DNA of 64,000 bases from an uncultured Rhodospirillaceae bacterium (GCA_913020445.1 CAJWAR010000004.1:21608-85607); one strand, 5' to 3'; numbered from the stretch's first letter, positions 1-64,000 are shown. Program-made: numbers and translations. Notes: generated by a model from the sequence alone, not told the origin.

Positions 1-1472
1 GGCAAAGCAACCGCTGAACTCAAGCCAAGATTTTCCCCTTCAATTCTGCGTTGTGATTTATTGCCGGCGTCAATTTCGCCAATCCACAAGGGTTCTTTTT
101 TCTTAAAAACACGCCCAGGCAGACCCTTCCCTGTTTCGTATGTGGTCTGCATCGTGATCTCTTTAAAACTCTGATATTTATTCTCGTTATCGAAATACCA
201 GATATCAGTAGGTACCATGCGGGGATTTGCCTCATTCGCCGCCATATAGGCGTGTCCAACCTGCCATCCTGAACGTTGGCAGATTAAATCTACGCAGGTT
301 TGTGTGGCTGCTTCCGTCGAATTGGCCTCATTCGCGATAACAGTGACGTTATGCATAAGCTCAATTTGTTCGGTTTTAGTCAAAAGCTCCGCCGTCCGTT
401 CAACGACCAACGCCTCGACAATTTGATTTTTGTCGATGCTAAATTTAAAAAGCGTGGCAATAGTACCCGTCAATATAAGCCCCAGAAAAAGCATTCCCCA
501 GGCCGACAATGGAACCCCAGCACCAAATTTTGGTTCGATCGGACGTGCTACAATCTGCCAATTGCGGTCACCGATTTTTATTATATGGGAGAAGTGCAAA
601 CCGCGTTTTGCTGATTCTTTGTCTAATACCGGAGCCTTTGAATTGCTTCGTTTGCGCGATTGATGGGTATAAATAAGCGGATCGCCAATAGCTTTTTCGT
701 CTTCATAGATGTAAAAATCTATATCACTCGGTACCAGGAGGCTCTGGTGGACAGAAAAAGCCGAGCCAATCATTTTTTGAATTTCAACAACACCTAAGGC
801 AAAACCGGTAACATTTCGCCGCCGCAGCTCAATTGTATGTCGGGGCCAACCGGCTTTATATATTGGTGCAAAAAGCAAGACACCAACCTGCCCATTTTGC
901 ACCAATGTAATGGTCTCGCTGGTTACAACTCTCCCGCTGTCCCGAGCAGCTTCCAATGCAATCCGGCGATTTTCAGACGAGCCTAAATCAAACCCAAAGG
1001 CACCTTCATTCCCTTTCATTGGTTCAAGGTAAAAAACCGGGAAAAAATCTTCGCGAGTTCCGGCATTTATCAATTCGCCTTTTTTGGATCGCTCGGTGAA
1101 CCTGAAGTTTTTGAAACCCTCCGACTTCGCAACCGCTTCAAATTGAACTCGTTCTTCCGCCGGAACATTGGGAATCCACTCGAGTGCCTGAAGAGCGCTA
1201 TTGCGCTCCAAAAGCGGTGATACGAATGATCGGAACTGCTCGCGCTGAACAATTAAATTTGATTCAAAAAAAGCTTTAATCGATAGCACCGAATCCAAAT
1301 TCGATTGGATTGCACGTTCAATTGCCACCATGCGATCAGATGCCGCGATAACAAAATTTTTCTGTTTCTCGGCTTCCTCAAGGAGGACAAATTGGCGAAA
1401 ACCAATAACCGACGCACCAACGCCAACGATTAGCACCAATAAAACCGACAGATATTTTCCCAAATTGACCAC
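1..1472 (-). CDS. Membrane sensor protein with a periplasmic CHASE domain, a TM helix and a cytoplasmic GAF-like domain. The 3' end runs off the window.
   Basis: My own minus-strand translation; the ORF track omits it because it is open at the window edge. GTG at 1472 follows GAGGA. An N-terminal TM (LSVLLVLIVGVGASVIGF) is followed by CHASE-type motifs (FFPVFYLEP, GFDLGS, ALEAARDSG). A second TM (LSAWGMLFLGLILTGTIATLF) is followed by a GAF-like GKGLPGRVFKKKEPLWIGEI. The frame was spot-checked at several positions and no stop was noticed down to position 1. Confidence 0.6.
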   Translation of the reverse strand, partial: MVNLGKYLSVLLVLIVGVGASVIGFRQFVLLEEAEKQKNFVIAASDRMVAIERAIQSNLDSVLSIKAFFESNLIVQREQFRSFVSPLLERNSALQALEWIPNVPAEERVQFEAVAKSEGFKNFRFTERSKKGELINAGTREDFFPVFYLEPMKGNEGAFGFDLGSSENRRIALEAARDSGRVVTSETITLVQNGQVGVLLFAPIYKAGWPRHTIELRRRNVTGFALGVVEIQKMIGSAFSVHQSLLVPSDIDFYIYEDEKAIGDPLIYTHQSRKRSNSKAPVLDKESAKRGLHFSHIIKIGDRNWQIVARPIEPKFGAGVPLSAWGMLFLGLILTGTIATLFKFSIDKNQIVEALVVERTAELLTKTEQIELMHNVTVIANEANSTEAATQTCVDLICQRSGWQVGHAYMAANEANPRMVPTDIWYFDNENKYQSFKEITMQTTYETGKGLPGRVFKKKEPLWIGEIDAGNKSQRRIEGENLGLSSAVAL

Positions 1473-1737
1473 AAATATCCTCGCACCCGATTACATCAGG
1501 AAATTAGACTTATGGTATAAGTTCTAATTTATTCGCTAAATTCAAGGGATGCGTTATTATTATTGTGTTTTTTACTTGATATCGGATTGGAAAAAGTATG
1601 ATGGCGACTAAAAATAGTTACTGCGTACTGGGAAACGCGATGAATGCGGGCGCGATGCGGCACGGCGAAGATATTTCGCCTTTCAATTCCGCGATAGCAG
1701 TCGTTGCGTTTTTAAGCTTCGCAACATTTATTTTCTT

Positions 1738-2802
1738 TTAAAGCGCGACCCGCCCGGCAATTTCCGGTGAATCCGGCGTATAGCGAAACGCCCGGAATAC
1801 CCAATTGACGCTTTCTTCGAAAAACGTTTGGCCAAAACTAGGGTTAATATATTCCCAAACAATTTCTTTTTCCGGTGTTACCTCGAACAACCGGCCAAAC
1901 GACCCTTCACAAATGAGCGTATTACCGGAAGCCAGACGCTCCGCCCCGCTGATATGATGGGAATAGAAAAAGGTACATGGGTCATCGCGATACTCCCACA
2001 CAGTCTCATTGGTTTCCGGATTGAACTCGGTAATAAACGAATGAGGGTGCGGAAAATCTGTATTCATGCCATTGGCAAAGAGCATTATATTGCCATTGGG
2101 CAACATCTGGCAGTCGTGTTGGTGGCCCCAATTGTCATCCCGCCTTTCCCACTTAAACTTTTTCGTTTCCCGGTCAATGATCGCCACCAAATTGATCTGG
2201 CGCAGGCTGATCATCACGTCGCCATTTTCAAGCGGAAAAGTCGTATTACACCAGGCAAAAACGCGGCGGGGACATAAGGGATGCAGCTCATATTTTTCAA
2301 CATCCATATCTGAATGCGCGTGCCATTCCCAAACAACTTCGCCGGCCGGTGTCACTTCTTTGACAAAATCATTAACAATCCCTTCCGGTAATTCGGTGCC
2401 GGGAATGCCACCTTTAACTTTTTTTGCCGTGTCCTCGGGCATAATTTCCCAACCGGCATAGAGAATATTGCCGTTGGGCAGCCGCCGGAGATCATGATGC
2501 TGCCAGTCATCACGATATTCCATGACGACATTGTTATCCCAATCGACCTCGCGAATGAGCCCGCCGCCGGCACCACCTTTGAACGGCGGCCCCTCTTCGG
2601 TTGTCGCGGCATAAAAAAGATTTCCGTTGGGCAATAGGCGGGCATAGCCCCCTGGGGTTCCGGGTAATTCCCATTCGTGAACCACATCGCCAGACATATT
2701 TATCAGCGAGGTTTTTTGATCCCACAATGGAGAGAACAGCGTAAATCCCTGAGTTGCTTTATCTTGATTATGAACCCGGACACCGAAATTTCTTGGCCGC
2801 AT
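1738..2802 (-). CDS. Arylsulfotransferase (ASST)-like beta-propeller protein
   Basis: 354-aa ORF with repeated LPNGN(L/I) blades and an overall ASST-family look. Assigned from memory of the family. Confidence 0.55.
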   Translation of the reverse strand: MRPRNFGVRVHNQDKATQGFTLFSPLWDQKTSLINMSGDVVHEWELPGTPGGYARLLPNGNLFYAATTEEGPPFKGGAGGGLIREVDWDNNVVMEYRDDWQHHDLRRLPNGNILYAGWEIMPEDTAKKVKGGIPGTELPEGIVNDFVKEVTPAGEVVWEWHAHSDMDVEKYELHPLCPRRVFAWCNTTFPLENGDVMISLRQINLVAIIDRETKKFKWERRDDNWGHQHDCQMLPNGNIMLFANGMNTDFPHPHSFITEFNPETNETVWEYRDDPCTFFYSHHISGAERLASGNTLICEGSFGRLFEVTPEKEIVWEYINPSFGQTFFEESVNWVFRAFRYTPDSPEIAGRVAL

Positions 2803-2823
2803 AATTTAACTCCCTGATCTAAA

Positions 2824-3780
2824 TTAACTGGAACTTTGCCGTTTGGTCAGTTTCTCAGCCAATCGTGGGGCGGTGCCCTTTTTATTCCACGGGCATTTGG
2901 CAAGACACACAGCGCAGCCATTATTTTCATTGAAATACAAAATGCATTTGTCGAAATTAATAAACCATTTTTCGACCCCGCGCACCATTTCCTTGGTTGT
3001 GGAAACCGCATCAACCGGGCAGCCTCGACTACACAGCTGACAGCTCGTGCAAAAGCCATCGGCGCCAATATCATCGGGGGTATCGGGAATAAGTGGCGCA
3101 TCGGTCAGCACATAGGCGAGCCGAAGTGACGAGCCATATTGCCGGTTAATAATTGAGCCATGTTTGCCTAATTCGCCAAAACCGGCTTCCAGCGCAGCCG
3201 GTACAATCAGCATCGGCCCCGCCCGCGGCCCGCCATGAAATTTTGCTTCCCAACCCTGCTCTTGAACCCAGGACGCCAATTTATGAGAGGCCCGGGCCCC
3301 CCGGCCATATTGAGTTTGCACCTCAACTTGGGTGCGCGGTCCCGGCGCATCACAGATCTCGTCAAAATCCATCGCCAATCCAAGCACCACAATCCATTTT
3401 TCTTTGACATCGAACCCTTCAAATACCCATTCGGGCTTGATGCGAGCGATACCAACCAGGTCAGCCTCGCGGTCTAAAGCTGCCGCTTTGATGTTTTCGC
3501 TCCATTGCTCAGGCGTCCAATCCGGTTTTGCCGGGGCAATTTCGGATAACGGGGCTGCCATCACCTTCATAGTTTCTTCGCGGATCGGCCTTACTTCCGG
3601 TGCCGGCCCAAATTTATAAAACCAAGCCTGCAGATCGCCATGGGCAATGCGTTCGGGATCGTGCCAATAGATCGGCGTCGGCCGGCGAATATCCGTTTCG
3701 CCGAGGCCATTAATGTCACAGCCCGTCAGTTTGGGCAGCAGCGCCAGTTGCTCTGGATTGGGGGTAAAATTATCAGTCAT
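2824..3780 (-). CDS. Double 4Fe-4S cluster protein of the reductive-dehalogenase/QueG superfamily
   Basis: Two ferredoxin-type motifs, CTSCQLCSRGCP and CAVCLAKCPW, lie near the C-terminus. I place the start at the internal ATG 3780 (MTDNFTP). The upstream extension to 3966 is AT-rich and looks non-coding. Confidence 0.6.
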   Translation of the reverse strand: MTDNFTPNPEQLALLPKLTGCDINGLGETDIRRPTPIYWHDPERIAHGDLQAWFYKFGPAPEVRPIREETMKVMAAPLSEIAPAKPDWTPEQWSENIKAAALDREADLVGIARIKPEWVFEGFDVKEKWIVVLGLAMDFDEICDAPGPRTQVEVQTQYGRGARASHKLASWVQEQGWEAKFHGGPRAGPMLIVPAALEAGFGELGKHGSIINRQYGSSLRLAYVLTDAPLIPDTPDDIGADGFCTSCQLCSRGCPVDAVSTTKEMVRGVEKWFINFDKCILYFNENNGCAVCLAKCPWNKKGTAPRLAEKLTKRQSSS

Positions 3781-3983
3781 ACCAACTCTTTCAAAAAAAT
3801 TATATCGCCCAATTGAATAGTAAAAGCGCCGAACGTTGAGAACAAATACAAAATTAGGGCCAATTAATAGGTTTCGCTGATTAAAACCGAATCTCGAAAA
3901 TGTTATTTTAATTATCTCGGAAACGTCCCTATCTTGGCACCCAATTATTAAAACCAATTCAAACATATGGGGAGAATTAAATC

Positions 3984-4445
3984 ATGCCTGACGATCATAC
4001 TGTAGAAGTAGCCAAAATGAAGTTCCAAGCATCCTGTCCGAACCATGCTCGGACCGATGTCATTGCCGGCGATGATGAATTAATAATGGATCATCCTGAA
4101 CCACGGGGCACTGGCCTCGGTATGTCGCCGATCCAGGCTTATCTTGCAGGATTTATGGGGTGCACCAGTTCAACCATTCACAAACTTGCCGGCAAAGCCG
4201 GCACCGAAGTCGTTGCCCTCGATTTAGCAATGGAAGTTGAGATGGACCGGCGCGGCTTAATGATGCAGGAAACTATCGATCTGCCATTTGTTTCGGCAAC
4301 GACGACTGTCAACATCACCACACCGGCCACCGATGAGCAACTGGCTGAAATGAAAGAAGGCCTGTCTCAATGGTGTCCCGTCGCCGTGACTTTTAAGGCT
4401 GCCGGCACAGATGTTCGCGAAATTTGGAACGTCACCAAGCCATAA
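3984..4445 (+). CDS. OsmC/Ohr family peroxiredoxin-like protein
   Basis: 153 aa with the two family cysteines in context (FMGCTSS and QWCPVAVTF). Confidence 0.7.
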   Translation: MPDDHTVEVAKMKFQASCPNHARTDVIAGDDELIMDHPEPRGTGLGMSPIQAYLAGFMGCTSSTIHKLAGKAGTEVVALDLAMEVEMDRRGLMMQETIDLPFVSATTTVNITTPATDEQLAEMKEGLSQWCPVAVTFKAAGTDVREIWNVTKP

Positions 4446-4540
4446 TTTAACCATCACAACTACGTGACAACACGGGTTAGTTAATGGCAATCGGAACAGC
4501 TTTCCCGCATTTTACGCGGGCAAATACACCTACTTTTTAA

Positions 4541-5578
4541 ATGGGGAATATGAACATGAAAATAAATTATAAACTATTGATATCTATGACACTTTCAGGC
4601 GCATATGTGGCTGCAAGTTTAGTCAGCACTCAACCGGCTCTATCGGCCGAGCTCTTAATCAACAACTATTTACCGCCGAAACATCCATTCCAAGTCGGCG
4701 TTACTCTGCCATGGATCAAAGACGTGATCAAAGCAACCAACGGTGCGGTGACGCCCAAGCTATCCGCCACTAAAGTCGGGCCACCGCCTAAAAACTGGCA
4801 AACCGTGACCAAAGGTTTGGCCGACGTTGTATTAATGGCAAATATTTTCCAACCCAAACGCATTCATTTACCAACAATTTCACAATTGCCGCTCGGTTCT
4901 CCAGGGGCGTTGAAAACATCGATTGCGCTCTGGAACACGCATGAAAAATTCTTCAAACCAGCCAATGAATATAAAGGCACCAAGTTAGTCGGTTCTTTTG
5001 TGCTGTCGCCAAACATTATCCATAGCGGCAAGGGGCCCATCAAAAGCGTCGCCGATCTCAAAGGATTTAAACTTCGTGCAGCGCCTGGAATTACGACCAA
5101 AATACTAAAAGAATTTGGTGCTGTTCCGGTTGCCTCAGGACCTTCTAAGATTTTCAGTCTCGTCTCCAAAGGCGTCGTTGATGGCGCTGCTGTCCCAGCC
5201 CATGGTTTAGGCGCCTTTCGTATTATGCCCTACATTAAATACACAACTATCATTCCGGGCGGCCTGACAAATACGTCTTTCTCCCTGCTGATTAATGGCA
5301 AAAAATGGGATGGTCTAACCAAGCAACAGCAGCAACAGGTCGAAAGCGTTTCAGGTATGCATGTCTCTAAGTACCTTGGCCTAGGTGATAAAATTGCCGC
5401 CAGGAATTTGGCAGCCTTGAAGAAGGCCGGTGGCAAAATTATTCAGGCCGGACCTGCGCTTATGGGTCCAATTAAAAAGTTTGCCGCCAAGGCAGAGGGT
5501 GAATGGCTCAAAAAAGCCCGCGCCAAGGGCATCGATGCAAAAGCGGCAATGACTTATTTCAAATCTCAACTGAAATAG
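4541..5578 (+). CDS. dctP: TRAP transporter substrate-binding protein (DctP type)
   Basis: Signal peptide ending ALSA. Size and sequence fit the DctP family, and small and large TRAP permease genes follow directly. Confidence 0.8.
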   Translation: MGNMNMKINYKLLISMTLSGAYVAASLVSTQPALSAELLINNYLPPKHPFQVGVTLPWIKDVIKATNGAVTPKLSATKVGPPPKNWQTVTKGLADVVLMANIFQPKRIHLPTISQLPLGSPGALKTSIALWNTHEKFFKPANEYKGTKLVGSFVLSPNIIHSGKGPIKSVADLKGFKLRAAPGITTKILKEFGAVPVASGPSKIFSLVSKGVVDGAAVPAHGLGAFRIMPYIKYTTIIPGGLTNTSFSLLINGKKWDGLTKQQQQQVESVSGMHVSKYLGLGDKIAARNLAALKKAGGKIIQAGPALMGPIKKFAAKAEGEWLKKARAKGIDAKAAMTYFKSQLK

Positions 5579-5599
5579 GGTACCTGTTCTCTTTGCATT

Positions 5600-6259
5600 A
5601 TGAGTGACACTGAAACCGCAGGCTCTGCTGCTCCAGAATATTCTGGCAGCGGCGGTGCCGATTATCATGACGACAGCATAGCCAACAATCCGCTCGACCG
5701 GGCTTTGGCCGAAGATTATCTGGCGCCGGAAACCGTCGCCGGTCTTTTTCGCCAGCCCGTGCGAATTTTAACGGCCATTGCGGCGGCTTTTATGTTTGGC
5801 ATTGCTTCGGTAACCATCATTGATGTTACCGGTCGCTATGCCTTTAACAATCCAATCCCGGGCGGCGTTGAAATCATTGAATTTTTATTAGGCCTGACAA
5901 TTTTTTCTGCGTTACCTCTGGTGACGGTAAAACGCGCCCACATCACCGTTGAACTGTTCGATGGCTTCATGAGTGACGGGTTCAAAAGAGTTAGGGAGGT
6001 AATCGTGCTGATTGCCAGCGCTGGCATGATTATTTTTATCACCCACCGGATGTGGTCGACCGGCCTCGATATGCTCGAAAACGATGATATTTCCATTCAT
6101 TTGGAATTACCCACGGCACCGCTGCTATTTGTTCTCTGCGGACTAAGTGCGATAAGTGCAATCACTCAAATATACATGGTTTGGAAATATGCAACGGTAG
6201 ATATAAGGCAAAGCGTTGAACCCTTCCGCGATCACCATCAAGAAGAAGACATCGTATGA
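5600..6259 (+). CDS. dctQ: TRAP transporter small permease (DctQ type)
   Basis: Four predicted TM helices. It sits between the SBP and large permease genes and overlaps the next gene by 4 nt. Confidence 0.8.
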   Translation: MSDTETAGSAAPEYSGSGGADYHDDSIANNPLDRALAEDYLAPETVAGLFRQPVRILTAIAAAFMFGIASVTIIDVTGRYAFNNPIPGGVEIIEFLLGLTIFSALPLVTVKRAHITVELFDGFMSDGFKRVREVIVLIASAGMIIFITHRMWSTGLDMLENDDISIHLELPTAPLLFVLCGLSAISAITQIYMVWKYATVDIRQSVEPFRDHHQEEDIV

Positions 6260-7548
6260 TACTTTCATTAATTGGTTTCGCTGCCCTCTTGGTCATCGCT
6301 TTTTTGGGCTTCCCCTTGGGTTTTTCCATGATGCTGGTTGGTTTCGTTGGCTTTGCCTATGTACGTGGAATGGGGCCGGCTTTGGAAACGGTCAGCCAAC
6401 AAATTCTCGATCTGGCGCTTAACGCTAACTTCGTCACCCTCCCTTTATTTGTCTTAATGGGCGTGTTTGTCTTTCGGGCAGCGCTCGCCGAAGACATTTA
6501 TGAAGCCGCCCAGGCCTGGCTCGGTAATAAACGCGGTGGATTGGCAATGGCAACGGTTGCCGCCTGCGGTGGTTTTGCTTCAATCTCCGGCTCCTCCGTG
6601 GCGACCGCGGCGACCATGGCCAAGGTCTCGATTCCACCAATGCGCAAATACAGCTTCAATGAAGGTTTTGCTGCTGGAACGGTGGCTGCCGGCGGCACCA
6701 TGGGTATATTGATCCCACCTTCGGCGGCGCTCATTGTTTACGGCATTTTGACCGAACAAAGTATTGGTGACCTGTTTATCGCCGGGATTATTCCGGGCAT
6801 CATCACGATCGTGCTTTATATCGCAGTCATATGGCTGGTTGCATGGTTTATGCCAGAGCTCGCGCCCCGCGCACCTAAAACGGCCTGGAACATTCGCTGG
6901 AAGACATTGTCCAAAATCTGGGCGGTGCTGGTTTTATTTCTGGTCATTATCGGCGGTATCTCATTTGGTGTTTTCACGCCGACCGAAGGTGGCGGCATCG
7001 GCGCAGTCGGCGCCTTACTGTTCGCCATTGCACGTAAAAAAATGAACCTCAAAATTTTCTTTTATGGCTTGGCGGAAGCAGCGGAAACCTCGGCAATGAT
7101 TTTCACCATCGCTTTTGGCGCCCTCATTTTAAATAATTTTGTCAATATTGCCGAGATGCCCAATGACATTGTCGATTTTATTAAAGCGCTAAATATCGCA
7201 CCGATGTATGTGATCCTGGTCGTTCTGCTGATCTATATTCTCTTGGGCACCATCATCGAAGGCTTGGCGATGATTTTCCTGACCGTGCCGATTTTTGTGC
7301 CGCTAGTTGACGCCATGGGTTTTGATTTGATCTGGTTTGGTATTGTTATGGTGATGGTCGTCGAGATCAGTCTCATCACGCCACCCATCGGCCTAAACGT
7401 GTTCGTCATAAAATCGATGATGCCACACGTGCCACTATCCGCCATGTTCAAAGGCATTGCGCCGTTCTTCGCTGCCGATATTGTCCGGCTGATGCTGGTG
7501 GTCTTTATACCCGGTCTGGCGATCTGGCTGCCGAGTTTATTGCGCTAG
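6256..7548 (+). CDS. dctM: TRAP transporter large permease (DctM type)
   Basis: 430-aa polytopic membrane protein, typical of the DctM family. Confidence 0.9.
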   Translation: MILSLIGFAALLVIAFLGFPLGFSMMLVGFVGFAYVRGMGPALETVSQQILDLALNANFVTLPLFVLMGVFVFRAALAEDIYEAAQAWLGNKRGGLAMATVAACGGFASISGSSVATAATMAKVSIPPMRKYSFNEGFAAGTVAAGGTMGILIPPSAALIVYGILTEQSIGDLFIAGIIPGIITIVLYIAVIWLVAWFMPELAPRAPKTAWNIRWKTLSKIWAVLVLFLVIIGGISFGVFTPTEGGGIGAVGALLFAIARKKMNLKIFFYGLAEAAETSAMIFTIAFGALILNNFVNIAEMPNDIVDFIKALNIAPMYVILVVLLIYILLGTIIEGLAMIFLTVPIFVPLVDAMGFDLIWFGIVMVMVVEISLITPPIGLNVFVIKSMMPHVPLSAMFKGIAPFFAADIVRLMLVVFIPGLAIWLPSLLR

Positions 7549-7595
7549 ATTATTTCAAATGGCGCAAATCGCCAGGTGAAAAGATGGCCACATCG

Positions 7596-8987
7596 TCATT
7601 CAACAATTTCATATTTTGTATCCTGGCCCAAGCGTTCAAGCAGGTTGTTTATTTCAGATTTCAGCTCGATCATGCGTAACTCGCGGCCGACAGCAATATT
7701 ATTAAAAGTTTCAATCTCATCCATTTGCGCGCGAAGCTCTTTTTCGGCTTCAATATATCGAGTTACATCGGTACGAATACCAACCACGCCGCCGGTTGAA
7801 ATTCGGTGATCCCGCGATTCTATCCAGCGCCCGTCAACGCCCTGCCTTAAAATGGGCTCACCGTCGGCACTGCTGTACTGCTCCAATATTGCATCTTTTT
7901 GGCTATTTGTTTTATCGCGTTCATTTTCACTTCGATTGAAATCCTCTTCTAGGAGTTCGGCCAACGTGACACCCGGTTCCAACAGATGGGCGACACGAGC
8001 ATAAAATTCCTTCATTTTTTGATTAATGAGCATGAGCCGGTCATCGGCATCGTAAACCACAAATCCTTCCGGCATGGCTTCAATCGCTTCTCTCAATAGG
8101 GCGGCTGCTTCGGCGGCTTCTTCTTCCGCTTTGCTGCGTTCGGTAATTTCGGATTTCAGATGCTGGGTGCGTTCATCGGCAATGCCTTTCAGCCGCCCGA
8201 CATTATGCACCAACCCGCCAAGCGCCGCCGCCGTGACGCCGCCAAATACCAAAACAAAATATTGGGCTATGCCAACCGCTTGGACGGCATTAAGCGCCTG
8301 CCACAAGCTTACTGTTATGGTCAAAACAACAATACTTACGACAAATGAAAACCACGACGGCACGGTGCTGCGCTGGTGACGATCTTTACTCCAGGCATAG
8401 GAAATAAGACCGACACCGATAAATAGGAACCCAACCGCGGTGTGGATGGCCATACGGGTCAGATTTCCCCACCCGTAGGCGGTTTCCAAATTTGTCGCGT
8501 AGCCGGCTGCCGCAATGGTACCGAGTCCAAAGGCCAGCGCGCCCATTATACTGATCACCGTCGGCATCGCCTTGCCGGATTTAGACCCGGTGACAAACAA
8601 CAGCGCAATACCGGTGACTGAGAACGATAGCGCCGTATTTGGCGCCATCCGGCCGGGGTTCGAGGTTGCGGTGGTGACGTAGTGCTCCATAAACAGCTGG
8701 TCAATTCCGAGATCAACCACAAAGCCGTATTCTACCAACGTTAAACCGCCCGTAAGAAAAACAATGACGCCGCATATCTGCGCGATGCGAAGCCGAAGAA
8801 AGAGGGCAAACAGCAGTCCGGCACCGGACATTAAGAAACCTAGAGCGGTGTTGTATTGCATCGGCACAAAGGCCGGCGACACTTGAATTAAGACGGTATT
8901 ATGCGTGTACCAGCCGACTAATACGACCGTACCCAACAGCGTCGGCAATACACCAAATAACAGCGTTGGCAGAGATATTTTAGACAT
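7596..8987 (-). CDS. Polytopic membrane sensor with a coiled coil and one PAS domain, and no recognisable output domain
   Basis: About 8 N-terminal TM helices, a charged helix (KSEITERSKAEEEAAEAAALLREAIEAMPEGFVVYD), a PAS-like core, and a C-terminal GRELRMIELKSEINNLL helix. The protein then ends. Confidence 0.6.
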   Translation of the reverse strand: MSKISLPTLLFGVLPTLLGTVVLVGWYTHNTVLIQVSPAFVPMQYNTALGFLMSGAGLLFALFLRLRIAQICGVIVFLTGGLTLVEYGFVVDLGIDQLFMEHYVTTATSNPGRMAPNTALSFSVTGIALLFVTGSKSGKAMPTVISIMGALAFGLGTIAAAGYATNLETAYGWGNLTRMAIHTAVGFLFIGVGLISYAWSKDRHQRSTVPSWFSFVVSIVVLTITVSLWQALNAVQAVGIAQYFVLVFGGVTAAALGGLVHNVGRLKGIADERTQHLKSEITERSKAEEEAAEAAALLREAIEAMPEGFVVYDADDRLMLINQKMKEFYARVAHLLEPGVTLAELLEEDFNRSENERDKTNSQKDAILEQYSSADGEPILRQGVDGRWIESRDHRISTGGVVGIRTDVTRYIEAEKELRAQMDEIETFNNIAVGRELRMIELKSEINNLLERLGQDTKYEIVE

Positions 8988-9143
8988 TGTTCTACTTCCC
9001 CGAGACTATGTCACAATTCTTGCAGCACCTAGTATTTAGAAATAAGGGCTTTTGCTAAAATTCCAAACAATCAGACAGATTAGCCCCTGTCAAAATAAAG
9101 CGAAATATCTCGAATTCCGGAAATACATCGCTATGCTGGGCGC

Positions 9144-9602
9144 ATGATACACAAAACAATCTCAGAACTTGCAGAAAATATTACGCCAGATTTACGATTG
9201 CTCGGGCTTGATGTCGGCTCCAAGACTATAGGGCTGGCGATATCAGATAGTGATCTAAAAGTCGCCACGGCGATCGACACCATTCGCCGCACCAAGTTCA
9301 CCAAAGATTTTGAACAACTCACCGCCATTATCGAAGATCGAAGAATTGGCGGTCTGGTGATCGGTCTGCCAATTAGTATGGATGGCACGGAAGGCCCCGC
9401 CTGTCAGTCGATCCGTCAGTTTGGCACCAATATTCTGGCGCGGCTGGAAATTTGTATCGCCTTTTGGGATGAGCGCTTGTCGACCTCGGCGGTTCAGCGT
9501 TTCTTGACCGATGAAGCCGATATGACCCGCAAACGCCGCAGCGAGGTGGTCGATAAGTTGGCCGCAACTTACATTTTGCAAGGAGCCCTTGATTCGCTTT
9601 AG
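9144..9602 (+). CDS. ruvX: Holliday junction resolvase-like protein RuvX (YqgF)
   Basis: LLGLDVGSKTIGLAISD N-terminal motif; 152 aa. Confidence 0.85.
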   Translation: MIHKTISELAENITPDLRLLGLDVGSKTIGLAISDSDLKVATAIDTIRRTKFTKDFEQLTAIIEDRRIGGLVIGLPISMDGTEGPACQSIRQFGTNILARLEICIAFWDERLSTSAVQRFLTDEADMTRKRRSEVVDKLAATYILQGALDSL

Positions 9603-9692
9603 CCGGTCAAGATGTAGGCCTCTGAAATAAAACGTAAATTTCGTAATCACGAGACTTGCTCTATTCAGAAGTCGACCCTATAGTGCGCCTTT

Positions 9693-10664
9693 ATGGCAAA
9701 GAGCCCTAAAAAATCCCCCTATTCGCATCGCCATCTCCTAGGTATTGAAGGGCTTTCCGTCCAGGAAATCTCCTATCTTCTTGAAAAATCCGACGAATAT
9801 GTCGGCCAGAATCGCCTTTCAGATAAGAAGGTGGAGACCCTTCACGGACGCACGGTTATTAACCTGTTCTTTGAAGATTCAACCCGCACCCGAACCTCCT
9901 TCGAGCTTGCCGGCAAGCGTTTGAGCGCTGACGTCATTAATATGTCGGTTGGCTCCTCGTCGGTGAACAAGGGTGAAACCCTGATCGATACAGCTTCAAC
10001 TCTCAATGCCATGCACCCGGATGTCCTGGTTGTGCGGGCCGGACTATCGGGCGCGGTGAAGCTACTGGCGGAGAAAGTAAATTGTGCCGTTATCAATGCC
10101 GGCGATGGCAGCCACGAGCATCCCACCCAAGCGTTGCTGGATGCGCTTACCATTCAACGCCGCCGGGGCAAGCTCCAGGGACTTAAAATTGCGATCTGCG
10201 GCGATATCCTGCACTCCCGCGTTGCCCGCTCCAATATCTATCTACTGGTGACAATGGGGGCGCAAGTGAGATTGGTGGCGCCAATGACCCTGCTGCCTTC
10301 GGGAGCCGAAAACTTAGGCGTCGAAGTGTTCCACGATATGAAAGAAGGGCTCAAAGATTGCGACATTGTCATGATGCTGCGATTGCAAAACGAGCGCATG
10401 CAGGGCAATTACTTCCCCTCGATCCGCGAATATTTTCACTTCTTTGGGCTTGATTATGAAAAGCTTTCAGTGGCGAAGCCGGATGCGCTGATTATGCATC
10501 CCGGACCGGCCAATCGTGGCGTCGAAATTGATTCCGAAGTCGCCGATGATTACAGCCGCAGTGTAATTCGCGAACAGGTCGAAATGGGTGTCGCCGTGCG
10601 CATGGCTTGCCTCGATATCCTGTCCAACAATCTCCAACAGGAACTACAGGAGGGCGCCGAATGA
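9693..10664 (+). CDS. pyrB: Aspartate carbamoyltransferase catalytic subunit
   Basis: STRTR carbamoyl-phosphate motif ([12 protein letters not shown]) and [10 protein letters not shown]. Confidence 0.95.
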
Positions 10665-12007
10665 CCGGCATTTGGACAGCGGCTCAATCCGACGAAAACC
10701 TTGGCCGGAAAGCCTATATAAATGTGCGCTTGCTTGATCCGGCGACGGGTCTGGATGTGGTTTGCGATGCCACCGGTGGGATGCTGACCGATGGAGAGGA
10801 GATCGTCGAATTTGGCGCTGGCATTTTTAAAAGTGGTATGCCCGACAGCGCCGAAATCATCGATTGCGGCAGTCATTGCCTGAGCCCCGGCCTCGTTGAT
10901 ATCCGGGTCCAGGTGAGAGAGCCGGGTTATGAGCACAAAGGCACCATCGAAAGCGCCGGCCGATCAGCCACTGCCGGCGGCGTGACGACGATGGTTTGCC
11001 TGCCCAACACCAATCCGGTGATCGCCGACATGTCGCAAGTCGAATTTGTCGCCCGCCGGGCACGTAAAATAGGCCTTGCTAAAATATACCCTTATGCGGC
11101 TCTCACTGAAGAGTTGGCGGGTGAAAAGCTAACCGAGATTGGTATCCTAGCCGAGGCCGGCGCAGTCGCCTTTACCGACGGTGATAAGGCAATTGCCAAC
11201 GCCCAGGTACTGAGGCGCGCGCTCAGCTACGCCCGCACATTTGATCTGCTGATTGTCCAACACCCCGAAGAACCTAGCCTGGTTTCGCCGGGCGGTATGA
11301 ATTCGGGTGAGACCGCAACCCGGCTGGGCTTGCCAGGCATCCCCCGGGAAGCAGAGATCATCATGGTCGAGCGCGATTTGCGGCTGGTGGAAATGACCGG
11401 CGGCAAACTTCATTTTGGCCATATCTCGACCGGCGAAGCGGTCAATGTTATCCGCCAAGCCAAAGCCCGCGGTCTCAATGTCACCTGCGATACGGCGCCA
11501 CCTTACTTTGCGTTAAACGATCAATCGGTTGGCGACTACCGGACGTTTGCCAAATTATCGCCGCCGCTGCGTTCCGAAGATGATCGGCTGGCGATTGTCG
11601 AAGGCCTAAAAGATGGCACCATCGACGCCATTGCCAGTGATCATGCGCCACAGGATGCCGACAGCAAGCGCCTGCCCTTTACGCAAGCCGAATCGGGTGG
11701 TGTTGGGTTAGAGACGCTGCTCGCGGTCAGTCTTGAGCTTTATCACAATAAAGCAATGTCATTGCTCGAGGTATTGGCAAAAATCACTTATGTGCCGGCC
11801 GAGCTACTGCAACTTCCGGCTGGGAAAATAGCAAAAGGAGCGGCCGCCGATCTGATGCTGTTTGATCCTGAGCGCGGCTGGCAAGTTAAAGACACCGATC
11901 TCACCAGTAAGGCCAAAAACACGCCGTTTGATCTGCGCCCCGTGCAGGGTGTCGTGCTCCGCACGATCATCGATGGCCGCACCGTCTATCGCCTGGAAGA
12001 TGAATAA
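10661..12007 (+). CDS. pyrC: Dihydroorotase-like protein, probably the non-catalytic PyrC' type
   Basis: Amidohydrolase fold (PNTNPV, ASDHAPQ). ATG 10661 overlaps the pyrB stop as ATGA. The position of the HxH metal ligands reads [10 protein letters not shown]. Confidence 0.8.
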
Positions 12008-12024
12008 GGAAAAAGATAAAGTAA

Positions 12025-12657
12025 ATGCCTGAAAATGTAGGTGATCTCATCTCAATGGCACATCTAATCGTCGCGCTTTTCGGCTATCTGCTGGGTTCCA
12101 TTCCTTTCGGTTTGGTGCTGACCCGTTTAGCGGGCCTCGGTGATATAAGAGAGATCGGTTCCGGCAATGTCGGCGCCACCAATGTGCTCAGGACCGGCAA
12201 TAAGGCACTGGCACTTTTGACCTTATTATTAGATGCCGGCAAAGGCGGTATCGCCGCATTGATCGCTTATCATTTATATCCTGGTGGCCCAAACGGGCTT
12301 GATTTTGCCATTATTGCCGGATTAGCCGCCGTCATCGGGCACAATTTCCCAGTTTGGCTTAAATTTCGCGGCGGCAAAGGCGTTGCCACCACGCTCGGCA
12401 CTTTATTGGCGATTTCGTGGCAAGTTGGCCTCGCCGCCTGCGTTACTTGGGCAGCGATTGCGGCCCTTTTTCGCTATTCCTCGTTGGCCGCACTTGTGGC
12501 CTTGGCTGCCGCCCCGATTTATGCGGGGTTGATGGACTTAGAAAAAGTCGCAGTTTTAGCGGCTCTCCTCGCCGTCCTCGCTATTATCCGCCATCACGAG
12601 AACATCCGCCGCTTGCTTAAAGGCGAAGAAAGCAAGATTGGCAGAAAAAAAGAATAA
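12025..12657 (+). CDS. plsY: Glycerol-3-phosphate acyltransferase PlsY
   Basis: GYLLGSIPFG and GSGNVGATNVLRTG motifs. Confidence 0.9.
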   Translation: MPENVGDLISMAHLIVALFGYLLGSIPFGLVLTRLAGLGDIREIGSGNVGATNVLRTGNKALALLTLLLDAGKGGIAALIAYHLYPGGPNGLDFAIIAGLAAVIGHNFPVWLKFRGGKGVATTLGTLLAISWQVGLAACVTWAAIAALFRYSSLAALVALAAAPIYAGLMDLEKVAVLAALLAVLAIIRHHENIRRLLKGEESKIGRKKE

Positions 12658-12742
12658 AATTCAGGTTTTCCGTTAAAACCGCCTCTGTCCCCGCCATATC
12701 CCCTAAACAGCAATATGGGTATGCAAAGGGACACTTATTTAT

Positions 12743-13885
12743 ATGAGCGACGAAAACTTAAATAGTCGGGCACAAAATTTGTCTGGTACTGAAAGGCGGG
12801 ATTGGCTGCGCTTGATCAGAAGTGAACGGGTCGGACCGATCACATTTTACCAGCTGCTGGAACAGTTCGGCACCGCTGAGGCGGCGCTAAAAGCACTCCC
12901 TGAACTGGCAAAAAGCGGTGGCGCCAAGCGCATTCGGCTTTGTTCGCTAAGCGATGCAGAGGCCGAGATCGAGCAAACAACTGCAGCAGGTGCAGCGCTG
13001 GTTGCGCGCGGCGAAAGTGATTATCCGCCTCTACTCGCCCGCATCGAAGACGCACCGCCATTATTATTTGTCATCGGGCATTCACATTTATTACGCAAAA
13101 AAGCCATCGGTATCGTCGGCACCCGCAATGCCTCCCTTAACGGTCACCGGATTGCTACGTCTTTCGCTGGTACCTTTGGCGACGCTGGCTATCTCGTTTC
13201 ATCGGGCATGGCGCGTGGTATTGATAGCTCTGCTCATGAGGGCGCGCTTAACACCGGTACCGTCGCAGTACTCGCCGGCGGTGTCGACGTGGTCTACCCC
13301 AAGGAAAACCAAAAACTTTATGAGCGCATCGTTGAAACGGGCGTAGCCGTTTCCGAAATGCCGGTTGGCACGGTGCCGCAAGCCCGTCATTTCCCCCGCC
13401 GCAACCGTATTATTTCGGGCGCCGCCCGTGCCATCGTCGTCATTGAAGCAGCCAAAAGATCGGGCTCATTAATCACCGCCCGCATGGCGGTTGAACAGAA
13501 CCGCGAAGTCTTCGCGGTCCCGGGTTCGCCCCTGGACCCACGCGCTAAGGGAACAAATGAATTAATTCGCCAAGGAGCGCATTTAGCAGATTCTGCCGAA
13601 GAAATTATTCAAATTTTAAATGAGCAATTTATGAGCCCGCTGTCTGAGCCAAAACCCTTTGAAACTAAACAACAAAATAAACCCCAGCCGGACCCCGTTG
13701 AAATCAATTCCGCCCGCCGCGAAGTAAAAAATATTTTAAATACTTCACCAGTTAGTGTTGACGAAATCATTCGGCAGTGCCACATGTCCCCTGCAGTGGT
13801 GTCGACAATCCTGTTAGAAATCGAATTGGCAGGCCGATTAGAGCGACATCCCGGCAACCAGGTTTCAATTATAGGCGATCTATAA
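12743..13885 (+). CDS. dprA: DNA-processing protein DprA
   Basis: GIVGTRNAS and SGMARGIDSSAHEGAL motifs. Confidence 0.9.
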   Translation: MSDENLNSRAQNLSGTERRDWLRLIRSERVGPITFYQLLEQFGTAEAALKALPELAKSGGAKRIRLCSLSDAEAEIEQTTAAGAALVARGESDYPPLLARIEDAPPLLFVIGHSHLLRKKAIGIVGTRNASLNGHRIATSFAGTFGDAGYLVSSGMARGIDSSAHEGALNTGTVAVLAGGVDVVYPKENQKLYERIVETGVAVSEMPVGTVPQARHFPRRNRIISGAARAIVVIEAAKRSGSLITARMAVEQNREVFAVPGSPLDPRAKGTNELIRQGAHLADSAEEIIQILNEQFMSPLSEPKPFETKQQNKPQPDPVEINSARREVKNILNTSPVSVDEIIRQCHMSPAVVSTILLEIELAGRLERHPGNQVSIIGDL

Positions 13886-13893
13886 AAAGTAAA

Positions 13894-16590
13894 ATGTCGA
13901 ACGTTGTAATTGTCGAATCGCCCGCTAAGGCGAAAACAATCAACAAGTATCTAGGCTCGGACTATACGGTTCTGGCAAGCTACGGCCATATCCGAGATTT
14001 ACCGTCCAAGAACGGCTCAGTGCGCCCGGAAGCCAATTTCGAGATGGATTGGGAAGTCGACAGTAAATCCCAAAAACAGATTAGAGAAATTACCACCGCC
14101 ATGAAGGGCGCGGATCACTTGTATCTCGCGACTGACCCGGACCGGGAAGGTGAGGCTATTTCCTGGCACGTGCAGGAAGTCCTCAACGAGAAAAAATTGC
14201 TGGACGGTGTCGAAGTTCAACGGGTTGTTTTCAACGAAATTACCAAATCGGCCATCTTGGAGGCGTTTACTCATCCGCGCGAATTAGACAAAGAACTGGT
14301 CGACGCCTATTTGGCGCGACGCGCCTTGGATTATCTTGTTGGCTTTACGCTGTCGCCGGTATTGTGGCGCAAATTGCCCGGCAGCCGCTCAGCCGGGCGC
14401 GTGCAGTCGGTGGCACTTCGTCTGATCACCGAACGCGAAACTGAGATCGAGAAATTTGAACCGGTTGAGTATTGGAGCGTCAAAGCTCGATTTGCCAAAT
14501 CGGCTGGCCAGACATTTACGGCTAATTTGACCCATTTAAATGGTGAAAAACTGGATAAGCTGGCGCTCAAAAATGAACAGGACGCCCAAAATGCGGTGGC
14601 CCAAATCGAAGCGGCAAATTTCACCGTCTCCAAGGTTGAGAAAAAGCAATCACGCCGCAATCCGCCGCCACCGTTCACCACATCAACATTACAACAAGAG
14701 GCTGCCCGCAAGCTTCATTTTGGTGCGAAAAAAACCATGCAGACCGCGCAGCGCCTTTATGAAGGGGTCACGCTCAACGGTGAAACTGTCGGTCTTATTA
14801 CCTATATGCGAACCGACGGCGTGACGATGGCCAATGAAGCCATCTATGCGATTAGAAATCACGTTGGCACGGCTTATGGCAGCAATTATGTGCCCTCAAG
14901 CCCCCGCGTCTATAAAACCAAAGCGAAAAATGCCCAGGAAGCGCATGAGGCCATTCGCCCCACCGATATCACCCGTCTGCCTAAAGACCTGCCGATGCTC
15001 GATCAGGATCAACGCCGACTTTATGAACTAATTTGGAATCGGACCGCCGCCAGTCAGATGGAATCAGCTGTACTGGACCAAGTCGCGGCCGATCTCAGAC
15101 CTCAAGGCACGTCACCAGCCGACAATGACGTCGTTTTGCGCGCCACCGGCTCGGTCATCGCTTTTGACGGTTTCCTCCGCCTTTATCATGAAGACAAAGA
15201 CGACAAGCGTGATGGCACCCGTGATGATACGGATGATAAAGAACGCATCCTGCCGCCGCTCAATGAAGGGGAGGGCCTTGATCGCCAAACAACCTCGCCC
15301 GAGCAGCACTTTACTCAACCGCCACCACGATTCTCTGAAGCGAGCCTGGTTAAAAAACTGGAAGAGCTCGGCATTGGCCGTCCCTCTACCTATGCGTCGA
15401 TTATCTCGGTGCTTCAGGATCGCAATTATGTGCGGGTTGAAAACCGCCGGTTCTTCTCGGAAGATCGCGGCCGCTTGGTGACGGCTTTTCTGTCGAGCTT
15501 TTTCGGCCAATATGTTGAATACAGCTTCACTGCCGATCTCGAAGAAAAGCTTGATGAAATTTCTGATGGCAAACTCGATTGGAAAACTGTCCTGCAGGAT
15601 TTCTGGACCCATTTCAAAACCGCCGTTGACGGCACCGCTGATCTGCGCGTCCGTGAAGTGCTTGATAATCTGAATGAAATTTTGGGCCCGCATTTTTTCC
15701 ACGACAATGGTGACGGCAATCCCCGCCAGTGCCCGTCTTGCGCCGATGGTGAGTTAAGCCTCAAGCTCGGTCGCCACGGTGCTTTCATTGGCTGTTCAAA
15801 GTATCCTGACTGCCGCTATACCCGCCCACTTTCTAACGGTGACGGTGAAAATGGCTCAGACATTACCGATAGCGGACCTAAAGTACTTGGCATGCATCCT
15901 GAGGTGGGCTTTGAAATCACGCTCCGGCGCGGTCCCTACGGTTATTACGTTCAATTGGGCGAAGGCGAAGGCAAGAAAAAGCCGAAACGTTCTTCACTGA
16001 CCAAAGCAATGGACCCGGCGGAAGTCGATCTCGCGATGGCTTTGAAATTGCTGGAACTACCCCGTGAGGTTGGCATTTATCCTGAAACCGGCCAAATGAT
16101 CACCGCTGGTATTGGCCCGTTCGGACCGTTTATTAAATTGGCCGGCACCTATGTGTCGCTCAAAGAAGATGATGTGCTGACAATTGGCCTCAACCGGGCC
16201 TGTGACTTATTGGCCAATGCGCCAAAAAAACCGGAACCGCGGGAAGTCGGCATTCATCCCCGCACCAAAAAGCCGGTGATGATGCGCTGGGGCCGCTGGG
16301 GACCCTTTGTTCAGCATGGTAAGATTAAAGCCAACATGCCAAAAGACATGAAAGCACCGAAGGGCGAAGAAGACAGCCAAAAAACACCAAGCCTCGAAGA
16401 AGCGCTGACCTGGCTGGCCGCCAAAGGCGATAAGACCAAAGCTAAGAAAAAAGCGCCCGCCAAGAAGAAAAAAGCGGCGACTAAGAAAAAGGCTGCGGCA
16501 AAAAAGACAGCCCCGGCAAAAGAGACCGAGACTGAAACGCCTCAAGAAACAGACCCGCAAATAGATACCGAAGTAGACTCTGGCTCGTGA
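13894..16590 (+). CDS. topA: DNA topoisomerase I
   Basis: Toprim start MSNVVIVESPAKAKTI, zinc-ribbon cysteines (CPSCADGE, GCSKYPDC) and a Lys/Ala-rich C-terminal tail. I prefer ATG 13894; the track ORF start at 13777 overlaps dprA. Confidence 0.95.
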   Translation: MSNVVIVESPAKAKTINKYLGSDYTVLASYGHIRDLPSKNGSVRPEANFEMDWEVDSKSQKQIREITTAMKGADHLYLATDPDREGEAISWHVQEVLNEKKLLDGVEVQRVVFNEITKSAILEAFTHPRELDKELVDAYLARRALDYLVGFTLSPVLWRKLPGSRSAGRVQSVALRLITERETEIEKFEPVEYWSVKARFAKSAGQTFTANLTHLNGEKLDKLALKNEQDAQNAVAQIEAANFTVSKVEKKQSRRNPPPPFTTSTLQQEAARKLHFGAKKTMQTAQRLYEGVTLNGETVGLITYMRTDGVTMANEAIYAIRNHVGTAYGSNYVPSSPRVYKTKAKNAQEAHEAIRPTDITRLPKDLPMLDQDQRRLYELIWNRTAASQMESAVLDQVAADLRPQGTSPADNDVVLRATGSVIAFDGFLRLYHEDKDDKRDGTRDDTDDKERILPPLNEGEGLDRQTTSPEQHFTQPPPRFSEASLVKKLEELGIGRPSTYASIISVLQDRNYVRVENRRFFSEDRGRLVTAFLSSFFGQYVEYSFTADLEEKLDEISDGKLDWKTVLQDFWTHFKTAVDGTADLRVREVLDNLNEILGPHFFHDNGDGNPRQCPSCADGELSLKLGRHGAFIGCSKYPDCRYTRPLSNGDGENGSDITDSGPKVLGMHPEVGFEITLRRGPYGYYVQLGEGEGKKKPKRSSLTKAMDPAEVDLAMALKLLELPREVGIYPETGQMITAGIGPFGPFIKLAGTYVSLKEDDVLTIGLNRACDLLANAPKKPEPREVGIHPRTKKPVMMRWGRWGPFVQHGKIKANMPKDMKAPKGEEDSQKTPSLEEALTWLAAKGDKTKAKKKAPAKKKKAATKKKAAAKKTAPAKETETETPQETDPQIDTEVDSGS

Positions 16591-18842
16591 CGACCTCCGG
16601 AAAAAAACCGGCCCCTTTCCACAAAAATCAAATAGTCGATTTCATCGGCGGCCACCGCGAGGGCGTCGGTATCCGCAATATTATGATCGGTGTTGGCACC
16701 AAGGACCGGGCTGGCGTCAAACAGGCGGTTAAAGAGCTTGAACAGGCGGGCGAGATTGAACGCACGCGCGGCAAACAATATGTGCTATCCGGCCGCCTCC
16801 CCCGCGTCACCGTTATCGAAGTAACGGGCACGGACGAGTATGGCGACGTTGTTGCCACACCGCTCAATTGGGATCGCGACGATGAGCCGCCGACCATTTA
16901 CATAAATCCCGATAAGCGCGGCAAAAGCCGGCAAGCAGCTCTCGGCAAAGGTGACCGCGCACTCGCCCGGCTGACACCACTTGAAGACAATTCTTACAAT
17001 GCCTCAATTATCAAAAGGATCGGCTACGCTCCCAAATCAGTCCTCGGAATTTTCCGCGAAAGTCCCGAAGGTGGCGTATTGGAGCCGACCGACCGCAAAC
17101 ATCGCTTTGATTTCATCGTGCCGCCGGAAAACGTCAAAGGCGCAAAGCCGGGTGATCTGGTGGTCGCTGAAATTGAATCCGGCCGTAAGCTTGGCCAGGC
17201 AACGGCAAATATCACTGAAGTGCTCAATTTCGATCGTGCAACAACTGGCAAAGGAAATCAGCCCTATACCAAAATCGCCCTGCACGATCATGACATCCCC
17301 TATACTTTTACCGATCTCGCCATTGAACAAGCCGAGCAAGCCAAGGCGGCGCCAAAAGGAAAGCGCTCTGATCTGCGTCAAATCCCCCTCATTACCATCG
17401 ATGATGAAGACGCCCGGGATTTTGATGACGCCGTCTTTGCCGAGCCTGATACTGATAAAACCAACCCGGACGGCTGGCATCTTATTGTCGCCATTGCCGA
17501 TGTCGCCTGGTATGTACGGCCCGGTGACGAGTTGGATAAAACCGCACATGAGCGCGGCAATTCGGTTTATTTTCCGGATCAGGTCGTGCCCATGCTGCCG
17601 GAAGCTTTGTCGAACGGCTGGTGCTCTTTAAAACCCGAGGAAGACCGGCCCTGTCTCGCCGTCCATATGTGGCTCAATAAGAGCGGTCAGGCGCTACGGC
17701 ATCAATTTGTCCGAGGTTTGATGCACTCCCATGCCAGATTGACCTACAATCAGGTTCAAGCGGCGATAGATGGTAATCCTGACAAGATGACGGCGCCGCT
17801 GCTCGAAAACGTCCTGAAGCCGCTCTACGGTGCCTATGAGGCGCTCTGCCGGGAACGTCTCGACCGCGAACCGCTTGATCTGGATCTGCCGGAGAAGAAA
17901 ATCATGCTTGATGATCAAGGCAACGTCCAGGAAGTCCGCGCCCGGCTGCGTCATGACAGCCACAAATTGATCGAAGAGTTCATGATCGCTGCCAATGTTG
18001 CCGCAGCCACGACGCTTGAGGAGACCAAACAGCCGTGCCTCTACCGCATTCATGATGAGCCGCCGGCGAAAAACCTTGAGAGCTACCGGAACTTCCTAAA
18101 GTCTGTCGGTTTCAAGCTCGCCAAGGGTCAGGTTTTAATGCCGCGTCACTTCAATCAGATCCTCAAAAAAGCCAATGACGGCGACTTTTTTGACGCCATC
18201 AGCCAAATGACACTCAGATCACAATCGCAAGCCACCTACACCGGTAAGAATGTCGGCCATTTCGGCCTGGCGCTACGGCGTTATTGCCATTTCACTTCGC
18301 CGATCCGCCGCTACGCCGATTTGATCGTGCACCGGGCGCTGATTGCTGGCTTGGGGCTGGGTGACGGTGGCCTTGGCAAAGAGCCAATTGACACCGAAGA
18401 ATTGGGCGAACATCTGAGTGTTACCGAGCGCCGGGCAGCAGTTGCAGAGCGCGATGTTGTTGACCGGTTCTCGGCTGCTTATTTGGCCGGTAAAATCGGC
18501 GAAACATTTAGCGGCACGGTAAATGGCGTCACCAAATTTGGCCTTTTTGTTACTTTGGACGATACCGCCGCTGACGGCTTGGTGCCCATCCGATCGCTGT
18601 CAGATGACTACTATGAATTTGATGAAAAACGCATGGCGCTCAAAGCCTCACGCTCAAAACAGGTGTTTCACCTCGGTATGAAGGTTGAAGTTGTTTTGAA
18701 AGAAGCTAATCCTGTTTCCGGCTCTTTGGTCTTGGAAATAGCTGGCCTGGGCCAATCTAATGGCAAATCCCGCCCTAAAAAGGGCAAAAAGCACCGCCAA
18801 AATTCGCCCAAGAAACGAAAGAGCCGCACAAGAAAGAGATGA
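16587..18842 (+). CDS. rnr: Ribonuclease R (RNB family 3'-5' exoribonuclease)
   Basis: RNB domain, C-terminal S1 domain (GTVNGVTKFGLFVTL) and a basic tail. The GTG start overlaps the topA stop as GTGA. Confidence 0.85.
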   Translation: MTTSGKKPAPFHKNQIVDFIGGHREGVGIRNIMIGVGTKDRAGVKQAVKELEQAGEIERTRGKQYVLSGRLPRVTVIEVTGTDEYGDVVATPLNWDRDDEPPTIYINPDKRGKSRQAALGKGDRALARLTPLEDNSYNASIIKRIGYAPKSVLGIFRESPEGGVLEPTDRKHRFDFIVPPENVKGAKPGDLVVAEIESGRKLGQATANITEVLNFDRATTGKGNQPYTKIALHDHDIPYTFTDLAIEQAEQAKAAPKGKRSDLRQIPLITIDDEDARDFDDAVFAEPDTDKTNPDGWHLIVAIADVAWYVRPGDELDKTAHERGNSVYFPDQVVPMLPEALSNGWCSLKPEEDRPCLAVHMWLNKSGQALRHQFVRGLMHSHARLTYNQVQAAIDGNPDKMTAPLLENVLKPLYGAYEALCRERLDREPLDLDLPEKKIMLDDQGNVQEVRARLRHDSHKLIEEFMIAANVAAATTLEETKQPCLYRIHDEPPAKNLESYRNFLKSVGFKLAKGQVLMPRHFNQILKKANDGDFFDAISQMTLRSQSQATYTGKNVGHFGLALRRYCHFTSPIRRYADLIVHRALIAGLGLGDGGLGKEPIDTEELGEHLSVTERRAAVAERDVVDRFSAAYLAGKIGETFSGTVNGVTKFGLFVTLDDTAADGLVPIRSLSDDYYEFDEKRMALKASRSKQVFHLGMKVEVVLKEANPVSGSLVLEIAGLGQSNGKSRPKKGKKHRQNSPKKRKSRTRKR

Positions 18843-20488
18843 CGGCGTGGCAAAAATTGATGACAATGGCGCCAATGAAAAGATATGTGAGAAACGTATT
18901 TTCTAATTACCGAACCACCCAATGGGGTAATTTTTTGCCCACAATGTTGGTGGCCGCGTTTTTAGCTGCCTGCACGGCACCGATTTCAGAGCAAAGCCGC
19001 CGCTCCGACACGTTTAATGTGGCAGCTGCCACCCAGACTTTTGCCTCTGGCTTTCGCCATATTTCAGAACGCTACATTGAAGCAATTTCAGCATCTGAGC
19101 TGGCCCTTGGAGGATTGGAGGGATTAACGACGATTGATCCGTCACTTCGGATTCAAAACACCAACAACCAAATTTTAATCAGCTCGGAAATTTTGTCACC
19201 ACGCAGTTATGCAGCGCCGGCAAGAAATAATTTCGAAGCTTGGGCCAATCTGACAGTGCAAATCCTGCTCGATGCTCAAGATCAGGCGGCGCTCTATCAA
19301 AAGACGAATTTGGGGAAACTATACGAAGCCGTTTTTGATGGCTCCCTATCGCAGTTGGATGCTTTTTCACGTTATGCCAGCGTTGAGCAGGCAAAGCGAA
19401 ATCGGGAGAAGCGGTCTGGATTTGGCGGTATCGGCATTCGTTTTAGTAAGCTCGAAAATGGCGCCCTTGTCACTCAAGTTTTCCCAGGCTCACCTGCCAA
19501 CAAAGCCGGACTCAGAGCCCAAGACATCATTACCCATGCCGATGGTCGTTCGTTGGCTGAGCTGGAAAGGCAGGCTGCCGGGTCACTGTTACGTGGAAAA
19601 ATTGGCTCCATTGTCGAAGTTAAAGTTATTCGCCCACCGGCTCGCGTGCCATTTAATCTTTCGATTAAGCGTGATCGTATCGTTGAAATAACCGCTTCAC
19701 ATTCAGTAAAAGATGGCGTGGTAAATATTCGTGTAACCCGTTTTAACAATCGCACGGCACGGCATGTCGCGCAAAATCTCACTCAAGGACTTCAGGAAGT
19801 GCGGCGCCAAACGAAAAAAAAAGCCAAAGGCGTGATTCTCGATTTGCGCAGTAACCCGGGCGGCTTGCTTAAACAGGCCGTCAATGTTTCCGATCTTTTC
19901 CTGGTTGATGGGCGCATCATTTCGACCCGTGGCCGCCATCCCGCAAGTGATCACGATTATGATGCCAAGGGCACCGACATTGCACGCGGCTTGCCACTCG
20001 TGGTTCTTATTAACGGCCGCTCGGCAAGCGCCTCCGAAATTGTCGCGGCCGCCTTGCAAGACCATGATCGCGCAGTTGTTATTGGCTCAACTTCTTTTGG
20101 CAAGGGATCGGTTCAAACTGTTATTACCCTGCCCAATAAAGCCGAAATCACCTTAACCTGGTCGCGGTTTCAAGCACCGTCAGGTTATTTCCTGCACGGT
20201 CTTGGTGTGCCGCCTTCGATTTGCGCGTCACAGGGTGAAAATTCTGACGCTGCCCAGCTTATCGAGGCAGCTCTGGGGAACGCGGTCCGCCATTCTGAGA
20301 TCATCCAAGCATGGCATTCCGTTTCAACCAAACAGAAACAGGAACGCCGACGCCTGAAAGAAATTTGTCCGGCAACAAATCGGCTAAATCCCATAGACGT
20401 CCAAATTGCCGAGAAATTGCTCAAAGATGCGGCGCTATATCAGCGCGTTAAAGCGCTAAGCCCAGCCATGGCTTCGGCCGGCAAATAA
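18839..20488 (+). CDS. S41 family C-terminal processing peptidase, probable lipoprotein
   Basis: PDZ segment (VFPGSPANKAGLRAQDIIT). S41 motifs GVILDLRSNPGG and INGRSASASEIVAAALQD...GKGSVQ. Lipobox LAAC. The exact start is uncertain. Confidence 0.8.
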   Translation: MTAWQKLMTMAPMKRYVRNVFSNYRTTQWGNFLPTMLVAAFLAACTAPISEQSRRSDTFNVAAATQTFASGFRHISERYIEAISASELALGGLEGLTTIDPSLRIQNTNNQILISSEILSPRSYAAPARNNFEAWANLTVQILLDAQDQAALYQKTNLGKLYEAVFDGSLSQLDAFSRYASVEQAKRNREKRSGFGGIGIRFSKLENGALVTQVFPGSPANKAGLRAQDIITHADGRSLAELERQAAGSLLRGKIGSIVEVKVIRPPARVPFNLSIKRDRIVEITASHSVKDGVVNIRVTRFNNRTARHVAQNLTQGLQEVRRQTKKKAKGVILDLRSNPGGLLKQAVNVSDLFLVDGRIISTRGRHPASDHDYDAKGTDIARGLPLVVLINGRSASASEIVAAALQDHDRAVVIGSTSFGKGSVQTVITLPNKAEITLTWSRFQAPSGYFLHGLGVPPSICASQGENSDAAQLIEAALGNAVRHSEIIQAWHSVSTKQKQERRRLKEICPATNRLNPIDVQIAEKLLKDAALYQRVKALSPAMASAGK

Positions 20489-20526
20489 TCAGCATAATAA
20501 TCTTCGCCAACATCTTGACCAATAAC

Positions 20527-20554
20527 TTGACAGGGGCGTTGTGATCGCTATGGT
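20527..20554 (+). promoter_or_regulatory. Sigma-70-like promoter candidate for rpmG (TTGACA-N16-TATGGT)
   Basis: TTGACA at 20527-20532 and TATGGT at 20549-20554, about 45 nt upstream of the rpmG ATG. Confidence 0.35.
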
Positions 20555-20597
20555 GCGCCGCACTTCGATAATTTGAATAATAAACGGACGTTGAGAT

Positions 20598-20765
20598 ATG
20601 GCGAAGCCAGCGACAGTTTTAGTGAAACTTGTCAGCACTGCTGATACCGGTTTTTATTATGTGACCAAAAAGAACCCGCGCAACCAAACGGAAAAAATGG
20701 AATTCCGTAAATACGATCCGGTTGCCCGTAAGCATGTGCTATTCAAAGAGGGTAAGATTAAGTAA
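20598..20765 (+). CDS. rpmG: 50S ribosomal protein L33
   Basis: Below the ORF-track size cutoff; translated by hand as [55 protein letters not shown], a typical L33. Confidence 0.9.
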
Positions 20766-20816
20766 ATCTATCCTTTCAAATACATCGCGCCGTGGCGAAT
20801 TTAGGCGCCAATAAAT

Positions 20817-20848
20817 AAGGACCGTTTTAGACGGTCCTTTTGTTTTTT
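20817..20848. terminator. Rho-independent terminator between convergent rpmG and divK
   Basis: 9-bp stem AAGGACCGT/ACGGTCCTT with a 5-nt loop, followed by TTTGTTTTTT. An A-rich flank on the other side allows bidirectional use. Confidence 0.75.
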
Positions 20849-20870
20849 GGGATGGGATTAATTTAGGCGG

Positions 20871-21245
20871 CTAGCCGAGAAAACCGGATACGGTTTCGAG
20901 GAAATTTGGCACTGAAATCGGCTTGGCGATATAGCCATCGCAGCCCCCTTCCATAATTTTCTCTTCATCGCCCTTCATCGCAAAAGCAGTAACGGCAATA
21001 ACCGGTATATCCTTAAGATCATCTTTCTCTTTGATCAGTTTGGTAATTTCCAAGCCGGATATTTTGGGCAATTGAATATCCATTAAAATTAAATCTGGAT
21101 GATGTTCTTCGGTCATCGAAACTGCTTCATTACCGTCTTTGGTTTGCAGCGTGTCATAGCCATGCGCCTGCAAAAGGTCATTAAACAGTTTCATGTTCAG
21201 TTCATTATCTTCAACGATTAAGATGGTCTTGGCCATGTTTGCCAT
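20871..21245 (-). CDS. divK: Single-domain response regulator DivK
   Basis: Near-colinear with Caulobacter DivK as I recall it ([43 protein letters not shown]). Confidence 0.85.
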
Positions 21246-21382
21246 TACTCCAAATAAACAAAATTATTGCCACCAATTATAACCGATAAAACCGGTATGT
21301 TTATCATTTTGTGTTTATTTTCAAATATTCAAGCAAAGAAAGGGGAAATCGCGATATTGTTACATTTCTTTTCATTGGCTGA

Positions 21383-22092
21383 TTAGCCACGAACCTCATC
21401 TACCATATCTTCCAGCGCCATGACATCGCAAATAACCAGAGAATCCTTCTCTCGTTTAACAATGCCTTTTTTCGCTAAATCACTCAACACCCGCGCTACT
21501 GTCTCACGCGTTGTGCTGGCCCGGCTTGCCATATCACTATGCACCGGTATTGGCCTAATAGTGGCGGTATTGTCATCCGTTTCAGAGCTTGCCGCTTGTC
21601 TGAGAAGTTCACCATGCACCCGATTATTGGCTCCTAATGTGGTGAGGTCAATAATACGATCCGTTGACGTTCGGATAACGGCGGCTAAATTGGCCATCAC
21701 CTTCAAGGCAACGTCCGGGTACATTTTCATGACTGTTAAAAACCGCTCTGCGCCATTTTAGCAATATCTGAATCTTCCAGTGCAATAACAGTAGATGACC
21801 TTGGACGGCCATCAATTGCCGCCAATTCGCCAAAATATTGGCCCTCGTATAAATCTTCGAGGGCAACTTCTTTCCCAGAAAGCGTAAAATTCACCACGCG
21901 AACACGCCCGCGGGTGATAAAGTAGACATCCCGGGAATCGCTCTGCTGGTCAATGATTTGTTCATCGGTCGCAAACCGCCGCCAGCGGCAGGATTTCTCG
22001 AAATCGCGCAGCTGATTTTCGTCCAAATCCACAAGCAATTCGATGCCTGCAAGATCGTGTTTCTCAGGGGCGCTCAATATTTGCTCCACCAA
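21383..22092 (-). pseudogene. Crp/Fnr-family transcription regulator split by a 1-nt frameshift
   Basis: ORF 21736-22092 encodes a cNMP-binding domain. ORF 21383-21730 encodes the C-terminal HTH (TRETVARVLSDLAKKGIV). The two are in different frames and meet at an A5 run at 21738-21742 (T5 on the coding strand). One extra T would read ...AQSGFLTVMKMYPDVA... Confidence 0.75.
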
Positions 22093-22236
22093 ATGATCAA
22101 ATCAGTAATACCGTATTGCGAGAAAGCCTCGCACAAGAATGTATAACGATGCAACACCTTGTTATATAGCACTTTTCCGATACAACACCGAGTACATAAG
22201 CTTGCACCAAATTACCGACATGACTATGATTCTATT

Positions 22237-23238
22237 ATGCCAGATTTAAATGCCGATACAGGTTCCACAATGAGCACGACCACTGCCGCATCTTGCATTG
22301 CTGTCGTAATCCCGTGCTATCGTGAAAAACATCAAATCATGACAGTGCTCAGCAAATTCGATGCAATGATCGATCACATTATTGTTATTGATGACGCCTG
22401 TCCCGACAAGACCGGTGACTATGTTCTCGAAAACACCAAAGATCCCCGCATTCAGGTTGTCATTCATGAAAAAAACCAAGGCGTCGGGGGCGCCACCATC
22501 TCAGGCTATCAGAAAGCTTTTGAACTTGGTGCGGATGTCATCGTGAAAGTCGATGGCGACGGTCAAATGGATCCGGCGATGATCCATACATTGGTCCGGC
22601 CGATTTTGCGCGGCGAAGCTGATTATGCCAAAGGTAACCGCTTCTATCGGCTAAATGGCCTGGCCAAAATGCCCGGCGTCAGGTTGTTTGGTAATCTGGT
22701 GCTCTCATTTGCATCAAAAATGTCGAGCGGCTATTGGAAAATATTCGACCCCACCAACGGATTTACCGCCATTCACCGAAAGGTCGCTCAAGAGCTGGCG
22801 CTGGACAAAATCAGCAATGATTATTTCTTTGAATCAGATATGCTGTTTCAACTAAATATCGCGAGAGCGGTCGTCGCTGATGTACCGATCCAGGCAATCT
22901 ACGGCGAAGAAACCAGCTCGCTAAAAATTTCCCATATTTTATTTCCATTCGTTGGTAAACATTTGGCGAATTTCTTTCGGCGGATTGCGTATAATTATTT
23001 CTTACGGGATTTCAGCGTTGCTTCAGTTGAGCTGATTGTCGGTCTGATCTTAATTACCTTTGGCGCCATTTTTGGCGGCCTCGAATGGTATATAAGTCTG
23101 GCATCGGGAGTTACCGCGACGGCCGGGACGGTAATCATCGCCGCGTTGCCGTTACTGGTTGGCAGCCAGCTGCTGATCAGTTTCTTAAATTTTGATGTCA
23201 ACAACCAGCCTGATCGGCCCCTTCATCCGAATTTGTAA
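22237..23238 (+). CDS. Family 2 glycosyltransferase with C-terminal TM helices
   Basis: GT-A signature (VVIPCYRE, VIDDACPD, VKVDGDGQ) plus a hydrophobic C-terminus. The start is ambiguous among 22159, 22237 and 22270. Confidence 0.75.
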   Translation: MPDLNADTGSTMSTTTAASCIAVVIPCYREKHQIMTVLSKFDAMIDHIIVIDDACPDKTGDYVLENTKDPRIQVVIHEKNQGVGGATISGYQKAFELGADVIVKVDGDGQMDPAMIHTLVRPILRGEADYAKGNRFYRLNGLAKMPGVRLFGNLVLSFASKMSSGYWKIFDPTNGFTAIHRKVAQELALDKISNDYFFESDMLFQLNIARAVVADVPIQAIYGEETSSLKISHILFPFVGKHLANFFRRIAYNYFLRDFSVASVELIVGLILITFGAIFGGLEWYISLASGVTATAGTVIIAALPLLVGSQLLISFLNFDVNNQPDRPLHPNL

Positions 23239-23337
23239 AAAAACGATAAATTCCTGTCCGAGCAAGAATTGACTCGCCGATCAGGTCGCTTCATGATCAT
23301 CTCAGTTATATTCCAGATACTTGTGACGAGTATTGAC

Positions 23338-23934
23338 ATGCAAAAAATTATTTATCGTATAATACTGATTTTATTGTATTTTATAGCGACTCCGTCGCCG
23401 TCTCAGGCGGGCGAAAGCATCATCAATGCGGTTTCTTTTCGTCCCATACCAGCAGCTACAGCGATTGTTGTTCAGCCCTGGGATAATTCTGATGAGAATA
23501 TCAACACCGCCCGCCTGATCGAGGCCCAATTACGCGATCTCGGCTATAAAATTTCGCCTCAAGCAAATCTTATTTTATCTTTTGAGACCAAAAGCTCTCT
23601 CGGCAAATGGTCATCAAGTTCCAGAAATACCTCGGTGGAGCTCAAAGCCGAAGGCAGCACAAGCAGTGGTAAAGATGCCGAAGTCCGGTTAAACCTATTT
23701 TCCAGCTCCAAAGGCGGCGTTTTAAACCCCAGCAAAACACCGGGCGAAAATATTCTCTCCAAGGTTAGTTTAGAAATTACCCTTGATCAGCAAAATGGCC
23801 CGCGACTTTGGCAGGGCGAGGCGATTGCCGGGGTCCATCAAACAGATACCGCCTCCGTCGCACGCCGCTTAACTCCCGCTCTCTTGGACCATCTCGGTAA
23901 AACAATCAGTGGAAAAACCGTCAATATTCCCTAA
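23338..23934 (+). CDS. Exported hypothetical protein
   Basis: Signal peptide MQKIIYRIILILLYFIATPSPSQA. No recognisable domain. Confidence 0.55.
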   Translation: MQKIIYRIILILLYFIATPSPSQAGESIINAVSFRPIPAATAIVVQPWDNSDENINTARLIEAQLRDLGYKISPQANLILSFETKSSLGKWSSSSRNTSVELKAEGSTSSGKDAEVRLNLFSSSKGGVLNPSKTPGENILSKVSLEITLDQQNGPRLWQGEAIAGVHQTDTASVARRLTPALLDHLGKTISGKTVNIP

Positions 23935-24014
23935 TTTGTGGTGCAACAGCCCGAAATAAACTTTATAAACACCTGCAAATTCTAGCTCAAGTTCTGAAAA
24001 CGGATTCTGCACCC

Positions 24015-25211
24015 ATGAACGAGAATACACATCGTGGACTTTTACCTGCCGGTCTCGCTGATATTCTGCCGCCGGAGGCAGAGCATGAGGCGCGCGTAAC
24101 AGAAAGACTTATGGCTTCATTCTCTAAATACGGCTATGAGCGGGTCAAACCACCGTTGGTCGAATTTGAAGATATTTTGCTCAGCGGCAGTGGCGCAGCA
24201 ACCAGCACACAGACCTTTCGAATGATGGATCCCATTTCTCAACGAATGCTGGGCGTACGTGCGGATATGACCCTGCAAATTGCCCGTATTGCGTCAACCC
24301 GCCTAAGCGATGTAGCGCGGCCCATCCGGTTGAGCTATGCCGGTCAGGTTTTGCGGGTCAAAGGCTCCGACCTCAGACCGAAACGCCAGTTTGGACAAAT
24401 TGGCGCCGAGTTAATCGGCTCGAACTCCCCCCAGGCAGATGCCGAGGTTGTGCTCATGGCGGCGGAGGCACTCACCGAATTAGGGGTGCCGAATTTGTCG
24501 GTTGATCTTGGTCTGCCGACCCTGGTGCCGGCGATTTGTGAGGCCCTTAATATTGACCAATCAACCGATGGCGCGAGCCTCAAAACTGCGCTTAATCAAA
24601 AAGATGCGCCGGCCATTGCGAGCCTTGGCGAAAACCTTGGTGGTCGGGCCAATGAACTTTTCAGCGGCCTCCTGAATTGTGTCGGGCCTGCAGATAATGC
24701 ATTGAAAGCATTGCATAAAATCGACTTACCCGAGGAAGCCGCCGGCGAATTAGAAAAGCTATCGGCGGTGATTGCCTGTCTCCGTGAACGCTCCCCGGAT
24801 TTGACCATCACTATCGATCCGGTCGAGACGCGCGGCTATGAATATCATACTGGCGTTACCTTCACCTTCTTTGCCCTGGATGTCCGGGGTGAGATTGGCC
24901 GGGGGGGCCGTTATCTGGCTGATGATGCCAATGGTGATTCTCGGGGCGGCAGTTCGGATGAAACGGCGACGGGCGTTTCTTTGTTCATCGACAGTATTTT
25001 GCGCGCGCTCCCAGAACCGGCGCCGCAAAAACGGGTATATGTCGCTACGGCCAGTGCCGAGGTGGCGCAAAATTTACGTCTTGAAGGCTGGGCTGTCGTC
25101 GAGCAATTTGCCGCTGATACGCCTGCTGACGATCCATTAGAATCGGCTAAAAACGCCGCCTGCACGCATCTGTGGGATGGCAGCGAAGTTATACCGGTAA
25201 CAGATACATAA
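24015..25211 (+). CDS. hisZ: ATP phosphoribosyltransferase regulatory subunit HisZ (HisRS paralogue)
   Basis: Class II aaRS-like core (GLLPAGLADILPPEA, YERVKPPLVEF). At 398 aa it lacks an anticodon-binding domain. Confidence 0.75.
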   Translation: MNENTHRGLLPAGLADILPPEAEHEARVTERLMASFSKYGYERVKPPLVEFEDILLSGSGAATSTQTFRMMDPISQRMLGVRADMTLQIARIASTRLSDVARPIRLSYAGQVLRVKGSDLRPKRQFGQIGAELIGSNSPQADAEVVLMAAEALTELGVPNLSVDLGLPTLVPAICEALNIDQSTDGASLKTALNQKDAPAIASLGENLGGRANELFSGLLNCVGPADNALKALHKIDLPEEAAGELEKLSAVIACLRERSPDLTITIDPVETRGYEYHTGVTFTFFALDVRGEIGRGGRYLADDANGDSRGGSSDETATGVSLFIDSILRALPEPAPQKRVYVATASAEVAQNLRLEGWAVVEQFAADTPADDPLESAKNAACTHLWDGSEVIPVTDT

Positions 25212-25226
25212 AGGGAAATAAATGTT

Positions 25227-26519
25227 ATGGCGAATGTAGTCGTCGTTGGCGCCCAATGGGGTGACGAAGGCAAAGGTAAAATTGTCGACTGGCTCTCCGA
25301 GCGAGCTGATGTGGTGGTCAGATTTCAAGGTGGCCACAATGCCGGTCATACTCTGGTCATCAACAACGTAACTTACAAACTGAGTCTGCTACCGTCCGGC
25401 ATTGTCCGGCCCGGCAAGAAATCGGTGATCGGCAACGGCGTCGTTTTGGACCCGTGGGCACTGTTACAAGAAATCGCCACGCTTAAAAAGCAGGGCGTTG
25501 ACGTCTCACCCGACAATCTGTCAATCGCCGAAAATGTGTCGCTGATATTGCCGCTGCATTCAAAGCTCGATAAGGCCCGGGAAGAAGCTTTGGGTGGCGC
25601 CAAGATCGGCACCACAGGCCGTGGAATTGGCCCGGCTTATGAAGATAAAGTCGGCCGCCGCGCCGTTCGGGCCGGTGATTTAGCCGATCCGGAAACGCTC
25701 GAAGAACGTATTGATAATTTACTGTTACACCACAACGCACTGATGCGTGGACTTGGCTCGACGGAAATAACCCGTGAGGAAATTCTCACACCCTTGCTCG
25801 AAGTGGCGCCGAAAATCCTACCTTTCGTCAAAACCGTTTGGCATCAGTTGGATGAAGCACGCCGCGATGGCCAGCGCATTCTTTTTGAGGGTGCCCAAGG
25901 GGCGATGCTGGATATCGATCATGGCACCTATCCCTTTGTGACATCATCCAATACCGTCGCCGGGGCGGCAACAGTAGGCTCCGGTCAGGGCGCGAAGGCC
26001 GCCAACTACAATCTTGGCATTACCAAAGCCTATACGACGCGGGTCGGCTCCGGCCCCTTTCCAACCGAGCAGGAAAACGAGGTTGGTCGGAGACTCGGTG
26101 AACGTGGTCACGAATTCGGCACGGTCACGGGCCGTAAACGGCGTTGTGGCTGGTTCGATGCCGTCATGGTGCGCCAAGCAATAAAAGTCAGTGGTATCAC
26201 CGGCATAGCCCTGACAAAATTGGATGTGCTGGACGGCTTTGACGAATTGAAAGTTTGTACCGATTATACTATCGACGGTAAAAGTATTGATCACTTCCCG
26301 GCTTCAATTATCGGCCAATCAAAAGTCGAGCCCGTCTATGAGACCCTGGAAGGCTGGTCTGAACCTACTTACGGCGCCCGGTCCTGGGCCGATCTGCCGG
26401 CCACAGCGATAAAATATATCCGGCGCATTGAGGAATTAATTGAATCGCCTGTCGCTTTATTGTCAACCAGTCCCGAGCGCGAAGACACAATATTGGTGCG
26501 AGACCCGTTCGAAGATTAA
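25227..26519 (+). CDS. purA: Adenylosuccinate synthetase
   Basis: [13 protein letters not shown]-loop, [25 protein letters not shown]. Confidence 0.95.
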
Positions 26520-26695
26520 TAGTTTTTAAATTTGACCATGCGACAAGCTGTATAGAAGAAGGTCTATTCGTTTGTCGAATTATGCGTTAAGTGGAGCATT
26601 CCGGACTAATTGCGCTATAATGAGCGCCACAATTGAGGTCTTAATGTTACACCTGCATTGATATAGACCTGATGCTAGAAGAGTGATCAGAGAAC

Positions 26696-29176
26696 ATGGC
26701 GGACACGTCAACTGAACTGGAATCAAGCGCTGAAAATAGCGCCGAAGATGGCCCCGATATTGGCCCGGAATCGACCCCGGAGCCCAATTCCGAGCAATCT
26801 CCGGCCGCGCCAAGCGTGACCGAAACTGAGGCCGCTCAAATTGAGGACGCAGTCGATGAAGCACCGATAATTCCTGAAGATATTGAGAACTCAGAAAGTG
26901 TTGAAACAACCGATTCGCCGGAAGAACCTGATATTTCGGTTGATGAAGATGATTCACCTGACGATGCCGCGGAAAGTGGACCGGCGGAAGATGGTCTTGA
27001 AGAGCCTGCCGACACAGTAGAGCCAGTTGAAGAGGCCTCTCCTCCAGATGATGATGAAATTGAAACGGAAGATGAAGCAGAAGATGAAGCAAAAGAGGAA
27101 GTAGAAGAGGAAGTAGAAATAGAGGAAATCGCCGGTGCAACCGAGGCCCAAAAATGGGAAGATGATTCGGAAACCGCGCCAGACTCAACACCGCCATCAA
27201 CGCTTGAAGATCGCTATGACATCTATCCCGGACGCCCCTTGGCCGGGCTTGATTCTCCGTCCGCACGAGCCTTCGAGGCCGAAGACCGCATGCAACCCCA
27301 ACTTAAATTGTTTGCTTTGATCTGCATCCCAGGTCTGCCCGTTAGATGGGATGAAATCGAAGCTATAGAGGGCCGGGACCTGCCAGGTAATATGGCCTTG
27401 GCTGCCTTTGGCAATATCGACTGGCCGATCCAAAATCAGAAATGCCTGGCGTTGATTTTTGAACGACCAATGGGTGGGCAAGTTGATAATCTTCTTAAAG
27501 ACCCACATGCTCCGGAATAAAAAAAAATCGATGCGCTTCGGCTTGTTGCCGATACCTGTATTGAGGCCCTAACAAGCCTCAATGAACGCTCCTTAACTCA
27601 TCGCAGTATCCGCCCTGACAATATATTCTTTCTCGACGACGATCACGAAGAAGTCGTTTTGGGCGAGTTTGTCAGTTCACCGCCAGGGTTTGATCAACCG
27701 GTTGTTTTTGAAACTATTGAGCGCGGCATGGCTAGCGAAGGCGGTCGAGGAATTGGCTCAATTTCCGATGATATTTATGCCTTGGGCGTAACTTTGGCAC
27801 ATTTACTGCAGCGCCAAAACCCCGCTCGTGGAAAATCAAAAGAACAGCTTCTGTTGGCGAAAATGTCCCTAAGCAGTTACCCGGTACTGGTCGGAAAAGC
27901 GATCCTCACGGCCACTATGCTGGAACCAATCCGCGGCATGTTGAACGATGATGAGGAAGAACGTTGGGGCTTTGATGAGCTGGATATGTGGTCAAGCGGC
28001 CGACGGGTTGCGCCCGCTCAAACTACACCTGTTCAAAAATCGCAACGCCCCGTCCGATTTGGTGACTTTGATCACACCCAGCCGCGCACGCTGGCTTATT
28101 CGATGTCGGAGCGACGTGAAAGTGCGCTAAAAATGATCCAAGATGGATCAATTGAGCAATGGTATTCACGGGGACTTGAAAATAGTGAAATGGCAACTGC
28201 CGTGGCCGCCGCCGTAGAAGCCGCCGATGCCTTAAAAGAAACCGTGCCCGAAGCCGGCGAGCTTCTGCTTTCCCGTGTTCTGATGTTGATGGACCCAAAG
28301 GCGCCCGTCACCTACAAAAACGTCAAATATATGACCGATGGTTTTGGCTATGCCTTAGGCGTGGAAATATTGCGTGATGGCGACATTAAGACTTATGCTG
28401 AATCCATCGTCAATGAAGTACCGGGCATTTGGTTTGAAATTTCGGACGAATCTGCCTCTGCCCAATTCACCGAGTTAGAATATTTTGCTCGATTGCGCAG
28501 CCATTTGCAAAAGGCCGGCCCGGGCTTCGGCATCGAGCGTTGTCTTTACGAAACCATACCGGGACATGCCTGCCGCAGTCCCCTGATTATCAAGGAAAAT
28601 GTTTCTGAAATTGAAGATATTCTACCAACTTTGGACGCTGTTGAGAAATTCGCCGACACTAAAAAAAGCCCTGTCGACAGACATCTTGCCGCCTTTATTG
28701 CGGCGCGCAGTGAGGGGAGTGTCGAATCCCAATTAAACGAGCTCGGCGATCTCGATGGAACAATTCAAATTCTTGGTATGTTGCGCCTATTGGTCATCCT
28801 CCAGGATCGTATGAACGCTGGAACGTTACTAGGCCTGACAAAATGGGTGGGAGGCCTCATGGGGCCGGTAATAAAATTGTATCACAGCCGGTCGACTCGG
28901 CGGGATATAGAAGCAGAAGTCCCACGAATTGTTCGTAGCGGTGATCTTTCCGAACTCTTAGACTTATTGGATGACCCGGTATCGAAAAAAGAAGATCAAA
29001 CCAAATATCTGGCGGCGTTGGAGGAGTTTACAGAAGCCGAGGAAGAAGTATTGCAGATAGAAGAAAACACCGGTCCCGGTTCTGAAGCTGCAAATCGGAC
29101 CAGTAATCAAGTCGCTGCGGTGACTTCAATACTGATCATGATTTTCATTATTTCGATGATTATTATGGCTGGATAA
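26696..29176 (+). pseudogene. Protein-kinase-like protein, predicted inactive, with an acidic N-terminus and a C-terminal TM. It is interrupted by one in-frame TAA at 27518-27520.
   Basis: ORFs 26696-27520 and 27659-29176 share one frame. The stretch between them (27521-27658) is open and encodes KKIDALRLVADTCIEALTSLNERSLTHRSIRPDNIFFLDDD, a kinase catalytic-loop region. No ATG, GTG or TTG start covers that stretch. Confidence 0.6.
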
Positions 29177-29212
29177 CCTGTTGATTAATGGCGAGTTAAA
29201 TCGAGAAAATTA

Positions 29213-29803
29213 ATGGCAAGAGAACCGAACCTAGAGCAAGCGCCCAGACAAGCTGCCCCAGTTAAAAAAGCGTCAATGAAGTCATTGCTCTGGGTGTTTA
29301 TGCTCGCAATTGTCATATTTGCTTTTCCTGAATCTGTTATTTTACTGTTTTTGGGATTGTTGCCGACGGTGGTTGCCTTAATCATCGATAAATCGCCAAA
29401 AAAATATTCAACTTTCTGTGTCGGATCAATGAATATCACTGGCGTTTTCCCGGCTATGCTTGAGCTATGGGCAGGGCAAAATAATATTTCTCATGCCATC
29501 GAAATTATTACCAATGTATTTGATCTGATTGTCATGTATGCGGCGGCGACTTTTGGTTGGCTTTTATTCATGGCGATACCACCAGTCGTAAATGGGCTGT
29601 TAGCAGTGGTTGCTCAGCACCGAATTGCGCAATTACGGTCTCGTCAACGGGAACTCATAAAAGAATGGGGCGACGACATTATCGCCAGACCACTCGACCA
29701 AGCCGATGGAGTAAAAAGCGCGTCAGGCCAGGCACAAAGTCAGACGCCGGCACCCCCGTCCGATATTGAAGATTTGGACGAAGTTCCCCCAGCACCGTCC
29801 TAG
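29213..29803 (+). CDS. Hypothetical integral membrane protein
   Basis: 196 aa with about 4 hydrophobic helices. It lies immediately downstream of the kinase-like gene. Confidence 0.6.
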   Translation: MAREPNLEQAPRQAAPVKKASMKSLLWVFMLAIVIFAFPESVILLFLGLLPTVVALIIDKSPKKYSTFCVGSMNITGVFPAMLELWAGQNNISHAIEIITNVFDLIVMYAAATFGWLLFMAIPPVVNGLLAVVAQHRIAQLRSRQRELIKEWGDDIIARPLDQADGVKSASGQAQSQTPAPPSDIEDLDEVPPAPS

Positions 29804-29828
29804 TGGCATCATCGTAGATTTTATGACG

Positions 29829-29864
29829 AAAAAAGGCGCCTCGATGAGCGAGCCGCCTTTTTTT
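29829..29864. terminator. Bidirectional terminator candidate between the membrane protein gene and rpoH
   Basis: AAAAAAGGCG ... CGCCTTTTTTT inverted repeat with a 15-nt loop. Confidence 0.45.
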
Positions 29865-29890
29865 GCTTTAGGGAGATTTATGCGCCCGGA

Positions 29891-30775
29891 TTATGCACTC
29901 AGGCGTTGCTCAATAACTGCATTGCGCATTGATTTTTGTAATTTTTCGAAAGCCCGCACTTCAATTTGGCGAACCCGTTCACGAGATATACCATATTCCT
30001 GACTAAGCACTTCCAAAGTAGCCGGTCGGTCTTTCAGACGGCGTTCGAAAAGAATATGACGTTCGCGTTCTTTAAGACCGCCCATAGCTGAATCTAACAG
30101 GGCGCGGCGGTCATCCAACTCTTGGCTTTCGGCCAGCAACTGTTCTTGATCTTGCGTTTCATCGACCAGCCAGTCCTGCCATTCTCCATCACCTTCTTCG
30201 CGCAATGGAGCATTAAGAGAGTTATCAGGTTTAGCCAAACGGCGGTTCATCGAGACAACATCATTTTCGGGAACGTTTAGTCGATCAGCGATTTCAGTTA
30301 CATGTTCCGGCGTCAAATCGCCTTCTTCCATCGCCTTCATCTGAGCTTTGAGTTTGCGCAGGTTAAAGAACAATTTCTTTTGCGACGCTGTTGTTCCCAT
30401 TTTGACCAATGACCATGAATGCAGAATATATTCCTGCATGGCGGCTCTGATCCACCACATGGCATAGGTGGCGAGACGGAAACCACGGTCCGGGTCAAAT
30501 CGCTTAACAGCTTGCATCATACCGATGTTGCCTTCGGAAATAAGTTCACCGACGGGCAATCCGTAGCCACGATATCCCATGGCAATTTTTGCCACTAAAC
30601 GGAGATGAGAGTTAACCAACAAATGAGCTGATTCATGGTCTTCTTTTTCCAACCATGCCTTCGATAGCGAAACCTCTTGTTCCGGTTTCAGCATCGGGAA
30701 TTTTCGAATTTCTTGGAGATAGCGAGATAGGTTCGCTTCTGGTGAGATTGTTAATCCAAGTGTTTGTATTGCCAT
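29891..30775 (-). CDS. rpoH: RNA polymerase sigma-32 factor RpoH
   Basis: RpoH box QKKLFFNLRKLK plus sigma-70 regions 2 and 4. Confidence 0.95.
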   Translation of the reverse strand: MAIQTLGLTISPEANLSRYLQEIRKFPMLKPEQEVSLSKAWLEKEDHESAHLLVNSHLRLVAKIAMGYRGYGLPVGELISEGNIGMMQAVKRFDPDRGFRLATYAMWWIRAAMQEYILHSWSLVKMGTTASQKKLFFNLRKLKAQMKAMEEGDLTPEHVTEIADRLNVPENDVVSMNRRLAKPDNSLNAPLREEGDGEWQDWLVDETQDQEQLLAESQELDDRRALLDSAMGGLKERERHILFERRLKDRPATLEVLSQEYGISRERVRQIEVRAFEKLQKSMRNAVIEQRLSA

Positions 30776-30939
30776 TTTAATTCACTCCACCCATTTAATG
30801 TCTGGTTGATAAAACCGTTTAATCCTCAATAAAAAAAACCGTTAACCAAACGTTAATTAAACATGCCGTGAGTTCGCCTCAGGGTCAATTTACGGAGTGT
30901 GTGAAAGTGTAAGCGAATGTCACAAAGGCAATATCGGTA

Positions 30940-31917
30940 TTACAATAGTGCTAAAATATCGCTGGGGAGCGGGCTTTCGAAGCTTATTTTATTGCCGCTG
31001 ATGGGGTGGTTAAAACCGATTAAAAAGGCATGTAAAGCCTGCCGATTGAGGTTATTAACCGCCTCTTGAAACATTTCTGAAACAAAATTTCCCGTTTTTT
31101 TGGCATTTTTTGCACCATAAATTGGATCACCAATGATCGGATGACCAATGCTGGTTAGATGAACGCGTATCTGATGGGTGCGCCCGGTTGCCAGCCGACA
31201 CTCGATCAAACTGGCCCATTTTTCACTACTGGAGCCAATGCTTTTTTCGACTTTGTAATGCGTAAGCGCGTGTTTGCCGCCCCGCTTTACCACCGCCATT
31301 TTCTTCCGGTTACGTGGATTGCGGCCAATATTGCCTTCGATCATACCCGTCTTAGTCTTAGGCAGGCCCCAAACAACGGCTTTATAGGCGCGGTCAAGAC
31401 TGTGATCGGAAAATTGCGCCGCCAAGCCCCGATGGGCAAGGTCGTTTTTTGCCGCAACCATAAGGCCGCTGGTATCTTTATCCAAGCGATGCACAATGCC
31501 GGGGCGCGCTTCACCACCGATCCCGGAAAGGCTGTCACCACAATGAGCGATCAGCGCATTAACCAAGGTCCGGTCAGGATTACCAGGCGCCGGATGCACG
31601 ACCAGACCAGCCGGTTTATCAATGATAATTAAATCTTGATCTTCATAGACAATATTCAGATCGATATCCTGGCCAATCGGGATGGCCGGTTTTAAGGCCG
31701 GCAAGGAAACCTCAAATATCTCACCGCGTTTGACCCGGCGCGAGGGGTCCGTTACTTTCGCCCCCGCTGTCGTAACATAGCCGTCAACAATCAGCGCTTT
31801 GATGCGAGAGCGCGAATGGTCGGCAAAACTTTCGGCAAGAAACTTATCAAGGCGGCTGCCGGCAAACGCATCCTTCACCGTTGCGTTGAGGATTTGAACA
31901 TTCGTTTGATCATTCAT
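30940..31917 (-). CDS. rluD: 23S rRNA pseudouridine synthase, RluD family
   Basis: S4 domain (RLDKFLA) and catalytic HRLDKDTSG. I prefer ATG 31917 (MNDQTN) over the hydrophobic extension to 31968. Confidence 0.85.
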   Translation of the reverse strand: MNDQTNVQILNATVKDAFAGSRLDKFLAESFADHSRSRIKALIVDGYVTTAGAKVTDPSRRVKRGEIFEVSLPALKPAIPIGQDIDLNIVYEDQDLIIIDKPAGLVVHPAPGNPDRTLVNALIAHCGDSLSGIGGEARPGIVHRLDKDTSGLMVAAKNDLAHRGLAAQFSDHSLDRAYKAVVWGLPKTKTGMIEGNIGRNPRNRKKMAVVKRGGKHALTHYKVEKSIGSSSEKWASLIECRLATGRTHQIRVHLTSIGHPIIGDPIYGAKNAKKTGNFVSEMFQEAVNNLNRQALHAFLIGFNHPISGNKISFESPLPSDILALL

Positions 31918-31940
31918 GCGGAGAAGACTGGACCAAAAAC

Positions 31941-32279
31941 ATGCAAAAAAACAAGGCCTTAGTTTCACTTGTTATGGGTCTCAGCGTCATATTAATCGGT
32001 GGATTTATTTTATTGGTCTACGGATTGGTGCAACAGTCCGCCAATCCCGACTTCAAATTATTCAAAAGCAGCGAGGCGGTGCCGGCGGAACTTAGGGCCA
32101 AACTACCGGCAAATATCTCAATACCTTTGCCCCCGGGCTCGTGGGTGCGTGAAATTGAAGCCTCAGACGGCAAAATAATTGTTCACGTCACCACTGAGGC
32201 GAAGCGTGATCGGATTTTGATCTTGGATGCCGCAACCGGCGTTATCATTCGCCGTATCCGGTTTGATCAACAAAAATGA
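31941..32279 (+). CDS. Small membrane-anchored hypothetical protein
   Basis: One N-terminal TM (LVSLVMGLSVILIGGFILLVYGLV) followed by a short beta-rich domain. Confidence 0.5.
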   Translation: MQKNKALVSLVMGLSVILIGGFILLVYGLVQQSANPDFKLFKSSEAVPAELRAKLPANISIPLPPGSWVREIEASDGKIIVHVTTEAKRDRILILDAATGVIIRRIRFDQQK

Positions 32280-32713
32280 ATGGCGTGATCAGCCTTAGCG
32301 AACAACAATTCAAACAAATTCAAGCCGAGGCTGAAACAGCCTACCCTGCCGAATGCTGTGGATTGCTGGTCGGCAATATTCGCGACGACAGCCACCGCGT
32401 TACCCGCGTTGTCCCGAGTCCCAATATTATTGCTGATCAAGCAAAAGACCGCTTCGAAATTGATCCTCAAATCCATATTGATCTTGAGAGGGAGTTGCGC
32501 GGCTCATCGGATCAGATTATCGGCCATTATCATTCACATCCGGACCATCCACCGATACCGTCTGAAACTGATCTAAAGATGACCTATGGGCCGACACTTA
32601 TATGGCTTATTGCCGCCGTTAAAGATGGTAAATTTGTCGATTTAAAAGCCCACAAAGTAAATCCGAACGCGCATCAATTTGAAGAGATCGCCCTCAGCAT
32701 TACAGCGACTTAG
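32276..32713 (+). CDS. JAB/MPN (Mov34) family metalloprotease
   Basis: JAMM motif HYHSHPDHPPIPSETD with an upstream Glu (AYPAECCG). Confidence 0.8.
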   Translation: MNGVISLSEQQFKQIQAEAETAYPAECCGLLVGNIRDDSHRVTRVVPSPNIIADQAKDRFEIDPQIHIDLERELRGSSDQIIGHYHSHPDHPPIPSETDLKMTYGPTLIWLIAAVKDGKFVDLKAHKVNPNAHQFEEIALSITAT

Positions 32714-33033
32714 CCGTTGGTGCCGTTGGCCTGATTTTTTTCTGTCGGACTCGTTGCTGCAGCTGTTTTTGGCGCCGGTTTGGCGGCTTTCACAATATCT
32801 TCGAGAAATTTGACTTTTTCGCTCAGCGTTTCAATCATATCCCGATCAGTTTGAACCTGTTTGCGAAGATTTTCGTTCTCTTTGCGATCTGCCTCCAAAG
32901 CTTCTTTGAGCGGCTTAATATAGCCCTGAAGCATTTCATTATTTTTGCTGGAAACTTTTCGTTGGCTATCGGCAGAAAGCCATAATGCTGCCAACGAAAC
33001 AAAAAGCGCCAGACCGCCAAGTACAAAAGCCAT
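32710..33033 (-). CDS. Membrane-anchored coiled-coil hypothetical protein
   Basis: N-terminal TM MAFVLGGLALFVSLAALWL followed by a charged helical region. Confidence 0.5.
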   Translation of the reverse strand: MAFVLGGLALFVSLAALWLSADSQRKVSSKNNEMLQGYIKPLKEALEADRKENENLRKQVQTDRDMIETLSEKVKFLEDIVKAAKPAPKTAAATSPTEKNQANGTNG

Positions 33034-33167
33034 TGTTATATCCCCATTCTAGATAAAGTCTGAACCATCGATTAGTGGTTCGAATTGCCTAATCATAATA
33101 GAGCAATAATAATTTGCCTACATTAGAAATGTACGTAATTCAAAAAAAATTTGACGTCACGTGTTTT

Positions 33168-33842
33168 CTAATAGCTGCGCGTATCCGGCAGAGTTACCAA
33201 AATACGGCGAAACACGTCGTCTATCATCGACGGCAACATGTCTTGATCACCATTCAACCGGCCGGCTCGTATTGCAGCCGAGCCCAATGAAAAGGGAGAC
33301 AACGGCAACCCGCCATCACTGCGATCAGTTGAGTGTTCGCCTCGCCATAGCGAATCGCCGCTCAAGCCCGAGATGATCTCCAGGCCTAAATGAACCCGCC
33401 GGCTCGCCCAAATTAAGGCAAAGTTTTGCTCGATGCCGCGAATTGATGGAATGGCTAAGAACCGGCAGACCCGGCCTCTATAACGGTAGCCGGCAAAATA
33501 TCGCCGGTCGGTTGGGTTGGTAAGATCCAGGGCCAGGCGGCGAGTCAATCTGCGCCGCTCCTCAGGCCCGATCACGTGTTCAATCTTACCTCGTAAATGG
33601 CGAGCGGCGGCTCGTTCAATGAGTATTTTGTCTTTTGCCTTTGCTTTTCCGCGAGCCGGCAAAACAATGACACAGTCAGGCGCCGCGCGATAATAGGCTT
33701 TGGAAACTTCATATTTAACCGTCCGTGCATCGGGCGATTTATTTGAATTTGACGAGGTATCATAGCTTCGATAGGTCGTCTGCAGACAGCCACTTAGGCC
33801 GATGCCGAAAATAATAATTATCGCTGGATGCAATTTAATCAC
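33168..33842 (-). CDS. Putative lipoprotein of unknown function; last gene of cluster operon A
   Basis: GTG start. Lipobox GLSGC after a hydrophobic h-region. A resemblance to LpoB/DUF799-type lipoproteins is only an impression. Confidence 0.65.
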   Translation of the reverse strand: MIKLHPAIIIIFGIGLSGCLQTTYRSYDTSSNSNKSPDARTVKYEVSKAYYRAAPDCVIVLPARGKAKAKDKILIERAAARHLRGKIEHVIGPEERRRLTRRLALDLTNPTDRRYFAGYRYRGRVCRFLAIPSIRGIEQNFALIWASRRVHLGLEIISGLSGDSLWRGEHSTDRSDGGLPLSPFSLGSAAIRAGRLNGDQDMLPSMIDDVFRRILVTLPDTRSY

Positions 33843-33844
33843 AC

Positions 33845-34777
33845 CTACAGCCTCCGTCCACGGGGACAGGCGAGCTGAATGCGTCCCTTTTGGCGCACGC
33901 CATCGGCAACAATATCGGTAACGAGAATTTTGCTGCCGTTGAGTTGATAGCGCGCTCGGATGGTTTTTCGGGAGCGATACCCAGCGCCAATAATCTGGCC
34001 CATGCCACCGAGCACAAAAGCATCCATTTGGCGGGTGAAGATGCGCATTGGTATCAATGATGCAACGCCGGTTTGTTGCTGCCTGATCCGGTTAATCTCC
34101 TGCGCTTCTGCAGTCACCGATCGGCCTGAAATTTGCCGCATGAAGGTGGAATAACGATCGAGATTGATCTGCCATTTTTCGCCTAACCGGCTATCGCTGA
34201 CAAACAATCGGTCATGGCGGTCAAGCAACGCAATGCGCATGCCGTGACATTGCACCAAGAGCTGATAAAGCCGTGATTTTTCCTGGCCACTATCAGGCCA
34301 GGCAAACTCGATTGACGGACCTGAGCCATGTTCCAAAAGACGCAATAACGTCCGGCCCTTTTCAACAATTTTTTTCGTTTTGGAAACCGTCCGAATAATC
34401 TCAGCGGCCGATGTGCGTTTTATCGTCACCTTTTTTTGATGTTTTTGCGGCTTGGGCTTTGTTCTTAAAGATTTTGGCTTCAAGGCCTTTACAGTTTTAG
34501 TAATTTCTTGGCGCGGCAGGGTTTTCATAGGCACCGCCTTTATCGCGACGTTAACCTTTGGCGGTGCCGGTAAGACAATAGTCTGTGGCGGCATTGGTTT
34601 TTGCACCGCTGGCTTAACAACCAACTGCGGGATCGGCCTGGGTTCGTTTTTAGTCGATTGTTTTTCCGCTATCGGTACGTCCAGCCAATTCAGCAGCACA
34701 ATAGCCAAAACAATTAGGCTAAGTGCCGCTGATAAAAAGGACCCCATCCACCGTCTACTCAGACAGTTTGTCAGCAA
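33845..34777 (-). CDS. Bitopic membrane protein with an N-terminal TM, a Pro/Lys-rich spacer and a C-terminal globular domain (TonB/TolA-style architecture)
   Basis: TM FLSAALSLIVLAIVLL. Spacer KPAVQKPMPPQTIVLPAPPKVN...KPKPQKHQKK. A domain of about 190 aa follows. The start is TTG 34777 or ATG 34747. Confidence 0.6.
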   Translation of the reverse strand: MLTNCLSRRWMGSFLSAALSLIVLAIVLLNWLDVPIAEKQSTKNEPRPIPQLVVKPAVQKPMPPQTIVLPAPPKVNVAIKAVPMKTLPRQEITKTVKALKPKSLRTKPKPQKHQKKVTIKRTSAAEIIRTVSKTKKIVEKGRTLLRLLEHGSGPSIEFAWPDSGQEKSRLYQLLVQCHGMRIALLDRHDRLFVSDSRLGEKWQINLDRYSTFMRQISGRSVTAEAQEINRIRQQQTGVASLIPMRIFTRQMDAFVLGGMGQIIGAGYRSRKTIRARYQLNGSKILVTDIVADGVRQKGRIQLACPRGRRL

Positions 34778-35249
34778 ACATCATCTCCATATCGTGGGCC
34801 AGACGATTAAGCTCACGCCGCCGTTCAGCGCGGCTCATGAATTTTTGCTCAGGTAGTTCCGGCTTTTTCCGCGCCATCGGGGCGATCAGTTCCGGCGATT
34901 CCGGCTTAGCGGCGACAATTTTTTGTGTCGGTGCCGGCTTGCTCACATGTTCGCTTAATAGCGGCACTTTATTAACCGGCCGCATGGCAACATCAACGGG
35001 TTGAATTTCGGGCTTTTTTTCAGCCTGATTTTTCGGCGCTTCTTCGGCAATTTCGAATTTTTCCCAATTTGCTTTAAAGCTCTCCAGTTTCTGGCGAGCC
35101 CGTTCGGCCAGTTCACGGCCTTTGTCGGTGGCATCACCAGACGCAACAGCAGGCAGAAGATCAGCAATTGGTTTAATCGGTTGGCCGTCAACGGCGACCA
35201 AATAGAGAATGGCAATCACCGCCATGAGATTAAAAAACATAAATTTCAT
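34755..35249 (-). CDS. Bitopic membrane protein with an N-terminal TM and a Pro/Lys/Glu-rich periplasmic region
   Basis: TM FFNLMAVIAILYLVAV. Its ATG overlaps the stop of the upstream gene as ATGA. Confidence 0.6.
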   Translation of the reverse strand: MKFMFFNLMAVIAILYLVAVDGQPIKPIADLLPAVASGDATDKGRELAERARQKLESFKANWEKFEIAEEAPKNQAEKKPEIQPVDVAMRPVNKVPLLSEHVSKPAPTQKIVAAKPESPELIAPMARKKPELPEQKFMSRAERRRELNRLAHDMEMMFADKLSE

Positions 35250-35779
35250 TTGATTTCTCCTTTTATCAGCAGGGTTCCTTGGGCTTCTTGAGAGGCGTGG
35301 GAGATCGACATCAAGGCGCGCAGCAAAGCCGCCAAGGGAAGACCAACAACCGTCGTCATAAAAGCCAGGCTGAAATGTTCGGTCAGGCTTCGAATGATGG
35401 TTTGAACGGTTTCCGGCGTTAGCTCTTGACCGGCCAGCGAGCCAATGCCGAGACTGATGCCAAGCAAGGTAAAAGTCAGCGCTAAAGTCGAGACGCCGTT
35501 AGCCGCGTGTAAGCCGCTTTCCAGCCACAGCTCGGCATCTTGCAGTCGCTTCCGGCGATGGGCCTCACTAAGTCGCACCCAGCAGAAAAAAACCAGAAAC
35601 ACCAAGCTGCTGAGCATCACCAAAAAGGCACTGCCAAATACTTTGAGCGCCCAGCCGGTAATTTCACCGACGCCGAAACTGGTTGTTGCAACCAAGACAG
35701 CGACAGTAATTACCAACAGGCCCAAAATTAGACTAAGACTGCGCGAACCGGCATGGATGAAGCTAAAGATTGCCTGCAT
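35246..35779 (-). CDS. MotA/TolQ/ExbB-like proton-channel family protein (tentative)
   Basis: Four hydrophobic helices. The C-terminal part, LALTFTLLGISLGIG...AFMTTVVGLPLAALL, resembles the MotA_ExbB signature (LGLLGT ... TTxxGLxxA). Confidence 0.5.
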   Translation of the reverse strand: MQAIFSFIHAGSRSLSLILGLLVITVAVLVATTSFGVGEITGWALKVFGSAFLVMLSSLVFLVFFCWVRLSEAHRRKRLQDAELWLESGLHAANGVSTLALTFTLLGISLGIGSLAGQELTPETVQTIIRSLTEHFSLAFMTTVVGLPLAALLRALMSISHASQEAQGTLLIKGEIK

Positions 35780-35787
35780 AATTCCCT

Positions 35788-36177
35788 CTAGCGCCGCCGT
35801 AAGGATGCGGATAAAACGCTTTGCGTCGTCATGCCAAGCTGGTTTAACCAGGCATCGACAATCGAGATATTTTTCTCGGTCGCGCCATGAACCAAAAACG
35901 TCAAATCATAGTTTTCAAAGGCTTGGCGCACCGTCGGCGTGTTGCGTCCGGTTAGTTTTTTGTCGCGCAACACCATGCGCTCGAGATCAATCAGCCGCAC
36001 TTTGGCGCTGGCTATTTTCGCCTGACGATCTTTGATCGCGATCTCGGGGTTCAACATTGTATTGATGGTAAGCGCGCGTTCGCGCTCGAGATTTTCCAGA
36101 GTTCCGGCTTCGGCCAGCGCTGAAAAGCTAACAACAGCTGAAAAAACAAATGCGGTGATGATTGGTTTGGTTTTCAT
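35788..36177 (-). CDS. Exported hypothetical protein
   Basis: Signal peptide MKTKPIITAFVFSAVVSFSALA. Confidence 0.6.
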   Translation of the reverse strand: MKTKPIITAFVFSAVVSFSALAEAGTLENLERERALTINTMLNPEIAIKDRQAKIASAKVRLIDLERMVLRDKKLTGRNTPTVRQAFENYDLTFLVHGATEKNISIVDAWLNQLGMTTQSVLSASLRRR

Positions 36178-36203
36178 TTTGGTTCTCCTAAAATTACCAA
36201 AGA

Positions 36204-37106
36204 TTAGTTGGTTAAAAAGTAATCGACGGCTTTGGCCGGTGATGAGGCCGACGGTCTATCGCTATCCGCCATCTCGGCATCCAAGGCCTGTTCTGAAAGC
36301 GCCAAGGCATCGAAGGCCACCAGCTTGGCCATATAACCAAGGATGGTTTCTTCCTGCTCAAGCACCGCAAGCTCGGCCTGTGCATCGGCCAATAATTGGC
36401 GGATATAATCTTCCTTGCTGAGCGGCTGGCCATCGACTTGCACGGATGTATTCATGCGGTGGCTTTGAATGCGGCTGGCGAGCTTTTCTATCGCCGCCAA
36501 ATTTTCCGCATATTTCACCGTGTATCTACTTTCCGGCACGACCGAGACTTGGAACAGTTTCATATCAACCTTGGCCAGCGATGATTTGAACCGCTGGCGG
36601 GCACCTTCCTGGCGGTTAACCAGCTCTTGGCGCACCGGTGTCATGCCGCGGTTTTTCTCCGCCATGCGCTTAAGCATGCGCTCGAACAATCGATGCTTGG
36701 TCCTAAGGTGCTTTTTGCGGTAGCGGTTTTTTTCGGAAATCAGCTCGAGAAAATTCCGTTTTTCGCCGAGAAACTGATGACGAAGTTCGAGCTTCAATTC
36801 GCCCTCCGCCTCTTCGATGGCATCCCGCAAATCCGCCAAAGTCTGACTTTTAAGACCGGTTTTTTCTTCCGTTTTTTGAATTGCCAGGCCGAGGGTTGAT
36901 TCCTGAAAATCATGGTCCAACGACTTTTTCAAATAGGTCGCCGGCAGTTTGATCAGCTTTTCGCTCGATTTAGGGTTCCAGGCCGGGATGTTGTTAGCAT
37001 CAGCGGCGGCATGAACCGAGGATGAGCTGGCGAGCAACGCGCCTACAGCTATCACAGCCACCGAAGCCAAAAGTTGAAACCGTATAGTTTGTTTATTATA
37101 CGACAT
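36204..37106 (-). CDS. Exported, long alpha-helical (coiled-coil) hypothetical protein
   Basis: ATG 37106 follows AAGGAG. Signal peptide ...LLASSSSVHA. The mature part is rich in heptad-like charged helices. Confidence 0.6.
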   Translation of the reverse strand: MSYNKQTIRFQLLASVAVIAVGALLASSSSVHAAADANNIPAWNPKSSEKLIKLPATYLKKSLDHDFQESTLGLAIQKTEEKTGLKSQTLADLRDAIEEAEGELKLELRHQFLGEKRNFLELISEKNRYRKKHLRTKHRLFERMLKRMAEKNRGMTPVRQELVNRQEGARQRFKSSLAKVDMKLFQVSVVPESRYTVKYAENLAAIEKLASRIQSHRMNTSVQVDGQPLSKEDYIRQLLADAQAELAVLEQEETILGYMAKLVAFDALALSEQALDAEMADSDRPSASSPAKAVDYFLTN

Positions 37107-37120
37107 CTCAGTTTTCTCCT

Positions 37121-37675
37121 TTAATTGTGTTTCCAATAGCGCACCCGACGAAGCTCGGATTTCACCCGGCTGCTGACATTGGCAGCCGACAGCTCGCCGA
37201 TGGCGGAGCGATCCCGAAGGCCTAAGAAAACTTCCATCGTGTCGGTAAAGGACGAACCGTCGGGGAAATAGAGATCTTGTCCGGGAAAGGCTTTTTTCAT
37301 TTTGCTGAGATTGACGCGGGCTTTGGCGATATCACCGCCTTTGAAATAATTTTGCACGCTAAGAGCGACCGCACGAACGCGCTCCTCCTCGCCGACTTTG
37401 GCCGCTTCCGGCCCAAGCTCCGCCTCACATTTATCCAATAACCTGGCGCTGGCGATATAGCGGGCAGCGGAAGATTCCGTTTTGGCTTTACGGTCCATTT
37501 CCAGCGCATCATCCCGGCACGAGCGATATTCCCGCATGGCTGAGATTTCGGCAAAGCGCGCCTCCCGGTAGCCAATACCCTCACGCGCAGTTTCGGTGGT
37601 GTAAAGATTACAGGCGCCCAGCGTAGCCGTGGCAGCCATTACGAAGGGTAGGCGTAAATTACGAAGATTGAACAT
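37121..37675 (-). CDS. Putative helical lipoprotein; first gene of cluster operon A
   Basis: ATG 37675 follows GGAGGA. Lipobox TLGAC. Confidence 0.65.
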   Translation of the reverse strand: MFNLRNLRLPFVMAATATLGACNLYTTETAREGIGYREARFAEISAMREYRSCRDDALEMDRKAKTESSAARYIASARLLDKCEAELGPEAAKVGEEERVRAVALSVQNYFKGGDIAKARVNLSKMKKAFPGQDLYFPDGSSFTDTMEVFLGLRDRSAIGELSAANVSSRVKSELRRVRYWKHN

Positions 37676-37715
37676 CAGCGTTCCTCCAGTTTGCAAAGTT
37701 AATTACTTAGCTTTG

Positions 37716-37742
37716 CTATGGCGGGGCCAGAGGCGGTTTTTT
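37716..37742 (-). promoter_or_regulatory. Cluster motif copy 1, promoter-like, upstream of operon A
   Basis: Coding-strand sequence AAAAAACCGCCTCTGGCCCCGCCATAG ends 40 nt before ATG 37675. It contains TGGCCC-N5-TAGCA, which has sigma-54 -24/-12 spacing. Confidence 0.55.
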
Positions 37743-37761
37743 TGAAAAAACGGGAAAAAAT

Positions 37762-37858
37762 AAAAAAAAAGCAGGCGGCCAACGATTTTTAAGAGGCCAG
37801 CACGCCTGCAAGTTGGGTACAGGTGGTACAAGGGAGGCACCTGGGAGGATTTTTATCA
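37762..37858 (-). ncRNA. Candidate small RNA with two CCUCCC (anti-Shine-Dalgarno-like) motifs
   Basis: It lies between motif copy 2 (37867-37892) and a terminator. The terminator is the hairpin GCAGGCG..GGCC / GGCC.GCCTGC at 37771-37809 followed by U9 at 37762-37770. An upstream hairpin CAGGUG-CCUCCCUUGUAC-CACCUG (37820-37843) shows CCUCCC in its loop. A second CCUCCC lies at its 5' base. No ORF is present. The 5' end is a guess. Confidence 0.45.
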
Positions 37859-37866
37859 CTCCCTGT

Positions 37867-37892
37867 CTATGGCGGGACCAGAGGGGGTTTTT
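37867..37892 (-). promoter_or_regulatory. Cluster motif copy 2, upstream of the sRNA candidate
   Basis: Coding-strand sequence AAAAACCCCCTCTGGTCCCGCCATAG. Confidence 0.5.
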
Positions 37893-38063
37893 ATGACGTA
37901 CTGGAAAAAAATGCCGTCAGGCGCGGGCCCATCCTAATTTTCTGGCCGCGTATCCATCTTCAAGAAGTTTATTCACCACAGAGTTCACAGAAAACACAGA
38001 GGATTTGGGAACGCCCCGACTCGTCACCGTAATTCGATTAAATGATCAGCGAGGCATAACCAT

Positions 38064-38759
38064 TTAGTTAATTTTCGCGTGCAACGGATCGGTAAATGCA
38101 TGTCCCCTGGCTCGGTAGGCTCTGATCGCTTGAGCAATTTCAGCGGAGCGGTGTTTCAAACCTGTCCGGATCCAGGGATATCCGGAAAGATCAACCAATT
38201 TGGTCATCGTCGCCCCTTTAAATTCGTTAGGGAAATTAGAGACGATCGTACTGGACATCAGGATCGCAGCAACTCTCCCGTGTTTAAGCATTCTGACTTG
38301 GCTATCAAATTTGGGAACATTCAAAATATTTTTTCTGCCCCGCACCAATTTCATCTGCCAACGGGCTCCCTCATTTATGGCAATTGACTTGCCGGCAAGG
38401 CTCTGCAGTGAGGTAACTTTCGGGTCAAAAGAAATTAACAATCCAGATCCATTGGTCAGCGGCTCTTCTATCATATGCAAATAATCTCCGGCAAACTTCT
38501 GATAAGCTCTGGCTCGGAGTATCAGGCCATCTAATTTACCACTTTTGATATCACGGGTCGCCCGCTTAAAGGGCGCATTGACTATTTCAATGCAAATACC
38601 CGCCTCTTTCAATGCTTGGACAAAATTACGTTTAATGTTTTGAAATACTGCTGTGGACTGATTTAAATCAGGATATTTGAGACATTGACCAGCTTGAATC
38701 GATGTAGTTGGAATGAGGAAATAACAAAGAAAAAAAATCAAGATGATGGCAAAACGCAT
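38064..38759 (-). CDS. Periplasmic solute-binding-protein-like protein (SBP family 3 type), orphan
   Basis: Signal peptide ...TTSIQA. Pattern FKRATRDIKSGKLDGLILRA fits family-3 SBP lobes. No permease or ATPase gene is adjacent. Confidence 0.5.
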   Translation of the reverse strand: MRFAIILIFFLCYFLIPTTSIQAGQCLKYPDLNQSTAVFQNIKRNFVQALKEAGICIEIVNAPFKRATRDIKSGKLDGLILRARAYQKFAGDYLHMIEEPLTNGSGLLISFDPKVTSLQSLAGKSIAINEGARWQMKLVRGRKNILNVPKFDSQVRMLKHGRVAAILMSSTIVSNFPNEFKGATMTKLVDLSGYPWIRTGLKHRSAEIAQAIRAYRARGHAFTDPLHAKIN

Positions 38760-38972
38760 AATTTTTTACTTACCCAATAGATATTAACCAATCTCCAATA
38801 TGGGGATTAATTGAAGCGATTCAAGAAAATGGTGTGCTCGGATTAATGCCGCGGAAATACAACATGTTGCACTTCGCTCGTGAGTCCACAGAGGCAAGTC
38901 AAGTCCGGGGTGACGAGTTTTCCTGTTGAAGTAGGTTCATTATATATGACGACAGAAGTAAATGTGTCCTAG

Positions 38973-40505
38973 CTACTCAATCACCGTAACCACAAGCGAC
39001 GCTTCCGAGATCGCCGCGTAAGGTAATTTGCGGAATAAAGCCGACAGATTATCAACGCGGGTTCGGCTCATTGGCTTTAACGATCTGCCCCGCAAATCCC
39101 GTGGCAAATCCTCAGTAACATCACGACTGGCGCCGAAACATTTGACTAATTCCCGACCCACTGGCGCGGTTACTTTGAGATCAAACGGAAATAATTTTTT
39201 ACCGGGTATCGAGTGGATTTTGCCACCCGCTAACCGGGGCGATTTAAACTCGCGCCAAAAATGCGGGTTAGGGAATATTTGGATCACCTTGCCATCGGCT
39301 TGATGGTAAAAGCAGTAGGTCCAGGCATCTTCACCAAGGCGCAACAACAGAGTCATTTCATCGCCGATTTGATAGACCGGATTTCTGCCTCTGGTACTGG
39401 TTAAATTAAATTCAAACGGCCCCAAGCCATCATTTTCGCGTAAATGCTCAAAATCGCCAGCCGGTTTGATCCGAATGCCTTTGACTGCACTAATCGGCAT
39501 GCGACCGGACCAGGAAAGTGTATAGCCGGCGGGATTTTTGAGGGTCAGCTTTAACTCGATAACCCGGTTGAGCACCCAATATCGGCCGGTCAGCAAATAC
39601 GAAGATTGAATTTTAGAAAATTTGTTCTCCTTTAGCGGCATGCCATCAAGCTCCCGCATCAAACGAGACTCTTTGATTTTTAAACTACGCCCGGTGAGCA
39701 CGTTCGAATACGCCGCCTGCAGCGCCGTGACAAACCGGTCTTTAAAAAAAGCCGCAAAGGGTGGCTGCAACCCAGTTTCCTGATAATGCAAACCGCCGAC
39801 CCGTACTTCCGAAATATCGCGTAAATTATCGGCAAAAAAGTTGGAGGCCTGCGACACCGCCTGGTCGACGGTCAATAAATCATTGAGGGTGGATTTATCC
39901 TGCGCCTTAAGCGGCAATATCACCCGCGCGGTTTGGGCGAGTATGGTGCCATCCATGCGCGCCACCTTATAGCCCAATGAAAGCCCGCCTTCGACCAAAC
40001 GCATGCGGCCTTGAATAAGAGCGTCAACATTACGCGCTTTGGCCATCAAGGCGGCGATCGGATCATCGTCCTCATCCAACGCACCGGTTGCCGACATATC
40101 GGCGATAATGGCTTTCAAAGCATCGCGGGCGACAATCTCGATATTACCTTCTTGGGTTTTGAGCAATGCCGCCAGCAAGCGGTCATTAAATCCGTCGGCA
40201 ATGCTTTTGGCGATGGGAATTTTGTCTTTATGAAACGGCCAAACGGCAAACCGCAATTTTTTCCCGCCGATATAGGCGTAGTCTTTTTTGAGATAGGCTT
40301 TTTCACTTGAAGAATTCATCACAGGTGACTGGTTTCTTGACGTCGAATGGATGCCGGACATAATTTCCTTGGCGAATTCTTCAAAGACATTTCCGGATGG
40401 CTCGGCGACCGGCGATTGGGCTTGGGCTTGGGTTGGGACCGCGGCATTGGCAACAACCAAACCAGCAACAATTAATGCGGAACATATGCCAGAAACGTGT
40501 TTCAT
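38973..40505 (-). CDS. Exported protein with an LpoB/CsgG/FlgO-like N-terminal region and a DUF4384-like C-terminal domain
   Basis: ATG 40505 overlaps the upstream stop as ATGA. Signal peptide ...VPTQAQA. C-terminal YQIGDEMTLLLRLGEDAWTYCFYHQADGKVIQIFPN recalls DUF4384. Confidence 0.6.
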   Translation of the reverse strand: MKHVSGICSALIVAGLVVANAAVPTQAQAQSPVAEPSGNVFEEFAKEIMSGIHSTSRNQSPVMNSSSEKAYLKKDYAYIGGKKLRFAVWPFHKDKIPIAKSIADGFNDRLLAALLKTQEGNIEIVARDALKAIIADMSATGALDEDDDPIAALMAKARNVDALIQGRMRLVEGGLSLGYKVARMDGTILAQTARVILPLKAQDKSTLNDLLTVDQAVSQASNFFADNLRDISEVRVGGLHYQETGLQPPFAAFFKDRFVTALQAAYSNVLTGRSLKIKESRLMRELDGMPLKENKFSKIQSSYLLTGRYWVLNRVIELKLTLKNPAGYTLSWSGRMPISAVKGIRIKPAGDFEHLRENDGLGPFEFNLTSTRGRNPVYQIGDEMTLLLRLGEDAWTYCFYHQADGKVIQIFPNPHFWREFKSPRLAGGKIHSIPGKKLFPFDLKVTAPVGRELVKCFGASRDVTEDLPRDLRGRSLKPMSRTRVDNLSALFRKLPYAAISEASLVVTVIE

Positions 40506-41788
40506 GGTGTGATCTTGTGTCTCCACGTCAAAACCGAAAATCCTTTCTGAGCTAACGTTTTGACCGCCTGATTCCAGTCGCTTTGCCTTTTGAGCCATTG
40601 CATTTCGGCGGCGACGGGTTCCTTGCCGATAATCGCATTGAGGCGGTATTGCAGCGGTTCCGCCAACCTGCGCGGTACATCAATCGTCCACGACTGCTTG
40701 CCCTTAGTCTTAGTAATGCCGGAAAGCAGCTTTGGTTTAACATTGCCGCGGACAAAGGCCCCGCTTTCAATATCGAGATTGGCGGCAATAAACTTGGATT
40801 TTGCCCCGAGATCAAAGTCAAATTTCAGACCACACAGATTTTTCAAGGTACTGACGGCAATATCACCATTGGAACTTTGGATCGGCTGAGTTTCAGCTTC
40901 AATGCGGCCAAAATGCACTTTCGCGCAGGTGCCCCCTGCCGGTGGCCGGCGTTCCGACACGGTAATTGTCTCGGCTTTACGTGGTTGAACCACTTTTTTT
41001 TCAGCCAATTTCTTAGGCTTTGGCGGTGGCGGTAATTTCTCGGCAGACTTTTGCACCGCTTTTTCCGCAGCAGGCTTAACCGCCTCTTGATTGACCCCGC
41101 TCATATAGGCCCACAGGATGAGAACAGAGATCAGCAAAGTGCCGATTATCGATGCCACCGCGCTGCTGGTACCGGTCTGGCTTTTTGCCGAGCCGGCAAT
41201 TGGCTGAGCATCTGTCGGCCCCAAACCCAACTGAGCAATGAGTTCGGCAGTACTCGAAAGACCTACAAGCTCAACACCTTCAGGCAATTCAGCTTGGTCA
41301 ATTTCAACTAGATTTTCAGCCTGTGGTACAAGGGCTAATACCGGCACGCCGGCGTCATGCCAATTATCAAAAAAAGTCTTCGATGCCGCTACTTTTTCAG
41401 CGATATGGCCAACCGAGACGACGCCTAAATCATAATCAACTTCACCGGTGAGCCAAATTACTTGATCGGGTGAAGCGTCTTTATCGGCAAGCTCGGCACT
41501 TTCGCTCGCGACGACCGCATGGGCGGCAAAGACCCCCAATTGCCAGCTTTTGCCGACGCCGATGCTTTCGGTAACATCCATGCGGAAAGAGGCATAATCG
41601 AAAGGGCCAAATTCCCGCTCAATTACCCCGCTGCCGCGTTTGACGAAATCGTCATAATCACCGCTGATGGGCAAAATATCCGAGCCACGCTTGAGGCAAA
41701 CCATAGAATGCGGCGCATATTCGGGCGTCAGGCGGTCGATTTGAGCCGGACCGCCTGTTGTCGCTACAAATATTGCTAGTCTTTTCAC
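40502..41788 (-). CDS. Membrane protein with a cytoplasmic Lon-protease-like (S16, Ser-Lys dyad) domain, one TM, a Pro/Lys linker and a periplasmic domain
   Basis: GTG start overlapping the upstream stop as GTGA. The N-terminal domain runs parallel to the Lon proteolytic domain: GKSWQLG (cf. GPSAG), LTGEVDYDLGVVSVGHIAEKVAAS (cf. MTGEI..G.V.PIGG.KEK..AA), VLALVPQAEN. TM IIGTLLISVLILWAYM. Confidence 0.5.
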   Translation of the reverse strand: MKRLAIFVATTGGPAQIDRLTPEYAPHSMVCLKRGSDILPISGDYDDFVKRGSGVIEREFGPFDYASFRMDVTESIGVGKSWQLGVFAAHAVVASESAELADKDASPDQVIWLTGEVDYDLGVVSVGHIAEKVAASKTFFDNWHDAGVPVLALVPQAENLVEIDQAELPEGVELVGLSSTAELIAQLGLGPTDAQPIAGSAKSQTGTSSAVASIIGTLLISVLILWAYMSGVNQEAVKPAAEKAVQKSAEKLPPPPKPKKLAEKKVVQPRKAETITVSERRPPAGGTCAKVHFGRIEAETQPIQSSNGDIAVSTLKNLCGLKFDFDLGAKSKFIAANLDIESGAFVRGNVKPKLLSGITKTKGKQSWTIDVPRRLAEPLQYRLNAIIGKEPVAAEMQWLKRQSDWNQAVKTLAQKGFSVLTWRHKITP

Positions 41789-42330
41789 CGAATAAAGGCT
41801 TCCGTTTTTGGATCACTTAACAGACGTACCAAATCTGCATCCCGGTCGGCAATGATTTGCGCCACACCGTCACGGATTTTAGGCAGCGGGAAACGGCTGC
41901 AATTGGCTTCAACATCACACACCACCAACGTCGTTGGCGTGACCTTCTCGTTGCCCGAAAGCTCGACAATCACATATACCTGGTTTGGCTCAGCCCGGGA
42001 TGGCTCCATTCGAATACGGCAGCCTTTGCCTTCGCGGGACAAAATATCGTCGGACTTTTTCGCTGAACTGGCCGCCATCGCTTCCGGTACATAATAGACC
42101 GCATTTTTCTCCAGCATGTCGCGATAGATCCGGCGCAAAGCCAAGTTTTCGCCCAAGGCTTTCTCAACAGTTTCGTTTTCCGCACCATTGGCATAAGCAA
42201 ACAAGGCCGACGGCGAAACAGATGATAGTTTTTCACTTGAGCTCAATAATTCATCGATCTGCGACAATTCAGAAAATTTTTGTTTTGCCGCTTGAAGTTT
42301 TTCATCACCTGGAATTTTATAATCACTCAT
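41785..42330 (-). CDS. Cytoplasmic hypothetical protein (181 aa)
   Basis: ATGA overlap with the upstream gene. No signal peptide and no recognisable motif. Confidence 0.55.
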   Translation of the reverse strand: MSDYKIPGDEKLQAAKQKFSELSQIDELLSSSEKLSSVSPSALFAYANGAENETVEKALGENLALRRIYRDMLEKNAVYYVPEAMAASSAKKSDDILSREGKGCRIRMEPSRAEPNQVYVIVELSGNEKVTPTTLVVCDVEANCSRFPLPKIRDGVAQIIADRDADLVRLLSDPKTEAFIR

Positions 42331-43970
42331 TGGACGTCTCCATAGAGCAGATTAAACTGATTGCTAAAGACCTGTTTGTCTTGATCAAACTTGCTGTTGA
42401 GGTCTTCACCGTCTTTATCCAGCGCCGCCATGCGCGTCAAAAATGTTTCGAGTTGGCCCGATATACTCAGCAGCGCCCCGGCACCCATCCGGAACCCCTC
42501 AATGCCGTCGGGATCTTCAAGCATATCTTCATTAAACCCTTTCCGGGTAAGTTTGCTAAAAGCGTCTACGGCATCTGCCATGAAATCGGAACTCATCTCG
42601 ATGTCGTCCAGATTGTCATTATGGCGGGCTGCTTCAAAAACGCTATCTGGATTTTGCGCGCCAAAGGCGACAATATTATCACCCAAATCAGCCGCATCCT
42701 GTCCGGCGAGAACAAAGTATGTCGCCTTTTGCAATTGACGGACATGGGCCAGGATCGTTTGAAACTGCTCGCGTTTATCATCGTAAGCCATCGCATCACG
42801 GCAATCGAGGCGTTGGCGAACCGAAGTTTCGCCGCGCTTGACCTGCAAATCAGTTGTTATCGCAGTTTGGATCGAGCCAAAGACCTCCAATTGCATGAAG
42901 GAGCGCGGCAAACGGCCGGCATAGGGCCCGTATTGCATCAACGCTTCGATGGGTTTGCGCTCACCTTCTTTTTTAAAGAATTTAATTTGATTAGCGGGCT
43001 CTGCATCGAGAATATTCAACGGTGATTGCCAATCGCCTAAACCATCCAGGCCGTCACTTTGATCGTCGGGCTCAATTTCCTGAGCCTCAAAATCAGTGCC
43101 GATTATGGCGGCATTTTCAATGGTGTCCTGCTGGTCAGCTTCTTCCAGGGCGCGCATGAAGTTAACAAAGCCATCGAACACGGTCTTATAGGCGCGAAAT
43201 TCGCCAACCGTGGAAAACTCCAGCCAGAAATCCAAAACTGCCGGATCATCAATACAAATTTGCCCATCTCTTTCTCCGGCATTTTCCCGAGCTTTGAGAA
43301 AACCGAAAATCCGGTCAAATTTTTCGTCATGCTGAGCCCGGGTTAAATGTTCCCGGCGGTATTTTCTGAGCCGTGCCGATATTCTGTTACTGGCGGTTTT
43401 GATCGCTTCAAGATCAATTGACGCTTGCGACAAGTCATCGAAAATCTCATTAAGTTCGGTATAGAAGTCATAGTTATCCAAACCGGTGAGAAATTCATAA
43501 AGCGCCGCCAAAAACGGCATGCGGCCAAAGCGCACTTCAAAGCCATCATCGTCATAGTAAACGCCAATGCCATTTTCGGTGCGCTCGAAACCCGGTTTCA
43601 GCCAGTCACCAAACTCAAGCTTTTCATCAAGGGCGGCGCGATAGACCGCCGGCAGTGCTTTTTCAACACCGAGAAAAAATAAAGCGCGTTCGTCACTGCC
43701 GCCCTCGCTCAACGCATCAATGGCGCTGACCAGATGGCAAAGCTCAAAAATCGGGGCATCTTTGTGTGGCCCGCCGGCGGAACCGACAATGAACTTGGCC
43801 AGCCACACCATCACCGGGGCGTGGCTGTATTTAGTGCTGCCGTCAGATGCCGTCGCTTCGCCAATTGCCTTAAAATCGGCCAATAAGGGGCCGGAAGCCC
43901 CTGACCGGGTAATTGTCGAAACTGCATCATCCATCTGGTCATTACTCGTAATAATAGTCTGGGTTTCCAT
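42327..43970 (-). CDS. Cytoplasmic acidic hypothetical protein (about 547 aa)
   Basis: Long ORF with no TM, no Walker A and no motif I recognise. ATG 43970 (METQT) follows AGGA; TTG 43997 is an alternative start. Confidence 0.6.
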   Translation of the reverse strand: METQTIITSNDQMDDAVSTITRSGASGPLLADFKAIGEATASDGSTKYSHAPVMVWLAKFIVGSAGGPHKDAPIFELCHLVSAIDALSEGGSDERALFFLGVEKALPAVYRAALDEKLEFGDWLKPGFERTENGIGVYYDDDGFEVRFGRMPFLAALYEFLTGLDNYDFYTELNEIFDDLSQASIDLEAIKTASNRISARLRKYRREHLTRAQHDEKFDRIFGFLKARENAGERDGQICIDDPAVLDFWLEFSTVGEFRAYKTVFDGFVNFMRALEEADQQDTIENAAIIGTDFEAQEIEPDDQSDGLDGLGDWQSPLNILDAEPANQIKFFKKEGERKPIEALMQYGPYAGRLPRSFMQLEVFGSIQTAITTDLQVKRGETSVRQRLDCRDAMAYDDKREQFQTILAHVRQLQKATYFVLAGQDAADLGDNIVAFGAQNPDSVFEAARHNDNLDDIEMSSDFMADAVDAFSKLTRKGFNEDMLEDPDGIEGFRMGAGALLSISGQLETFLTRMAALDKDGEDLNSKFDQDKQVFSNQFNLLYGDVQ

Positions 43971-44018
43971 TTTTCGTTTTATCCTGTTTAAGTTCAACCC
44001 TAAATGTCGTTCTGATGC

Positions 44019-45020
44019 TTAACCGTTGCGCCAATAATTGCGGCGTCGGGGAGAGGATGAAAAGTCGTCAAGCGTGTGAGCGGCTCTAAGACGGCGGTCT
44101 TCCAGCGTTGAATTGCTATTCGCATAACGGTCATATCGCCAAGGGCGATAAGAACGATCCCGCCGATATCTCCGACCTCTGTTATTTCTTCCAGAAATCC
44201 ATGAGGTCCGAATGCGAGTATTAGATCCTGCGTAACGGAGATCGAAACGACCATTAAAGTAAGAACTAAACTGATCATACTCCCGCCAGGCTGCTTTCTG
44301 TCCGGATTTGCGGCAAGGTCTGTCGAAATCATTCCAAGCGTAATCACGGCCTCTATTGCGCCCAAAACGATTCCAGCGCCGGTTCTGATTCAGGGGGACC
44401 CAGCGGTCATTGTCGCGATTATCCTTTTCGTCATCCCAGCGAACTCGTGGCTGATCGTTGCTGCGCTTTTTCCAGCGCTGCTCCCATTTGTCGCCTTTAT
44501 CGTCGTCATTAAAGGCGATGGCCCAAACTTTGTTCTGTTCGGCATAGCGCTGCTGCCAGCGTTGCACCAGGCGCACATAGGATTTGGTAAATTCATGGGG
44601 TTCGGCGTTGCTGCCCTTACCCTTCAAGGTGCCGCCATTGTAATGCGAAAGTGCCAGCTCCCAATTGCCACCATATTGGCGGCGCAGTTTGGCCAGATAG
44701 TCGATGCCAAGCTGAATGTTAAGCCGGGCCTGCCAAAGCTCGTCTTTATCAACACCGAATTCATCCTTGGCGGTTTTCGGCATTAACTGCATGACACCAC
44801 GCGCCCCTGCCGTGCTCAGCGCGGTTGGATTAAAATCCGATTCGACTTTAGCCACAGCCAGCGCCAAAGCCGGCGGCACCGAAGAGTTTTGTGCTTCTTC
44901 GACAACTATTTTTTTTATTTCAGCGCGCGACACAGCGAGCGCCGGATTGATAATGGCAATAATCGCAATTGCGGCGATAAGGCCAGCAAGACTAAGTCTC
45001 AGAAAGTTTTGCAATGTCAT
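44019..45020 (-). CDS. SLT-family lytic transglycosylase with a long Arg/Trp/Asp/Asn-rich C-terminal tail
   Basis: Signal/anchor LSLAGLIAAIAIIAIINPALA. SLT core ALALAVAKVESDFNP...GARGVMQLMP...YNGG. The tail of roughly 180-190 aa is low-complexity (RWKKRSNDQPRVRWDDEKDNRDNDRW...RRYRRDRSYRPWRYDRY). Confidence 0.8.
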   Translation of the reverse strand: MTLQNFLRLSLAGLIAAIAIIAIINPALAVSRAEIKKIVVEEAQNSSVPPALALAVAKVESDFNPTALSTAGARGVMQLMPKTAKDEFGVDKDELWQARLNIQLGIDYLAKLRRQYGGNWELALSHYNGGTLKGKGSNAEPHEFTKSYVRLVQRWQQRYAEQNKVWAIAFNDDDKGDKWEQRWKKRSNDQPRVRWDDEKDNRDNDRWVPLNQNRRWNRFGRNRGRDYAWNDFDRPCRKSGQKAAWREYDQFSSYFNGRFDLRYAGSNTRIRTSWISGRNNRGRRYRRDRSYRPWRYDRYANSNSTLEDRRLRAAHTLDDFSSSPRRRNYWRNG

Positions 45021-45466
45021 TTTATTTTCTCCTTTAATGTCATTAGCCAGGCGTCGTTCAGGGTTGTGACAATCAAATTTGCATTGCCGAACCGGTCCCG
45101 AACCGAGATTGCCTGCCGCAAAGGTAATTCCGGCGCGACGGCCAGAAATTGAATTTTCTCGGATTGAAGTTGATGTGACGCCAAGGGGTTGAGGCCGGCA
45201 TCATAGAGTTGGCCTTTGTAAAAAACTGCCATTTTCTCCGGTTGGATGGCCGTTACACTGCCGCTCTTCCCATCTTGTGATTTCGTCGAACTGGCTCGCT
45301 TGATTGAAACGCCCGAAATATCGAGCAACACGTCTGCAGTCTTTTTGATCTTCCCAACCGTTCCGGTGCTCATCGACACCATGGTCAACACCATCAAGCT
45401 GAAAAACGCCATTGATAGCGCCAGAGCAATTTCAACCAGGGCATTATTTTCTGAACCAGAAGGCAT
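45017..45466 (-). CDS. MotB/ExbD/TolR-like single-TM protein (tentative); first gene of cluster operon B
   Basis: I prefer ATG 45466 (MPSGSENN); the track ORF start at 45610 would bury motif copy 3. The TM NALVEIALALSMAFFSLMVL has an acidic residue near its cytoplasmic end, as in stator/ExbD proteins. A periplasmic domain of about 100 aa follows. Confidence 0.45.
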   Translation of the reverse strand: MPSGSENNALVEIALALSMAFFSLMVLTMVSMSTGTVGKIKKTADVLLDISGVSIKRASSTKSQDGKSGSVTAIQPEKMAVFYKGQLYDAGLNPLASHQLQSEKIQFLAVAPELPLRQAISVRDRFGNANLIVTTLNDAWLMTLKEKIK

Positions 45467-45507
45467 GTCGCTATTTTCCCACTCGCGATGATTAACTGAT
45501 GCCTTAT

Positions 45508-45533
45508 CTATGCGGGGCCCAGAGCAGGTTTTT
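45508..45533 (-). promoter_or_regulatory. Cluster motif copy 3, upstream of operon B
   Basis: Coding-strand sequence AAAAACCTGCTCTGGGCCCCGCATAG ends 41 nt before ATG 45466. Confidence 0.5.
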
Positions 45534-45586
45534 CGCCGGCGGCGAAGAAAAATTGCATTTTTATAAAATTTTTTTTGAGTGCGGAG

Positions 45587-45612
45587 AAAAAACGCCTCTC
45601 GCCACGCCATAG
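45587..45612 (+). promoter_or_regulatory. Cluster motif copy 5, upstream of the S1 protease gene and divergent from copy 3
   Basis: AAAAAACGCCTCTCGCCACGCCATAG ends 54 nt before ATG 45667. Confidence 0.5.
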
Positions 45613-45666
45613 CTCCTCACAAGCGCCTTTCGAGGGGTGCACAACAATCTTATGTGAGGTACAGAA

Positions 45667-46506
45667 ATGACTAATTTTAAAAAGGTGGCTGCGGCCACAC
45701 TAACGGGCGCCGTTGTTTTAATGAGTGGTACTGGGGTAAAGGCAGGAGGGTCTGGAACAGGATTTTTTGTTAACCCCAACGGATACATCGTCACCAACAA
45801 CCACGTCGCCATCGGAACTCTGCGATTTAAAGATGGTACGCAAATTCCATTTCCCTGCCGATCTATCACAGCCAAAATCGGACACACTACTTACCGGGCA
45901 AAACTGTTAGCAAGAGACAAACAAAACGATTTGGCACTTCTGAAAATTGATCTAGGAGAACAAAAACAACGGCACTTTGTTGCTTTGAAGTCAAATCAAT
46001 CGGTCAACGGCTGGACGAACCTTGGTGGCGTTTTAGGTCTACAAACCGGGATTAGCAATGGCCACAATAGAATATCCAATTCATCTTTCAGCTATGTTCG
46101 ATTAGCGAAGAATCAGGTCACCCACGGTGACATTGTTCATGTATTCGGCTACCCACTCGGAAATTTCATTTCTTCCCAAATGAAAATTGCGACGGGAGCG
46201 GTAAATGCAACCATGGGATTTGACGATAACTCCAGTAGATTTCAACATGACGCTGCCGCCTATCCCGGGAACAGCGGCAGCCCCGTAATGGATAAGGCCG
46301 GTAATCTCGTTGGTGTTCATGTCTCGGGAGCTGGAATTAACACCAGGCTTAAATTTGCCATTAAAGGAAATGTCTTGAAGGAATTCCTGAAGCTTAATGA
46401 TGTGCCGTTTGACGAAGTTCAAAATGACACACCGGTTTCCGCTCAGGAATTATACCGACAAGCCAAACACTATATCACCTACATGAATTGTTACGACTAC
46501 CATTAA
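45667..46506 (+). CDS. Secreted trypsin-like (S1) serine protease
   Basis: Signal peptide ...GTGVKA. Triad contexts TNNHV, NDLALLKI and GNSGSPV. Confidence 0.8.
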   Translation: MTNFKKVAAATLTGAVVLMSGTGVKAGGSGTGFFVNPNGYIVTNNHVAIGTLRFKDGTQIPFPCRSITAKIGHTTYRAKLLARDKQNDLALLKIDLGEQKQRHFVALKSNQSVNGWTNLGGVLGLQTGISNGHNRISNSSFSYVRLAKNQVTHGDIVHVFGYPLGNFISSQMKIATGAVNATMGFDDNSSRFQHDAAAYPGNSGSPVMDKAGNLVGVHVSGAGINTRLKFAIKGNVLKEFLKLNDVPFDEVQNDTPVSAQELYRQAKHYITYMNCYDYH

Positions 46507-46531
46507 CGTCTTCAACCCCTCCTTTTCCTAG

Positions 46532-46565
46532 CCCCGCCCACTTCAACGAGTGCGGCGGGGTTTTT
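46532..46565 (+). terminator. Rho-independent terminator after the protease gene
   Basis: CCCCGCCCAC / GTGCGGCGGGG stem followed by TTTTT. Confidence 0.7.
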
Positions 46566-46645
46566 CTGTGCCGTTTTTTCACCACTTTTTTGGGCTAAAT
46601 TTGGCAAAAATGTGCATAACAGGTAATATTTTTCAAGTTCTTCAG

Positions 46646-46671
46646 AAAAACGGCCTCTGGGCCCGGCATAT
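46646..46671 (+). promoter_or_regulatory. Cluster motif copy 4, upstream of 46723-47613
   Basis: AAAAACGGCCTCTGGGCCCGGCATAT ends 51 nt before ATG 46723. Confidence 0.5.
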
Positions 46672-46722
46672 CGAGGTTAGGTAATCGATCTTTATTGTTT
46701 TAAAAGTTAGGGAGTAACCTCG

Positions 46723-47613
46723 ATGAAACGCATTTTTACTATTTTAATCGCTGCCTTGACCATCACGTCCGGCACCATCTTTAACAACCCGGCACTTGCC
46801 GCAGAACAACCTAATATTATGATTATGGGCGAAGATGGCGACCGGGATTCGGTGCCGCGCAACAGCCGCGTTTTTAAACGCGTTTTGAATGCACTCGCTA
46901 ATCAACTGCATGATGAAGGCTTTGACGTCTTTGATGAAACGGCGCTGACATTGGATAATTATGTGCAAGGCCGGATCCGGCGCTCTGATGACGAAATTAT
47001 CGATATTGCCCGCTCTGTTGACCGGCCGCCGATCGATGTCGCTGTCATTTTCGGCATTTATGCCAGTTCCAATCGCACCAGCTACACCACCAAAATCCGC
47101 ACCCGCATCGAAGGCCGTATGTTGAACGTTCGATCCGGCCAGCGGCTCGGCAATTTTGAAGTGGATATCCCCCGCGCCTTCAATGCGCCGCACGATTGCA
47201 ACCGGGAATGTTTGCTTGAAACAGTGGGCCGCAAGGCACGCAGTCTGTCCCAAGACCTTGGCGCCGTGCTGACTGAAAAATTAGCGTATATGGTTGATCG
47301 TGGCCGCCGCTTCGCGTCTGAAAATCGCAACAGTTATCTACCTACAGCCTACCGCCTCGCCTTTAGTGGCTTCAATGAAGACGATATTGACGGCATTGAA
47401 GAGTATATCGTCGCCTTCAAAGGCTATATCCATCATCGCCCAACCAATACATCTAAACGTCATGCCGATTATTGGTATGAAACCGATAGCGGCAGCGCCC
47501 GGCTCAATCGTAATTTGCGCCGCATGCTCGATCATTTAGGCGTGCGCGGCAGAGTGTCCTTTGCCGGCAATACATTCAATGTCGACAAAATCACCTTTAG
47601 AAGCCGCCGGTAA
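46723..47613 (+). CDS. Exported hypothetical protein
   Basis: AGGGAG RBS. Signal peptide ...NNPALA. The two-domain look is reminiscent of LpoB/FlgT-type periplasmic proteins, which is only an impression. Confidence 0.6.
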   Translation: MKRIFTILIAALTITSGTIFNNPALAAEQPNIMIMGEDGDRDSVPRNSRVFKRVLNALANQLHDEGFDVFDETALTLDNYVQGRIRRSDDEIIDIARSVDRPPIDVAVIFGIYASSNRTSYTTKIRTRIEGRMLNVRSGQRLGNFEVDIPRAFNAPHDCNRECLLETVGRKARSLSQDLGAVLTEKLAYMVDRGRRFASENRNSYLPTAYRLAFSGFNEDDIDGIEEYIVAFKGYIHHRPTNTSKRHADYWYETDSGSARLNRNLRRMLDHLGVRGRVSFAGNTFNVDKITFRSRR

Positions 47614-47635
47614 TAAATTAATATTTTCAGAATAA

Positions 47636-47667
47636 AAGGCGGTGCCGTTTTTAGCATCGCCTTTTTT
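47636..47667. terminator. Bidirectional terminator between convergent genes
   Basis: 10-bp stem AAGGCGGTGC/GCATCGCCTT (one G-U pair) with an 8-nt loop and a T-run. An A-run lies on the other side. Confidence 0.7.
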
Positions 47668-48901
47668 ATAGTCGCAAGACGTCGCCTTCTTTAGGCGCGA
47701 AGCAATTAGTTGAAGACTTTCGTTTTTTCAACTCCGCCTGAGCCAGTTTGAATTTTTTATCGATAGCTTTGTCGTCTTGGTCGGGATCATGATGAAAGAG
47801 ATATAAATTTTTTACCTCTGCCCGATCAGCCAGATCAACAACTTGGCTAACACAGGAATGCCCCCACCCCACTTTGGTCTCATATTCATCATTCATGTAG
47901 GTACAATCTGTGATCAATGTTTCAGTACCACGAACAAAATCCGCAAGCTTTTCAACATAGCTTGGATTGTGAGAGGGATCGCTTTCTAGGAAAAGTTCAT
48001 TATCGGTGATATAGCAGATCGAGCGTCCATGATATTCGATCCGGTAGCCGAGACAATATCCCGGATGGCTCAACAGCATGGTTTTAACGACAATGTCGCC
48101 GAATTCGATGGTCTCCTCGCGTAGGTCACGGAAATATACCCGCGAGGCAAATTCTTTAAGGGTGATCGGAAAATAAACGCCATCCATTTGAGCTGAGATC
48201 AATTCCCGCATACTGCGATCGGCATTGGCGGCGCCCAGGATTTCGAACTCGTTGCCCTGTATATAGAGCGGCACAAAAAACGGCAGCGCGTTGATATGAT
48301 CCCAATGCGGATGCGAAATAAAAATCTTGGCTTCAATATTAGCCCGGCTACTGGCAAGCAAGTGGTTGGAAAGTTCTTTGATACCCGACCCGGCATCAAA
48401 AATGAAAAAGTCGCCGCGGACAAATTCCATGGAAACACATGACGTGTTGCCACCGTACCTCAAGGAGCGTTCTCCCGCTACCGGCAGCGTGCCGCGAACA
48501 CCCCAAAAAGCCAGCGTAATATTATCTTCGAGTATCTCCGACAGTGCCAGAATAAAAGATTTAGCATCGATGGGTTTATTGATGAACCCATCCGCACCCA
48601 ATTCAAACGCCCGTTTTCTATCAAATTCATAGGTCTTGGCTGAAACGATTACGATTTTCAGAGCCGGAATATTCTTATTGGTTTTAATCTCATGACACAG
48701 TTCCAGGCCATCTTTGCCAGGCATCATAATATCGATTAAAACACAGTCGGGTTTTTCGTCCTCGATTCGGGACATCGCTGCATCACTCGACGTTTCACTA
48801 ATTACGTCATAGTTAGCTGCCGCTAAAATCGACGAGGCCAGTTTTACAAACCCGGCATCATCATCGACAACAAATATTTTTGCATTTTTTGTCATAGGCA
48901 A
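47666..48901 (-). CDS. Response regulator receiver fused to a metallo-beta-lactamase-fold hydrolase
   Basis: REC (FVVDDD, DCVLIDIMMPGKDG, SAKT...KP) followed by an MBL fold with SHPHWDH. Confidence 0.8.
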   Translation of the reverse strand: MPMTKNAKIFVVDDDAGFVKLASSILAAANYDVISETSSDAAMSRIEDEKPDCVLIDIMMPGKDGLELCHEIKTNKNIPALKIVIVSAKTYEFDRKRAFELGADGFINKPIDAKSFILALSEILEDNITLAFWGVRGTLPVAGERSLRYGGNTSCVSMEFVRGDFFIFDAGSGIKELSNHLLASSRANIEAKIFISHPHWDHINALPFFVPLYIQGNEFEILGAANADRSMRELISAQMDGVYFPITLKEFASRVYFRDLREETIEFGDIVVKTMLLSHPGYCLGYRIEYHGRSICYITDNELFLESDPSHNPSYVEKLADFVRGTETLITDCTYMNDEYETKVGWGHSCVSQVVDLADRAEVKNLYLFHHDPDQDDKAIDKKFKLAQAELKKRKSSTNCFAPKEGDVLRL

Positions 48902-48927
48902 CCCGTTGAGATGTCTTTGATTTTTAT

Positions 48928-49272
48928 CTAGGCTTTAGCCAAGCTTCGACAAGCAGCAATCAATTCTTCCAAATTTTTTTTATCTTCTGCAGAAGGAGCA
49001 GTTTCTGCATTTACCATAGCATCACAATTAACCTCGATTTCCGATCCTTTTTCCCCCATTTCGGTGAACCCAAATGTGCCGGCCGTGCCGGCCAGTTTGT
49101 GAGCATGAAAAGCAAGTTGCTCAAGACCGTCCTTGGAAGTCGCGAAGTCACTGCCCTGATTTATATCTTTAAACGCGCTCTCCAAGCTTTCGAAGCGGTC
49201 ATCCAATTGGGCGATATAGGACTGCTTCAATGCAGCAAGTTTTGCCTCCAGCTCAGCGGCCTTATCCATCAT
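48928..49272 (-). CDS. Hpt (histidine phosphotransfer) domain protein
   Basis: HAHKLAGTAGTFGF phosphorylatable-His motif. Start MMDKAAEL at 49272. Confidence 0.8.
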   Translation of the reverse strand: MMDKAAELEAKLAALKQSYIAQLDDRFESLESAFKDINQGSDFATSKDGLEQLAFHAHKLAGTAGTFGFTEMGEKGSEIEVNCDAMVNAETAPSAEDKKNLEELIAACRSLAKA

Positions 49273-49654
49273 GATGATCGTTCCAAACTTGGCGAATTTG
49301 GTCTGACAGAACCATGGGATCAAAGGGCTGCGCTATTATGCCAGCAGCCCCTAAGGAAATATACTGCTCACGATCACTTTCCATAACTTTGGCTGTCATA
49401 AAAATAATCGGGACATTTTCGTAGCCATCTAATTTGCGCACCTCCTGATAGGTCGTTGGTCCGTCCATCCCCGGCATCATCACATCTAGCAGAATCAGAT
49501 CGGGTGCAAAATCCGGCAAGGTTTCCAATGCTTCCTGTCCGGAACTGCACATCTGCACTTCGAACCGGCCAACCGTCTCCAAGGCCACTTTCGCCACCGC
49601 CTGTATGTCGGCCTCATCCTCAACACATAAAATTTTCTTTAATTCGATCGTCAT
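49262..49654 (-). CDS. CheY-like single-domain response regulator
   Basis: ILCVEDEADI, DLILLDVMMPGMDG and FMTAK motifs. Confidence 0.85.
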   Translation of the reverse strand: MTIELKKILCVEDEADIQAVAKVALETVGRFEVQMCSSGQEALETLPDFAPDLILLDVMMPGMDGPTTYQEVRKLDGYENVPIIFMTAKVMESDREQYISLGAAGIIAQPFDPMVLSDQIRQVWNDHHDG

Positions 49655-49857
49655 AATAATTTTAACCTTAAAGCCTAATTTAGGTTTCTATATCCAAAAT
49701 CCTTCAGCGAAAATTATCATTCCATTTATTGTATCAAAAAATTGTTAATTTGCGGCGCTCAAGGGCGTCGGCACAATCCCAACATATTGTATTATGTCCG
49801 GCAACCATTTTGAATTTCTACATTTTCTTGTATCTCATTTGACGTTATCAAGTCATC

Positions 49858-49888
49858 AAAAAAAATGGGACCGAATGAACGGTCCCAT
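49858..49888 (-). terminator. Rho-independent terminator for the cNMP-binding protein gene
   Basis: On the minus strand, ATGGGACCG/CGGTCCCAT stem with a 6-nt loop, then U8. Confidence 0.75.
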
Positions 49889-50000
49889 TAAGTTTAGCCG
49901 ATGAGGTACTAAAGAAAGGAATGCGAGGTCCTTCGGCCAAAAGGCCATACCTCATCGAGCCCCAAAAAATCAATTCAGTTACGCATTGCCACCATTTTCA

Positions 50001-50519
50001 TTAACAAAGCTTCGCTTCAAATATTTCTAACTTGCGGGAAAGGCATTCACTTATTGAGGTCCCGAACCGACCGGCAAAATAAGAACTAAGGCGTGCCAAC
50101 TTGGCGATAAACGAAAAATCAATCGTAAGCAGAACGGTCTCTTCTTCGGTTACAAAGCTGAACAATTCTCCTTCACCGTTAACAAATGCCGATTCACCAA
50201 AAATATCTCCAACGCCTAGAGACGTGATCTCAGAATCATTGCACGTCATGGCAACCGATCCTTCCACAATAATATAAAGCTGATGAGACAAATATCCGGC
50301 TTCAAGAACGATTTCACCGGCTTCGATTTCCCACGAATCAGCTAATACCAGGAGTGATTCTTTTTCACGTTGATTTAGATTTTTAAAAGATGAACGATAA
50401 TGATGGATAAAATTTTCATTCATCAATGCACCGGAAAGAATGGGATCAACGGCCGCAAAAGAAAAATTATTTCTCGATGCAAAAATAGGAAAATCTGCTT
50501 TGCTCGCCAGATAAATCAT
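50001..50519 (-). CDS. Cyclic-nucleotide-binding domain protein
   Basis: CNB core EAGEIVLEAGYLSHQLYIIVEGSV...GDIFGESAF. The start may be the internal ATG 50423 (MNENF). Confidence 0.7.
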   Translation of the reverse strand: MIYLASKADFPIFASRNNFSFAAVDPILSGALMNENFIHHYRSSFKNLNQREKESLLVLADSWEIEAGEIVLEAGYLSHQLYIIVEGSVAMTCNDSEITSLGVGDIFGESAFVNGEGELFSFVTEEETVLLTIDFSFIAKLARLSSYFAGRFGTSISECLSRKLEIFEAKLC

Positions 50520-50722
50520 CGTCGCATTTATCCTTTTTTAAATTGGGGCATTAATTTTTGCTCTATGATTATTTTATAACTCACCGATATTTCCTGGAGA
50601 TATCTGGGATGTGAAAAATTTGTGAACACCTGTTACAAATATATCTGTTGCTGGTTCATTTCATCATGTACAGTTTTAGAACTGCCGATTTTTGAGTGCC
50701 ATTAAGGTAAGGAGAGAATTGT

Positions 50723-51430
50723 ATGGCCGAGCACCTGCTCGTTGTCGAAGACGATGAATTGGTCCAGGCTCTATTGGCGGCTTACCTCAAGGCGGAAGGC
50801 TTTAAAGTAAGCTATGCGGGAACCGGTAAGGAAATGCTGGCTATTCTAAACACGGAATCCATTGATTTAATATTGCTCGATCTCGGTCTGCCGGATGAAG
50901 ATGGCTTGACTTTAACCCGTCAAGTCCGCGCCCGCTCATCACTCCCCATTGTCGTCATCACCGCTCGCAAGGGCCGCGAGGATCGGCTGGCCGCACTTGA
51001 ACTGGGGGCCGATGATTATTTGACCAAGCCGTTCGATCCCGAAGAACTGGTATTGCGAGTTCACAATTTATTAGGCCGCATCCGAGGTGATACCAGCAGT
51101 GAAGTCATCGCCAGAGATAACAACGCCATCGAATTTGACGGCTGGAAAATCGATATCAATGGGCGGACGATAACCGATCCGGGCGGCGATGATATTTCGC
51201 TAACCAACGCCGAGTTCAATTTGTTTGCAGCTCTCGCCAAAGCGCCAAACCGTGTATTAAGCAGGGACTTTTTGCTCGATGCGGTCAGCCGGGATGATGA
51301 CGCGCCTTCCGACCGCCTGATTGATGTATTGGTCAGCCGGGTGCGCAAGAAAATCGAAGCCGAGCCGAAGAAGCCCAAACTCATCGTCACCGTGCCGGGC
51401 TGCGGCTATAAATTCAGCAGCGCACCCTGA
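50723..51430 (+). CDS. OmpR-family response regulator (REC plus winged helix)
   Basis: LLVVEDDE, DLILLDLGLPDEDG, and C-terminal VLVSRVRKKIE...TVPGCGYKF. Confidence 0.9.
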   Translation: MAEHLLVVEDDELVQALLAAYLKAEGFKVSYAGTGKEMLAILNTESIDLILLDLGLPDEDGLTLTRQVRARSSLPIVVITARKGREDRLAALELGADDYLTKPFDPEELVLRVHNLLGRIRGDTSSEVIARDNNAIEFDGWKIDINGRTITDPGGDDISLTNAEFNLFAALAKAPNRVLSRDFLLDAVSRDDDAPSDRLIDVLVSRVRKKIEAEPKKPKLIVTVPGCGYKFSSAP

Positions 51431-51505
51431 CAACTGTTGCAAAAACCACACATATTTTAAATTAAGTGCCAGGCACCTAATTAACCAGGCACCTAATTAA
51501 CTATT

Positions 51506-52435
51506 TTAAAAAGCGACTTGATCACCACCTTTGAGGGCCAGGCGTTCGCGGGCTTCAGTCGGTGTCGCCACCTCAAGCGATAAATCTTCAACAATCCGCC
51601 TAATTTTAGTTACCTGTTCGGCGTTAGATTTGGCCAATTTGCCTTTGCCGATGTAAAGCGAGTCTTCGAGCCCGACCCGCACATTGCCGCCCAAGATAGC
51701 GCCGGTGGTGACAAAGCTCATCTGGTGGCGTCCGGCGGCCAATATCGACCATTCGTAGTTTTCCTCGCCAAAGAGTTTATTGGCCATCCGGCGCATGTGC
51801 ATAAGGTTTTCGATATCAGCGCCAATTCCGCCGAGAATACCGAAAATAGTTTGCACGAAAAACGGCGGTTTAACCAAGCCGCGATCGACAAAATGGGCAA
51901 GATTATAAAGATGCCCCATGTCGTAGCATTCGAATTCGAAGCGCACGCCATGACCTTCACCAAGCTCCTTCAACACCCATTCGATATCTTTAAAGGTATT
52001 ACGGAAAATAAAGTCCCGGGTCATTTCGAGATATGCCGGCTCCCATTTGTGTTTCCAGTCAAACGGTTTATCGAGGATCGGAAAGAGGCCAAAATTCATT
52101 GAGCCCATATTAAGCGAGGTCATTTCAGGACTCGCCCGTAACGCTCCCTCGCAGCGTTCCTCCAATGTCATACCGTGACCTCCGCCGGTCGTTATATTTA
52201 CTACCGCGTCGGTCGATTGTTTGATGCGCGGCAGAAACTCCAAGAAAGTATCAGCCGACGGAGTTGGGCTGCCGTCTTCATTGCGCGCATGGAGATGGAG
52301 AATGGAAGCGCCGGCTTCGGCTGCCGCAATAGCGCCTTCAGCAACTTCATTAGGTGAGATCGGTAAATATTCCGACATCGTTGGCGTGTGGATCGAGCCG
52401 GTGACAGCACAAGTGATAATGACGCTTTTAGCCAT
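51506..52435 (-). CDS. BKACE family enzyme (3-keto-5-aminohexanoate cleavage enzyme-like, DUF849)
   Basis: N-terminal VIITCAVTGSIHTP...ASILHLHARNEDG. Confidence 0.75.
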   Translation of the reverse strand: MAKSVIITCAVTGSIHTPTMSEYLPISPNEVAEGAIAAAEAGASILHLHARNEDGSPTPSADTFLEFLPRIKQSTDAVVNITTGGGHGMTLEERCEGALRASPEMTSLNMGSMNFGLFPILDKPFDWKHKWEPAYLEMTRDFIFRNTFKDIEWVLKELGEGHGVRFEFECYDMGHLYNLAHFVDRGLVKPPFFVQTIFGILGGIGADIENLMHMRRMANKLFGEENYEWSILAAGRHQMSFVTTGAILGGNVRVGLEDSLYIGKGKLAKSNAEQVTKIRRIVEDLSLEVATPTEARERLALKGGDQVAF

Positions 52436-52449
52436 GATTTAAGTCTCCC

Positions 52450-53226
52450 CTATTCATCAAAAATGGCGACGGCGCGGGTCCAGCCCGCTGAGGCGCCTCT
52501 GATTTTTACCGGAAAGCACGCGATCTCGAAGCCGCTTGGCGGCAGTGCTTCCAGATTGTGCAGTTTTTCCAAATGACAATAACCAATTTCGCGTCCGGCT
52601 TTATGGCCTTCCCATATCAAATCGGCATTACCGGTTTCTGAAAACTTTCCACTGGTATGGACAAAAGGTGCGTCCCAACTCCAAGCATCAGTTCCGGTGA
52701 CGCGGACGCCCCGTTCTAATAGATAAAGTGTTGCCTCCCGCCCCATGCCGCAACCGGATGAGACATAATGATCAGTTCCATAAGCTTTGCCCGCCGCGGT
52801 GTTGATGACGACAATTTCCAACTCTTGTAAGTCATGGCCGATGCGATCCAATTCTTTTTCAACATCATTAGCAGTTACAACATAACCGTCATCCAAGCTG
52901 CTAAAATCGAGTTTAACGCCGGGATTGAAACACCACTCAAGCGGCACCTCGTCAATCGTGATGGCCCGCTCACCTTTATTCATCGTCGAGTGAAAATGAT
53001 AGGGTGCGTCCAGATGGGTGCCGTTGTGAGTGACCAGATTTATTTTCTCAATGGCCCAGCCTTCCCCCTCGGGCAAATCTTCCACGGTGAGGCCGGGAAA
53101 ATAGCCAACCACATCCGAGGCCGTATCCTGATGGGTGAAATATTCGATCTCGGGCCCAAAACCGGGCGGGTCCGAGACCACATCATTCTCCAAATGCATG
53201 GAAATATCGACCAATCGCCGGGCCAT
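52450..53226 (-). CDS. Cyclase family protein (arylformamidase/kynurenine formamidase-like)
   Basis: [12 protein letters not shown] metal-binding motif. Confidence 0.75.
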
Positions 53227-53237
53227 CGATTTACACT

Positions 53238-54287
53238 TTATTTAATGGCTTGTGGATTAATCGGCGAGCCGGTACCGCGCGTGATCACCAGCGGCGGCGC
53301 ACAGAGGAAAAACTCATACACACCATCCTTGGCGCAGTCTTTGACAAGCTCACGAAGATACCAAATTTCACCGTGGACGATACCGATATAGGGAATGGTC
53401 ACCCAGTGCCAGGGCTGGTTGGTGCCGTCGACGGTCTTGTTAGGCCGCACTTCGATGCCCCAGGTATCCGAGCAAATACCGGCAATTTCCTTTTCATGGA
53501 TCCAATCTACCGTTTCGAAAGCGAGGCCCGGCGCATCACCACCGCCATAACCACCCCAGTCGCCGCGGTCCAGGCAATCAGCCATTTGACCGGTATTAAC
53601 AATGACAAAATCACCGCGCCTGACTTCAACGCCTTGGGCTTTGGCCGTTCGGTTGAGATCATTAACGGTGATGCCATAGCCATCGGCCAGGCGGTCTTTC
53701 TTTTTGTAGCGCGCGACATCAAGCAGCACGCCGCGGCCAACCATTTTGTCGGCAAATTTTTCGATACCGTTTTTATGCGCACCGGTCGAGTCAACCAGCG
53801 CTGCATCATAGCCGTTCCACATCTTATCGCCGGCAAAGACATGGGCCAGCGCATCCCATTGACTGGCGGCCTGGGTTGGCAAATTGATAAAATCATCGGC
53901 ATAGCGGAGACCAACCGTTTTATCCTGACGGCCCGCTTTGGCGTCGGTACCGGTTGCCATCATATGATGCAGCGGATTCCAACGCCCGCCAAACAGGCCG
54001 TTCTGTGGGCCGTTTTCATCCAGGTTCAAACCAAGCCGGAATACTTTGCCTTTTTTGATCAGCTTGGCAGCTTCAACAATATCCTTTGGTTTGATGTAAT
54101 TGAGCACGCCCAATTCATCGTTCCTGCCCCACTTTCCCCAATTTGACAGCTGCTTGCCTTTGCGAACAACATCGGCCTTGGTCAGGCCTTTTTTCTTTTT
54201 GCGAGCGGGTGGTGTTTTTACTGCGGTTTTCTTGGCGGTTTTCTTGGCGGTTTTCTTGGCGGCTTTTTTGGCAGGTTTTTTGGCCAT
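53238..54287 (-). CDS. Divergent cyclase-family protein with a Lys/Ala-rich N-terminal tail
   Basis: ATG 54287 follows GGGAGA. The N-terminus reads [33 protein letters not shown]. The body is paralogous to the neighbouring cyclase, but the motif position reads [11 protein letters not shown]. Confidence 0.65.
54223..54282. repeat. 12-bp tandem repeat: 3 perfect and 2 degenerate units of GCGGTTTTCTTG
   Basis: Perfect units at 54223, 54235 and 54247. Degenerate units at 54259 and 54271. It encodes the (A/T)AKK repeats on the minus strand. Confidence 0.9.
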
Positions 54288-54486
54288 TTCAAAATCTCCC
54301 AGTGGAATAAATTGTTCAATAATTTCATTGAAACTTTTGCCGCAGTTTATGCCAGCGTCATTTAGCTGTCGAGACTTAATGAGCAAATGCTTACTTGTGG
54401 CGCCTAACTGATTGGTGCGTGCCTTGCCGTTGCTTGATAGTTGGTGTTTTATGACGCGCTCGAAACAATAATATGGACCCAACTGT

Positions 54487-55890
54487 ATGACAGACTGGAT
54501 GGACCGGCCGCTTGCCGATATGGCCGAAGCACTACACAAAGGCAATGTGAGCGCCATTGAAATCGCCGAAACAGCGATTGCCCGCCACGACGCCTGGGAC
54601 AATCAGCTCACTGCCTATAAAATCTGGGATGCCGATAACGCGCTTGATCAAGCCAAAGCGGCTGATCACGCCTTGAAATCCGGTAATGACCTTGGGTCGT
54701 TGATAGGCATCCCCATTTCGGTCAAAGATATTTTCGGTGTTGAAGGTTTCCCGATTTTTGCCGGCTCGCCCAAGCAACTGCCAAGTGACTGGGAAAAGGA
54801 AGGCCCAGTCGTTAAAGCCGTGCGCCGCCAGCTCTGCGTGATCCCGGGCAAAACCCATACGGTTGAATTTGCCTTTGGCGGGCTCGGCATTAATCCCCAT
54901 TGGGTGACGCCTCGAAATCCGTGGGATGGCGAAAATCATCGCGCCCCCGGCGGTTCCAGTGCTGGTGCTGGCGTTAGCCTGTATGAAGGCTCGGCCATGG
55001 TTGCGTTCGGCACGGATACCGGCGGCTCGGTTCGCATTCCGGCGTCCCTAACCGGCAATATTGGCATCAAAACCTCAAAAGGCCGCTGGTCGACAGACGG
55101 TATTGTACCGCTGAGCTCAACTTTCGACACGCCGGGTATATTGACCAAATCGGTCGCCGATGCAGTCTTTGCTTTCGAAGCCATCGACGCCAAAAGCCGT
55201 CACAGCACAGCAAATATTGAGGCGGCAGATATAGGCGATATTAAACTCGGCGTCACCAAGGACTTTTTCTGGGACAAGTGCCAGGACGATATCGCCGCGG
55301 TCGTCGAAAACACCATTGCAGAACTATCGGGAGCCGGGATGAAGACTGCTAACGTCAGCCTGCCGGAAGCCCATGAGGCGGTCGAGGTAATGGCGGGCGG
55401 TATTATTGCCGCCTCTGAAGGTTATGAATTTCTCTCCAGTGAACTGCCGGAATGGCTGGCGACGTTGCACCCCTTTGTCGCCGCACGGATGAATACCGGC
55501 CGGGATTCATCGGCTTTCGATTATTTGACGGCGCTTCGCCGTGTGCAGCGTCTGTGGCAGCGCGCCGACGCTCAACTGGCCGATGTCGATGTGTTAGCAA
55601 CTCCGACAATTCCAATTACCCCGCCCATTATTGCTGAAGTCGAGGAAGCCGACGTCTATCGCAATACCAATATGATGACGCTGAGCAATACCATGGCCGG
55701 GAACTCGCTCAATTTGTGCGGCATCACCATTCCGGTGGGGCTGGATAAAGCGGGTATGCCGGTCGGTCTGCAATTGCTGTCGCGAATCCATAACGACGAA
55801 GCCTTACTGGCGGTTGCGTTGGCAGTCGAGGCGGTGATCGGCACGCCGGCGGAACGTTTAGGCTCACCACCCCTCGGCGGCAGTCTTTAA
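54487..55890 (+). CDS. Amidase-signature family amidase
   Basis: GGSSAGAG signature region. At 467 aa it is GatA-like in size. Confidence 0.85.
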   Translation: MTDWMDRPLADMAEALHKGNVSAIEIAETAIARHDAWDNQLTAYKIWDADNALDQAKAADHALKSGNDLGSLIGIPISVKDIFGVEGFPIFAGSPKQLPSDWEKEGPVVKAVRRQLCVIPGKTHTVEFAFGGLGINPHWVTPRNPWDGENHRAPGGSSAGAGVSLYEGSAMVAFGTDTGGSVRIPASLTGNIGIKTSKGRWSTDGIVPLSSTFDTPGILTKSVADAVFAFEAIDAKSRHSTANIEAADIGDIKLGVTKDFFWDKCQDDIAAVVENTIAELSGAGMKTANVSLPEAHEAVEVMAGGIIAASEGYEFLSSELPEWLATLHPFVAARMNTGRDSSAFDYLTALRRVQRLWQRADAQLADVDVLATPTIPITPPIIAEVEEADVYRNTNMMTLSNTMAGNSLNLCGITIPVGLDKAGMPVGLQLLSRIHNDEALLAVALAVEAVIGTPAERLGSPPLGGSL

Positions 55891-55944
55891 AAAGTTAACA
55901 AAACATAAGGTGCCAGGCACCATTCGAATTATTAAGGAATTCAG

Positions 55945-56835
55945 ATGTCGTTAAAAATAGGTATTGTCGGGCTCGGGATTATGGGCGGGTCATTCGCCAA
56001 AAACCTGTGGGAGGCTGGCTTTGAGGTTTGTGGCTTTGATATTGTCGACACAAATGTTGAGGCTTTGGTTGCGCTTGGTGGATCAGCCGCCTCGTCGCCT
56101 AAGGATGTCGCCGAACAATCCGATGTTGTCATCACGTCGCTGCCAAGCGTTGCCGCTTTTCATGCGGTGATGACGGGCGAGAATGGGCTTAAAGACGCTG
56201 CCAAAGACGGCTTGATCGTGATCGAATGCTCAACCCTCCCTATCGAAGACAAACAAGCCGCCCATGATGGCTTGAAAGAAGCCGGCACCATCCTGATGGA
56301 TTGCCCGATCAGCGGCACCGGTGCGCAAGCGGTCACTAAAGACCTCTCGGTTTATGTCAGCGGCGAAGAGTCGGCGCACGAAAAATGCCAGCTGGTCTTC
56401 GACGGCTTCGCCAGTTTAAATTTTTATGTCGGTGAGTTCGGCAACGGCAGCAAAATGAAATTCATCGCCAATCATTTGGTGCATATTCACAACGTCGCCT
56501 CCGCTGAAGCGATGGTGCTCGGCATGAAGGCCGGACTTGATCCTGAAATGATTTACAACGTGATCAAAGCCGGCGCCGGTAACTCGCGCATCTTTGAATT
56601 GCGCGGGCCAATGATGGTCGAGGACAATTACGACAACGCGACGATGAAAATGGATATCTGGCAAAAGGATATGAATGTGATCGGCGAGTTTGCCGCCAAC
56701 CTCGAATGCCCGACGCCGATGTTTACTGCCGGTATTGATATTTACCGTTCCGGCCTCGCCAAAGGCATGGATAAGCTGGATACGGCAGCTGTCTGCCGGG
56801 TGCTCGAACAGATGGCGGGATTAGAAAGAAAATAG
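55945..56835 (+). CDS. NAD(P)-dependent beta-hydroxyacid dehydrogenase (3-hydroxyisobutyrate dehydrogenase family)
   Basis: IGIVGLGIMGGSFAKNL Rossmann motif and family-typical length. Confidence 0.8.
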   Translation: MSLKIGIVGLGIMGGSFAKNLWEAGFEVCGFDIVDTNVEALVALGGSAASSPKDVAEQSDVVITSLPSVAAFHAVMTGENGLKDAAKDGLIVIECSTLPIEDKQAAHDGLKEAGTILMDCPISGTGAQAVTKDLSVYVSGEESAHEKCQLVFDGFASLNFYVGEFGNGSKMKFIANHLVHIHNVASAEAMVLGMKAGLDPEMIYNVIKAGAGNSRIFELRGPMMVEDNYDNATMKMDIWQKDMNVIGEFAANLECPTPMFTAGIDIYRSGLAKGMDKLDTAAVCRVLEQMAGLERK

Positions 56836-56849
56836 GGAGAGAAAATAGC

Positions 56850-57725
56850 ATGATCGAAACGCCGCGCGAACGCCTGCCCTATTCCGCCATTGTTGACCGG
56901 CCAAAATTGACCTTGCCGGATGGCGCCCGCATGGCGGTCTGGACGATCATGAATGCCGAACATTGGGACAGCACCAAAGCCCAACCCCGTACCATACTGC
57001 CGCCACCAATGGGGCAGCCATTGCTGCCGGACGTACCCAATTGGTCATGGCATGAATATGGCAACCGGGTCGGCTTCTGGCGCTTGGTCGATATGTTCAA
57101 AAACTATGGCGTTAAACCAACGCTGGCGATGAACGGCATTATCCTCGAAACCTATCCCCGCATCGCCGAGGTTGCCCTTGAAGGCGGCTGGGAGTTCATG
57201 GGGCATGGTTATATCCAGGGACCGATGCATAAATTGGAAGATCAGCGCGAGCACATTCAAAGCACCGTTGAGGCGATCAAGGATTTTACCGGCAGAGGTC
57301 CGGTTGGCTGGGAAAGCCCGGGCCTGACGGAAACCATGGAAACGCTCGATTTATTGTCCGAGTACGGCATTGAATATGTCGCCGATTGGCCGCTTGATGA
57401 TCAGCCGGTTGAGCTTAAAACCACCACCGGCAAGCAAATGTTCTCGGTGCCCTATCCTGTTGAGACCAACGATATTACGATGATGGCGCTGCAACAACAC
57501 TCGTCCGAAGAGTTTGCCAAGCGCTGTATCGATCACTTCGACCGGCTCTATGAAGACAGCGCCGACATCACCCGCATCATGGGGATCAGCATGCATACTT
57601 ATATTTCCGGCGTGCCCCACCGCTCCAAATATGTTGAACAGGTCTATGAACATATCACCAGCAAGCCGGATGTGCTGATCTGGACCGGCGAACAGGTGAT
57701 GGAGTGGTATAAGACACAAATATGA
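56850..57725 (+). CDS. Polysaccharide deacetylase family protein (PuuE-like)
   Basis: Family look (WHEYGNRVGFWRLVDMF, VKPTLAMNG). Confidence 0.6.
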   Translation: MIETPRERLPYSAIVDRPKLTLPDGARMAVWTIMNAEHWDSTKAQPRTILPPPMGQPLLPDVPNWSWHEYGNRVGFWRLVDMFKNYGVKPTLAMNGIILETYPRIAEVALEGGWEFMGHGYIQGPMHKLEDQREHIQSTVEAIKDFTGRGPVGWESPGLTETMETLDLLSEYGIEYVADWPLDDQPVELKTTTGKQMFSVPYPVETNDITMMALQQHSSEEFAKRCIDHFDRLYEDSADITRIMGISMHTYISGVPHRSKYVEQVYEHITSKPDVLIWTGEQVMEWYKTQI

Positions 57726-58408
57726 AAAAACTAGCTCTTTTCGTCGGCGTAATTCTCTGGCTGCCTTATGTGGTTCTTGCTCAAACGGCACCCTCGCCGG
57801 ATGAACTCACCAATTACAAAGGTCTTCATGCTGCCGCAGCCAAAGGCGATGTCGGCAAGATTAACTCCTTGGCAAAATCAGGTGCTGATCTAAATGCCCG
57901 AGATGGCTTTGGCCGAACCGCCCTCATGGTGGCAACCTATCAAAATCATCGCGATGCCGCGAAAGTCCTGATCCGAGCTGGCGCTGACGTTAACGCCCTC
58001 GATAGCGAGCGCTACGATATGATCACAATTGCTGCGGTCGCCAATAATCTGCCGATGATGAAGCTCGCAATTGCGTCTGGCGGCAATCCCAAATTAATGA
58101 CCAGCCCCTATGACGGCACGGCGCTGATCGCTGCCGCCCATCTCGGTCATGTCGAGGTGGTCCGGGAGTTGATCAGGACCGGTGCGCCGCTCAATCACAT
58201 TAACAATCTCAAATGGACCGCGCTGATCGAAGCGATTGTGTTAGGCGACGGCGGTAAAAACCATCAATTAATAGTCCAGGCTTTGATTGAAGCCGGTGCC
58301 GACGTCAATTTAACTGACGGCAATGGCACGACACCGCTCACCCTGGCCCGCACTCGAAATTTCACGGCAATGGTGAAAATGCTGGAAGCCGCTGGCGCAA
58401 AACCTTAA
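57722..58408 (+). CDS. Exported ankyrin-repeat protein
   Basis: Signal peptide ...YVVLAQ followed by 4-5 ANK repeats (G.TALM.A, LI.AGADVN). ATGA overlap with the upstream gene. Confidence 0.8.
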   Translation: MKKLALFVGVILWLPYVVLAQTAPSPDELTNYKGLHAAAAKGDVGKINSLAKSGADLNARDGFGRTALMVATYQNHRDAAKVLIRAGADVNALDSERYDMITIAAVANNLPMMKLAIASGGNPKLMTSPYDGTALIAAAHLGHVEVVRELIRTGAPLNHINNLKWTALIEAIVLGDGGKNHQLIVQALIEAGADVNLTDGNGTTPLTLARTRNFTAMVKMLEAAGAKP

Positions 58409-58443
58409 AAGCAACTCACAAAATTTACTCAGGAGAAAAATAA

Positions 58444-58743
58444 ATGGCTAATCTCGTTAACTTGGTGCACGTGGCTTGCGATGCGGATGTCCGGCAAGAA
58501 TTACTCGATAAATTATGGATCAATGTTCACAACGCCCGCGAAGAAGAACATTGCTACCAATTTGAAGTATCCGTATCTAACGACGACCCCAACGCCTTCA
58601 TCTTTTACGAAGTCTACAAAGACGAGGCGGCTCTCGCCTGGCACAAGGAACAGCAATATTTTCTCGACTATTTTGCAATCGTCGAAAAATTCGGCGACAA
58701 AGTTAACCGCAGCTTTAAAACCTATTGGGTCGAAGACAAATAG
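58444..58743 (+). CDS. Antibiotic-biosynthesis-monooxygenase (ABM) domain protein
   Basis: 99 aa with a YgiN-like pattern (FYEVYKDEAALAWHKEQQYF). Confidence 0.7.
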   Translation: MANLVNLVHVACDADVRQELLDKLWINVHNAREEEHCYQFEVSVSNDDPNAFIFYEVYKDEAALAWHKEQQYFLDYFAIVEKFGDKVNRSFKTYWVEDK

Positions 58744-58793
58744 TTAACCCAAAAGTTAACATTGTAATAAAGGTTCCAGGAACCTTTATTACA

Positions 58794-59687
58794 TTACTCG
58801 ACCAATTTGCGGTCGATGCCGGCGGCGGTTTCGATCGCTTTGCAAACAGCGGAAGTATCCAAGTGGCCGAGACCTTGCGCGATTGCGGAGTTAAACTTCT
58901 GCCACGCCGATACATAAAGATCTATCGGCGCCTTCACTTCCGCCGCATAAGACGTAATGATACTGGCATCTTTTTGATAGACAGCAAACATGGTGCCGCC
59001 GCCTTCCCGGTAATCGCTCTCTGACATCATTTTGCCGCGAATATCGAACATCTTTGAGCCACCGGCGCTTTCCTTGATCACCGAATAGATGAGAGCCGGA
59101 TCGAAGCCGGCTTTTTGGCCTAGGGTAAAGCATTCGGCTGCGGCAGCATTGTGAACATGGACGAGGTAGTTGGCTAAAATTTTCATGCGGCTGCCGTCGC
59201 CGACACCGCCGACATAGAAATTGCTCGCGGCAAAGCCTTCAAAAATAGAGACACATTCCTGGTAAGCCGCTTCATCGCCGCCAATATGAACAGACGCCAT
59301 GTCTTTGGCGAGCATCGGCGGCGTCGCGCTGATCGGCGCATCCAGCATATTTTTGTCGCTGACTTTTAGTTTTTCCGCCATGTCAATTTTTTGCTGCACC
59401 GTGAGGGTCGAGCATTCAACAACGATCTGTCCAGGTTTATCGGTTTGGTTTAGTTGCTCGACGACATTGTCGACCGCCGCAATAACTGGCAGGGACAAAA
59501 TAACGACATCTGCCTTTTCAGAAACTTCGGCAACGCTCTCAGCCGCCTCCAGACCAAATTCATCAAGGGCTGCGACACAATCCGGATTGAGATCATAGCC
59601 AACAACTTTAAACTGCTTTTTCAGTAAGTTCCCCGCGACATTGCCGCCCATTGGCCCCAAACCAATTACACCAACAGTAATGCTCAT
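58794..59687 (-). CDS. NAD(P)-dependent beta-hydroxyacid dehydrogenase (second paralogue)
   Basis: VGVIGLGPMGGNVAGNL. Start at ATG 59687. Confidence 0.8.
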   Translation of the reverse strand: MSITVGVIGLGPMGGNVAGNLLKKQFKVVGYDLNPDCVAALDEFGLEAAESVAEVSEKADVVILSLPVIAAVDNVVEQLNQTDKPGQIVVECSTLTVQQKIDMAEKLKVSDKNMLDAPISATPPMLAKDMASVHIGGDEAAYQECVSIFEGFAASNFYVGGVGDGSRMKILANYLVHVHNAAAAECFTLGQKAGFDPALIYSVIKESAGGSKMFDIRGKMMSESDYREGGGTMFAVYQKDASIITSYAAEVKAPIDLYVSAWQKFNSAIAQGLGHLDTSAVCKAIETAAGIDRKLVE

Positions 59688-60051
59688 AATTTTTCCCCTT
59701 ATCATTATTGATTAACTGCCTCTTCATAGCATTTGCGGTGCAGCACGCAAGACCTGATAAGCATCACTTTTTTGAAGGACTATTGCGGTTATTTCAACAG
59801 ATATGCGTTACGTGCATAGCTGAATTGGGATAAAAACAGCAGTAAATGAAGATTATCAGGCGTATATACTCCGTTATGAAACACGGAACAGTAATACAGA
59901 GATTTTTGGCGCGGCGGCGTTTTTTGACCCGCTCTTTTTGGCGTCACACCACTCATTACCGCGGTCACTGATAACCCCGATAGCGAGCGCGTTCGATAAT
60001 TAGGTGGGACTCCTCAATCGAACGATCTCTTTTAAAATTAAAATTTAAGAA

Positions 60052-60984
60052 TTATTCGACCAGCTCGAACAAGCGGTCCCCCAAAAGGGCCCGGTGCTTG
60101 GCAACCAATGGCGCCACTGCTGCTTGGAAAGCGTAGCGCTCGGCTTCGCTCAGCTCGACCACATCGTTTTCTGCTGGATCAAGTGCGGCCATGACCTCAT
60201 CGTCTTCGGCCTGGGCAAAGCCGCGCTGCGCTTTGGTGGCGACATCGACGGAGGCTTGCACCGCCTGTTGAATATCTGCCGGCCAAGCTTCAAATATCGC
60301 CTCATTGATCATCACCAGAACCATGCCGAAAAAATGTCCGGTCAGCGTGATATGGCGGTGATAATGATAGGTGCCAAACCGGTAAGTATTCGTCAGCGGG
60401 TTTTCCTGAGCATCAATCTCGCCGGATTTTACTTTGGCCACCAGATCAGCAACATCGACATAAGTCGGCTCAAAACCAAGCAGCTTAAAAAATTCCTGAT
60501 GGACTTCGGAATTCATTGAACGCATTTTAAGGCCATCACAATCGGCCGGCGTCCTAATTTCCCGCACCCCATTGGTGAAGTGGCGGAAACCATTGTCCCA
60601 AAAGCCTAATATTCGAACGCCCATTGCCGTCAAAAACTTTTCTTTGAGCAAATTGCCCAATTCACCATCGAGTGCTGCGTAAGCTTTTTCCCGGCTTTTA
60701 ACCACGAAAGGCAGATCGAATATGGCCACTTCCGGCACCCGCTCCGCCATATAGCTTGAGGCGAAATAACACATGGTGAGATCACCAGCCTCGACCATGC
60801 CTGGCAAATCAAACGCTTTGATACCTTTGGTTTCGACCATATTGCCGTCCAGATGATAGTCGACAGCATCACCAACGCGCTTGATCAGTTCATCACCGAT
60901 CACTTCGGCGGCGCGGTTATGCACGGAGGTCGGCGGCTGATAACCACCTAATTCAATTTTTATAGAGCTCATCGAGCACCCCAT
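60052..60984 (-). CDS. DctP-family TRAP substrate-binding-protein homologue lacking a signal peptide
   Basis: DctP-like throughout (DLPFVVKSREKAYAALDGELG, ENPLTNTY). It begins MGCSMSSIKIELGG, and in-frame stops lie immediately upstream. Confidence 0.7.
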   Translation of the reverse strand: MGCSMSSIKIELGGYQPPTSVHNRAAEVIGDELIKRVGDAVDYHLDGNMVETKGIKAFDLPGMVEAGDLTMCYFASSYMAERVPEVAIFDLPFVVKSREKAYAALDGELGNLLKEKFLTAMGVRILGFWDNGFRHFTNGVREIRTPADCDGLKMRSMNSEVHQEFFKLLGFEPTYVDVADLVAKVKSGEIDAQENPLTNTYRFGTYHYHRHITLTGHFFGMVLVMINEAIFEAWPADIQQAVQASVDVATKAQRGFAQAEDDEVMAALDPAENDVVELSEAERYAFQAAVAPLVAKHRALLGDRLFELVE

Positions 60985-61056
60985 TTTATGCTTATTTAAT
61001 TGCAGCCTGTTTAGTCAGCCGGGCCTATCATATCAACCCTTGATTCCGTGCGGGAG

Positions 61057-61557
61057 TTATTCCGGCTCGACGATTTTGAGCGCCCCCTTAAAGCGGGCGA
61101 TAAAATAATGCTTATCGGGTGTCCACCAGCAAAGCTCACCCACGGGCGCAATATCCATATAGTTAGGGTGCTTGGTGATGCCGTATTTTTGAGTGCAACC
61201 CAGCCAAGTCAGGGCAGCCTCTGTTTCCGATAAGGAAAGCGGTCCGATCTCCGAACGCTCGGCTTCAAGTCCAGGGTGATTTTTCAAAAAACAATTGCCA
61301 ACCCGGTTATGACGACAATTGGTCTCGTTGCTGTTGGTAATTTTAACATGATGAACGACGCCCTTAATCACTTGAAAGCCGTCATCATCAAGCATGCGGC
61401 AATTGTCATCCGGCGGAATCTGGCTATGGGCAAACTCACAGCGAAACCAGGTACCGTCGAACGTTTTGGTATCATCAGCTTGCAGCAAATTCGGTGCTAC
61501 CAGAACCACGGCAATTATTAGAGCTATAAATTTCAACATGACGCCTGCTTGTTTCAT
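61057..61557 (-). CDS. Exported Cys-rich hypothetical protein
   Basis: Signal peptide ...LVAPNLLQA. Six Cys in the mature part. The start is 61557 or 61539. Confidence 0.55.
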   Translation of the reverse strand: MKQAGVMLKFIALIIAVVLVAPNLLQADDTKTFDGTWFRCEFAHSQIPPDDNCRMLDDDGFQVIKGVVHHVKITNSNETNCRHNRVGNCFLKNHPGLEAERSEIGPLSLSETEAALTWLGCTQKYGITKHPNYMDIAPVGELCWWTPDKHYFIARFKGALKIVEPE

Positions 61558-61619
61558 TCTATACATATAGTAGAAATAGATTATGACCAAAATAGGGAGC
61601 CAAAAAAAGGGAGACCGTA

Positions 61620-62018
61620 ATGACCATTGAACGCATCAATCCGAGCGACGTCTATGAACCAAACAAGGGTATTTATACCCAAGTCATCAAAGCAACCGGC
61701 GGCACGAGTGTGCTGCTGGCTGGCATTGTGCCCTTCGACAACGATAAAAACATTGTTGGCATCGGTGACATGAAGGCACAGGTGAAACAAGTTTTGCGCA
61801 ATATCGAACATGCTTTGGCTGCGGCCGGTGCATCGCCTTCGGACGTTGTGCGTATTAACGCGCTGGCGACCGATGTTGATCTCTATATTGAAGAAGGCGC
61901 ACCGCAGGTTATTGCATTCTTCGGCGATACCAAGCCGACTTCGACGACTTATCAGGTTCAGCGTCTGGTGCATCCTGATTGGCTGATTGAGATCGAAGCC
62001 ACCGCGATCATTGATTGA
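61620..62018 (+). CDS. RidA/YjgF/UK114 family protein
   Basis: 132 aa with the family C-terminus LIEIEATAI. Confidence 0.8.
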   Translation: MTIERINPSDVYEPNKGIYTQVIKATGGTSVLLAGIVPFDNDKNIVGIGDMKAQVKQVLRNIEHALAAAGASPSDVVRINALATDVDLYIEEGAPQVIAFFGDTKPTSTTYQVQRLVHPDWLIEIEATAIID

Positions 62019-62175
62019 TCTCCGGGCACCAAATTGTGCGTTGCAAGAGGCATTGCGCTGGCGGATTTCATTTACTAATGTCCGCCCACACTTATAAACA
62101 ATTGAAATTCTGCGTGAGTGATAGGTGGGGTACCTGCAATGCCCGCGCAGTGATCCATAAAGGAAACACAATAAA

Positions 62176-62811
62176 ATGATAGATTTATATACTTGGTTTA
62201 CGCCCAATGGCCGTAAGGTCTCGATCATGCTGGAAGAGATCGGCATGGATTACGAGGTTCATCCGATTGCCATTGGTAAAGGCGAACAGAACGATCCCGA
62301 ATTCCTGAAGATCGGCCCGAATAATAAAATTCCGGTAATTGTTGATCGCGATACGGGGCTCTCGATCATGGAATCCGGCGCCATTCTGCAATACCTCGCG
62401 CAAAAATCCGGCCAGCTTATGCCGACCGAAGGTGACGATTACTGGAAAATGCAAGAATGGCTGATGTTTCAAATGGCCAGTGTCGGTCCTATGTTCGGCC
62501 AGGTTCACACCTTTGTCCGTTATGGCGAAGGCAAGAATGAAGAAGCGTCTGAACGCTACCTCAAAGAAGCCAAGCGCATTTACGGCGTGATGGATAAGCA
62601 TCTGGCGAATCGTCAGTATTTCCTCGATTGGGGTTATTCGATCGTCGATATAGCGATCTTCCCGTGGGTCGGCCGCTGTGACTGGCAGACCATTGACCTC
62701 AACGAGTATCCCAACGTCAAACGCTGGTATCTAGAAATAAAAGAACGCCCGGCGGTTATTGCTGGCTGGAACGTACCGGAGAATGATCAACCGATGCCGA
62801 TGCCGGCTTAA
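62176..62811 (+). CDS. Glutathione S-transferase, YfcG-like (Nu class)
   Basis: N-terminus MIDLYTWFTPNGRKVSIMLEE...NNKIPVIVD...ESGAILQYLA closely parallels E. coli YfcG as I recall it. Confidence 0.8.
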   Translation: MIDLYTWFTPNGRKVSIMLEEIGMDYEVHPIAIGKGEQNDPEFLKIGPNNKIPVIVDRDTGLSIMESGAILQYLAQKSGQLMPTEGDDYWKMQEWLMFQMASVGPMFGQVHTFVRYGEGKNEEASERYLKEAKRIYGVMDKHLANRQYFLDWGYSIVDIAIFPWVGRCDWQTIDLNEYPNVKRWYLEIKERPAVIAGWNVPENDQPMPMPA

Positions 62812-62830
62812 CCTAATTAGGAGAACGAAT

Positions 62831-63139
62831 ATGACTGCTTATTGGATGGCCCGATCAAAGATCAATACGCCGGAAAATTATTCAAAATACACTGCCTTGG
62901 TTGGCGATATTTTGAAGAAATACGGCGGCAAGCCGTTGTCGCGCGGCGGCAAGTTTCAAATGATGGAAGGGCCGGATTATTTTGAGCGCTTTGTCATTGT
63001 AGAATTTCCGACGTTCGAGGATGCCGTCGCCTGCTTTGAATCAGACGAATACCAAGCAGCAGCTGAATATCGCCGCGACGGTTCCGGTGAAGTTGAAACC
63101 GTAATTATGGATGCAACAGACGGCATGGGTGCCAACTAA
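62831..63139 (+). CDS. DUF1330 domain protein
   Basis: ATG 62831 follows AGGAGA. The sequence (YWMARSKI...ERFVIVEFPTFEDAVACFESDEYQ) fits DUF1330. Confidence 0.65.
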   Translation: MTAYWMARSKINTPENYSKYTALVGDILKKYGGKPLSRGGKFQMMEGPDYFERFVIVEFPTFEDAVACFESDEYQAAAEYRRDGSGEVETVIMDATDGMGAN

Positions 63140-63157
63140 AAAACGGTAATTTTAAAG

Positions 63158-63189
63158 AAAAAAGGTGGTCTTAGAGCCGCCTTTTTTTT
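63158..63189 (+). terminator. Terminator candidate
   Basis: AAAAAAGGTGG ... CCGCCTTTTTTTT, a short GC stem with one G-U pair followed by T8. Confidence 0.45.
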
Positions 63190-63336
63190 AACTCAAAAAG
63201 TGATCATTTGCTCACTAGGAATGGTTAGGTTGTAAATTATTGTTGAAAATAAATATCTTGTTAGCATAAGGGTAGATGTCTTATAGAAGACCATAAGAAT
63301 ATAAAATCAAATATATAGAGAGGCCCCAGGGAACTT

Positions 63337-63885
63337 ATGTCGAGTGATTTACCGGCTTGGGAAGATAAGACAGAAAAAATTGTCGAGTCTTTTGCCAAGG
63401 TACTGAACATAATCTCAGCAGTCTGGATATTTTCAGTCGCGGCATTGATTTTATTTGATGTCGTCGGCCGGGAGGTATTTTTAACACCTTTCCATGGCAC
63501 CAACGAAATCGTTTCCAATTCCGTGCTGGCGATTTTGATGCTGCAACTTCCCCTGACCATTCTCAATCGCAGTTCGCTCCGCACGACGATCATTTATGGC
63601 AAAGCCAGCACCATGGGGAAAGGTATCATTGATAGCGTGTCTTATTTACTGGCTGGCCTATTGTTCCTCGCCATCGGCATCGGCAGTTGGCCGAATATGA
63701 TCGAAGCCTGGGCAATCCTCGAACAGGAAGGATCGGGCATTGTCGAAATTCCGGTCTATCCGATCAGGACCTTGGTGGTGTTCGTCGGCTTTGTCGGTGC
63801 TGTCGTCTGCAGCCTCCTTATTTATCACTCATTGACCCGGCCTGAGGATTTCGATCAAGACGGCGACGTGGAAGCAGGCGAATAA
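63337..63885 (+). CDS. dctQ: TRAP transporter small permease (DctQ type)
   Basis: Four TM helices. A DctM-like ORF follows directly. Confidence 0.75.
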   Translation: MSSDLPAWEDKTEKIVESFAKVLNIISAVWIFSVAALILFDVVGREVFLTPFHGTNEIVSNSVLAILMLQLPLTILNRSSLRTTIIYGKASTMGKGIIDSVSYLLAGLLFLAIGIGSWPNMIEAWAILEQEGSGIVEIPVYPIRTLVVFVGFVGAVVCSLLIYHSLTRPEDFDQDGDVEAGE

Positions 63886-63889
63886 AATA

Positions 63890-64000
63890 ATGGAACTTGA
63901 TCAAAACACCATCATGATCGGCATGTTCGTTATCATGCTGATCGGCATTTTGGCCGGCATCCATATCGGCTTTGCCTTCGGCATGACGGCCTTGGTCGGC
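63890..64000 (+). CDS. dctM: TRAP transporter large permease, 5' fragment that runs off the window
   Basis: Hand translation MELDQNTIMIGMFVIMLIGILAGIHIGFAFGMTALVG is a typical DctM N-terminus. Confidence 0.7.
   Translation, partial: MELDQNTIMIGMFVIMLIGILAGIHIGFAFGMTALVG

Follow-up and report, generated by a model that had tools for sequence, protein, structure and literature searches.

The window analysed here, a 64,000-nt stretch of DNA from an uncultured Rhodospirillaceae bacterium, carries four overlapping genes on its minus strand, which raise the question of whether a membrane-held relative of the Lon protease can pass a signal from the envelope to the cytoplasm. The sequence-only reading of this locus had described two cytoplasmic proteins, a bitopic protein with a Lon-like domain and an exported protein, and had suggested a signalling device based on regulated proteolysis. 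The four genes, delimited by ORF analysis and direct reading of the sequence, are the following.

42327-43970, minus strand: gene A, 547 aa
41785-42330, minus strand: gene B, 181 aa
40502-41788, minus strand: gene C, 428 aa, GTG start
38973-40505, minus strand: gene D, 510 aa

Start and stop codons overlap by 4 nt at the three junctions: ATGA at 42327-42330 (A/B), GTGA at 41785-41788 (B/C) and ATGA at 40502-40505 (C/D). ORF coordinates and direct reading agree on this coupling, and independent Tara gene calls yielded four protein sequences identical to A, B, C and D. Among related genomes, the B stop and the C start overlap by 4 nt at 32 of 65 loci and a candidate 4-nt A/B overlap is present at 37 of 63, start codons having been chosen in a way that favours overlaps. 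Plus-strand ORFs also exist inside A-D (e.g., 41985-43025); the homologues found are those of the minus-strand proteins.

The operon and its envelope cluster

Genes A-D do not form a unit of their own. They come last in an operon that also encodes, ahead of them, a small transmembrane (TM) protein and SLT, and this operon lies within a conserved envelope cluster of ca. 14 genes and ca. 14 kb. The cluster is shared by Alteromonas, Colwellia, Terasakiella and marine Rhodospirillales, and hardly any of its genes has a functional annotation. The surrounding features are listed below; counts out of 73 refer to genomes, or their loci, that carry the C domain.

44019-45020, minus strand: SLT-domain lytic transglycosylase (Pfam SLT, 86 bits), 48 nt upstream of A in the same operon
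45017-45466, minus strand: small bitopic protein of the membrane, 149 aa when started at an internal ATG of an ORF that reaches 45610
33168-37696, minus strand: linked conserved module of seven genes, with synteny in alpha- and gammaproteobacteria
46723-47613, plus strand: exported 296-aa protein, accompanying the cluster in 32 of 73 loci

The SLT gene, whose product has a flagellar assembly lytic transglycosylase as its best NCBIfam match, is joined to its upstream gene by ATGA at 45017-45020 and is kept upstream of A in 41 of 73 loci. That upstream gene, present in 37 of 73 loci, had been called ExbD-like, a label that found no support: no ExbD/TolR match was returned by Pfam for the 149-aa protein or for 18 family members, by NCBIfam, or by a search of the family profile against the PDB. 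Its resemblance to ExbD/TolR is confined to the layout: the TM segment lies at the N-terminus and contains an acidic residue that never varies (Glu E12 in alignment A4).

The seven-gene module encodes a lipoprotein, a periplasmic coiled-coil protein, a small periplasmic protein, a 4-TM MotA/ExbB-like protein, two proteins with a TM segment plus a Pro-rich linker, and a lipoprotein labelled GNA1162-like from a weak match. The MotA/ExbB-like protein (35246-35779) scores 13.9 bits against PF01618 (MotA/TolQ/ExbB), below the cut-off of 22.9; weak MotA_ExbB matches occur in 7 of 16 members of its family (best E 0.016), and PDB sequences gave no match. The remaining genes of the module had no Pfam or NCBIfam match, and the exported 296-aa protein, often present in two copies per locus, had no family match in searches that included both collections.

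Comparison of loci and Pfam searches revealed no conserved σ factor, regulator or DNA-binding protein in the cluster, and no conserved site-1 or site-2 protease homologues were found there. An RpoH-like σ gene (29891-30775) lies outside the conserved cluster, and a trypsin-like gene stands beside it only in the window and two related loci. No Rfam families were detected in 33000-48000. A repeated intergenic motif was considered as a cluster-specific element and rejected, since one copy precedes dprA; it was also rejected as a σ54 promoter (-24 GG, -12 GC), since the GG is not conserved among the copies. The earlier suggestion that proteolysis might act back on a shared cluster promoter finds no support in these results.

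Such surroundings invite the reading that C is a maturation or quality-control protease of an envelope machine (SLT, MotA/ExbB-like protein, TonB-like proteins and lipoproteins), which, while that machine is put together, would process or remove A, B or other cytoplasmic assembly factors without any signalling. In line with it, A-B-C and the envelope module are linked, in an order that varies, both in alpha- and in gammaproteobacteria; the operon contains an SLT transglycosylase, an enzyme often seen in loci for the construction of trans-envelope complexes; and a conserved regulator is lacking. However, A or B can accompany the Lon-like domain without the envelope module, which is missing within 10 kb in about half of the loci, though many of these contigs are short; moreover, the domain is repeatedly fused to signalling or sensor modules (kinase, FHA, nSTAND1 + WD40/TPR, FGE-sulfatase). 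We therefore view a pure maturation role as possible but rather unlikely.

A Lon-type domain in a bitopic membrane protein

The product of gene C (40502-41788, minus strand) is a bitopic inner-membrane protein in which a Lon-like domain is connected, through a TM helix and a Pro/Lys linker, to a β-sandwich in the periplasm. Its parts map as follows; the codons of the three conserved sites were checked.

41219-41788, minus strand: Lon-type proteolytic domain, cytoplasmic, residues 1-190 (Foldseek, profiles, hhalign)
41546-41548, minus strand: codon of S81
41444-41449, minus strand: codons of T114-G115
41393-41395, minus strand: codon of K132
41108-41164, minus strand: TM helix, residues ca. 209-227 (hydropathy 2.24; helix 210-228 in the model)
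40508-40969, minus strand: periplasmic β-sandwich, residues 274-427 (strands in the model, pLDDT >90)

The AlphaFold model of full-length C has a pLDDT of 87. In a Foldseek search against the PDB, the top four matches were all Lon domains (1xhk, 1rr9, 1z0e and 7p0b; E 3e-6 to 8.5e-5, sequence identity 14-16%), as the earlier assignment of a Lon-like N-terminus would predict, and nothing else was found at E<=0.001. The match to 1xhk had an E value of 3.3e-6 and a target TM-score of 0.62. Sequence profiles of the domain also matched the Lon domains of LonB, LonC and LonA, with A. fulgidus LonB as the best Lon chain of the PDB (E 5e-4) and LonC at E 0.015; CalpL chains were matched weakly (E 0.41). 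As modelled, residues 1-190 of C have the Lon protease fold. Pfam and NCBIfam Lon models did not match C even at E<=1; since Pfam Lon_C is among them, the C family must be very divergent. It comprises ca. 1059 representative clusters at E<=1e-10.

The motifs picked out earlier in C map onto the Lon Ser-Lys dyad. In an hhalign comparison with a manually entered sequence of the E. coli Lon P-domain, the probability was 77% and S81 paired with S679, T114-G115 with T704-G705 and K132 with K722; in deposited PDB chains, the conserved Lys of C aligns with the A. fulgidus LonB lysine of VGGVTQK. The pattern by which C loci were collected included neither S81 nor K132, and Ser81 is kept at 73 of 73 loci and Lys132 at 70 of 73; taken singly, the residues aligned with the Lon dyad and TG motif are conserved in 70-73 of 73 genomes. 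Judging from these alignments, the S81/K132 dyad and the helper T114 of C occupy Lon-equivalent positions.

Lon-like domains can be non-proteolytic, as in RadA/Sms and ComM, and the domain of C, if likened to these, might be a catalytically inert scaffold for oligomerisation or binding, by which A and B would be kept close to the membrane. Consistent with this are the blindness of Pfam Lon_C to the domain, its identity of only 14-16% to Lon domains and the invariant residues Y45, R69, W82, Q83 and H90, which have no Lon counterpart. Yet practically all members, across fusions and in two proteobacterial classes, retain Ser, Lys and the helper Thr where the alignment places them, and because such a pattern is unexpected for a pseudo-enzyme, we give an inert scaffold little credence.

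Like LonA, the archaeal membrane-anchored LonB and LonC (MEROPS S16), C has the proteolytic fold and the positions of Ser, Lys and the TG-motif Thr. It differs from canonical Lon in having neither an AAA+ unfoldase module nor a Pfam Lon_C match: no AAA domain was found in C by Pfam, and the model consists only of the 190-aa domain, TM helix, linker and β-sandwich. In contrast to canonical Lon, the protease domain stands at the N-terminus, ahead of the TM helix and the periplasmic domain. C probably processes its targets at specific sites and is not a degradation machine.

The bitopic topology proposed earlier stands, with one predicted TM helix after the Lon-like domain, then the Pro/Lys linker and the periplasmic domain, and a TM segment occupies the same position in nearly all C homologues of ca. 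400 aa. In the periplasmic domain, a Cys288/Cys319 pair is kept in 54-55 of 62 sequences, the remainder being gaps from other domain types. The β-sandwich is predicted to be Cys-paired, disulfide-containing and sensor-like. Its weak similarity to the DUF4384 region of D (E 0.011) is not independent, because the alignment used (A1) includes DUF4384-fused members.

Partners and fusions of the Lon-like domain

Features of the partner proteins are as follows.

42064-42081, minus strand: Ala-rich motif of B, A84-M-A-A-S-S89, a proposed cleavage or recognition site (conservation in homologues)
40422-40505, minus strand: predicted signal peptide of D, a signal-peptide-like N-terminal segment ending in AQA before Q
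39132-39377, minus strand: DUF4384 domain of D, residues 377-458 (Pfam PF14326, E 4.4e-12)

Profile searches detected A in 66 and B in 69 of the 73 genomes carrying the C domain. The usual gene order is A-B-C, with B almost always directly upstream of C. Matches to D were found in 19 of 73 loci, about a quarter, and in Terasakiella-type loci the D match falls within C itself, because the periplasmic domain fused to the C of these loci is DUF4384. Of the expected co-occurrence of four genes, the part concerning A-B-C is thus strongly borne out and the part concerning D is not: the conserved core is the trio, and D is an accessory outside it. That D is exported and DUF4384-like agrees with its signal-peptide-like N-terminus and with a Pfam score of 46.3 bits, above the gathering threshold of 27. 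Its N-terminal part gave only a non-significant FlgO match (E 1.7) and has no similarity to the 296-aa exported protein.

Proteins A and B are predicted to be cytoplasmic; both are acidic (pI 4.4 and 5.1, respectively) and neither contains a hydrophobic segment. Pfam and NCBIfam assigned no family to A, B or C, and the profiles of A and B against PDB sequences gave nothing consistent, in keeping with the view of A and B as cytoplasmic proteins without known domains. The model of A (pLDDT 86) is mostly helical with a small sheet and matched nothing in fold searches of the PDB and BFVD; none of 121 A homologues carries a Pfam domain, and 54 members of the family searched against Pfam gave nothing consistent. 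No σ or HTH family was found with Pfam in A, in B or in the conserved neighbours.

Homologues of B are stand-alone proteins of ca. 165-212 aa, bar one weakest match of 376 aa (P0350, with PF00487), so that no informative fusions come from this family. Mean column identity over 68 homologues is 29%, and the best-conserved feature is the Ala-Ala-Ser motif with an invariant Arg (R99) ten residues past it; within the motif, A87 never varies and A86 is present in 64 sequences, S88 in 55 and S/T89 in 59. By analogy with CalpT, the partner that CalpL cleaves, B may serve the C protease as substrate or adaptor. The motif could alternatively be a binding motif and not the scissile site.

The N-terminal domain of the C type is joined to a wide range of partners: the β-sandwich, DUF4384, a kinase with PG_binding and FGE-sulfatase domains, a periplasmic loop plus FHA, DUF4189, MFS, and nSTAND1 with WD40/TPR. 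In some proteins nothing separates it from a protein kinase or an nSTAND1 NTPase, two kinds of domain that use ATP in the cytoplasm, in agreement with its placement on that side of the membrane. FGE-sulfatase and DUF4384 also replace one another at the C-terminus of a family of proteobacterial Ser/Thr kinases (10.1101/2025.01.12.632604). From the fusions to kinase + FGE-sulfatase, FHA, DUF4384 and nSTAND1 it follows that the Lon-like domain behaves as a cytoplasmic output module. Loci in which C is fused to a kinase or to FHA still have the partners, and a weaker A-like or B-like gene adjoins two of three STAND fusions. The neighbours of STAND-fused homologues, scanned for effector or defence genes, were housekeeping or unknown genes only.

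A possible pathway and its relation to known systems

CalpL belongs to a three-protein set, is activated by oligomerisation and cleaves CalpT inside an Ala-rich sequence, between LAA and A (10.1101/2024.05.08.593097). C is like CalpL in having an ATPase-less Lon-type Ser-Lys protease domain with a sensor domain and in being encoded with two partners, and the CalpT site resembles the Ala-Ala-Ser motif of B, a candidate site. Unlike CalpL, C has no SAVED/CARF domain for sensing cyclic oligoadenylate and no type III CRISPR neighbourhood; a TM helix separates the protease from a sensor located in the periplasm, and its gene lies in an envelope cluster. CalpT (anti-σ) and CalpS (ECF σ) have no similarity to B or A. 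No SAVED, CARF or cas matches were found in C or its neighbours, and the PADLOC CARF_LON match to C is weak, spanning 39 residues (100-138) within the Lon part.

Some members of the C family resemble NLR-like STAND proteins (PMC8195603) in having a Lon-like domain, an nSTAND1 NTPase and WD40/TPR; the C of the window differs in having no NTPase. A text search of PMC8195603 found no mention of a Lon domain, and a full-text literature search did not find a Lon-like domain joined to a STAND NTPase as N-terminal effector. That A-B-C is a conflict or defence module, in which a Lon-like effector protease would respond to attack (sensed as envelope damage by the membrane form and as a ligand by the STAND form), cleave an inhibitor B and activate a toxic A, would fit the effector-NTPase-sensor layout that the nSTAND1 + WD40/TPR fusions share with bacterial NLR-like systems, the weak PADLOC match to the CARF-Lon model and the three-part logic of CalpL-CalpT-CalpS, but is quite improbable given that PADLOC detects no defence system around A-D, synteny with envelope genes is conserved in two proteobacterial classes, the cluster does not stand out in base composition, no known toxin was matched by the fold of A and the STAND-fusion neighbourhoods have no other defence genes.

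Trans-envelope signalling by regulated proteolysis of bitopic anti-σ factors is exemplified by FecR/FecI with TonB-dependent transducers and by RseA/DegS/RseP. C is like these systems in its bitopic form, periplasmic sensing domain, cytoplasmic output, proposed proteolytic switch and link to a Ton-like energy module. It differs from them in that the membrane protein would be the protease itself and not its substrate, and in that the conserved cluster has no σ factor.

Regulated proteolysis by C, with B as candidate substrate, is a plausible reading by analogy with CalpL and the likeliest of those considered; we give about even odds that C is an inner-membrane signal transducer, encoded in an operon with the core trio A-B-C and acting by cleavage. 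In such a transducer, the β-sandwich of C would read a periplasmic or envelope cue, possibly with the help of the exported DUF4384 protein D; the cue may originate in the neighbouring Ton/Mot-like envelope machine. It would gather C molecules and thereby turn on the protease domain, which would cut cytoplasmic B at the Ala-Ala-Ser motif, and this cleavage would free or activate the large cytoplasmic protein A. Pfam, PDB and BFVD searches revealed no recognisable DNA-binding, σ-like or enzymatic domain in A, and so lend the output step no support. The failure of Pfam Lon_C to match C, the lack of a conserved σ factor or regulator in the cluster and the absence of D from most loci also weigh against this reading.

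More tentatively, A-B-C may be an unrecognised modular three-component pathway of marine Proteobacteria, in which an ATP-independent Lon-type domain would be the output of interchangeable sensors (periplasmic β-sandwich or DUF4384, kinase + FGE-sulfatase, FHA, STAND NTPase with WD40/TPR), B would be cut at Ala-Ala-Ser and A, of ca. 550 aa and novel fold, would be released. The membrane form would then report on or control a Ton/Mot-like trans-envelope machine.

C is a previously undescribed membrane protein of a marine bacterium, with a Lon-type head inside and a sensor-like domain outside. To our knowledge, sensor-coupled ATPase-less Lon proteases have so far been described from one setting, that of the CRISPR-associated CalpL. 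C points to a separate protease family of about a thousand sequence clusters without a Pfam or NCBIfam model. Its members couple one kind of protease head to periplasmic sensors, to kinases, to FHA domains or to NTPases of the NLR-like type, and in nearly all cases two family-less partners are encoded alongside. This near-constant company of A and B suggests a new kind of membrane signalling by partner cleavage. S81 and the Ala-Ala-Ser motif offer an entry point into a largely unannotated envelope cluster, and if B is indeed cleaved, the trio would represent a new route for information across the inner membrane.

Four coupled genes and the Lon-like domain of C

The genes A, B, C and D, which had been read from the sequence as a coupled set, are located as follows:

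42327-43970, minus strand, gene A, 547 aa
41785-42330, minus strand, gene B, 181 aa
40502-41788, minus strand, gene C, 428 aa, GTG start
38973-40505, minus strand, gene D, 510 aa

Direct reading of the sequence gave the minus-strand junctions ATGA (A/B), GTGA (B/C) and ATGA (C/D); a fourth ATGA, at 45017-45020, couples the SLT gene to its upstream neighbour. Tight coupling is conserved among related loci, with a 4-nt B/C overlap in 32 of 65 and a possible 4-nt A/B overlap in 37 of 63. All four protein sequences are identical in Tara Oceans gene calls (sample TARA_037, mesopelagic). Together with the ORF calls, these observations confirm the four coupled minus-strand genes. A and B are acidic and contain no hydrophobic segment, C has a single TM segment (residues 209-227), and the N-terminus of D resembles a signal peptide, ending at AQA/Q. 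Pfam DUF4384 matches D at residues 377-458 (46 bits); no match for A, B or C was found in Pfam and NCBIfam scans, and an Rfam scan of the 33-48 kb part of the window found no family.

A homologue search with C retrieved 62 proteins, none of which (0/62) has an annotated N-terminal domain. Residues Y45, R69, S81, W82, H90, G115 and K132 are invariant in their alignment. The AlphaFold model of C is confident (pLDDT 87) and comprises an alpha/beta domain (1-190), a helix (210-228), a disordered Pro/Lys linker and a beta-sandwich (274-427). Comparison of this fold with the PDB at E<=0.001 gave four matches, every one to a Lon proteolytic domain (M. jannaschii 1xhk, E 3.3e-6; E. coli 1rr9; A. fulgidus 1z0e; human LONP1 7p0b). 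Sequences from 64 genomes gave a profile restricted to the N-domain, which matched A. fulgidus LonB (E 5e-4) as well as LonC, Lon2 and many LonA chains, and CalpL weakly. When aligned by hhalign with the E. coli Lon P-domain, the N-domain scored 77% probability (E 2e-5), with G-x-S81 paired to G-P-S679, T114-G115 to T704-G705 and K132 to K722. Deposited A. fulgidus Lon chains independently gave the same lysine alignment.

In the 73 genome loci that carry the C domain, S81 is kept in 73 and K132 in 70. These loci were found with the pattern WQL[GA][VF][FY][AVL]AH; S81 and K132 lie outside it, and W82, Q83, L84, A89 and H90 lie within it, so the invariance of these five is not independent evidence. 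Pfam Lon_C gave nothing for C at E<=1 because the family is too divergent, and no AAA+ module is present on C. Since the Lon fold and the dyad are retained, with no Lon_C match and no AAA+ module, the N-domain is described, from sequence comparison and modelling, as a new ATPase-less branch of the Lon proteolytic fold and not as a member of a curated Lon family.

Predicted topology of C and exchange of its putative sensor modules

Almost all homologues of about 400 aa have one TM segment directly after the Lon-like domain. In the C-terminal domain, the Cys288/Cys319 pair is conserved, which fits a periplasmic disulfide. In other family members a protein kinase or nSTAND1 NTPase comes directly after the Lon-like domain; both are ATP-using, cytoplasmic domains. 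The FHA forms have two TM segments flanking a loop of about 280 residues, which places the FHA domain on the N-domain side. From the TM position, the Cys pair, the fusions and the FHA layout, the Lon-like domain is predicted to be cytoplasmic and the beta-sandwich periplasmic. This bitopic orientation agrees with the sequence-only reading, which, given the fold matches and dyad conservation, was also right about a Lon-like cytoplasmic domain joined through a TM segment to a periplasmic domain.

An exhaustive profile search retrieved 1059 representative clusters of the C family at E<=1e-10. The modules that follow the Lon-like domain vary:

TM and beta-sandwich (C of the window)
TM and DUF4384 (Terasakiella and Magnetovibrio-type proteins)
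kinase, TM, PG_binding and FGE-sulfatase
TM, loop, TM and FHA
DUF4189
MFS
nSTAND1 with WD40 or TPR arrays

This variety suggests that the Lon-like domain behaves as an output domain with exchangeable sensors. Within one family of proteobacterial Ser/Thr kinases, FGE-sulfatase and DUF4384 likewise alternate as the C-terminal module (10.1101/2025.01.12.632604).

The nSTAND1 fusions with a Lon-like N-terminus (L055:9932-14284, L060:9980-14557 and L068:9335-13138) are 1270-1530 aa long and have an NLR-like layout with WD40 or TPR arrays. An A-like gene is found near the fusion in L055 and a B-like gene near that in L060. A 1360-aa protein with Lon-like, Ser/Thr kinase, TM, PG_binding and FGE-sulfatase parts stands in the place of C within the A-B-C cluster at some loci of Phenylobacterium and Alteromonadaceae (L072:4320-8390; L043:2966-7051). 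In the nSTAND1 systems paper PMC8195603, a text search for terms starting with "Lon" turned up no Lon domain, and a full-text literature search for Lon-like or Lon-protease domains with STAND, N-terminal-effector or periplasmic signalling did not find the C family.

Partners of C and the surrounding envelope cluster

The 73 loci come from Rhodospirillales, other Alphaproteobacteria (Terasakiella, Thalassobaculum, Aestuariispira, Curvivirga) and Gammaproteobacteria (Alteromonas, Colwellia, Glaciecola, Paraglaciecola, Halieaceae, Acidiferrobacterales). Culturable carriers include Terasakiella pusilla DSM 6293, Thalassobaculum litoreum DSM 18839, Paraglaciecola hydrolytica S66 and Alteromonas spp. 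By profile HMM, 66 of the 73 loci have A and 69 have B; the order A-B-C is almost constant, and most misses of A or B fall at contig ends. Both genes are retained where C is a kinase or FHA fusion, and weaker A-like or B-like genes adjoin two of the three STAND fusions. D had been taken as part of the same device; as a core component it is unsupported, with matches in 19/73 loci, some of them inside C. In Terasakiella-type loci it is C that contains the match; other loci have D at a different place in the cluster. The fusion argues that D works with the periplasmic part of C, as a putative accessory periplasmic partner.

None of the 121 homologues of A has a Pfam domain, and a Pfam scan of 54 members gave no consistent weak signal. 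The confident AlphaFold model (pLDDT 86, pTM 0.71) is mostly helical with a small sheet, and a fold search in the PDB and BFVD gave no significant match; A may represent a new fold family of >120 members. The B family is poorly conserved overall (mean column identity 29%) and has a sharp motif, P-x-x-A-A-S-S, between a helical N-terminal part and the C-terminal part (PEAMAASS, residues 82-89, in the window). Among 68 homologues A87 is invariant, and A86, S88 and S/T89 are found in 64, 55 and 59, respectively; an invariant Arg follows ten residues downstream of the motif. B homologues are stand-alone small proteins, the sole exception being the weakest match (P0350, 376 aa, PF00487).

A-B-C-D form the tail of an operon that starts with a TM protein gene followed by the SLT gene, and a conserved second module accompanies A-B-C in alpha- and gammaproteobacteria in varying order:

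45017-45466, minus strand, 149-aa TM protein with an invariant Glu within the TM segment
44019-45020, minus strand, SLT transglycosylase
33168-37696, minus strand, second module of seven genes: a lipoprotein; a periplasmic coiled-coil protein; a small periplasmic protein; a truncated, MotA/ExbB-like 4-TM protein (weak similarity in 7/16 members); two "TonB-shaped" proteins that combine a TM segment with a Pro-rich linker; a second lipoprotein, which gave a weak GNA1162-like match
46723-47613, exported 296-aa protein, belonging to the cluster

The gene upstream of SLT had been labelled ExbD-like, a label that finds no ExbD/TolR profile support: no such match to the 149-aa protein was obtained. 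The full ORF extends over 45017-45610 (197 aa), but the likely start codon is the internal ATG at 45466, which gives the 149-aa protein; homologues are 135-173 aa long. SLT aside, family assignment (Pfam/NCBIfam) is nearly absent throughout the cluster. The layout recalls Ton/Tol-type systems, as a resemblance and not as membership, and the second module possibly encodes a Ton/Mot-like machine that has not been described before.

The interval between D and the second module contains a gene for an exported protein like solute-binding proteins (SBP-like; 38064-38759, minus strand), with weak ArtI/ArtJ matches. None of the 73 related loci has this gene, and it was probably inserted into the cluster. 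A divergent gene (45667-46506, plus strand) encodes a trypsin/HtrA-like serine protease (Trypsin_2, 90 bits) without PDZ domains, and adjoins the cluster in just two related loci (L001, L004). The genes that flank the cluster at 47666-49654 (minus strand) encode a fusion of a response regulator with a metallo-beta-lactamase-fold domain, an Hpt-like protein and a single-domain response regulator; they are conserved in the closest relatives only (L001, L005).

A GC-rich motif of about 19-27 nt with an A-run in front, CCTCTGGCCCCGCCATAGC, is repeated in the window:

37715-37733, minus strand
37866-37884, minus strand
45509-45531, minus strand, divergent copy
45595-45613, plus strand
46654-46672, plus strand
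12682-12700, plus strand

Five copies occur at <=3 mismatches, none being expected by chance. In four cluster transcription units the motif ends 40-54 nt upstream of the start codon; one has an extra tandem copy 151 nt upstream. The motif also sits within the N-terminal extension of the 197-aa ORF. In Terasakiella and other loci, related copies directly precede some of the cluster genes, e.g., A, the first second-module gene and the 296-aa gene. A clear sigma-54 promoter was rejected because the GG is not conserved, and cluster specificity because a copy also lies upstream of dprA. Feedback of proteolysis on the cluster promoter, as proposed earlier, is not supported.

Proposed regulated proteolysis and its alternatives

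The closest worked example for C is CalpL, an ATPase-less Lon domain joined to a SAVED sensor, with CalpT and CalpS encoded alongside; its filaments form on ligand, and one subunit then cleaves neighbour-bound CalpT within an Ala-rich LAA/A motif (10.1101/2024.05.08.593097). By analogy, a periplasmic cue would cluster C, the Lon-like domains would cut B in trans at the A-A-S motif, and cleavage of B would release or activate A. Like CalpL, C would be a sensor-coupled ATPase-less Lon protease, and the cutting of a dedicated partner is known for CalpL and proposed for C. What distinguishes C is its bitopic build with a putative periplasmic sensor, its two partners of no known family (A also without known fold) and its place in an envelope cluster, together with relatives that carry STAND, kinase or FHA domains.

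C could instead be a dedicated maturation protease serving the neighbouring envelope machine, which we regard as possible but rather doubtful. That the Lon-like domain is an inert scaffold is improbable, since Ser, Lys and Thr are retained in it. A conflict or defence role of A-B-C, prompted by the STAND fusions, is quite unlikely.

Regulated proteolysis by C, now with B as a candidate substrate, is plausible on the CalpL analogy. A sensor-coupled ATPase-less Lon device is already known from CalpL; what is new is the A-B-C version.
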